A DNA stretch of 49,647 bases, the filler included, from Jimgerdemannia flammicorona (Eukaryota), in assembly GCA_003990765.1 (NCBI GenBank). It is 2 parts of 2 records of this genome, joined end to end, with 100 filler letters (N's around TTAATTAATTAA, not from the genome) between each part and the next. Parts side by side here need not be neighbours in the genome. Positions count along the whole stretch, not along the records: positions 24,876 to 49,647 come from RBNJ01000927.1; 1 more part is not named here. One strand, written 5' to 3'. This document shows positions 1-49,647 of the stretch, one piece after another. The notes under the pieces are model-generated. The model made no database searches. It saw only the letters and a list, made by a program, of their open reading frames with translations, and had not been told where the DNA came from. The translations under genes were made by a program, and so were the position numbers. The first letter of the stretch is position 1, and the number at the start of each line of letters is the position of its first letter.

Positions 1-913
1 CTCCAGCCTTCTTGAGGTGCTCCTTTTCCTCAGGTGTAAGTTTGCCTTTCTTGCTCTTGTCGATGGTGTCTAGGTCCATGGGGGCAGGTCCAACAGTTCT
101 GACTTTGGGTTCCTCCCTTCTGTGGTTATTGTTGTTGTTGAAAGGTGGTCTCTTCTGTTCAAAGCGGTGACCATAGGTGATGGCATCAAACCTATCAGCA
201 ATTTTCATTGCTGTGTCTAGGTCCTTGGGTTCTTCTAGTTCAATACGAGCTCGGGTTTAGCCTTTCAAACCTCGGATGTACTTGTCAACCTTCTCGTCTT
301 CAGTGACATGTGGTAATTCTAGCAGGATTGACAGGAATTGTGCATTGTATGCTTGTACAGACTTGAGTTGTTTGACATTTGCCAGATGGTCTCGCGCAGC
401 CTTGGTGCTGTTGACTGGTTTGAATTAGCCTTGAATAGCATCAGAGAATTTGCCCCAGGTCTTGATTCGGCCAGAGAATCTGGTATTCTGGATATGATTT
501 TGCCACCAGATTGCAGCATTCCCTCGGAGGAGTGTGGCAGCAAATTGGACTAGTGTTGTTTCTTCCAAATTGGTCAGTTCTCCATATTGCTCCAATTGGA
601 AAAGCCAGGCATCGGTAGACAGTCCTCCTCTTTGACCATCAAAGGTATCAGGTATCTGAGGCTTGATAGTGACTGCTGTCAGATGTATTGATGTCGGTAG
701 AGGTGTGGAGGTATGAGCGGAGGCCTTGCTTTCCTTTCTTTCTACACGTTCTTGAAGTTGGGCAATCTGAGCTAATGCAGTTTGCAAAAGACTTTCGATG
801 GACCCGGTTGACTGGGTGGAGATTGGCTGTTCCTCTTCTTCTTCTTGCTGATGGTAAGAGGCATTGCCTGGACCATAGGTATTGTATGAAGGGTTCCACC
901 CATTGTCCTCCAT
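1..913 (-). pseudogene. gag of A1 (retrotransposon capsid domain), with in-frame stops
   Basis: ORF 425..913 continues in frame past a TAA through KYIRGLK to PMDLD, typical of Ty3/Gypsy gag. Confidence 0.88.
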
Positions 914-967
914 AGTGTTGTGACTGATATCTTGAGAGGTGTCTTGATAAGGCTAGGTGTAACTTCA

Positions 968-979
968 CCACTGCTACCA
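968..979 (-). promoter_or_regulatory. Primer-binding site of A1, TGGTAGCAGTGG (initiator-Met tRNA-like)
   Basis: Begins with TGG 2 nt inside the 5' LTR boundary. The same PBS occurs at 7250-7261 (B1) and, with a transition, at 14170-14181 (A2). The tRNA assignment is inferred from the ...CUGCUACCA 3' end of iMet tRNAs. Confidence 0.75.
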
Positions 980-981
980 AG

Positions 982-1385
982 TGTAACGGTTCTAGTTTCT
1001 AAATGAGGAAGCAACTAATTCTGGTGGTCCTAAGTAGCTCAAAAAGATACTAAGGATTCAAGTATTCTCGAAGGATTTCTGGGAGAAAATATTCTGAGGC
1101 TTTATTCATGAGAACAAAGGGGATATTTATACAAGATCTGAAAGAAGGATCCGGAAGGATCTGAGAAATCAAAGGAAAATGCCAAGAGGAAAGTTCTCAG
1201 CAAAGATGACAAATGATGACAAATAAAGTTCTACAAGTTTCCAGGACATTCAGTGACTAACTAAATAAGTACTAGTTAATGCTCGGTGCCAAGAAAAGGG
1301 TTTCTAAGCATTCGGAAAGTACTGGAAGGTCATAGAATGTTGAAGAAAGACAAAGAAAAGAAATAAACTATGCTAAAATGTTACA
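982..1385 (-). repeat. 5' LTR of A1 (404 bp)
   Basis: TG...CA inverted ends; matches 9021-9423 and 14184-14586; minus-strand GTATAAAT (~1125-1132) followed by AATAAA (~1101-1106). Confidence 0.93.
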
Positions 1386-4300
1386 AGTGGTCTAGTTTGG
1401 GAATAGCTTATCATCATTTTCATTCTATTGCTTGAGATATTGGATATTAAAGACCTGATGGACCCTAATAGTATCTGGTAGTGCCAATTTGTAGGAAGTA
1501 GGAGAGACTTGTGCGATGACTTTGAATGGTCCAATGAACTTGCTGTTCAGCTTTATAGTTGAGGTTATCAACTCGGTATCCTCAGATGTCCAGTAGAACT
1601 TTTTCTCTAATGTCAAAGATTTCTTCTCAGTGGTGTTGGTTAACATACTGTGACTGTTGTTCTTAAGCTTGCAATAAATTCTCAATTACAATCTGGCTTA
1701 GATTACATATTTGGAGTAAGAATTCTTCAATAGCTTCGACTGTTGAGGGTTCTTCAGTGGTTTGGATAAGTGTCAAAGGGGTGTTTGGGTTTTGTCCAGT
1801 ATTGGCAAAAAATGGAGTCATTCTAAGAGAAGCTTGCTTGCTGTTGTTATAGGCAAACTTGACTACAGTGAGGTGTTCATGCCAATCATCTTGTCTGTAA
1901 GAAACATAGTTCCTTAGCATTTGTTCCAGAGTTCAGTTCATTCTTTTGGTTTGACCATCAGTTTCAGAGTAAAAGACTGTGGATAGTACAAGTTTTATTC
2001 CAAGGTGTCTATAGAGGGCTTTCTAAAAATAGCTGGTGAACTTTGGGTCTCAGTCACTAATAATAATCTTGGGAAGACCATGATAGCAGAAGATGTTATC
2101 AAACAAGAGTGTAGCTATGTCTGGTGCTATTGCAGTAGTGGTAGTTGGTATAAAGTAGGCTTGTTTGCTGAGATAATCCATAAAGACAATAATTATATCT
2201 TTTCCATTCTTGATTCAGAGTAGTTATACAATGAAGTCTATAGAGATTTGTTCCCAATTAGCAGATGGTACTGGGATAGGGTGAAGTAGGCCAGGTTTTG
2301 CTAGGATTGAGGACTTGTTTCATTAGCAGGCATTATAGGAAGTAATATAGGTCTTGAGCTGATCTGCCATGCAGGGCCAATAGAAGTTTTGGGAGATAAC
2401 TTCATAGCATTTATTGAATCCTAAATATTTAGTGGTAGGAGTATCATGATATTCGAATAGAATAGTCCTTCAGAGGTCTCAGTTATTTGGAATATATAAT
2501 CTGTTCTTATAGTAGATTGCATTATCCTTGAGTTAGTATTAGTTGTACCAGGTATGCTTGTCAGCATTATTATATTTCAAAATTTCTTAGAGTACTTGAG
2601 CTTCTTTATCATCAGCACATGCTGTGATAATTTGTTCTATGATAGAGTTTATAATCAAAGTGAGGATTTGGATAACTTCTTCGATTGATAGTCTGGATAT
2701 TGCATCAGCAATAATGTTTTTCTTACCAGGGCAATACTGGATTTCATAGTCAAAGTTGGTAAGAACTTTCATTCATCTGGCTTACTTTCAAGAAAGGGTA
2801 GCCTGTGTCTTGATGTTGACTAATGACTTGTGGTCAGTCAATATGGTGAAGTGTGCTCCTTTTAGATATAGTCACCATTTAATCAGAGTGTCTATGATGG
2901 CTAATATTTCCTTCTTGTAAGTTGCATAATTGATTTCAGCATCATTGAACTTGTGGGAATGATAGGCCACAGGGTGTCCTTCTTGCATGAGCACTGCTCC
3001 AAGAGCTAGGTTAGAGATATTGGTAGTGACTTTATATAGCAGGGCAGGATTTACTACCTGAAGCACTGGAGTGGTTATCAAGGCATCTTTTAGTACTTGA
3101 AAGGCTGTATATTGTTTGAGTCCCCAATTTGCAAGATTGTTGAAGTCTTTTTCTTGTTTCATAGTCCAGAGCTGTTCTTCTTTCTTATTGTGCTTAGTCA
3201 TTTGGGTGAGGGCAGTAGCAATTTTGGCAAAGTTGATAACAAATCATCTGTAATAATTTGCTAATCCCAGGAATAACTGGAGGTCCTTCAGCTTCTTGGG
3301 TCTGAGCCAATTCTTGATTGTGGAGATTTTGCTGGGGTCTACTTTGATTCCATTGGGTATGATAATGTGTCCAAGGAATTGGATTTTCTTCAGGAGAAAT
3401 TCACACTTACTGAGTTTTGTAAAGAGTTGGTTTTCTTGAAGTTTCAGTAGTACTAGCTCAAGGTGTTCAAGATATTCCTCCAGGGTTTTGCTGAAGACTA
3501 GGATGTTATCAATGTAGACAATAACAAATTTGTCTAGATATGGATGCAGAATAGTGTTCATCAGGGTCTGGAAGATTGCAGGAGCATTAGTTAAGCCAAA
3601 AGGCATAACCAGAAATTCGAAATATCTATAGTGGGTTCAGAAGACTGTCTTGTAGATATCTTCTTTTTCATGGCAATTTGCCAATAGCCATTTCACAGAT
3701 TGAAAGAGCTCATGAATTGTGGATTGGTAAGCCTATTGAATATTTCATCGATTCTGGGTAGTGGGCAACAGTTCTTGATGGTCTGTTCATTGAGGTTATG
3801 GTAATCAATACACATTTGCAAGTCTCCTCCTTTCTTGACAACAAAGAGGACTGGTGCACCATAGAGTGATACACTGGATCTGATGAATTCTTATTCTAGG
3901 AGTTTGTTGATTTCTTTCTTAAGTACATCAATTTCTCTTGGCAACATGTGGTAGATTGACTTGAAGGCTGGCTTGGCATCTGAAATAGTCTTGATGGTAT
4001 GGTCTACTGCTCATTTGGAGGGTAGACCTTTTGGAAGTTTCTTTGGGAATATATCTCAAAATTTCTGGAGTAATGGTCTAACACAGCTGTCAACTTTGAA
4101 AAAGTCTTCTTCAGAGTTCTTGAGTTCTCCTTTGGATGGGCAGATAGAGATAGCAAAGAGAGGGCATTTCTTGACCAATTTCTTGAGTTATAACTTATTG
4201 ATGTGGGTGATCTTTGGTTCAGGGTCACTAGGACTAAGTGGGTCCTTTTTGCCTTGTAGTTTGAAGTTGTGGTATCCTTTCTTGATAGTCAGAGAGTGGT

Positions 4301-7225
4301 TTACCCAATCAATCATGGGGTTCTCTTGTTTCAACCATGAAGTTCCAAGGATGATCTCGTTGTCAGAAAGTGGTACAATTTGGAGGGTAATATATACTTA
4401 ATAGTCACTAATTCAGAAGAGTAGATTGCAGACTTCCTTACTAATAACATGTGAGGTTTCATCAGCCATAGCAACTGCTTGAGTTTGTTGTACCAGAGAG
4501 ATAAAGACCTTGAGTCTGTTGGCTGTTTCTTCATTGATGAAGTTGCCTGAGGCACTACTGTCTATTATAATTTTGACAGGTGCTCAGTTGACAAAAGCTT
4601 GGAGTATAAGCAGTTTGTCTGATCCAATAGTGGTAATTTCAGTTGTAGGAGCTTTCCTTCTATTGGTTCTTCTTTGAGTCAATTCATTGATATAAGAGAA
4701 GTAAACATCAATCATTCAGGATGAGTATATTCCAATACCATGGGAGCATCAGCCACTTGGTATATATCCATCTTCGATTTTCTTGTAGAATTGTTCTTTA
4801 TTTATGGTAGGTTGGGCTGGGGCCTTGTTTGATGAGCTAAATCCTTTGGATTCTTGGATGGTAGGCAGTAGTTCAGGGACTTCTTTGACTGTCAGAGTTG
4901 ATTTGATTTTTTTGAATAGGATCTGGGCAATGCAAAAACCTATGGAGATCTTGAAGGGTGTCCAACTATGATTTCAGATGAGGACAATAATTTCACCTGT
5001 ATAATCTTCATCAATGACTCCTCCTTCTACTGAGAGTCCTTTCAATGCTAAGCTGCTGTGACAACATATTCTTCCAACATATCCTTCAGGAATTTGGATA
5101 CTGATTCCTGTGTAGACTTACTTGACTTCTCGGTTGGAAACTGTAGCTTCTTCAGCTACATACAGGTCATATCCAGCTGCTTTTTGACTTCCTTTAGTTG
5201 GGCTTTAGCAGTTTGTCTTAGCTTGACAACATCTAATATTCTGGTAGTCAGATTATTGAGATAGTACAGAGTAGTAATAGTTGCTCATATTGCTGTTTGG
5301 GGTTTTCAGTTGGGGCAGACACTGGCCATATGTCCTGTCTTTCAGCAATAGAAGTATGCTCTGCTTCTTTGAAGTTCATTTCTTTTACCTTTGGTGAGTT
5401 TCTTGAAGGTACTTGGCTGAGTGGGTTCATGATTTCTGAGTGTCTATGAGATGGATATGGAGGGAGCTTGAGATGTTTCATACTTGGGTTCTTCTTTCTT
5501 GGTCCAAGTCTTTTTCTTATTGTTGAATTATCTTCAGGGCAGAATTGGTCCAGCTGTTATAATTTGCTTGACCATGGTCTTGATTCTTACTAGGTACTAT
5601 TGTTGGTGATCACAACCAACTGGGCAGCCTTGTTTACAGATTTTTCTAGTAAGCTATTCAGGCAGGGCATCAAATAAATAGTCTGCTCTTGTATCATTTC
5701 GTACTTCATCATTGGTAATATATCCTAGGCCAACAGTGTTCAGGAGTGACTCAAGTTTTGTACAGAAGGTTTCAAATTCTTCTTTGCCATATATGTACAT
5801 CAAATTTGAGATTATGGAGTTTTACTCAAGATTCAGCAATCATGGTTTTGCTGTAGTATTGGGCAATTATGAGTTGTTTGAGTCCAGGGGCTACAGGATG
5901 TGCTCCATATCCTGGGGTATTATTCACTGCATTCTGAGCAACTACTGCAGGTCGGGTGTCCCATGTGAGGGGTTTTTCAGAAAGAGTTCGCCACCATTCT
6001 TCGGCAGGTCCTCGGAAGAATGTAACAACTCAGCAGACATAGGCTGTAGTAGTAGCAAAGAGTTCCAGAGTGTGGTCTTGATTGTTTATCAGAAAGCAGT
6101 CAGCAACTCACTCATTTGTCCATTGATTGGCTTCGAAGTTGGTGTCAACTATACTAATGAAGCTTTGGACTTCTTGTGCAATATCATTGAAGGTAGATAG
6201 GCTCAGATTTTTGGTAGATCAGGTCTGTTCAGCTAAGGCAGTAATGGTTGCTGCCATTATGGCTATCTGGGTTGTGAGATCTAGAATCTATTGGTTTGCC
6301 ATATTGTTTACTGGGGGCAGTTGGACTACTGGTAGTGGTATTACTGGTACTACTTAAGGTACTGATGCAGAGTGTGATGGGGTTCTTTGAGTCTGTGTAA
6401 GTTGCTAGAGTAATAGTTGTGGATCTGAAGTAAGGGCTCAATGGATAGCTGTTTGTTGCTGTGTCAGTGTATTTTGTCCTGATGGAGGCATGTCTCCTTC
6501 AGTGGTATATCCAAGATCAAATTCACTGAGATACTCCTCCTCCTCTTCGGTTTGGTCCTTGTGTAGTCAGGTTTGCTCAGCATCAAAGTAGACAGAATCA
6601 GTTGTATATCTGATTTCAGATAGACTTAATTCAAAGTCAAGTTCTGGTTCAGTATTGGTTTCTGATTCAAGTAGTATTGTAGCTAGACCTGCTTCTGGTT
6701 CAGAGTCAGGTAGTTGATGGAGGGTTTCTCTTGCTTCTTTTTTAAGAATATAGCAGACCTTACTGTTCTGGAATCAGTAGTATAATACAGTCTTGGTCCT
6801 GGTATAGTGAAAGTCAGTAGAGTTGAGCCACTTGGCTACAGAGGCTTGGACTTCATGAGGGACTAAGGCTAGAAAGACTGCTGCTGGTTATCCTAGGTCA
6901 CTTGGATTTATGGAGCTGACAAAACTCTTATTGAGAAGAGTAAAGAAGGCTTCTATAAGACCTTCTTCATCTTGACTTGCTGGGTGTAGAGCAAGGAGTT
7001 CAGTGAATAGGGTTTCACCTATTTGCTGATTTAACTGGAGTATTTCTTTCTTTGAATGAAGTTTTTCCCACTTGTTACAGGTGTGGAGATCAAATTATCC
7101 TTATACGTCAGGTTCAATTCTCTTCAGATTGTCAGATAGTTCAGGATAAATTCTAGTTCAGAGGTTGGGCTTTATACCAACTTGTAGGAATTCACAGAGG
7201 GGTTTGTAGCAAGGTGAGGAAGCAT
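1386..7225 (-). pseudogene. Decayed gag-pol of B1
   Basis: Long N-terminally extended gag; CCHC knuckle CFYC.KTGHMASVC (~5315-5360); protease IIDSSASGNFI (~4540-4575); RT MPFGLTNAP...VYIDNILVFS (3244-3606); RNase H (2872-3201); integrase with KFIGPFKV (1425-2450); many stops. Confidence 0.92.
4830..5235 (-). pseudogene. dUTPase domain in B1, between gag and protease
   Basis: Manual translation gives AAGYDLY...TGISIQIPEGYVGRI..HSSLALKGLSVEGGVIDEDYTGEI...IAQI...KGFSSS, covering the five trimeric dUTPase motifs in decayed form. Confidence 0.92.
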
Positions 7226-7921
7226 CTTGAAGTAGAATTGGATTGTAAACCACTGCTACCAAGTTGTAAGAGGGTTGCTTTTTTAGAGTAACTGTTACAT
7301 AGTTCTAGAAGGGTTTTCTGGAAGTTCTGGATATTCTGGAAGACCATTTTCTTAAGGTCAAGATTAATTTCATATGGAGTATATCCTCTATGCTTATTGA
7401 TTTTGAGATCAGATTGATGTCTCAACCAAAGTCCTTTTTCGGACTAGTTCTGGATGTTTAGGATTTTTTGTATTTCAGGAAGTTCAAGAAACTAAGACCA
7501 GCTTAGTTGAATTGGCATATCACTGCAGACAATACCCAATTAGGAAATTTCATGATGGGGTTAGGAGTGGGACCTAACAGAGAGCAGATTTACTTAAGAG
7601 TAATTTGTGAGTTATTAAATAGATTTATTCGCTATTCATAATATTGCTATACTAGGAGTAGTTGTGTAAAGGGATATTGTGGGAAAGTATTCAGATCTGT
7701 TCAAGTCTGAGATTCTGAGGTCTGGGGGAGGGGGTATTTATACTAGTGAGAGGCTATCTGGACTATGCTAAATATGGATATAGTACTTAGTATCTTGCTG
7801 AGTTGGAATACAGTCATATAGTACAAGTGTGATCTGAGATCATCTAATTGCTGAGTCAGTTCACAGTCACATTGTATAAGGCTAATCTAACTATACTATG
7901 ACTGCTAAGCTATTTATAGGT

Positions 7922-9019
7922 TTAGACACTATCTGGGTAGTCTTTGATGACATCACCATCAATGACATCATCTCTGATGAAGTAGTTATCTAGGAAAAGT
8001 AGTTTGCAGATCACTTCTCCTTGTTCACTGAGGTAATAATACATCAGAACTTCATCTTCGTCCTACAAGATAGTATCATCTGTCTCATATACTGGATAAA
8101 GTATTGGTGGGCAAAGTAGGAGTGTATTGTTTTTACTTTCATTGGATTCGCTGTCTGCATACCTTCTATAGGTTATAGTACTATGAGTCATGGGGTTGTA
8201 GTAAGCTGGCAGCTGTGGTTTATGTTGCTTGTACTCAGGTGGTGAAGTGGTTGATTCGATCTCAAGGGTTGTCTGGAGGTACAGGTTGTGTTCTCCAGTC
8301 TCTTCATTATAGTTGAAGTAATCCAGAGTGAACATAGGTTGGTATTCATACCAGTGGTCATTGTCCCAATAGGTCTTGTAGGTGGTTATGAACTGTTGTA
8401 AGTTCATTGGTAATATTGGTAGAGTGATCAGAGTTGGCAGAGATTCTTGGCTGGAGGTCATGTTGGCATCAGAGGGATCATTGTCTTCTGCTTCATCTTC
8501 ATTGAACTGGATTATATCATAAATATCCTTCATAGCATATCTGACTTGAGGCATTTGCAGGATATGGTCATTGGGATATAGGAAGGTTCTATCTGTGGTC
8601 TGGACATACTTGAGGTACTTGTGGTTGAGTTCTTGTATTATGTCATTGATTTGACCATAGGATAGAGTAGCAACCATTTTAGTAGTAGTAACTCAGAGGT
8701 GGGGAATAAAGGTGCTATACTCATAGAAGAGTTTTTGGTGTTTGCAGGCAATAAGTTTCTGGTGTTGAGACATCTGGGTAATGTCCATATCATAGTGGTA
8801 TTCAACCATGTCTTCCAAGAGGCAGCCAATCTAATAGTAGCTTGAGATTTGTCCAATTCAGTGGGCCTCACTAAGTATGTTCAGGGTATTCCATTAGGCT
8901 TCTACAAAGTAGAGGGATGCTAGACTATGGATATTCATAAGGGGCAGAGGGGGTGTGACTCGATTGACAATAGTATTCCAAATTTCAGCATAGATGCAGT
9001 TGTAGATCTCAGTGGTTAT
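7922..9019 (-). pseudogene. ~365-codon accessory ORF inside the U3 of the B LTR (unknown product)
   Basis: One frame from MTTEIYNCIY to DYPDSV* with only 5 internal stops; includes the 204-aa track ORF 8063..8677; homologous frame in B2 at 38033-39129. Confidence 0.75.
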
Positions 9020-9020
9020 A

Positions 9021-9423
9021 TATAATAGTTCTAGTTTCTAAATGAGGAAGCGACTAATTCTGGTAGTCATAAGTAGCTTGAAGAGATACTAAGGATTCAA
9101 GTATTCTTAAAGGATTTCTGAGAGAAAATATTCTGAGACTTTATTCATAAGAACAAAGGGGATATTTATACAAGATCTGAAAGAAGGATCTGGAAGGATC
9201 TGAGAAATCAAAGGAAAATGCCAAGAGGAAAGTTCTCGGCAAAGATGACAAATGATGACAAATAAAGTTCTACAAGTTTTCAGGACAATCAGTGACTAAC
9301 TAAATAAGTACTAGTTAATGCTCAGTGCCAAGAAAGGATTTCTAAGCATTCAGAAAGTACCAGAAGGTCATAAAATATTGAAGAAAGACAAAGAAAAGAA
9401 ATAAACTACACTAAAATATTACA
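9021..9423 (-). repeat. 3' LTR of A2
   Basis: Copy of 982-1385, adjacent to the polypurine tract AAGGGGGGGGAGA on the minus strand. Confidence 0.93.
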
Positions 9424-9749
9424 TCTCCCCCCCCTTAAGAATCAAAATCCTCATTAAATTCTCAAAGTTATACACAATAAACAATAAGACTAAAAGAAAC
9501 TTCAAATTAAATATACTGACTCATTGGCAAGGATTGGCTGTCCTTATATAAGGTGAGGGCCAAAGTATCATCTTGATCAGATGAGAACTGGTTCAAACCT
9601 CGTTGGTTGTAGGATTTATAGGGTTTTCCTGTATCTCTTGCTTCTGATGCTGTATCCCTTAGAGAGCCCTGATGTGTAATGTGCCTGATCAGTACAGTAG
9701 GTCATCTACTATTAAGGGGAGAATCTCATGGGCAGTCAATGAGTTCCTT

Positions 9750-12700
9750 TTTGCTCAAACTCTTGGATGAGGTCTTGGGAGTTCTTGAGATTGGTAGCAG
9801 GTTCCCAGGTGGCATCATATTCAGAGTAACCCATCCACTTGACTAGGTATTCTGTGCAATGGTATTGGACTCATTTGTCTAAGATTTTCTCAACTTCATA
9901 CTTGATGTGGTCTTCAACTATGACTGGTGCTGATGGTGTCAGAATTCAGCCAGGGTATAGGGGTGACTGGTTCCAGGCCTTGAGTTGTGACACATGGAAT
10001 ACTGGGTGTATATACATGGTTGTTGGTAAGTTGAGATGGTAAGATCAGGTAGAGACTTGCTCAGTGATCTCAAAGAGTCTAAGGTACTTGGACTAGAATT
10101 TGGCTAACTGGCAGTTGACTTGAGATTGAGCCTTGATGTTGTCAGCTTTGAGTAGAACCATATCACCAATGTTGTATATGACATCTTGTCACTTCTTATC
10201 TGCATACTTAGCTTGATGTTGCTGAGCCTTTTGCAGATTCGTAGTGGCGATCTTGAGAAGGGAATCCATTTTGTCAATAAGGTTCTGGGCTGTGGGGACT
10301 TGTGTGTAACTGGATTGCTGGAATTGGACTAGACTTGCAGGAGTCTCAGAGTTTTGACTGTGAAGTAGCTGGAATGGAGAAAGACCAGTTGATGATTGGT
10401 TGGCATTATTGTAGACGAACTTGGTGTAGGTCAGATAGTGGTCTCAATCATCTTATTCATAAGACACATAGTTTCTGAGCATTTGTTCAAGTATTCTGTT
10501 CATTCGCTCTGTCTATCCATCAGTTTGAGGATAGAAGGCAGTAGACATAGCAATTTGAGTTCCAAGGGTCTTAAAGAGTGCTTGCCAGAAGTGACTTGTG
10601 AACTTGGGGTCGCAGTTGCTGATAATTACTTGGGGAAGTCCATAATGGTGGAAGACAGTCTTGAAGAAGATTCTTGCAATTTCTGGGGCAGTGGTATTGG
10701 TTGTGGTTGGCTCGGTAATTGTAATCTTGGTGAGACGGTCCACAAATACAACAATAGCATCATAGCCTGTTTTGGTTCGTAGGAGTTGCACAATGAAGTC
10801 CATTATGACTTGTTTGAACTTCTTGGTTGGAATTGACAAGGGTTGTAGAAGACCAGCAGGTGCTTGGTTGCTTGACTTGTTTCTTTGGCAAAGATCGCAG
10901 CTTTGGACATATTCCTTGATTTCCTTGAGCATGTTTGGCCAGTAGTAGTCTCATTGGATATTCTTGATGGTCTTTTCAGTTCCAAGGTGGCCAGCTAGTG
11001 GGGAGTCATGATGTTCATGAAGAATCTTATACCATAGTTCAGGGTTGGCAGGAATATATACTTTGTCTTGATAGTATATGAGATTGTTCTTGATGGTGTA
11101 CTTTTTCTTAAATTCCTTGGTGTTCCTTTGTAGAACCAGAGAGTCTTGTTTGTACATCTTCTTGATCTGGTTGAGGAATTCAGGTGCTACAGTAACTTGT
11201 AAAATTGCAGTAAGGTTAGGTCTCCTTGAGAGTACATCTGGTACAACTAGAGTTTTGCCAGACTTGTAGATGATGTTTGGGGTAAAAGTCTGAAGTAGTT
11301 GGCTCCACTTGGCTTGTTGGCAAGAAAGGGTTGGTTGAGTATTGATGTACTGAAGGGACCTGTGATTGGTGATCACATTAAACTCAACTCCTTCTAGATA
11401 GTGTCACCAGGTCTTGAGGGCATGTATGATTGCCAGGAGTTCCTTTTCATGAGTAGCCAGCTTTTGTTCTGCTGGGGACAATTTTCTTGACTCAAAGGCA
11501 ATAGGTTGGTGTCCTTGACCATTATCTTGAGAAATGACTGCACCAATGATAAAGTTAGATGTATCTGTAGTGACTATGAACTTCAAGTTTAGGTCCATGT
11601 TTCTAAGGACAGGTGCATGGGTCAGGTAGTTCTTGAGTTCTTGAAAGGCTTGTTGACAGAAGGCATCCCAGGTATAGGGGACATAGAGGTCAGAGTTGGA
11701 TATGTCTTCTGGCTTGATTTGAATTTGGTGATACCTAGAGGTGAGATCAATCTTGGTGAAGTACTTAATATTCTTGAGAGCATCAAAGATTTGATCTATA
11801 AGTAGTAGTGGATAATGGTTCTTGACTGTGATCTTGTTGAGTGCACAGTAGTCTATGCATATTCATAGAGTATTATTCTTTTTCTTGACAAATAGGACTG
11901 GGGAGCCAAAGGGTGACTTGCTTGGTTGAATGGCTCCTCGCTCAATAAGTTCATTGAGTTCCTTCTTGACTGCTTCAATTTCAAGTAGAGATATGTGGTA
12001 CATTTTCTTAGGTATAACTACATCAGATACCAACTTGATTTCGTGGTCATGGTCTCTTGAAGGTGGTAGACCAGGTAGTTTGTCTGGGAAGACATCCTTA
12101 TACTTGTTCAGCAGTAACTTGATGCTTTCACTAATTGATAGCTTCTTGTTTTCTTTCTTTGGTCAGATCAGTGTCATGAAGGCACAGGTAGCTTTCTTGA
12201 GGGCCTTCTTGAACTAAATTGCTGAAAGGGTAGCAATTGGGGTTCTCATCTGAGTCTTGTCTAGCTTGATGGTAATATTGGCTCCATCTTGAATCAAGGT
12301 GACTTCATTCTTGGTCCAATCAATCTGAGAGTTGTGCTGTATAAGCCAGAGTTTGCCTAAGATCAGGTCATGGTCTCCTAGTAGTACTACCTCAAAATCT
12401 AAATGTTTCCAATACTTCTGGATCTTGAGGGGAAGTTTAGCAGCAATTGAGTCAATTGGTAAGGTGGTGCTATCTGTAGTGACAACTCTACCATTCTTGT
12501 CAGCTGGTTTGGTGAGAATCTTGAGCTTGTCGATGAGGTTCTTGTTGATGAAGTTCCCAACAGCTCCACTATCTATAAGAACATCTAGCTCTTGTCCCTT
12601 GACTAGACCTTTGAAGATGAGCATTGAATTGGCTTGGTTCTTGGCTATACTTGCAACTTTGTCAGTACTGCCAAAGCCTTTCTGATCTCACTTGGTAGAA

Positions 12701-14115
12701 GACAGCTTGGTGACTTCTTTGATGACTAGTAGGGTAGCTCACTCTAGAATGAGCTGTGCAATTCTGTCACCTTCATTGACAGTATATAGTTGGTTCTTGT
12801 GGTTGACTAGCAGGACTTGCATTTTACCTCAGAAGTTAGGGTCGATGACTCCAGCACTAACATCCAATGAGTGCTTGAAGCTGAGGCCAGATCTTGGTAC
12901 AATTCTTGCATAATATTCCTTGGGAATTTCAACTAAAAGGCCAGTTGGGATGAGCCTTCTCTTATATTCCAGAATAGTGACTTGTTGTACTGCTTGAAGG
13001 TTTAAACCAATGGCTCCTTCTGACTGTGCTTGAGGGATCTGGACCTTGGGGTTGACTCATATGAAATTGAGTACAACTTCTTGTTTGACTGGTTGACCTT
13101 GAGTGTCTTTGGATAGAACCAGAATCCTCTTTGGTTCTGCAGTTTTCTTGGGATATTTGGTTGCAATGTAACCAGGCTGATAGCAAAAGAAGTAGGCTCC
13201 AGCCTTCTTGAGACACTCCTTTTCCTTAGGTGTAAGCTTGCCTTTCTTGTTCTTATCAATGGTGTCTAGGTCTATGGGGGCAGGTCCAACAGTTCTGACT
13301 TTGGGTTCCTCCCTTCTGTGGTTGTTGTTGTTGTTGAAAGGCAGTCTCTTCTATTCAAAGTAGTGACCATAGATGATGATATCAAACCTATCAGCAATTT
13401 TCATTGCTGTATCTAGGTCCTTGGGTTCTTCTAGTTCAACATGAACTCAGGTTTGACCTTTCAGGCCTTGGATGTACTTGTCGACCTTCTTGTCTTCAGT
13501 GATATGTGGTAATTCTAGCAGGATTGACAGGAATTATACATTGTATACTTGTATAGACTTGAGTTGTTTGACATTTGCCAGACAGTCTTGCGTGGCCTTG
13601 GTACTGTTGACTGGTTTGAATTGGTCTTGAATAACATTAGAGAATTCACCCCAGGTCTTGATTCAGTCAGAGAATTTAGTATTTTGGATATGATTTTACC
13701 ACCAGATTGCAGCATTCCCTCAGAGGAGTGTGGCAGCAAATTGGACTAGTGTTGTTTCTTCCAAATTGGTCAGTTCTCCATATTGCTCTAATTGGAAAAA
13801 CCAGGTATCAGTAGACAGTCCTTCTCTTTGCCCATCAAAGGTGTCAGGCTTCTGAGGCTTGATAGTAACTGCTGTCAGATATATTGATGTTGGTGTAGGT
13901 GCGGAGGTATGAGTGGGGGCCTTGCTTTTCTTTCTTTCTATGCATTCTTGAAGTTGAGCAATCTGAGCTAATGCGGTCTGCAAAAGACTCTCAATGGCTC
14001 CATTCAACTGAGTAGGGTTTTGCTATTCCTCTTTTTCTTGCTGATTGTACTGATTGTATGAGGCATTACCTGGACCATAAATACTATATGAAGGGTTCCA
14101 CCCATTGTCCTCTAT
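9750..14115 (-). pseudogene. Decayed gag-dUTPase-PR-RT-RH-IN-chromodomain polyprotein of A2
   Basis: Protease LIDSGAVGNFI (12214-12624); RNase H (11404-11598); integrase HHD...GH...CDLC and MDFIVQL (10513-11376); chromodomain YEVEKILD...YLVKWMGYSEYDATWEP (~9770-9905). Confidence 0.93.
12660..13075 (-). pseudogene. dUTPase domain in A2, between the gag knuckle and protease
   Basis: AIGLNL...IPTGL...YARIVPRSGLS...AGVIDPNF*G...GDRIAQLIL...*DQKGFGST; all five motifs recognisable. Confidence 0.93.
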
Positions 14116-14183
14116 AGTATTGTAACTGATATCTTAAGAGGTGTCTTGATAAGGCTAGGTGTAACTTCACTACTGCTACCAAG

Positions 14184-14586
14184 TGTAACAGTTCTAGTTT
14201 CTAAATGAGGAAGTGACTAATTCTGGTAGTCCTAAGTAGCTCGAAGAGATACTAAGGATTCAAGTGTTCTCAAAGAATTTCTGAGAGAAAATATTCTGAG
14301 ACTTTATTTATGAGAACAAAGGGGATATTTATACAAGATCTGAAAGAAGAATCTAGAAGGATCTGAGAAATCAAAGGAAAATGCCAAGAGGAAAGTTCTT
14401 GGCAAAGATGACAAATAATGATAAATAAAGTTCTACAAGTTTCAAGGACAATTAGTAACTAACTAAATAAGTACTAGTTAATGCTTGGTACCAAGAAAGA
14501 ATTTCTAAGCATTCAGAAAGTACCAGAAGGTCATAGAATATTGAAGAAAGACAAAGAAAAGAAATAAACTACACTAAAATGTTACA
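14184..14586 (-). repeat. 5' LTR of A2
   Basis: Copy of 9021-9423, adjacent to the PBS. Confidence 0.93.
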
Positions 14587-15279
14587 TCATGTTTATATAT
14601 ATTCAGAAGTTGTAGTTGTTGTTTGTTTTGGTTCTCTGTTCAATGCATCTTGGTGTCCAGTATATATGCATTTGGTCCTGATTGGTAAGATTCCATTTGT
14701 GTAAATCTCGTGTTCTGTAACTTCAATTTGTTCAGAGGTTACATATGATTTCAGTGGCTTGTTCAGAAGGGTGATGTGTGATTTTGATGGCTTGGAGGTT
14801 GCGCGCTTACAGACATTTAGAATTCTATAACTAACTTTGAAACCCCCTATTACTTAAGAGACTAGTTTATAAATAGCAGTTGTGGGTTGGGAGAGATGGA
14901 CATCATCACCTAAAACAAAAAAAACCCCCCAAGTTCATACTAACACTGCAACCGATTATTCGCTGGTGTACAACAGCCACCAATCGCCCACCCTATCTTT
15001 TTTTTTTTTTTTTGTTTTAAAAAAAAAAAATAAAATAAAAATAAATTATTGCTAGTTGACGGGCAGACGGCGGATGGACAGGCAGACAGACAATGGCTTG
15101 TTGTCCATAAATGAGGTATTTTGGATTTTGTTGCTAGTTGACGGGCAGACGGGTTTCGGGTGGATAACGAACGTACAAGTTTGCTGAACCAATGGACCAT
15201 CATTCCATTGCTGAGTTCAACTAACCGACCAGATAGGTGATAAAAAGAAAAGTCCATTACAAATTTCGCTACCGCAACT

Positions 15280-21385
<6,106 letters not shown>

Positions 21386-21464
21386 GGTGGGTGGAAGAGC
21401 GGGAAGTGTGAGTGAAGACGAAAGTGGAAATTGTTGAAACATGTGATATTTTCTGGAGCCCTTG

Positions 21465-21742
21465 GATGACGCGTGTGTGACGTATAACGGGGAATGTGTG
21501 ACGTGAGGGAAATGTGTGACGTGAGGGAAATGTAGATTGTGTGACGTGTTAAGAGAGAATGTGTGACGTGTAAGGGAGAATGTGTGAATGTGTGACATGT
21601 TAAGGGAGAATGTGTGAATGTGTGACGTGTTAAGGAAGAATGTGTGACGTGTTAAGGAAGAATGTGTGAATGTGTGACGTGTTAAGGGAGAATGTGTGAC
21701 GTAATAGGGAATATGTGACGATAACAGGAAATGTGTGACGAC
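21465..21742. promoter_or_regulatory. Tandem array (AATGTGTGACGTGTTAAGGGAG-like units) in the PEX6/ARPC2 bidirectional promoter
   Basis: 12 TGACG cores (9 of them TGACGT) in the 420 bp between the divergent start codons. Confidence 0.7.
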
Positions 21743-21805
21743 AACAACTATAGTCAGTCAGACACGTCAGATACATTTCATCTGCACCCAACATTCCCCC
21801 CCGCC

Positions 21806-23364
21806 ATGATCCTGCTAGACTACCACAACGTCATTATCAACGACGTCCTGACCGCCCGCTTCCTCCAGGGCAAGCAGGACACCCTCGACATGACCATCGT
21901 CGACTTTGACGGCGTTTCCTACCACCTGTTCGTCGAAAAGGTCAGCAAGACCACCCTCACCCTCTCTATGCGGTGGTCCTGCTTTCAGGAGCTCGTCAAA
22001 TTCGGCGCCAATGACATCCTCAAGCACGAGTATGGCCAGTACATTGCCGCCACACCGGAGCAGGGGTATAACCTAACTCTCGAATTTGATAGCGAAAAGC
22101 TGCCCGAAGATATCGCTGATAGGGGTACGTCTTTTCTCTCTCTCCCCCTCTCTCTCTCTTTGTCGACATACACAAACCGAAATATCTTGGGTATTTTTAT
22201 TTTCCTCTCAATATGTCCATTCTATCACTCTTGATTCAACATCGCTAGAGGCCCTCATCAAGAAGGTCTCAGTCCTCAAGCGCAACCTTCTCTCCGCCCC
22301 TTTCGTCCGCGCCATCGCCGAACTGGAGCAGTTCGAAGACAGCAAACAGCCTGACCCCACCCCGGAGCTCATGGCCGTCCACTACCGGGACGAGGAGACC
22401 ATCTTCGTCCAGGCCGCCCAGGACCGCGTCACCGTCACTTTCTCCACCTTGTTTAAGGAGGAGGCCGATAGGGTTATTGGCAGGGTGTTCTTGCAGGTAT
22501 GAATGAGGAGACAGAGGAGGGGAGCGGAAGGAGGGATATTTCGAACGAGCGGACGGGCAAAAGATGATGCTGCAGGCCACTTGCACGGATTCCTGGGGAC
22601 GCGCTTCGTACCCAAAATAGCACCTTTAAAAGTGACTTGACTCCTTTTGTTCGTTCTTCCCCTTAAATTATAACAGGAATTCGTCGACGCCCGTAAGGGC
22701 ACCGCCCCGCAGGTGATCTACTCTCCGCGCGAGCCCCCCCTCGAGATTCGACACCTCCCCGGCCTGCAAGACAGCGAGAGTGTCGGCTATATCACATTCA
22801 GTACGTCCCCCCCTCCCCCTTTCTCTTTCCTTATCAATCTCGCCAAAAACGCTCACATTCACTCCTCCCGCCTCATCAACAGTCCTCTTCCCACGTCATC
22901 TCGTCAAGGGCGAAGTGCGCGAAGAGACCATTTCGCGGATCCAGATCTTCCGTGACTACCTCCATTATCATATCAAATGCTCCAAGGCTTACCTCCACTC
23001 TCGCATGCGCGCTCGCGTCACTGAGTTCCTCAAGGTCCTTAACCGCGCGAAGCCCGAAGTCGTGAATGCCGAGAAGAAGACCGTTACGTGGGTGTTTTTA
23101 AATTTCGAAATTAATGAAGCAAGGAGAGAGGGGGAATGGGGGTCGGGTTGTTTTGGATATTTTAGAAGGGTGGGAGGAATTAGAAATAGGAGGGTGGTTT
23201 GTGTGTGGGGAGTCTGACCCCGATGGGCATCTGAGACGTCTTCCGTCCTTGCGGGAGTGGCCACCGTTCTGACCAGCGTCGCGTTCCTTCTCTATCTCAT
23301 GAAATTACTATTTCGGGAAACCTCACGACGATATTACAGTGGCAAGACTTTCCGCCGCGCTTGA
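21806..23364 (+). CDS. ARPC2: Arp2/3 complex 34-kDa subunit; exons 21806-22124, 22249-22496, 22677-22800, 22883-23087, 23340-23364
   Basis: MILLDYHN...[21 protein letters not shown]...[65 protein letters not shown]...TGKTF; canonical splice sites. Confidence 0.96.
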
Positions 23365-23537
23365 TCATCTCGGCCTCGGGTCTTGGTCCCACGTGGCTTC
23401 GCGGAGATTTGGGGAGACTTGGAGAAAAATGGGAGGAATATGGAGAGGTGCGAATTGGTGTTGCCCCGCGCGGGGAGTTTTCTGTATTTTTTGTTCGAAC
23501 AAATAAACAAAAGGGATCACGTCCGATCCGCCTTTAT

Positions 23538-23631
23538 GCGACGAACCGCCTTCCCGTGATGAACTGCCTTCCCGCGATGAACCACCTTCCTACGACAAAC
23601 AGCCTTCCCGTGATGAATCAGCTTCCCGCGA
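23538..23631 (+). repeat. 18-bp tandem repeat, 5 copies (GYGAYGAACCGCCTTCCC)
   Basis: gcgacgaaccgccttccc / gtgatgaactgccttccc / gcgatgaaccaccttcct / acgacaaacagccttccc / gtgatgaatcagcttccc. Confidence 0.85.
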
Positions 23632-24775
23632 GAGGGTGGCACCGCGAGGTGCTCGTCTTATCAGGAATGCCATTTCTACTTCCTTGGCGGCGCCGTCACA
23701 ACTGCTGCATCTCGCATCCAGACCCGCTTATCGCCATAACGGATTCATCTGAATTGATATCCATAAAAGCAATGACATAGTCGTTGATATTGCGTCATTC
23801 CACAATTTGTATTCTGGGACAGGCTCAACATAACTACATAACTATCGGTTCAATTGATTCTATAATGACATTTTCTCCTTCCTCAAAGCTTTGACACCAG
23901 CGATGCAACATGGATCTTCGAAGGTACCCTAATTCTGTTGACATCACCAGCTCAACAGACATCTCTAGATCTTCCTCACAAGCGAGCTCTATACACGCCT
24001 TGAAGATGTCAGTTACTTCTTGCAGGATTTACTGTTTATTGATTATTATTGCAAATCTTGATGTGTTTCACTAATTTTACCTTGGTGATAAGGATCGCTT
24101 GACAGAGGAATTTCGATCGTTGCAATGCCTACAATGCCATAGTACCCTTCATCAAGTGCGCCCATTACCAAAATGTCTATAAGATAATTGCACGTGTGGA
24201 GTCGACCACCGAAAATACAAGACCACCGAAAAACTTTGCAATATGAAACAGTCAATGGACAGAAGCTGCGTCAATACGAGGTCCGACAGCATGCCATGTT
24301 CTCCATGATCGCCAGTCTAATCAGGCAGAGAGAACGTCGAGCAAACCCGGCACTAGCTGCTAGGTGCCGCTCCTGTCCAGCTTTCTGCTACCAAGCAGAC
24401 CTGAAACTGGGTGTGGGTGCGTTAGCTTCCACCCATGTGTATGCATAATTTAGTAAATCCCAAAAACGTGGAAGAGTTTTTTTCCCGGTAATTCAAGCCT
24501 GGTACATGAATACCATTGTGTTTGGAGGTGAGGTTGTGTTTGGAGGTGAAAATCATGGCCCTTAATCGGGTCGGCGCGTGTTGCCCTGTATTATAGAATG
24601 ACGTCACCGATATGTACTCCCTTTTTCGGAGGGTGTCGTGGGTGGCTTGTCTTGACGATGCACCATGGAAAGAAGAACCGGAAAACCCCCAATCCCGTCA
24701 TCGTTGAAACATGACCTGCCCGATCCACGCGCCACGAAGACAACCGCTCTCGCCTTACTCGAACAAAAACGGGCC

Positions 24776-24875
24776 NNNNNNNNNNNNNNNNNNNNNNNNN
24801 NNNNNNNNNNNNNNNNNNNTTAATTAATTAANNNNNNNNNNNNNNNNNNNNNNNNNNNNNNNNNNNNNNNNNNNN
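24776..24875. other. Artificial contig linker: N44-TTAATTAATTAA-N44
   Basis: A palindromic 12-mer with stops in all six frames (24820-24831), centred in a 100-nt gap. Confidence 0.95.
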
Positions 24876-26072
24876 TTTTTTTTTATAGTTACTTGGACTC
24901 CTTCTTTTATTAACACATTGTCTATCCTCTATATAATACACTATACCCACTCCTACCCAATCTCCCTAGGAGGACCCTCCCCCCTCCCACCTTTTCTCAA
25001 TAAAAGACCATTTTGTCATTCATCATTGCCATCTGCCCACTACTCTATTTATAGATCTCTTCCACCAAATGGCAATATTGCCCACTCTGGAGACCCCAAC
25101 CAACTCACCACCTAGTCAACAGATTTCCCATCAACCCCTCCCATCTCAACAACTTCTCCTATATACTCATCTACTGCCCCTCCTTAAAAACAAAGAGTCA
25201 ATATCTAGCTAGCCCTATCCATATAGCTAAAATCCACTCTATAGTGAGCTATCTATTGTCTACACCTCCCACTAACCAAGATTTCAGATTCTCTCAGTGA
25301 CCTCTCTCTCTATCCAGCCTCTTCTCCACACTCAACTAGGCCCCAACTGCTATCCAAAAGTCCCCCAGAACCTCACACTCTCCTAGCCAATATTCTGACA
25401 TCTGCATAAATCTCCCAACTTATCTGACATTATAACACTTCTCACAATCTAATCAATCACCATCCATTAAATAGCCTGCACAGAAATTCAATATGACATT
25501 CCTCTGTAGTATCTGCCACTATACTACTCAGAACTTGGGAGGAAGCCATCTCTACACTTCAGCACTCTATAACCAGACTCCTGCCTAGTCCCACTCCTTA
25601 CCAATCCTCACTGCCTGCCAACTACTTGGCCATAGATCCTGACTAAGTCTCTGCTGATATTCCACTTCTTCACTAATGTCAAACTCAGTAAGTGGAATAT
25701 CCCCCAGAAGCAGTCAGTCCTATTGCTACATAGCTGGACCCCACAGCATCTCCCTCTCATTGCTTCACCAGTACAGGCCTATTTGGTGTACTCCATCTAC
25801 CACCCCCCACCAGAAGCCCTTATACTATAGCTATTGGCTTCCATCCAGATCCACCAGAGATAGCAAATTTCCTGAGGACTCTTACAGAGAGAATCTCATC
25901 TCCTATATCTTTTGCATCAGAGGTACCCAACCCTCTCTCTGTAATTCAATAGCTCTTTTCAACCACCAGGCTTACAGACAATACAGCCACTTAGGAAAAT
26001 CCACTAGGCCTAGCCCTCTCCAAACCACCAGTGTTGCAAGAGTGTCCCAACCAATCTGGGACCACCTTCCTG
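24876..26072 (-). mobile_element. 5'-truncated L1/Tx1-like LINE 3' fragment inserted in the gag of B3
   Basis: Poly(T) at 24876; 3' terminus similar to the LINE end at ~37890-37916; minus-strand peptides GRWSQIGW...GLGLVDFPKW and WQILQRNVIL match the 35859-37916 LINE. Confidence 0.8.
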
Positions 26073-28447
26073 GTGAGGGTGTTCTTTGAGTCTGTGTAAG
26101 TTGCTAGAGTAATAGTTGTGGGTCTGGAGTAAGAGCTTGATAGATAACTGTCTGTTACTATATAGGTGTATTCTGTCCTAATAGAGGTACATCTCCTTTG
26201 GTAGTATATCCAGGATCAAATTCACTGAGATACTCTTCCTCTTCTTGGCTTTGATCTCTGTGTACTTGGGTTTGCTCAGTATCAAAGTAGATAGAATCAG
26301 TTATATATCTAATTTCAGAAGGACTTAATTCAAAGTCAAGTTTTGGTTCAGTATTGATTTCAGATTCAGGTAGAGTCATAGCTAGATCTGCTTCTGATTG
26401 TAGGCAGAGAGTTTCTCTTGCTTCTTTTTTAAGAATATAGCAGGCCTTACTGTTCTGGAATCAGTAGTACATATAATGCAGTCTTAGTCCTGGTATGGTG
26501 AAAGTTGGTAGAGTTGAGCCAGTTAGCTACAGAGGCTTGGGCTTCATGAGAAACTAAGACTAGAAAGACTACTACTGGTTGTCCTAGGTTACTCAGATTT
26601 GTGGAGCTGACAAAACTCTTATTGAGAAGAGTAAAGAAGGCTTCTATAAGACCTTCTTCATCTTGACTTGCTGGGTATAGTATATATAAGGAGTTCAGTA
26701 TATAGAGTTTTGCCTATCTGCTGATTTAACTGGAATACTTCTTTCTTTGAATAAAGTTTGTCTCACTTGTTATAGGTATAGAGGTCAAATTGTCCTTATA
26801 TGTCAGGTTCAATTCTCTTCAGATTATCAGATAGTTTAGGATAAATTCCAGTTCAGAGGTTGGGCTTTATACTAACTTGTAGGAATTCTCAGAGGGGTTT
26901 GTAGCAGGGTGAGGAAGTATCTTAAAGCTGAATTGAATTGTAAACTGCTGCTATCAAGTTGTAAGAGGGTTATTTGTTAAGATAACTATTACATAGTTCT
27001 GGAAGGGTTTTCTGGAAGTTCTGGATATTCTAGAAGACTATTTTCTCAAGGTTAAGATCAATTTCATATAGAGTACATCCTCTATACTTATTGATTTCAA
27101 GATTAGATTGATGTCTCAACCAAAGTCCTTATTTGGACTAGTTCTAGATGTTCAGAATTTTCTGTATTTCAGGAAGTTTAAGAAACTAAGACCAGCTTAG
27201 TTGAATTGGTGTATCACTACAGATAATACCTAATTAGGAAATTTCATGACAGAGTTAGGAGTGAGACCTAATGGGGAGCAGATTTACTTAAGAGTAGTTT
27301 GTGGGTTATTAAATAGGTTTATTCACTATTCATGATATTACTATACTAGGAGTAATTGTATAAAGAAATGTTGTAGAGAAGTATTCAAGAATGTTCTTAT
27401 ATGTTTGAGCTGAGATTCTGAGGTCTGGGAGAGGGGGTATTTATACTAGTGAGGGGCTATCTGGACTATGCTGAATATAGATATAGCACTTAGTGCCTTA
27501 CTGAGTCAGAATGTAGTCATATAGTATAAGTGTGATCTGATATATCAAGGGATCATCTGACTACTGAGTCAGTTTACAGTTATATCATATAAGACTAATC
27601 TAACTATACTATGACTGCTAAACTATTTATAGATTTAGATACTATCTGATTAGTCTTTAATGGTATTACTATTGATGATATTATCTCTAGTAAAGTCTAA
27701 GCAGTTTTCTGACTTCTGATATCATCAGTTTCAAAGGTGTCATCACCTCTATCTCTTATAAGATTAAGACTGTCCTTGGTAGTAGTGGTTGTATAAGAAT
27801 AACAGGTCTTGGTTCTCTTTTTTTTGGACTACTAATGTATTTGTAAGAACTAGCCACTCTTGTCTAGAGCAAGGGCTCTCAATATTACAGCTGGAGGTTC
27901 AACCCTCTTGGAAATGATATTTTCTATAATCCAAGACAATTTCTAGTAGTAATATCTATCATATGGATGGGCTTGAGATTGGTTTCAACAATATCAGCTT
28001 TCTTGAGTTCAGATGAAGTATTCATCATTCTTCAATAGAAATGACACAGATAGAGTGAATGGGGTTGTTCAAATGCATTTTGCTTCTACTAAGTAATGAG
28101 GTCTTCATATAGTTATAGTGTATCTTGGTCTTGAGTTGATAAGTGCAGTTTATGAATCTTTGATAGATGTGATAGGGTTTTTCTTATCTTGGTTGAGTTT
28201 GGTACTTCAGTTTTCTTTTGTAATAGTATAGTATACTAAAACTAGTTGTAGAGATTTAGGGTTAGTCTTATAGTTGTAGACTTCTTCTAGTATTCTTGTA
28301 TCTTGGCAATAGGTTCATATACTTGCTGGCATATTTTGTATAACCAGGTAATCTCTTCAGTAACTTGTTTTGTAGTCTTATATGTGGTTTCCAAATTAGT
28401 TCTGAGGATAATATGCAATTTGGTGGCTTGGAGGTTGTATGCTTACA
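26073..28447 (-). mobile_element. Family B variant copy B3: 5' gag region, PBS and variant 5' LTR (26960-28447), inserted into the 3' LTR of B2
   Basis: 26075-27695 is collinear with B1 6375-7983. The LTR ends GCTTACA at 28447, followed by the interrupted B2 3' LTR. Confidence 0.85.
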
Positions 28448-31400
28448 ATACAGTTGTAGATTTCAGTGGTCATATTTATATATATATTCAGAAGTTGGGA
28501 TTGTTTATTTGGTTTATTGTAGTTTTCTATTTTAATATATCTTAGTACTCAGTATATATGCATTTGGTTCTGATTGGTATATAAGATTCTGTTTATATAA
28601 ATCTTATATTCTATGACTTTGAGTTGACTCAGCTTTGTACACTATAACTTCAGTTTGACTTAGCTTCATAATCTTGCAGGTGATTCCCAGATTTGTTTAG
28701 AGATCATATGTAATTTTGATAGCTTGTTTAGAGAGTGATATGTGATTTCAATAACTTGAAGGTTGTACACTTACAACTCTCCTCTTCTTAGCTTTTGATA
28801 TCCTCATCAGAGTCTTCTAATTTTGATCTAGTGTTATTATACCATTTAGATGGTCAAAAGTCCAGTAAAGTCCATTTTTCTCAGAAAGTAGCATGCTCAT
28901 AGTACAGTTGCTTAATGCATTAGATTTATATATTAAAAGATCATATGTTCAATATCATATGCCAGAAGTGATTCTGATGTCATTCACTATTGGAGAATTT
29001 TCTCTAAGAAATCTTCTTAAATATCTATGCCTCATTTCCCACCAGTGGTATGGAGAGAATAGACTGGCTTTCAGTTTTGCTATTTTTCTAAAGGATCAGT
29101 ATTCTTTTGTCTTAATTTGCTGAGTTCTTAATTTTGTTCATAATAATTATAAGAGTACTTGATGTTCAGGAGAGATAATATATAGTATATACTGATAGAT
29201 ACAGAAGTATTCAGATTTCAGTTATTCAAGAAATCATATTTCTGAACTAAGTTGGTGGCATTCTGGAGATTGGTCTTAGGTTCCCATGTTGCATCATAGA
29301 TCAGATAATCTTTCCATTTAACAAGATACTCAGGATAGTTCTTGTATCTATATTTGTTGAGAATTTGTTCAACTTCGTATTCTTCTTAGTCATTAATAAT
29401 AACAGGTGCAGGTGGTTCTGTGGTTTGGTTCAGGAATAGTTCATCATCATTTATATTATATCACTTAAGACATTAGATATTGAAGACTGGATGAATCTTA
29501 ATAGTATCTGGTAGTACCAATTTGTAGGAAGTAGGAGAGACTTGTGTAATGACTTTGAATGGTCCAATAAATTTACTGTTCAGCTTTGTAGATGATCTGT
29601 ACTTAAGGTTATCAACTTGGTATCCTTAGATATCTAATAGAACTTTTTCTCTAATATTGAAAGTTTCTTCTTAGCAGTGTTGATTGATATACTGTAACTA
29701 TTGTTCTTGAGCTTGGGATAAATTCTCAATTACAATCTGGCTTAAATTACACATTTGGAGCAGGAATTCTTCAATGGCTTCAATAGTAGAGAGTTCATCA
29801 GTAGTTTGGATAAGTATCAGAGAAGTGTTCAGGTTTTGTCTAGTATTGGTAAAGAATGTAGTCATTCTAAGAGAGGCTTGCTTGCTGTTATTGTAGCCAA
29901 ACTCAACTGTAGTGAGATATTTATGCCAATCATCCTATTTGTAGGAAACATAGTTCCTTAGCATTTATTCTAGAGTTTGGTTCATTCTCTCAGTTTGGCC
30001 ATTAGTCTCAGGGTAAAAGGCTGTAGATAGTATAAGTTTTATTCCAAGATATGCATAGAGGGCTTTCTAAAAATAGTTGGTGAATTTCAAGTCTCAATTA
30101 CTAACAATAATCTTAAGAAGACCATGATAGTAGAAGATGTTATCAAACAAGAGTGTAGCTATATCTGATGCTATTGTGATAGTAGTAGTTGATATAAAGT
30201 GAGCTTGTTTGCTAAGATAGTCTATGAAGACAACAATTGCATCTTTCTCATTCTTGGTTTGGAGTAGTTATACAATAAAGTCTATAGAAATTTATTCCCA
30301 ATTAGCTGATGGTACTGGGATAGGGTGGAGTAGGCCAGGTTTTACTAGTATTGAAGACTTGTTACATTGGTAGACATTATAGGAAGTGATATAAATCTTT
30401 AACTGATCTGCTATATGGGGCCAATAGAAGTTTCAGGAAATAACTTCATAATATTTATCAAATCCTAAATGTCTAGCTATAGGGGTATCATGATATTCAA
30501 ATAGGATAGTCCTTTGGAGGTCTCTATTGTTTGGAATATATAATCTGTCCTTATAGTAGATAGTATTATCCTTCAGTTAGTATTGATAGTACTAGGTATA
30601 CTTATCAGCATTATCACTGCTCAGGATTTCTTAGAGTACTTGAGCTTTCTTATCATCAGCACATGCTGCAATAATTTATTTCATGATAGAGTTTGTAATC
30701 AAGGTGAGAGTTTGGATAACTTCTTTAATTAGTAGTCTGAAAATTGCATCGGCAACAATATTCTCCTTGCCAGAGTGATACTGGATTTTATAGTTGAAGT
30801 TGGTAAGAACTTTCATATATCTGGCTTACTTTTGGGAAAGAGTAGTCTGGGTCTTAATATTGACTAATGATTTGTGGTCTGTTAAAACAGTGAAGTGTGC
30901 TCCTTTTAGATAGGATCACCATTTGATCAGAGTATCTATGATGGCTAATATTTCCTTCTCATAGATTACATAGTTGATTTCAGCATTATTGAACTTATAA
31001 TAATGATAGACCACAGAGTGTCCTTCTTATATGAGTACTACTCCAAGAGCTAGATCAGAGGCATCAGTAGTAACTTCATAAAATAGAGCAGAGTTTGCCA
31101 CTTGAAGTACTGGAGTGGTTATCAAGGTATCTTTTAGTGCTTAAAAGGCTGTATCTTATTTAGGTCCCCAATTTACAAGATTGTTAAAGTCTCTTTCTTG
31201 CTTCACAGTCCAGGACTGTTCTTCTTTCTTACTATACTTAGTCATTTGGTGAAGTTGGTAACAAATTGCCAGTAATAGTTTACTAATCTCAGGAATGACT
31301 AGAGGTCTTTCAGCTTCTTGGGTCAAGGTCATTTTTTGATTATAGAGATTTTGCTGAGGTCTACTTTGATTCTATTAAGAGTAACTATGTATCCAAGGAA

Positions 31401-32859
31401 TTGTATTTCCTTCAGAAAGAATTCACATTTGCTGAGTTTTATAAAGAGTCAGTTTTCTTGGAGTTTCAGTAGTACTAGTTCAAGGTGTTTGAGATATTTC
31501 TCTAGAGTTTTGCTAAAGACTAGGATGTCATCAATATAGATAACAATAAATTTGTTCAGGTATGAGTGTAAAATAGTATTCATAAGTATCTAGAAGGTTG
31601 CTGGAGCATTAGTTAAGCCAAAGAGCATAACCAGAAACTCAAAATATCTATAGTAGGTTCAGAAGGCTATCTTGTAGATATCTTCTTCTTTCATGGCAAT
31701 TTGCCAATAACTATTTTATAGGTTGAAAGAGCTCATGAACTGTGGATTGGTAAGCCTATTGAATATTTTATCAATTCTAGGTAATGGGCAGCAGTTCTTA
31801 ATTATTTGCTCATTGAGGTCATAGTAGTCTATGCATATTCTTAGGTCTCCTTCTTTCTTGACAACAAAGAGGACTGGTGTACTATAGGGTAATATACTGA
31901 GTCTGATGAATCCTTGTTCTAGGAGTTTGTCAATTTTCTTTTTGAGTACATCAATCTCTCTGAGAGATATGTGGTAGATTGACTTGAAGACTGACTTGGC
32001 ATCTGGGATAGTCTTGATGACATGGTCTACTGCTCATTTAGGTGATAGGCCTTTTGAGAGTTTCTTTGGGAATATATCTTGGAATTTCTAGAGTAGAAGT
32101 CTGACATAGTTGTCAACTTTGGAAAAGTCTTCTTCAGAATTCTTGGGTTCTCCTTTGAATGGATGGATGGAGATAGCAAAGAGAGGGCATTTCTTGGCCA
32201 ATTTCTTAAACTGTAGCTTATTGATGTGGGTGATCTTTGGTCCAGGATCACTAGAACTGAGTGAGTCCTTTTTGCCTTGCAGTTTGAAGTTGTGGTATTC
32301 TTTCTTAATGGTTAGGAAATGGTTTATCCAATTGATTATGAGATTCTCTTATTTCAACCATAAGGTTCCAAGAATGATTTTATTATCAGAAAGTAGTACA
32401 ATCTGGAGGGTAATATATACTCAGTAGTCACTAATTAAGAAGGATAGATTGTAGACTTCCTTGCTAATGATATATGAGATTCCATCAGCTATAGCAACTG
32501 CTTGAGTTTATTGTACTAAAGATGTCAGGACCTTGAGTCTGTTGGCTGTTTCTTTATTGATAAAGTTGCCTAAGGCACTACTGTCTATTATAATCTTGAC
32601 AGATGCTTAGTTGACAAAGGCTTGAAGTGTAAGTAGTTTGTCTAATCCAATGGTGGTGATTTTAGTTATAAGAGCTTTTCTTCTATTGGGTTTTCTTTGA
32701 GCCAGTTCATTGACACAAGAGAAGTAATTGTTGATCATTCAGGAAGAGTACATTCTAATATCATGAGAGTATTGACCACTGGGTATATATCTATCTTTAA
32801 TTTTCTTGTAGAATTATTCTTCTTTGTTTGTGGTAGGTTGGGCTAGGGTCTTGTTTGAT

Positions 32860-33262
32860 GAACTAAATCCTTTGGATCCTCAGATAGTGGGCAGTAGTTC
32901 AGAGACTTCTTTGACTATTAGAGCTGATTTAATTTTCTCAAATAGGATCTGCATAATACAGAAATCAATAGAGATCTTGAATGGTATCTAACTGTGGTTT
33001 TGGATAAGGATAATAATTTCATCTATATAATCTTTATCAATGACTCCTCTTTCTACTGAGAGTTCTTTCAATGCTAGGCTGCTGTGATAGTATATTCTTC
33101 CAACATATCCTTCAGAGATTTGAATGCTAATTCCTGTATAGACTTACTTGACTTCTCAGTTGAAAACTGTAGCTTCTTCAGTTATATATAGATCATATCC
33201 AGCTATCTTTTGACTTTCTCTGGTTGAGGCCTTGGCAGTTTGCCTTAACTTGACAAAGTTTG
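32860..33262 (-). pseudogene. dUTPase domain in B2
   Basis: Collinear with 4830-5235: AGYDLY...TGISIQI...VIDKDYIDEI...*GSKGFSS. Confidence 0.88.
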
Positions 33263-35858
33263 ATATTTTGATAGTCAGATTATTGAGGTAGTGTAGAGTA
33301 GTAACAGTTGCTTATATCACTGTTTGGGGTTTTCAGTTAGAGCAGACACTAGTCATATGTCCTGTCTTTCAGCAATAGAAGTATACTCTACTTATTTGAA
33401 GTTCATTTCTTTCTCCTTCAGTGAGTTTCTTAAAGGTACTCAGCTGAGTGGATTTATGATTTCAGGATGTCCAAGAGGTAGATATGAAGAGAGCTTGGAG
33501 TGCTTCATGCTTGGGTTCTTCTTTCTTAGTTTAAGTTTTTTCTTTATTGTTGAATTATCTTCAAGGCAGGATTGGTTCAGCTGTTAGGATTTACTTGACC
33601 ATAGTCTTGATTCTTACCAGATATTATTATTGATGATCACAACCAACTGGGCATCTTTGTTCTTGTATTTTTCTAGTAAGTCATTTAGGCAGTACATTGA
33701 AGTTCAAAGCTTTATTAGTATAGTTGACACCAACTTTGAAGCCAATCAATAGACCAGTGAGCAAGTTGCTAACTACTCTCTGACAAACAATTAAGACCAT
33801 ACTCTAGAACAACTCTTTGCTACTACTATGGCCTATGTCTGTTAAGTTGTTATATTCTTCTGAGAACTTACTGAAGAATAGTGGTGAATCCTTCTTGAAA
33901 AATCTCTCACATGGGATACCTGACCTGCAATAGTTGCCCAGAATACAGCAAACAATACCCCAGAATATGGAGCCCACCCTATAGTTCCTGGACTCAAACA
34001 ACTCATGATTGCTCAATACTGTAGTGAAACTATTATTGCCAAATCTTGAGTTAAACTCCACAACCTCAAATTTGATATATATAGCAAAGAGAAATTTGAA
34101 ACCTTTTGTACAAAACTTGAGTTACTCCTAAATATTATTGGCCTAGAATATATTGCCAATAATGAAACATAAAATAGTATAAGAGCAGACCATTTATTCT
34201 TATATAGTACCATTGAAGGTAGATAGATTCAGATTTTTTGTTAGTCAGGTCTGTTCAGCTAAGGCAGTGATGGTTGCTGCCATTATTGCTACCTAGGCTA
34301 TGAGGTCTAAAATCTGTTGATTTGCCATGTTATTTACTAGAGATAGTTGGACTATAGTAGTAGTATTACTGATACTACTTGAGATACTGGTGCAGAGTGT
34401 AATGGGGTTCTTTGAGTCTGTATAAGTTACTGGAGTAATAATTGTGGGTCTGGAGTAAGGGCTCAATAGATAGCTATCTGTTGCTGTATAGATATATTCT
34501 GTCCTGATAGAGGTACATCTCCTTTGGTAGTATATCTGGAATTAAATTTACTAAGATACTCCTCTTCCTCTTTAGCTTGGTCTCTGTATAGTTGGGTTTG
34601 CTTAGTATTGAAGTAGACAGAATCAGTTGTATATCTAATTTTAGATAGACTTAATTCAAAGTCAAGTTCTGGTTCAGTATTGGTTTTGGGGTCAGATAGG
34701 GCTGTAGCTGGACCTGCTTCTAGTTTGGGGTCAGGTTGTTGATGAAGAGTTTCTCTTACATCTTTCTTAAGAATATGGTAGACTTTACTGTTCTGAAAGC
34801 AGTAGTATAATGTGGTCTTAGTCTTAGTGTGGTGAAAGTCAGTAGAGTTGAGCCACTTGACTATAGAGGCTTGGGCTTCATGAGGAACTAAGGCTAGAAA
34901 GACTACTGCTGGTTATTCTAGGTCACTCAGATTTGACAAAACTCTTGTTGAGAAGAGTGAAGAAGGCTTCTATAAGACCTTCTTTATCTTGACTTATGGA
35001 GTGTAGAGCAAGGAGTTCAGTGTATAGAGTTTCATCTATCTGCTGATTTAATTAGAGTACTTCTTTCTTTGAATGAAATCTGTCTCACTTGTTGCAGATG
35101 TGGAGGTCAAATTGTCCTTATACATCAGATTTAATTTTCTCCAAATTGTCAGATAGTTCAGGATAAATTTCAGTTCAGAGGTTGGGTTTTATACCAACTT
35201 GTAGAAATTCTCAGAGGGGTTTGTAGTGGAGTAAAGAAGTGTCTTGAAGTGGAATTAGATTATAAACTGCTACTGCCAAGTTATAAGAGGGTTACTTATT
35301 AGGATAACTGTTATGTAGTTCTGGAAGGGTTTTCTAGAAGTTCTGGATATTCTGAAAGACTGTTTTCTTAAGGTCAAGATCAATTTCATATGGAGTATAT
35401 CCTCTATGCTTATTGATTTCAAGATCAGATTAATGTCTCAACCAAAGTTCTTATTTGGACTAGTTCTGGATGTTCAGAATTTTTTATATTTCAGAAAGTT
35501 TAAGAAACTAAGACTAGCTTAATTGAATTGGCATATTGCTATAGACAATATCCAATTAGGAAATTTTATGATAGAGTTAGGAGTGAGACCTAATGAGGAG
35601 CAGATTTACTTAAGAGTGATTTGTGAGTTATTAAATAGGTTTATTTACTATTCATAGTATTGCTATACTAGGAGTAGTTATATAAGGGGATATTGTGGGA
35701 AAGTATTCAGAAATGCTCTTATATATATAAGTCTTAGATTCTGAGATCTGGGAGAGGGGGTATTTATACTAGTGAGGAGCTATCTAGACTATGCTAAATA
35801 TGGATATAGTACTTAGTGTCTTGCTGAGTCTGAATGCAGTCATGTAGTATAAGTGTGA

Positions 35859-37916
35859 GATTGGTAGACTGGTGGGTGAGGATTAGCAAGGTTTTGTCAA
35901 AGAGAGATAGATTAGAGACAGTACTACTTGGGTGTAGAATATCTTGGAGGGGTATAGGAGTCAATAAGTAGATAGATGGATGGTCTTCCTGGATCAGAAG
36001 AAGGTATATAACAGGGTATGGTAGAATTATCTTGAGGCAGTATTGCAGAAGATAGGGCTTGGTATAGTAGAGATAAGGAGATTGATGGGTCTGGTATAAG
36101 GTTATAGAGCAGCAGTACTGATGAATGAATAGAGTAATTCAGAATTTGCCTTAGAGAGAGGTATACCACAGGGTGACCCTCTCTCTCTCTTACTATATAT
36201 TCTCTCTTTGGAGCCCTTATTGGCTTGGTTGAAGGGGTGGCTTACTGGATTGTGAATGAAGGAAGTAGTCTGGAAGCTGGGGGCCTTTACTAATAATATA
36301 GTGGTTGAACTGGGCTATATAGCAGATGTGGAATACCTACAAGAAGAGGTTTAACAATATGAGAGACTAATTAGAGTGAAATTGAACTGGGGCAAGTATG
36401 AGACAATAGAGCTAGGCATGGGCTTGAGAGGGATTGGATAATTTGGACATGCAGTAGCTATGAGAAATGCTGTTCAATATTTGGATATCTGGTTTTCAGT
36501 ATATAGGATAGTTCTGCCAAATGAATGGTAGTGTGGTATAATATAGAAGTGGGAGAGAGTATTGACAGATTGGTCAAAGAGGTGCTTCTCCTTGATGGGG
36601 AGAGTAGTGGTCCTAAATGTATACTGGTTACTAAAGTTATGGTATCTGGGATATTATCTGGATTTTCCTGGATAGATGGTATAGCAGCTGAAGAAGATAG
36701 TAGAAGGATAGTTATGATAAGGTAGGTAGCTGCAAATTGGTTGAGAGATAGTGGTGCTGAGGACAGTAGATGGGGGTTTGGGGTTGGTGGACTTTCAGAG
36801 GTAGTTAAAGGTACTCTGGGGTTAGTAGAGATATTAACTAGTAGAATTGGGTGAGGAAAAATGAGGCAGACTGGCTATGGACAATTGGAAGGTCAGGTTC
36901 TGCCCTCATGGTGAGATTTGGAAGGATATGTAAGGACTGCTTCAGGTTGAAAGGGTCAGTTAACTATGGTTTAAGGGGTTCTGGTAGGGTATTATAGAGG
37001 TATGGCTGAGTATGGGGTTAACAGAGCCAGAAATAGGTGAAGGTGTGAATCTTGAGCAATGCTGGTAGCAGTTAGAGGGCCTATAAGTTAGTGGCCACTG
37101 GTTGGTTGAGTACTCACTGATGGAGGTGATGGAATGGATTAGGTCTGGCCCTCTTGAGAGGTGATCTGTAGGGTGGCAGAGGGCAGAATTTGGAGATGGC
37201 TGGGATTGGGGGCAGATCTGGAGCTAGGGGGCTTCCTTGCTCAAGATTGTACTGCCTAAGTACTGGGTAGTGTGATAGTAGTTCTTGAGGAGGAATGTTA
37301 TATTAGGGTATTGGACAGAATGGATGGAGGTAGAAGGAGGTAGAGAGTGTGAATAGTGTAGTGAGTTAGATGGGAGTGTGGTTCAATTGCCAGAGCATAT
37401 TCTCACAAGATGTCCAGAGATAGAAGGGTATTAATAGATATTAGAGAAATATTGGGGTTCTGAAGGTAGATGGCTGGGGGAACCTACTAGCCTGATTGTC
37501 AAGCAATGATTGGTGGGGGTGACTGGAGATGTCTGGGGGGGGGGCTAAGTCAGATTCTTGGAGTCTGGGTCCTGATGGTAGTACATTGGTGATGAGTGTT
37601 CAAGTGGGATCCATGGATGGGAATTAGTGAGTTGGTGGAGCAGTAGAGGTGACTCCTGTAGGAAGTAGTGTAAGGGTAGTAGTATTAGGAGAAGCAGCAA
37701 TAGCTGGGGACCTTGAGGAAGGTATAGGACATTGTACAGAGGAGCTGTAGTAACCTGGTGCTAGATGACTGAGGGGTACAGTAGAAGAAAGGAGTTGGCT
37801 AAAGAGTTCTCTTCTATATATAATTTAGTAGTAGTAGCTGGAGAAGATTCAATATTGTCATAGATACTAGGGAAAAGATTGATAATAAATAGAGTCCAAG
37901 AGACTATATAAAAAAA
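35859..37916 (+). mobile_element. 5'-truncated L1/Tx1-like LINE with poly(A) and a ~17-bp TSD, in the B2 5' LTR
   Basis: RT motifs GIPQGDPLSLLLYILSLEPL (~36160-36220) and AFTNNI (decayed FADD); YLDI; GGLGLVDF; A-tail at ~37910-37917; TSD ATGTAGTATAAGTGTGA (35842-35858) / ATATAGTATAAGTGTGA (37917-37933). Confidence 0.9.
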
Positions 37917-38032
37917 ATATAGTATAAGTGTGATCTGATATATCAAGAGATCATCTAACTGCTGAGTTAGTTCATAGTCATATCATATAAGGCTAATCTA
38001 ACTATACTATAACTACTAAGCTATCTATAGAT

Positions 38033-39129
38033 TTAAACACTGTCTGAGTAGTCTTTAATGATATCACCATCAATGATATCATCTCTGATGAAGTAGTCAT
38101 CTAAAAAGAGTTATTCATAGATGAATTCTCTCTATTTGCTAAGATAATAATATATTGGAACTTCATTACCATCCTACAGAATAGTATCATCTGTCTCATA
38201 TACTGGGTAAGATATTGGTGGGCAAAAGAGGGGTGCATTATCTTTGCTTTCATTGAATTCACTATTTGTATACCTTCTATAAATAACAGTACTATAAGTT
38301 GCAGGGTTGTAGTATGCTAGTAGTTGTACTTCATATCACTCATACTCTGGTAGTGGGGTTGTTGGTTCAATCTTGTGGGTTGTCTGGAGATATAGATTGT
38401 GTTCTTCAGTCTCTTTATTATAGTTGAAGTAATTGGGATGAATGCAGGCTAGTACTTATACTAGTGGTCATTATCCTAATAGATCTCATAGGTAGTTATG
38501 AACTATTGTAAGTTTATTAGTAAGGTTGGTGGGGTAATCAGAGTTGGTAGAGATTCTTGGCTTGAGATTATGTTAGCATCAGAGAGATCATTGTCTTCTA
38601 CTTTATCTTCATCAAATCAGATTATATTATAGATATCCTTTATGATATATCTGACTTGGGGCATTTGCAGAATATAGTTATCAGAGTGTAGGAAGGTTCT
38701 ATCTGTGGTCTGAACATACTCAATATACTTGTGGTTGAGTTCTTGTATTATATCATTGATTTGGTTATAGAATAAAATTACAACTATTTCAGTAGTAGTA
38801 ACTCAAAGATAGAGAATAAAGGTGCTATACTTATAAAGGAGTTCTTGGTGTTTGCAGATAATGAGTTTCTGGTATTGAGATATTTGAGTAATATCTGTAT
38901 CATAGTAGTATTTAACTATATCTTCTAGAAGATAGCTGATTTAGTAGTAGCTTGAGATTTGTCTGATTTAGTAGACTTCACTAAGTATGTTCAGGGTATT
39001 CTATTGGGCTTCTATAAAGTAGAGGGGTGCTAGACTATAGATATTTATAAGGAGTAGAGAGAGTATAGTTTGGTTGATAATAGCATTTCAAATGTCAGTA
39101 CAGATATGATTGTAGATTTCAGTAGTCAT
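38033..39129 (-). pseudogene. Second copy of the U3 accessory ORF (B2 5' LTR)
   Basis: Collinear with 7922-9019; intact ATG at 39127-39129; a 1-bp deletion near 38440; more stops. Confidence 0.7.
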
Positions 39130-39431
39130 GTTTGTATATATATTCAGAAGTTAGAGTTGTTTGTTTGGTTTGTTGTGGTTCTCTGTTTCAATATATCTTA
39201 GTGCTCAGTATACATATATGTATTTGGTCCTGATTGGTAAGATTCTGTTTATGTAAATCTTATATTCTATAACTTTGAGTTGACTCAGCTTTGTATGCTA
39301 TAATTTTGTTTTGACTCAGCTTTGTGATCTTGCAGATAATTTCCAGATTTGTTCAGAGGTCACATATTATTTTAGTAGCTTGTTCAGAGAGTAACATGTG
39401 ATTTCAGTAGCTTGGAGGTTATATACTTACA

Positions 39432-39633
39432 GATACCCAACTCTGATCTCTCAACTTACTGGCTTACTTCAACTACTATACTTTTAAGCAATATAGATAC
39501 TTTGGGAAATCAATAAGGTCAAGTCCTCTCTGACTCACTAGTAGTATTAATATATTTCAGTCTATCTAACTATATCACCTAGTTCAGATCTATCTTGTTT
39601 AAATTACTTTTACTATATATATCTTCTAAATAT
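39432..39633 (-). mobile_element. Old LINE remnant between B2 and C
   Basis: Minus strand reads SERGLDLIDFPKY..CLK, resembling the GGLGLVDF block of the other LINEs. Confidence 0.55.
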
Positions 39634-41090
39634 TGTAATATGCCAGCTCAATGGAGGCAAATTATAAGGTTGGGGGTTGATGTAGTTTGGCTTGAGCCCC
39701 CAGTTACTTTGTCAAAAAGCAATAAAATGTTCTAAGATTCCTGAGGTCCTTGGTGTTTAGCAGTATAATAGTCAAAGCTGGATATCTGCAAGTGGTTTCC
39801 TTATTGGGACTATTCTCTAGGTGTAGTGGCAACTTGTATCTCTTCTTCTTGGGTCAACTGGAAATGGTACAATTTTGTGTAGTGAGGTAATTTCCAAAAG
39901 TATATGATTTCTGGGTGACGATCTTGGTGCGATGATCTTTGTGTAGCATGACGATCTTCTTGTGTATAACAGTCTGGCAATTTAGTGGTTCTCCTTATGC
40001 AATTTCTGCATGATAATCCTTATATAGCATGATGATTTCTAAAAGTATGCAATTTCTGGCAGATAGCTTGATTTGGCTTACTGGAAATTGTATGGCATAG
40101 ATTCTTCTGTAACAGACTCACTAGGAATAATGAATAACTCGGATGTCGCGGATTCTTTCTGAATCAGCAGAGTTCTTCTGGGAATGTGGCAGATAACTCA
40201 AAATAGCAGATGATATGGATTCTTCCTGAATTGGCAGACTTCTTGAAAATGGCGGCTTAACTGGGAATTAACTCAGATGGTATGGATTCTTATAAATCAG
40301 TAGCTTCAACTGAGAATACAATGGCATGGATTCTTTCTGAATTAGCGGCTTCGACAGAGAATGCAGACTACTGGTGGCATTCTTTGGGAAAGGGTCTCTT
40401 GGCAAAGTCATGTCAAAGACTGGCTTCATTTGTGCAATGAATCACTGCAAAGTTATATTAGAAACTGGCTTGAGTAAGGCAGCTTTCTTGGGAAGGCGGA
40501 GAATAACTTGGAAATGGCGGCTTATTCCTTAAGTAGCGGACTACTCAAATAGTGGCGAAGTTCTTCCTTAAACTTGGTGGCAAATCAGCTTTGTATCAGA
40601 AAGTGGACTGGAGTGGAAAGGGGAAATAAGCTCACAATCTCCTAACAGTGGCTATAGAGTTCCTCTCGAAGTATGGTAGGCAGACTTGTCTTTTGCTTCA
40701 ATTTCAGACTTTTCAGACTGAGGTTTATTCACTCTTATCTCTGGGGTAATTTATACAAGTTGGTTGCTATCTGGTTACTATATGGCTAACTATAGATTTA
40801 CTATCTCCGGTAATGTTTGGGTATATCCTCTGGGTACAGGTGTGTCCACAGGACATGAGTGTGTCTGCAGGACATGAGTGTATCTACAGGACATAAGTGT
40901 GTCTGCAGGACATGAGTGTGTCCTCAGGATACAGATAAATAATCCTGATCTGGTGTCTTGGCTAATTATAAGTATGACAGACATGGGTAACTATGATATA
41001 CTAGAAGTCACATCATGCTGAGTAGGTATGCTAATTGTTTACATCATCTGGCTAAGTTATAATTCAGATGATACATTTTGGACTATTACA
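39634..41090 (-). repeat. 3' LTR of C (~1.46 kb) with internal subrepeats
   Basis: Direct repeat of 48673-49328; minus-strand GTATAAAT at ~40750-40757 and AATAAA at ~40724-40729. Confidence 0.88.
40840..40933. repeat. 19-bp tandem repeat x5 in the U3 of the C LTR
   Basis: Unit GTGTGTCYNCAGGACATGA. Confidence 0.88.
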
Positions 41091-41642
41091 TCAGCCCCCA
41101 CTGAAGGGTAGTCTGTCCCAGACTATTCTTCAGTTATCATCCCAATAGACATAAGCAGCTTCTGCATCTATACCTGTTCCATCATCATCATCTGAGCTAT
41201 GGTCACTCCATTCCAGAAGCTCTTCTTCTTCCTCAGAAAATAGGATCTCCACTTGGTGAATAATGCTGAGGTAGGTGGGCAGTGTCATCCTTTGGAGGTC
41301 ATTTAGGGAAAACTGGGCCTAGATTAAGGCAGAAGGATTTTGTTTATATATTGTGTATAGTCTGTCTGCAGCAGTAGTATTCCTTCTGTTCAGGCTAGTG
41401 GTGTTTTGGACATAGGCTACATCTGGGAGAGGAAGATTCTGCAATTGTTCTCCAATTGTATAATATGCCTGCAGCTGGTAGACCTGGAGTAGCCTCTTGG
41501 CCAAAGTGAGGTTCTCTTGATGAACTCAGATTTTCTGAAGATATGTTCCATTGGGTTCCCGGAACTGAGGCAGGGGAACTGGTAGGGCTTGGAGGGAACT
41601 GAGAACAAGGGTTTGGAGGCAGTTGTCAATTCTCTAATTCAT
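41091..41642 (-). pseudogene. ORF3 of family C (~183 codons, unknown product, acidic tail)
   Basis: One frame from ATG 41642 to TGA 41091 abutting the LTR, with 4 internal stops; includes track ORF 41319..41504. Confidence 0.72.
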
Positions 41643-44524
41643 GGTATAAGAACAAGTATATCTTGAGGTGATTGATGTATACTGGTGTTCTCAGGGTTCA
41701 TCCATCCATGCTTCTTAAATAGATGCTGGTTTCTCTGATGTTGTGTACAAGATAAGGTACTTCCCATTTTGGTTCTAGTTTGGCAGCAAAGTTTGTCTCA
41801 ATCATGCTTCTCTAAACTAGGACTTGATCTCCAATCTTGATCTTCTGATCCTTCTGTTTTTGGTTATAGTACTTCTTTTGTCTTTCCTGAGCTTTGATAA
41901 TCTGTCCTTGGGCTTGATTTCGTAACTGTTCTGCCTTCTTGAGGAGGTCTCCGAGATTCTCATGGTCAGTAGTTCTAGTTTTCTTGGCAAACATCATTTC
42001 GAATGGCTTTTGTTTGGTAGATGCAGCAGGAGTGTTCTGAATTTCCCATAGGATCTCAGGTAAGCAGAGGTCCCAATTAGTAGGGTTGACTTGGGCAAGT
42101 CCTTTCTTGATGGTCTGGTTCATTCTTTCTGTCATGCCATTGGTCTGGGGGTGATATGATGTAGTCCTTTTGAGGTGGATCTTGTGAATTCAGGCATAAC
42201 TTGTGATTATGTTATTGATGAATTCTGTGCCTCGGTCAGAGATAAGTTCTTCTGGAGGTCCATATCTGAGTGTGAGTCCATGGAGGAGGCCTACAATAGT
42301 TAAGGCATCTGCGATTTCCATTGGGAAAGCCTCTGGCCACTTGGTCAGATGTTCTACAAATACAAGGATGTATTTGTTTCTTCTTGGTGTAACTGGTAGA
42401 GGTCCAATTACATCTACTCTCCATCTTTGGAAGATGTGAGTGGGTGTGGGAATCGGTTGCAGAGGGGCTTGATAGTTCTTCTTTCCTTGATACTTCTGAC
42501 AGATGTCACATTTCTGAATGATGTCTCGGACTTGGGTTTTGAGGTGGGGTCAATGTTGATGTTGTTTTTGAATCTTGTCTTCTATGTATGTCTATCCTTG
42601 GTGGGCTTTCTGATGTTACTGTTGGATGAGATTTTCTTGTTCCTTGATGGTCTGAGGGGCTTCTTTTAGGGTGTAGTTCCTCAGGACACCCTTCTTCTGG
42701 TTCATTGGGGCTGGCAGGAAAGTACATCAACATTGTTGTAAGCTTTCCCTGCTTTGTGAATGATGGTGATTTTGTAATTCTGAAGGATGAGGATCCAGCA
42801 GGCTAGAATTCCAATAGGTTTCTTGTGGTTGAATAGCCATTTGAGGGCTGCATGGTCTGTGGTCAGGGTGAACCTTTTTCCAATAAGGTAATGCTTGAAC
42901 AGGGTGACTGCCCATATGACTGCAAGACATTCCAGTTTGGTGCTGCTATAGTTCATCTGCTGCTGGTTGGTAGCCCTGCTTGTATAAGCTATCACATAGT
43001 GTTGTTGATCAGGTCCTTCTTGGGACAGTACTGCCCTGAGGCCATCTTTGGAAGCATCTGTATACAAGATGAATGACTTCTGTAAATTAGAGCACATAAG
43101 GATTGGTGCTGTAGTCATGTGGTTCTTGAGTTCTCTGAAGGCTTTTTCCTGTGATTCTATCCATTTGAATGGCACTCCTTTCTTGAGAAGGGTTCGGATT
43201 GGAGTAGCAATTTAGGCAAAATCTTTGATAAACCTTCTGTAGTAAGATACTAGCATCAAGAATGATAGTGTTTCCTTTGGAGTCTTGGGTACTGGCCAAT
43301 TGTTGATCTTCTCGGTTTTCTTTGGGTCTGCATGAGTTCCTTCTTTTGAAATCATGAATCCCAGGAATTCGAGTTTCTGTTTTCCAAAGTAGCATTTCTT
43401 TGCATTCAGTCTCAAGTGATTCTTGTGGGTGAGCTTAAAGAATTCCTCTAGGTAGTGCAGGTGTTCTTTGAAATTTGCTGAATAGATGTTGGAATCATCC
43501 ATATATACAATCAGACAGTGGTGAATCAAGGGGGCATAGACTGAATTCATCATCCTCTAAAAGGTGGGGGGTGCATTGCAGAGTCCAAAAAGCATTCAGA
43601 GGTATTCAAACAGTTTTCCTAGAGCAAGGAAGGCTGTCTTTTGAATGTCCTTGGGGTCCATGGGGATCTCATGGAATCCTGTGAAGAGGTCTATACTGCT
43701 GAAGTATCTGGCATCTTATAACTGGTCCAAAAGGTCATCAATTCTGGGCAAAGGATAAGCATCCTTTTCAGTAACTGAGTTGAGTTTTCTGTAATCCACA
43801 CAGAGTCTCCATCCTCCTTTCTTTGGTACAATAAGTATAGGGCTGGCCCAGGGGCTGGTAGAGAGTTGGATGACTCCATTGTCTAAAAGTTCTTGTATGT
43901 GCTCTTTTTCAAATGTTTTTAAGTGATGGGGTATTCTATAGGGTTTCTGCCAGATAGGTGTTGCACTTTCTGTATTTATGCTGTGGTGATATGATAGATT
44001 GTATAGCAGGTTGCCATAATTGGTGGTGAAGATATCTTGATATTTATTGAGAAGTTCTACTAGTTGTTGCTGTTGTTGAGGTGTCAATTCTTCTCCAATG
44101 TTGGTAGAAGGCTTCACTGTCTCCTGGGTCGCAGAGGGGCCTTTCCTTTCTTCTGGGACCTTTTGCTGTTTCCCGATAGGTTTAGTTCATAAACTTCTCT
44201 GTGAGTTCGGTTGAGAAAGGCACCAGATGTCCTATGATGGTTCCTTTTGACAGGATGATGGTCTCCCAACTTTGGTTGGTTGCTCGGGAGTGTACTGGGT
44301 TCATCTTGTCAGGGAATGTGTGTCCCTCTATATCTAGGTGTGGAATATCTTCCTTGGGTTTAAAGAAAAGGTTTCTGGGGTTGGGTGGTGCAAAGATTTC
44401 GAAAGTAGTTTATTCTCCAGGCTCCAGGATGAGATTCTTGTGCAGTCTGACTAGTTGCCAGTATACTTGCTGGGGAACATTCCTCTTGAGGTGGTTGACT
44501 TGAAGGAGATGTACCTCTTTCCTG

Positions 44525-44935
44525 TCTGAACTTCCAAATCCCTCAGTTTGTCTTGTTCCTTCAGTTAGTTCAGAGACTTCCTGTAACTGCAGGGTCTTGA
44601 CCTTCATGAAGACTGCTTGGGCAATCTTCTATCCTCTAATGATTCAGTGCCATTCTGCACTGCTGTTGTGTAGGATAACCTTGATCTTGCCTATATATCT
44701 AGGGTCAATGGTTCCTCCTTCTACAGTTATTTCTTGTCTGGCAAGTCTGGACCTTGAGGTCAGTTGAATATAAGCTCCTTGAGGTGGCTGCATGGCTAAT
44801 CCAGTTCTGACCATGAAGGTTTTTCCAGGCTTGATAGATTTATCCTCCAGGCTGTGAAGATCATATCCTACATCCTCTGGGTGGGCTTTGGTTGGGGGTT
44901 TGGTCTTGGGGTGCAGCAGAGCATACTGGGCAATG
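44525..44935 (-). pseudogene. dUTPase domain in C, between protease and RT
   Basis: PTKAHPEDVGYDL...RTGLAM...SRSRLA...VEGGTIDPRYIGKI...KIAQ...RQTEGFGSS. Confidence 0.92.
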
Positions 44936-47900
44936 TCCTTGCTGAGTTCACACTTTCCTAAGGCTGAAGCTCCACTAGCGGAAAGCCTCCAAGCTCTAAG
45001 GTTGAGGTGTGGCCATCTGGCTCCAGTAGAGGGGTCTCAGAGGTAATTGATTCTCCTTCTTCCTGTAGGGTCAAGGGCTTCCATGAAGTTGGTGGCATCT
45101 TCTGCCCATCCTTAGCAGGTTATATGTCTGATGAGAGCTAGGATGTCTTCTCCCAAATCATAGATCTTGAGAATTCTTTTTCCAGGCTTCTTGGTCTGGC
45201 TTTTTCGAATCTGACTTTTTTGGATCTGGCTTCAGTTATCTCCTTTCTTCAAGGTGTACACTGCAACATCATGACTGAGGTGAATCTTCTGATGTCTGCA
45301 GTCTCAGCAATCAGAGTGTCTCTCATGATTGCAATATCCCATTGCTCGAAAATGATGTTCCCAGCTATTTATCTCTTGTTGTCTTGAGAATCGGTACCCA
45401 TTTTGATCATAGGTTGGGGGAAGGGTAGACAAGGGGTATATTTCTGTTTTGGTAAAGAAGCCTTGTCCTCTAAATTGACTTTGTAACCTTGTGGTGACTT
45501 CTTGAAAGGTAGTAGACTGTGCAAGAGTAGTTGGGGGTTCTGGTCTCTAGGGTCTCTATCTTTCTTATTGGTCCAACAGATGACACTGATAGCAGTAGTC
45601 TTGGGGAGAGTGGAAGACCATTTGATGTGGACATCTTTCTAGCTGGAAAGCTTTCTCTTGGTGGGTTTCTTTCTTGGGGATAATGGTGATAGTACTGGGT
45701 CCTTCCTCTGTATTCCAGGGGTCATTGTCTTCAGGTGGTATCCAGCGAGGGTCATCCCAGGAGATGAGTTCAGGGACTTCTTCTTCATCAGGTGCTTCTT
45801 GTTCAGGAACTTCTTAGTCAGAAGTTTCTTCTTCCTCAGATGATTCTTGACCCCAAATTGCTTGTACTTCTGCAGCCTCAGTTGCAGGTGTTTCTGGGAC
45901 ATGTCTGTATTTCTTTTTCTTCCTTCTGCACTCTGGGCAGGCTATGCCAGGTGATTTCCTTGTTGCCATGATCTTGGAGGAGTGCTCAGGACACTTGTGT
46001 CTCTTGAGGCATGTAGGGCATCCTTTGGCTTCTCCTGCAATGGCTCCAATGGTGATAGGAATAGTGTTCTTGGCCCACACATTGTCTTCTGGTCTATCAT
46101 CCATCAGATTGATTCAGGAATTGAGTCTGGGATCATTTCCATCTTTAGATTCTTCCTCTTCTTCTGTGGTAGATTCTTTGCTGCTGGCATACTCTTCCTG
46201 AATAGTGACTTTCTTTTTCTTCTTTGATTGCTCATAGCTGGTCACCTTAACTCTATACTTCTTGCCTTGGTAATCAAACTTAACTACTTGTTGGCCGATA
46301 TCAACAACTGCATTCATTTCCTTCATCCAGTTGGTGCTAAGAATCATATCATAGGTAACAGCTTCGGTGATAACAGCTTTGGGGATGGAGAACTGAATGT
46401 GTCCAAGAGAGATAGTGATATTTCATACTTCTCCAAGGGGTTGAGTTCAGGCTCCATCTGCTACTATGATGCTGAGGTTGGATGGTCCATCAATGGGCCA
46501 TTGGAGGGTGTCCAGGAATCATTTGGCAATGATACAGATAGCTGCTCCTGTGTCTATGAGGATTTTCGCTTTTTGTCCTCTGATATCTCTATGTAGATAG
46601 GTGCTGACATGTCTTTCAGCTGCTTGAACAGAGATAGGAGCTGGTTCTTGCTGTGGGATTGGAACTCAGCCAGTGCTAGACCTTGTAGTTCTCAGCAATT
46701 TGTTTCAAACTCCAGCTGGTGTCAATTGCAAGAACTGCAGGAGGGGGACTTCCATCTTGGCCTCTTGAATCTTCTGCCAGGCTTCATTGTAAATGTCTCT
46801 AGGCATAGTCTTTGGAGTATACTTTTTCTTAGGCTTTGGAGCAGCAGGTTTCCATTCTTCTTATTCCATTTCTTCATCTTCTGGTGGCAACTCATTTGTC
46901 TCAGAGACAAAAGGTGAGGGGGTTCAGGGGGGTGTTTCAACTTGTTCCTCCTCATGTTCTTCATCTTCTTCTTAGATAATTCTTCTGCTGATGTTCCTAG
47001 ATGGTCTTCCTACAGGTCTCTTTCTTTTTTCTACTAGGTAGACTGTCTTTCGGGTGGTAACCTTGGTAAGGTATAAGTCTAGGTCACTGTAGTCTTCACT
47101 GTTGCTTACTTCTTCGAAATCTTCAACAGGATGGGCTTCAGTCTTCTTGTACTGAGTGTCACTCCTTCAGTTTCATGGTTCTGAGTCCCTTCGGTCACTT
47201 CTTTTGTTGTCACATTCAGTAGTATAGTGTTTGAATTGTCCACAGTGGAAGCATTGGACTTGGGCTCTGTCTCGGACAGAGTACCTTCTTTCTTCTTGCT
47301 GGTAATTCCTGTTATCTCTTGGTGGGTAACCTTGGCTCCTCTGTGGTGGGTACCCCCTGTTGTTTTGATAGTCCTGATTTTCACATGTGGTGAGTTTTTC
47401 AATCTATCCAACCAATCAGTCTAACTTGGAGCTGAGGTCTTGAATTTCACTTCTGTCCTTCTTTCCTTCCTTGGCTGGCCTTCTTTCTTTGGATCTTTCT
47501 TGTCCTTGAAGGAGTCCTTGCAGGGCTTTGATCAGGATATCTTCTTTATCTTCCTTCTTATCATGATCACTCCAGGTAGTTCCTTGCCTGACATCAAAGA
47601 ATTCTTGAGCTGTATCTACTTGCTCTTCAGACCTTCTGATGCCTAGGTTGCAGACATACTGGGCAATATTTGGGGAAATTCCATTCATGAAGGTCATTGG
47701 GCCTATGATATCCTAGTTGGTGGCATTGAACCCGGCAGAATATATTCTCTTCTGGATTCTTGTGAAGAAGGCTCTGGGTGATTCTCCAAGATTCATCTTC
47801 ATCCCTATGATAGATTCCTGAGCCTTGTGATGGGTTTCATTTTCTGCATACTTTTTGATGAGCCAGTGGACCATGGCCTCATATTCTAGCTCATCAGAGA

Positions 47901-48652
47901 ATGCCACTTATATCTGTCTTGCTAGTTCCGAATCTGGGTTATTTGCTGTTCAGTGAAAAATTCCTCTAGCTGGTTCTCTAAGCTGGGCTTTGTAGATGGT
48001 AATTTTTCTTTCATCTGAGAGGTTTCTCAAGGCTGTAATTCCTTCAATTCCATCAAGGAATTCTCTGGGGTCCTCCTCTGGATATCCTGCAAAGGTTGGC
48101 AATGAGGTGGCCATTTCTTTGTCACTTTCTTCTGATTCTGGTTCAGGTTCAGATTCTGATTCTGATTCACTTTCTGAACTGTCACTAGAGACAGGGGTGC
48201 TTGGGTATCTTGAAGATGATGTTCTGGTTCTTGGGTGAGATGAGATAGGCCTAGGTATTCTTGTAGGAGCTACTTCTGGTTCTGCAAGTGGTTGTGGTAG
48301 AGGTTCTATTGGTGAGATTGGTGGGACTGGTGTGGGGTGTCTGGCTGTAAAGTGTTGGGTCCAGGTAATAAAGTCTTCTAATTCTTGTGCAAGTTCTCCA
48401 AAATCTCTAGCAGGACTGTCTGTATTATCTGGTTGATCTGGTTGGGGATTTCGGGCTGTACTGCCTCCTGCTTCTGGTTGGAATCCTTCTGATGCTGAGT
48501 AGTTGGCAAGTCTTGAGGTGATTACTTCTCTTTCTGTCCAAATGCTAGTGATGACTAGTTCTCCTATAGTGGCAGAGGTTGGTGTTGTATCAAATGTATC
48601 CAGTTTGACTGTGGGTTCTTGTGAGCTAAAAAGTCACATTAATTTTAAAATC

Positions 48653-48670
48653 TTCCCAGTTGAGCCCCCA
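48653..48670 (-). promoter_or_regulatory. Primer-binding site of C, tRNA-Pro type
   Basis: TGGGGGCTCAACTGGGAA, 2 nt from the 5' LTR; 14/18 identical to the classical tRNA-Pro PBS TGGGGGCTCGTCCGGGAT, with two differences being CpG-type transitions. Confidence 0.78.
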
Positions 48671-48672
48671 AA

Positions 48673-49328
48673 TGTAACGTGCCGGCTCAATGAAGGCAAA
48701 TTATAAGGTTGGGGGGTTGATGTAGTTTGGCTTGAGCCCCCAGTTACTTTGTCAAAAAGCAATAAAATGTTCTAAGATTCCTAAGATCCTTGGTATTTAG
48801 CAGTATAATAGTCAAAGCTGGATATCTGCGAGTGGTTTCCTTATTGGGACTGTTCTCTGGGTATAGTAGTGACTTATATCTCTCCTTCTTGGGTTGACTG
48901 GGAATGGTACAATTTGTATAGCAAGGTAATTTCTAAAAGTATGCAATTTCTGGGTGACAATCTTGATGCAATAATCTTTGTATAGCATGACAATCTCCTT
49001 GTGTGTGACGGTCTGGCAATTTAGCAGTTCTCCTTATGTGATTTCTGTGTGACGATTCTTGTGTAACATGACGATTTCCAAAAGTATACGATTTCTGATA
49101 GATAGCTCGATTTGGCTCACTGGGAATTGTATGGTGTGGATTCTTCTATAATGGGCTCACTGGGAATAACAAATAACTTAGATGTTACAGATTCTTTCTG
49201 AATTGGTGGGGTTCTTCTGGGAATGCAGTAGATAACTCGAAATGGCAGATGACGCAGATTCTTCCTGAATCGGTGGACTTCTTGAAAATGGCGACTTAAC
49301 TGGGAATTAACTCGGATGGCGTGGATTC
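48673..49328 (-). repeat. 5' LTR of C (partial)
   Basis: Matches 39634-40289, then similarity stops abruptly. Confidence 0.88.
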
Positions 49329-49647
49329 AATAACACCTTCCACCGGTAACTTTCAGGTGACACAAGATTTGGACAACACTTTCTGTGAAGTTTTTGGTGA
49401 AAAGCTACTATCAACATGGCGAGCAACGAGCAAACTGGTGGGCAGGCCGGCCAGGGGGGCAGCCGTGCCTTCGACTGGCAGCAGGTTGGGAGGAAACGAG
49501 GAGATGGTTTGGGGATGCCGGGGCCATCTGTGGTGGGCGGTGGCGCTGGAGGTGGAGGGAGAGGTAGACTGAGGCAGAGAGGTGGGGGGAGGGCGACCTT
49601 TGCCGACAGGGTCAGGATGGGGAAGATGGCCACAGGGCTGGATGGTT
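49329..49647 (+). mobile_element. Probable 5' end of a young LINE (5' UTR plus ORF1 start at 49416, open to the window end)
   Basis: Abrupt switch to CpG-containing sequence inside the C LTR; MASNEQTGG...WQQVGRKR...RGGGRATFADRVR resembles LINE ORF1 N-termini. No diagnostic domain lies within the window. Confidence 0.5.

Follow-up and report, generated by a model that had tools for sequence, protein, structure and literature searches.

[quoted passage not shown] The question is raised by a minus-strand stretch at positions 7922..9019 in DNA of Jimgerdemannia flammicorona. Retrotransposon LTRs are treated as regulatory DNA, and a selected protein gene in U3, if truly present, would break this pattern. 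The window analysed here is a stretch of 49,647 nucleotides in which two parts of assembly GCA_003990765.1 are joined through filler letters, and all positions count along it. An earlier note on this DNA had proposed an accessory gene of about 365 codons within the U3 of a Gypsy LTR (family B), present in two copies, B1 and B2. The carrier element, the extent and conservation of the open reading frame (ORF), its position in the LTR and its possible origins are considered in turn below.

Family B and its surroundings

In the window, GC-rich host genes (about 15-24 kb) are flanked by decayed, AT-rich retrotransposons, and the elements near the ORF all lie on the minus strand. According to the available part of PMC10386755, genomes of the genus Jimgerdemannia measure about 240 Mb with more than 77% repeats, and Ty3/Gypsy elements dominate in most of the genomes analysed in that study. 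Family B is a chromodomain Ty3/Gypsy retrotransposon (chromovirus) without env. In the minus-strand ORFs at 3636-1428, Pfam matches follow the Pol order reverse transcriptase (RT), RNase H and integrase (RVT_1, 4.8e-21; RT_RNaseH_2, 3.6e-23; SH3_Tf2-1, 8.3e-15), and the integrase chromodomain is recognized in B2 (Pfam Chromo, 1.2e-13, 29224-29385, minus strand). The parts of the family B elements and their neighbours in the window are as follows.

1..1385, minus strand: second 5' LTR and gag of family A, a chromovirus with LTRs of about 400 nt
1387..6395, minus strand: B1 internal region, with leader, gag region, dUTPase-like stretch, RT, RNase H and integrase SH3
6396..9020, minus strand: 3' part (in sense) of the B1 5' LTR, ending with CTTACA at 6401-6396; 80-85% identical to 34197-35858 and 37917-39129 (B2) and to 26073-27696 (B3)
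9021..14586, minus strand: nested chromovirus A1, a complete family A element, splitting the B1 LTR; its LTRs of about 400 nt (9021-9425 and 14184-14586) are 94% identical
14587..14811, minus strand: 5' terminal part (in sense) of the B1 LTR, matching 28479-28775 (B3) and 39126-39433 (B2), cut off from the remainder by A1
26095..28775, minus strand: B2 3' LTR (B3), starting with TGTAAG at 28775; ORF body replaced at about 27705-28451
28776..34420, minus strand: B2 internal region, 83% identical to B1 1387-5665, with the chromodomain at 29224-29385
34421..39431, minus strand: B2 5' LTR, starting with TGTAAG at 39431 and holding a 2058-nt insertion (35859-37916)
39634..49328: family C LTR element adjoining the B2 5' LTR; its LTRs of about 656 nt (39634-40289 and 48673-49328) are 85.5% identical

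The LTR termini read TGTAAG at 39431 and 28775, and CTTACA or CTTATA at 6396, 34421 and 26095. A polypurine tract (28777-28788) abuts the 3' LTR of B2 about 450 nt after the chromodomain, and no TGG-initiated primer binding site was found after CTTACA in family B. The LTR length of about 2 kb given earlier has to be revised to about 2.85 kb in B1 and 2.94 kb in B2, B3 measuring 2.68 kb. The placement of the ORF inside the LTR, in sense orientation and upstream of a conserved TATA box, holds good, as the TGTAAG terminus precedes it and the CTTACA end follows. The repeat that contains it flanks the B2 internal region, and the ORF is bordered on both sides by sequence repeated at the two ends of B2. 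Each of the three family B LTRs in the window is part of an element, and the B1 internal region is truncated at 1387 by another family A LTR.

The whole ORF is found in two of these three LTR copies, while B3 keeps its ends only, namely the last ~20 codons of the ORF and 350 nt upstream of the frame described in the earlier note. The replacing sequence in B3 (27705-28451, about 750 nt) occurs nowhere else in the window, and its start in sense orientation is a second TGTAAG-type LTR terminus. B3 would accordingly be a later rearrangement, in which a related LTR was nested and a deletion then followed.

The nested element A1 has protease, integrase and chromodomain matches in Pfam and is flanked by a 5-bp target duplication (9016-9020 and 14587-14591), which reads TCATG on the right and is transition-mutated on the left. 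Its insertion took place at the proposed start codon of the longer frame, which reads ATG in the right copy of the duplication and ATA in the left one. For B2, no short target duplication was found; there are instead homologous flanks of about 110 nt on its two sides (25924-26032 and 39434-39542, 67% identity), and the 18 nt after the B2 3' LTR repeat, with one mismatch, the leader that follows the 5' LTRs. These flanks and the leader match may mark a tandem or recombined arrangement.

Several other features of the elements were recorded. A 500-nt piece of leader and gag is inverted between B1 (5673-6173) and B2 (33699-34198), with 83% identity on opposite strands. Between gag and protease, family B has a dUTPase-like stretch (4752-4973, minus strand) whose Pfam E value of 2.5e-4 falls below the cut-off, and a similar stretch in family A (12829-13056, minus strand) was seen by eye only. 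The 2058-nt insertion in the B2 5' LTR (35859-37916) is G-rich, with a GC skew of about +0.5, lacks any coding signal and has a 17-nt direct repeat on either side; its end resembles 24876-24932 on the opposite strand. Outside the elements, tandem repeats (15338-16230) lie in a 421-codon minus-strand frame (15280-16545) rich in Glu, Asp, Lys and Gly, the plus strand of which has Ser/Pro-rich frames, and a minus-strand ORF at 19933-20772 contains a run of more than 40 Gly codons. Both minus-strand frames adjoin a PEX6-like gene. A fragment of the host PEX6 shows 99% identity to a protein assigned by NCBI to Jimgerdemannia flammicorona, in line with a host that is this species or a near relation (Endogonales, Mucoromycota).

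RIP-like or deamination-type hypermutation is present in this Mucoromycota fungus. Transitions and transversions between pairs of retrotransposon copies number 618/65, 209/20, 214/16 and 128/12, and the observed/expected ratio of CpG is 0.01-0.16 in the retrotransposons (1-14600 and 26000-49647) vs 0.99 in the host genes (16500-24000). Among the window-specific G-to-A sites, 2 of 22 stand in CpG context.

A reading frame of about 250 codons and its homologue

The minus-strand frame running from 9019 to 7922 has, as the earlier note had it, five internal stops and a terminal stop in 366 positions. Mononucleotide shuffles of this frame give 20.7±4.3 stops, and none of 2000 has five or fewer, which is also the case when the best of the six frames is taken from each shuffle (0/2000); the remaining five frames of 7922-9019 have 12-38 stops each. 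The deficit, claimed for the whole frame, stands for codons 115-365 and fails for codons 1-114. In B1, the former (251 codons) contain one internal stop against 14.5±3.6 in shuffles, none of 5000 being as low, whereas the latter contain four stops against 6.0±2.3 expected, a count as low as this being reached by 27% of shuffles. The length of 365 codons is likewise not borne out. When the transitions between B1 and B2 are reverted to C/G, stops are left at codons 54, 63, 109 and 319, the first three of which fall in the N-terminal part, and the initial Met of the only homologue, described below, aligns with codon 115. The ATG with which the frame was said to begin reads ATA in B1. The following parts can then be distinguished.

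7922..8677, minus strand: B1 core ORF, 251 codons from Met (8677-8675) to stop (7924-7922), with an internal TAG at 8065-8063 (codon 319)
8678..9019, minus strand: the 114 N-terminal codons of the longer frame, with a stop count near expectation and no cover by the homologue; probably upstream untranslated LTR sequence
38033..38787, minus strand: B2 core ORF, with one frameshift and 10 internal stops in 251 codons, more decayed than B1

An intron linking the first ~50 codons of the longer frame to the core was considered and judged a chance pattern: GTGAG at 8871 occurs in B1 only, and the sole AG before the Met is GAG. What had been reported of B2 (38033-39129) was confirmed, namely a single 1-bp deletion (opposite 8324), a retained ATG start and CAA at codon 42 where B1 has TAA, stops common to both copies being those at codons 54, 63, 109 and 319; the B2 frame has 10 further stops besides these.

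A search of 5.8 billion proteins yielded a single relative of the ORF product (P0001, E 1.9e-86), an intact protein of 247 residues encoded on one 998-bp ENA contig from a public metagenome. By tblastn and BLASTP, 146 of 251 positions of the B1 core are identical (58%) and 197 of 251 positive, with two 2-residue gaps and no frameshift. The homologue begins with a Met that pairs with the Met of codon 115, its last residue pairs with the last codon, and it has Trp at codon 319, where B1 and B2 have a stop. The B2 core aligns by tblastn as two pieces in two frames, with 64/118 and 77/134 identical residues. An exhaustive HMMER search of 1.84 billion representatives found no further relative. Peptide patterns derived from the homologue gave 25 matches in JGI metagenome contigs, none of which was confirmed, and a search among proteins of 30-63 residues only, a range that is uninformative on split forms, found none. 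One JGI candidate (L001), retrieved by a degenerate DNA pattern that encodes a conserved stretch of 9 residues, was rejected: with a tblastn E value of 0.15 and nothing similar in the window, it matches by chance.

The comparison between the two LTR-borne copies and this one homologue points to selection on the encoded protein. In the core, B1 and B2 differ by 138 transitions and 15 transversions, and third codon positions account for 10 of the latter (P = 0.0085). Identity to the homologue rises from 146/247 (B1) and 140/247 (B2) to 160/247 once the B1/B2 transitions are reverted. Neutral evolution was simulated from the reverted sequence to the same amino-acid identity as that of the homologue, with 400 runs at each of kappa 1, 4 and 20. 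Runs without any stop made up 0.25-1.75% per setting. The mean BLOSUM62 score of mismatched positions is +0.198 for the real pair, against -0.39 to -0.59 in the neutral runs (sd about 0.17-0.19). At kappa 1 and kappa 4, each of the 400 runs stayed below the real value, and the highest score at kappa 20 was 0.244. Since the substitutions separating the ORF from its homologue are thus more conservative than in neutral simulations, the minus-strand ORF of about 250 codons is, or was, a real gene, as judged from sequence. The claim that the LTR holds a protein-coding remnant is hence upheld by one intact homologue and conservative substitutions. It is scarcely credible that the open frame is a mere by-product of an A-rich, G-poor sense strand. 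Long chance ORFs do occur here, for example a 172-codon frame at 5682-6200 on the plus strand; however, composition-matched shuffles never reached the observed stop count (0/5000), chance would have to account for an intact, full-length homologue at 58% identity that aligns without frameshift, and the substitutions are conservative beyond the neutral simulations.

B1 and B2 themselves are pseudogenes, inactivated by C-to-T and G-to-A hypermutation. Other copies were sought by aligning to 6000-9100 the contigs of four public runs (X1, X2, X3 and X5), which come from two soil-metagenome studies and 'organism A'; the alignments comprise 377 to 3607 short pieces per run, and no RNA run was listed. 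Most differences are sites where the window has A and the other copy G, or the window T and the other copy C. In run X1, such sites number 186 and 75, the reverse changes 84 and 55, and transversions 40 in all; this excess indicates that the window copy is the mutated one. The 16 best-supported core variants in the other copies comprise 7 synonymous and 9 residue-changing ones, and 6 of these 9 match the residue of the homologue. The stop at 8065-8063, which according to the earlier note would speak against a gene if the family consensus kept it, is not family-wide, as this position is Trp in the homologue and a Trp codon in two contigs of run X2. Contig pieces also tie the ORF to the flanks that it has in the window (7884-8098, 8613-8854 and 8851-9021), and a loose contig end at 9016 continues into the terminal part of the LTR, not into A1. 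The distinct contigs counted at 8503 are 30 in X1, 5 in X2, 2 in X3 and 14 in X5, numbers that fit a multicopy, element-borne sequence.

The predicted protein, as read from the intact homologue, is strongly acidic, with a pI of 4.05 and 46 Asp and Glu against 10 Lys and Arg; it has 23 Tyr, 24 Pro and no Cys, and no membrane segment, the top hydropathy over 19 residues being 0.97. No Pfam family matched the ORF protein at E <= 1 and no PDB chain at E <= 10. The same sequence is present in the ESM Atlas (pLDDT 0.39), where no feature matched and structural matches stayed at TM <= 0.30. AlphaFold2 gave no confident fold, with a pLDDT of 35.9 from the single sequence and 30.3 from a 4-row alignment. 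Its composition faintly suggests a protein-binding factor, which could act in trans either on the life cycle of the element or on its control by the host.

Position in the LTR and origin of the gene

Two motifs conserved in all three LTR copies bear on the position of the ORF.

7735..7742, minus strand: TATAAATA box, conserved in B1, B2 and B3, which follows the ORF stop after about 180 nt
7624..7629, minus strand: AATAAA, candidate poly(A) signal conserved in the same three copies, 113 nt beyond the TATA box

A TATA box followed by AATAAA is the usual layout of promoter, R and poly(A) signal. As the pair TATAAATA and AATAAA lies downstream of the ORF, the latter would, by position, belong to U3. 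In B2, where the LTR is uninterrupted at this place, the ORF starts about 690 nt from the LTR 5' end. With the TATA box at 7742 as promoter, U5 would extend over about 1.2 kb, an unusually large size.

Transcription might otherwise begin at TATATATAAA (14601-14592), near the LTR 5' end and just upstream of the ATG of the longer frame. The ORF would then fall in R/U5 and head the genomic RNA as its first cistron, in the manner of the ORF0/ORF1 that precede gag in plant Tat/Ogre-type elements. A TATA-like run does occur some 320 nt from the LTR 5' end, and elements whose LTRs exceed 3 kb can have an extra ORF ahead of gag, as the available part of PMC3485330 describes for Retrosat2 ORF0. Such a location is nonetheless improbable. 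Eight ATGs stand between such a start and the ORF Met in B1 (9020-8678, upstream of the Met at 8677), and the AATAAA at 7629 would end the transcript 1.2 kb before the LTR end, ahead of leader and gag. The 113-nt spacing of the two downstream motifs, moreover, agrees with the usual layout described above.

With the ORF in U3, we favor the reading that the sense gene of about 250 codons in the family B LTR is an accessory gene of the element itself, to which we give a probability of roughly 0.55. As a U3 sequence, the gene would occur a single time in the genomic RNA, at its 3' end, and become part of both LTRs through reverse transcription. Of all ORFs in the full-length RNA it would lie nearest the 3' end, so that its expression would need a 3'-coterminal subgenomic mRNA; this could be spliced, or started inside the element or the LTR, and would end at the LTR's own poly(A) signal. 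No promoter, splice site or transcription start belonging to the ORF was identified. The base composition of the ORF is native to the element and unlike that of the host genes: after transition reversion the ORF has a GC content of 0.46, is A-rich and has more C than G, gag and pol having a GC content of 0.43-0.45 and host genes one of 0.55.

The main rival, which we regard as considerably less probable, is a captured, passive gene. A gene from the host or from another mobile element would have been transduced into, or nested in, an ancestral LTR and passively copied since, and the conservative divergence from the homologue would then reflect selection on the donor lineage, not on the element. 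LTR retrotransposons are known to capture gene fragments, as reported for 425 intact maize elements in the available part of PMC2774510. What keeps this rival alive is the stop at codon 319, common to B1 and B2, together with the homologue, which is seen on its one 998-bp contig only and might itself lie outside any LTR. The shared TAG may mean that the common source of B1 and B2 was already broken, in which case the gene was not needed in cis. That one LTR copy (B3) has a different sequence at the place of the ORF can also be counted in favor of a passenger. Against it, no host paralogue outside the element was found among the 1.84 billion representatives, proteins of the host genus included, nor in the JGI metagenome contigs; the base composition is that of the element and not of host genes; the ORF is complete, with start and stop, and not a fragment; and the many distinct contigs of the ORF region in runs X1, X2, X3 and X5 fit a multicopy, element-borne sequence.

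If the accessory-gene reading is extended, the LTR can be pictured as a gene cassette. Each LTR of family B, even a solo one, would hold a gene, either promoterless or self-promoted, and the acidic protein made from it would act in trans to the benefit of the element, for example through contact with a silencing or chromatin factor of the host. This extension is tentative, and we rate it as doubtful; if true, it would give LTR retrotransposons other than retroviruses their first described U3-encoded protein. A selected protein gene in U3 would mean two gene copies per insertion, solo LTRs that keep a complete gene after recombination, and a coding sequence that is overlooked by LTR-based annotation and dating pipelines. 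Given the genome size and repeat content that PMC10386755, in its available part, ascribes to the genus, such a gene could rank among the most abundant coding sequences of the genome.

Comparison with known systems

Coding sequences are carried by LTR elements in several known ways. Captured gene fragments in LTR elements have been described in maize, rice and sorghum and in Bs1 (available parts of PMC2774510 and PMC7264820). Were the family B ORF a passenger, it would resemble them as a foreign coding sequence that an LTR element carries and amplifies. Captured fragments, however, are recognizable pieces of host genes and usually occur in one or a few copies, whereas the family B ORF is complete, has no host relative, shows the composition of the element and is found on many contigs.

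A second group consists of the additional ORFs of LTR retrotransposons, for which the comparison set comprised ORF0 of Retrosat2, RIRE3 and RIRE8, gene23 of Grande, RIRE2, Retand, brtn of Botrytis Boty and the 'add. ORF' of fungal chromoviruses. In the available part of PMC7264820, such extra ORFs sit in the internal region, either between LTR and gag or between pol and LTR, and these aORFs are described as having no relatives outside elements. Rice Retrosat2, with LTRs of more than 3.2 kb, has an orphan ORF0 upstream of gag-pol that was found in no other organism, as far as the available part of PMC3485330 goes. Among fungi, chromoviruses with a dUTPase and an 'additional ORF' have already been described (PMC2864245, available part), and Boty/BcGypsy1 carries brtn (bioRxiv 10.1101/2021.04.13.439636, available part). 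Like additional ORFs such as Retrosat2 ORF0, the family B ORF is a lineage-restricted orphan of a Ty3/Gypsy family with unusually long LTRs. Unlike them, as they are placed in the internal region in the available parts of PMC7264820 and PMC3485330, it lies inside the LTR itself. Phrase searches of the literature returned no description of a retrotransposon ORF in or within an LTR.

Retroviruses offer a comparable arrangement. MMTV sag and HIV/SIV nef are accessory ORFs located in, or overlapping, the U3 of the LTR, and MMTV sag and HIV nef are expressed from 3'-coterminal subgenomic mRNA. The family B ORF is similar to sag and nef in being a sense ORF in U3 upstream of the LTR promoter, here by position only, and, in the route proposed above, in its place at the 3' end of the genomic RNA, which leads to a copy in each LTR. 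It differs from them in its carrier, which is a fungal chromodomain Ty3/Gypsy retrotransposon without env and not a retrovirus, in having no sequence similarity to them at the Pfam (E <= 1) and PDB (E <= 10) thresholds applied, and in a product that, at a hydropathy maximum of 0.97, has no membrane segment. With these differences, the family B ORF would stand as a non-retroviral parallel to sag and nef, and a directly testable one.

Follow-up and report, generated by a model that had tools for sequence, protein, structure and literature searches.

An accessory gene 3′ of pol in a fungal Ty3/Gypsy element and its probable N-terminal relationship to a protein encoded within the LTR of a second family

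Extra genes turn simple LTR retrotransposons into complex, virus-like elements, and they are almost unstudied in fungi. A stretch of DNA from Jimgerdemannia flammicorona (49,647 nucleotides, analyzed over its whole length and referred to here as the window) raises the question in a concrete form. One Ty3/Gypsy element, family C, has an extra reading frame (ORF3) between its integrase and its 3′ LTR, and a second Gypsy family, family B, has a reading frame inside its LTR. Are these frames genuine genes, and are the two proteins related? A preliminary description, made from the sequence alone, had proposed that they belong to one shared, uncharacterised accessory-protein family. The proposal stands in part: the N-terminal ~72 residues are very probably related, but homology over the whole length is not supported. 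The explanation that we consider likely overall is that C ORF3 is an accessory gene with an N-terminal module homologous to that of the B LTR protein.

Family C ORF3 is an accessory gene with a dead copy in the window

The window has two GC-rich host genes (GC 0.49-0.61) with AT-shifted nests of Ty3/Gypsy elements on both sides, every element lying on the minus strand (Table 1). Differences between repeat copies were dominated by transitions (transitions:transversions, 213:16, 618:65, and 93:0), mainly C-to-T before A, and other copies were found to have G or C at A/T sites of the window in all four public runs compared (contigs of 150-485 nt). The transition bias, together with the G or C in other copies, indicates that a RIP-like process has degraded the copies in the window.

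Table 1. Coordinates of the elements, genes, and parts of genes discussed in the text (positions along the window)
Feature	Position	Strand	Remarks
Family A element, second cut copy	1-1385	minus	
Family B copy B1	1387-9019	minus	resumes beyond inserted A copy; LTRs ~3 kb
B LTR ORF, copy B1	7922..9019	minus	365 codons + stop; first codon ATA; 5 in-frame stops
Family A element	9023-14588	minus	5.6 kb; 400-bp LTRs
PEX6-like AAA ATPase gene	within ~16.9-23.3 kb	minus	GC-rich host gene
Arp2/3 p34 subunit gene	within ~16.9-23.3 kb	plus	GC-rich host gene
Family B copy B2	26073-39431	minus	LTRs ~3 kb
B polypurine tract, A-A-G-A-A-G-A-G-G-A-G-A-G-T	28776..28789	minus	alignment of three LTR starts
B LTR ORF, copy B2	38030..39129 (3′ end approximate)	minus	ATG kept; many stops and a frameshift
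Family C element	39634-49647	minus	
C 3′ LTR	39634..41090	minus	~1.46 kb; TGTAA...TTACA
C polypurine-like run	41091..41101	minus	G-T-G-G-G-G-G-C at 41101-41094, plus last pre-LTR bases; sequence
Family C ORF3	41130..41642	minus	170 codons + natural stop TGA at 41132-41130; inactivated in window
C ORF3, acidic C-terminal tail	41130..41240	minus	alignment and charge count
C ORF3, N-terminal module (~residues 1-72)	41427..41642	minus	sole part detectably similar to B ORF
Integrase part of C pol	41626..42549	minus	Pfam rve and rve_3 matches
C 5′ LTR	48673-49647	minus	continues past window end

Upstream of C ORF3, the element showed Pfam matches to dUTPase, reverse transcriptase, RNase H, and integrase. 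Its pol ends ~60 residues past the integrase G-D-x-V motif, both in the window and in an intact relative (locus L001, see below), and a chromodomain is absent, which sets the element apart from the chromoviruses. A chromodomain-like Y-L-V-K-W...A-T-W-E-P stretch was read by eye in the translations of families A and B. The LTRs of the C element were recognized from a pair of segments matching at 85.5% (39634-40289 and 48673-49328). Loose ends at 39634 in public runs X1 and X3 carry the primer-binding-site sequence that is present after 48673, and the contigs of run X5 cease matching at 41088, near the C LTR edge.

A frame running from the end of the integrase to the LTR edge on the minus strand was present in translation, as the preliminary description had it. 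The interval that it had assigned to this frame, 41091..41642, reads as quoted but is not open: the translation from 41642 to 41091 has premature stops at codons 3, 39, and 108, and its last 13 codons lie beyond the gene. Because the relatives start where the frame does and end at codon 171, its natural stop, we place the gene at 41642-41130.

A word-based search of 5.8 billion clusters returned three C ORF3 proteins (E 2e-70 to 4e-51, 67-69% identity), two of which are full-length (171-172 aa) with ends coinciding with those of the window frame. The intact C relatives P0001 (171 aa), P0002 (172 aa), and P0012 (171 aa) share 67-69% identity with the window copy. An exhaustive HMMER search of 1.84 billion representatives with the C profile gave five cluster representatives at E<=1e-3, all of them C-type, down to ~43-55% identity. 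A metagenome scan with C found a single locus, L001, with an integrase followed by ORF3, and scans of viral contigs with the B and C alignments gave 92 and 117 pattern matches, respectively, and no relatives. The relatives of both families all stem from short environmental contigs, and no relative bears an informative name; the family comprises ~10 clusters.

Comparison of C ORF3 with L001 gave a dN of 0.264 and a dS of 2.11, i.e., a dN/dS of 0.12, and the adjoining part of the integrase gave 0.06. The same DNA read in the two alternative frames gave 0.98 and 1.65. These values bear on the possibility that the frame is not a gene at all and is a 3′ untranslated stretch held open by chance or by a constraint on the nucleic acid. 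The three premature stops of the window copy would fit such a stretch, and protein databases admit only open frames and so are biased toward "intact" relatives. However, the low dN/dS is specific to the ORF3 frame, and the start overlapping the pol stop, the position of the natural stop, and the C-terminal motif are all kept across relatives at 43-84% identity, which makes an untranslated stretch very improbable. C ORF3 is thus a genuine accessory gene under purifying selection, and its window copy is dead. Both the C and the B frames lie on the sense strand 3′ of pol, the position of the accessory ORFs of LTR retrotransposons (the ORF3 class), and purifying selection on an open frame, which also characterizes this class, was found by dN/dS for C; for B, intact relatives show the frame to be open.

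Non-synonymous change was ~7 times faster in ORF3 than in the adjoining integrase (0.264 versus 0.038), with dS also being higher (2.1 versus 0.65), and nucleotide identity falls across the pol/ORF3 border from 85-95% to 56-69%. This jump in divergence could reflect recombination at the border or simply saturation.

The ATG of ORF3 and the TGA that ends pol overlap in L001, giving ATGA, and in the window copy the pol frame overlaps the ATG by 17 nt. The latter arises from a one-base length difference between the window and L001 just upstream of the ATG. Since the ORF3 ATG overlaps the pol stop, translation would most likely proceed through termination-reinitiation, or else use a subgenomic or spliced RNA. 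Taken together, the gene may be described as an accessory gene of a chromodomain-less, dUTPase-bearing fungal Ty3/Gypsy element, of which the window copy was killed by RIP-like C-to-T changes.

A reading frame within the family B LTR

The B frame is interrupted by stops in both window copies, and its status was judged from relatives. P0010 (128 aa, intact) matched B residues 1-128 at 77% identity and is open across all four of the B1 stops within the first 109 codons. P0004 (247 aa, intact) matched B1 codons 115-365 at 58% identity in tblastn and is open across the fifth. Judging from these relatives, the B LTR ORF is a real coding gene of ~365 codons; residues 2-73 of the B1 ORF are the module that matches C ORF3. 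A metagenome scan with the B N-terminus gave 359 pattern matches, none of them a relative.

The position of the B ORF relative to the LTR boundary was settled at two places. At the 3′ LTR of B2, the LTR start TGTAAG is found at 28775, immediately after the polypurine tract, and contigs of run X2 link the sequence of this tract to the LTR edge at 39431. With TGTAAG directly after the tract and the X2 joins, the ATG of the B ORF at 39129 falls 303 nt inside the LTR. The B2 ORF accordingly begins 303 nt into a ~3-kb 5′ LTR (39431 to 34404), which is interrupted by a 2-kb insertion at 35858-37917. The proposal that B and C hold their ORFs on opposite sides of the polypurine tract was thereby confirmed from the sequence and the alignment of LTR starts.

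In the 3′ LTR of B2, the ORF is reduced to its first 28 nt and its last 84 nt. Codon 9 is followed by another LTR start sequence, which shows this LTR to be chimeric. The "cassette" that it contains (27696-28454) was compared with both ORFs and is unrelated to either.

Similarity between the two proteins is confined to the N-terminal module

The preliminary description had aligned the two N-termini by eye, almost without gaps. All of the motifs that it quoted were found in the translations, and the N-terminal blocks are colinear, with residues 5-9 at offset 0 and PLP and Q..YY.IG..L at offset +1. The "NC" that IDNCL and IYNCI have in common proved to be a product of decay: P0010, which alone represents the B N-terminus in intact form, has N-R there, and the eight database C-type N-termini have R (four), H (two), or C (two) at the position of the C.

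Alignments of the decayed window copies and standard database methods gave little. Smith-Waterman scores of the window C protein with B1 and B2 were 46 and 38 and were reached by 43 and 204 of 1000 shuffles, respectively. No B-C cross match was found by tblastn with 10 queries against the window at E<=10, and the hhalign probability for B and C was 0.5%, 2.2% (P 0.021), or, limited to the B N-terminus, 8.4% (P 0.004). The C HMM scored P0010 at 8.7 bits in hmmsearch (reached by 4 of 3000 shuffles), and the scores of the B HMM with four C proteins were reached by 132, 59, 9, and 7 of 3000 shuffles, with reversed P0006 scoring the same as the real protein. No B-type protein appeared among the 1.84 billion representatives in the exhaustive HMMER search with the C profile. 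The window-copy alignments, tblastn, hhalign, and the exhaustive search gave what a chance resemblance would give, if B and C were two unrelated, lineage-specific accessory genes and their N-terminal match had been picked out by eye from among many comparisons.

Tests using relatives and profiles gave a different picture. When five C proteins were aligned with P0010 by Smith-Waterman, the scores of P0001, P0002, P0003, P0006, and P0007 were reached by 24, 44, 8, 1, and 0 of 2000 shuffles, respectively. The profile-profile Smith-Waterman score was 37.8, against 21.1 +/- 3.1 for column shuffles, 1 of 1500 of which reached it. The ungapped comparison of C columns 1-75 at offset +1, for which the offset and the span of 75 columns were both fixed with the alignment already in view, scored +15.8, against -62.6 +/- 15.2 for column shuffles, with none of 20000 reaching it; the remaining 53 real offsets scored from -101 to -26. 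A C profile built from database proteins only scored +23.9 with P0010 at the fixed offset, again reached by none of 20000 shuffles.

The highest fixed-offset scores belonged to P0006 (38) and P0007 (33), the C members that have diverged furthest from the window copy, with 13-14 identities in the 75 columns. P0001, P0002, and P0005 scored 11 to 19, and window C with B1 scored 15. A coincidence selected on the window copies ought to fade in relatives, but this match grows in sequences that the preliminary description had not drawn on.

Reciprocal scans located the match on the start codons. In a six-frame scan of 98846 window positions with P0010 residues 2-76, B1 and B2 ranked first and second as self copies, followed in third place by the start codon of C ORF3, with a score of 14, the next position scoring 5. 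The ORF3 start of L001 ranked first of 2690 positions there, with 33 versus -12. In the opposite direction, C itself came out on top when the database-only C profile was run over the 98846 positions, with B1 in second place (12.4) and B2 in fourth (10.9). Scores of 11.4, 8.7, and 7.2 at unrelated positions were close to the B scores (within 1-5 units of the B matches), so that the C-profile scan alone is not significant, which again would suit a chance resemblance. Nevertheless, a coincidental match falling exactly on the start codons in both directions and growing in the distant relatives is unlikely to our judgment.

A resemblance that is real may also have arisen by convergence, if unrelated proteins acquired a like helix, proline loop, and Y-Y-x-I-G helix by contacting a common host or element partner. 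Consistent with this, the likeness is limited to a short module with few sharp motifs, the remainders of the proteins differ completely, and the genomic niche is common to both. On the other hand, the positive signal is carried by ~70 ungapped columns, all at one offset, rather than by one short motif, and it begins at residue 1 in both proteins, and convergent linear motifs rarely hold their spacing over 70 residues; convergence is therefore improbable. For residues 1-72, then, the fixed-offset, profile-shuffle, and reciprocal-scan tests of B-C relatedness were positive, and tblastn, HMMER, and hhalign remained below their thresholds. On the strength of this sequence comparison, the N-terminal ~72 residues of C ORF3 and the B LTR ORF are probably homologous.

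Past residue ~72, the picture is simpler. C columns 73-171 aligned with B columns 74-365 at a score of 25.7, and 13 of 150 shuffles did as well; Y-W-D-D-D with Y-W-D-N-D was the best segment. The pair YLSIIHQV/INDIIQEL and the acidic stretch following it, put forward earlier as further shared blocks, belong to this part and fell with it. The profile-profile comparison with shuffled controls, which the preliminary description had named as the way to check its claim, thus supported the N-terminus and gave nothing for the remainder. The remainders of the B and C proteins have no detectable similarity, though both are strongly acidic.

Protein features, origin, and possible function

The C module is laid out, in a low-confidence model, as a helix, a P-x-P-L-P-x-F loop, and a long helix with Q-L-x-x-Y-Y-x-I-G. 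The AF2 model of P0001, built from nine sequences, is all-helical, with helices at 2-18 and 34-67, four shorter helices up to residue 134, and a tail without structure, at a mean pLDDT of only 47.0; the corresponding B model (mean pLDDT 30.6) is unusable. Both models open with a helix at 2-19 followed by a proline loop, although at these pLDDT values they are too poor to be compared. An Atlas model of P0001 (pLDDT 0.76, pTM 0.68) had no structural neighbor above TM 0.37. In the Atlas feature search, P0001 and P0010 received identical nearest clusters at 0.93; as these clusters are mixed and unnamed, the agreement may be a hub effect, and we give this result little weight.

The tail of the C protein has conserved aromatic residues, L-E-W-S-D, and a terminal Y-x-Y-W-D-D. 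The net charge of the C proteins (-12 to -16) comes almost wholly from the last 37 residues, which in the intact relatives carry -15 to -18, and the B proteins have a net charge of -34 to -36. The ~171-aa C protein would thus be composed of an all-helical, near-neutral N-terminal part, as modeled, and a 35-aa, very acidic, aromatic tail.

Domain searches returned nothing above cut-offs. For the six intact proteins, Pfam at E<=10 gave only LST1, Peptidase_C21, and Endo_dU (E 0.06-0.2, below cut-offs), and the two window copies gave no family at E<=1. Profile searches of the PDB found nothing at E<0.03, the best C match being at E 0.8 and the best B match at E 0.038 over 25 residues. A loose likeness to the N-terminal helices of YhcG/DUF1016, suggested earlier, found no backing in these Pfam and PDB searches, as none of the Pfam matches was a relevant family. 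No membrane-like segment was present in any of the six sequences (maximum Kyte-Doolittle 19-residue mean 0.57-1.04), in agreement with the earlier view that the protein lacks a signal peptide and a transmembrane segment and is not env-like.

How two Gypsy families came to hold related modules on opposite sides of the polypurine tract can be approached from their pol genes. In tblastx segments, pol identity was ~38% between B and C, 40% overall between A and B (46.6% in the longest segment), and 33% between A and C. Family A has no such ORF, and it is no further from B than family C is, suggesting that either an ancestral ORF was lost in A-like lineages or the module was exchanged. The simplest history would be a single ancestral 3′ accessory gene for B and C. 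In the B lineage, a purine run lying upstream of it may have taken over plus-strand priming, which would have brought the gene inside the LTR in one step. The C/B pair is a concrete case for how LTR boundaries move across genes.

Extra genes of this general kind have precedents. Fungal chromodomain Gypsy elements are drawn with additional ORFs lacking assigned function in the parts of Novikova et al. 2010 (PMC2864245) considered here, and the C and B frames resemble these, as depicted there, in being sense-strand extra ORFs of fungal Ty3/Gypsy elements, some with a dUTPase at varying positions. Compared by description only with the ORFs in those parts of PMC2864245, the C/B family differs in that one member is embedded in an LTR and in that its N-terminal module is defined. 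In bdelloid rotifers, ORF3 types are common to unrelated retroelement lineages, according to the portion of Rodriguez, Kenefick and Arkhipova 2017 (PMC5408684) that we drew on. As presented there, the rotifer genes are accessory ORF3s downstream of pol in several dUTPase-bearing LTR lineages and are read as modular sharing, as may be the case here. Those ORF3s, as far as that portion of PMC5408684 goes, encode recognizable proteins (GDSL esterase, DEDDy exonuclease, and fusion glycoprotein), unlike the C/B protein, which has no recognizable domain and shares ~72 residues.

In our full-text search of the literature, no family already described matched this ORF, nor was an ORF inside the LTR reported for any fungal retrotransposon. 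The C/B accessory gene is undescribed, while extra ORFs and the sharing of ORF3s are, as kinds, already known. The gain is moderate, since the family is narrow and is confined to the environmental contigs described above.

Retroviruses such as MMTV (sag) and HIV (nef) have 3′ accessory genes in or overlapping U3. The B ORF is like these in lying after the polypurine tract inside the LTR, so that the 3′ end of the genomic RNA would contain it. This likeness is drawn at the level of the LTR, in which the ORF may lie in U3, as the preliminary description had it, or in R/U5. The B ORF has no sequence relation to these genes by Pfam. Sag is a membrane protein, and the C/B proteins, unlike Sag, have no transmembrane segment. 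C ORF3 also shares its position between pol and the 3′ LTR with the env-like ORF3 of Athila or gypsy-type errantiviruses, but its product is acidic, soluble, and helical, with no signal peptide or transmembrane segment (maximum hydropathy ~1.0). The C/B pair is also a concrete case for the role of a non-envelope accessory protein in a fungal retroelement under RIP.

Foamy-virus transactivators of the Tas/Bel1 type are small 3′-encoded proteins, structured toward the N-terminus and acidic, with aromatic residues, toward the C-terminus. C ORF3 has no sequence or fold match to them, and their likeness serves as an analogy and a functional working model. By this analogy, C ORF3 would fall into two functional parts. 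The shared N-terminal module would bind one common partner, be it nucleic acid or protein of the element itself or a factor of the host, and the acidic/aromatic tail would draw in host machinery, for instance by serving as a transcription activation domain at the LTR.

Our best guess at the function of C ORF3, a tentative one drawn by analogy, is a regulatory adaptor, i.e., a transactivator-like regulator of its own LTR. A putative role as an anti-silencing or anti-RIP factor is conceivable but less likely, and one as a chromatin-tethering or integration cofactor less likely again. It is doubtful that all of these features combine into a regulator family whose ~70-residue N-terminal module either moved among distinct fungal Gypsy lineages or persisted in them as the effector part was exchanged, with one member ending up within the LTR after the plus-strand priming site had shifted, and with the proteins, produced by pol-coupled termination-reinitiation, acting like a complex-retrovirus transactivator or in counter-defence against RIP or silencing. 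A putative assembly cofactor is the role that we rate lowest among those considered for the protein.

Junction and divergence of the family C copies

We compared two C-type copies of the Ty3/Gypsy element, i.e., L001:1-1569 from an independent metagenome contig and 41280-42880 of the window, and found them to have a mosaic pattern of divergence. Nucleotide identity was 72-84% in the RNase H domain and the N-terminal part of the integrase, 85-95% in the C-terminal part of the integrase, and 56-69% in ORF3, the accessory gene following pol, with dS across the pol/ORF3 border being 0.65 versus 2.1. In L001, the independent copy, the pol stop codon overlaps the ORF3 start codon as ATGA (L001:1150-1230), and the junction in the window copy (41626-41660, minus strand) is set apart from it by a length difference of one base a short distance upstream. 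Some fungal RNA viruses use such an ATGA stop-start arrangement to couple termination with reinitiation.

Decay and rearrangement of the repeat copies

Across the whole window, 90-100% of the differences between repeat copies were transitions, mostly C-to-T before A, and this bias is a RIP-like signature. Every premature stop in the accessory ORFs of families B and C sits at a position with a sense codon in the intact, open-frame relatives.

Notable features were seen in both LTRs of B2, one of two decayed family B copies. In its 3′ LTR, a second LTR start sequence directly follows codon 9 of the embedded accessory ORF (~28451-28399) and is itself followed by ~700 nt with no relation to the ORF. 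This LTR is either chimeric or a related variant without the ORF. In the insertion that splits the 5′ LTR, the strands differ strongly in composition, with a GC skew of +0.5, and the minus-strand frames are rich in Pro, Ser, and Thr; two of its ORFs, tested against Pfam, gave no match. Immediately within the 5′ boundary of the family B internal region, a 500-bp segment of B1 (5673-6173) runs opposite to its B2 counterpart (33699-34198), with 82.7% identity when reversed.

Features of the B2 LTRs and of the host gene region
Feature	Position	Strand	Remarks
Imperfect C/T-rich tandem array	15338-16230		~48-60-nt units, 11 copies
PEX6-like AAA ATPase	within 16930-23214	-	host gene between transposon nests
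Arp2/3 complex p34 subunit	within 16930-23214	+	host gene between transposon nests
B2 3′ LTR	27696-28775	-	retains LTR head, first 28 nt and last 84 nt of ORF
2-kb insertion	35858-37917		splits B2 5′ LTR

Host genes and their surroundings

The GC content of the two host genes was ~0.49-0.61, compared with 0.31-0.44 in the elements. The tandem array adjoins the PEX6-like gene and is contained in a 421-codon minus-strand open frame that had no Pfam match; it may encode part of an acidic, repetitive protein of the host or be a repeat without coding function. At 24776-24875, with the host genes on one side and B2 on the other, two 44-N runs were read as probably an assembly gap; these positions are the filler joining the two records.
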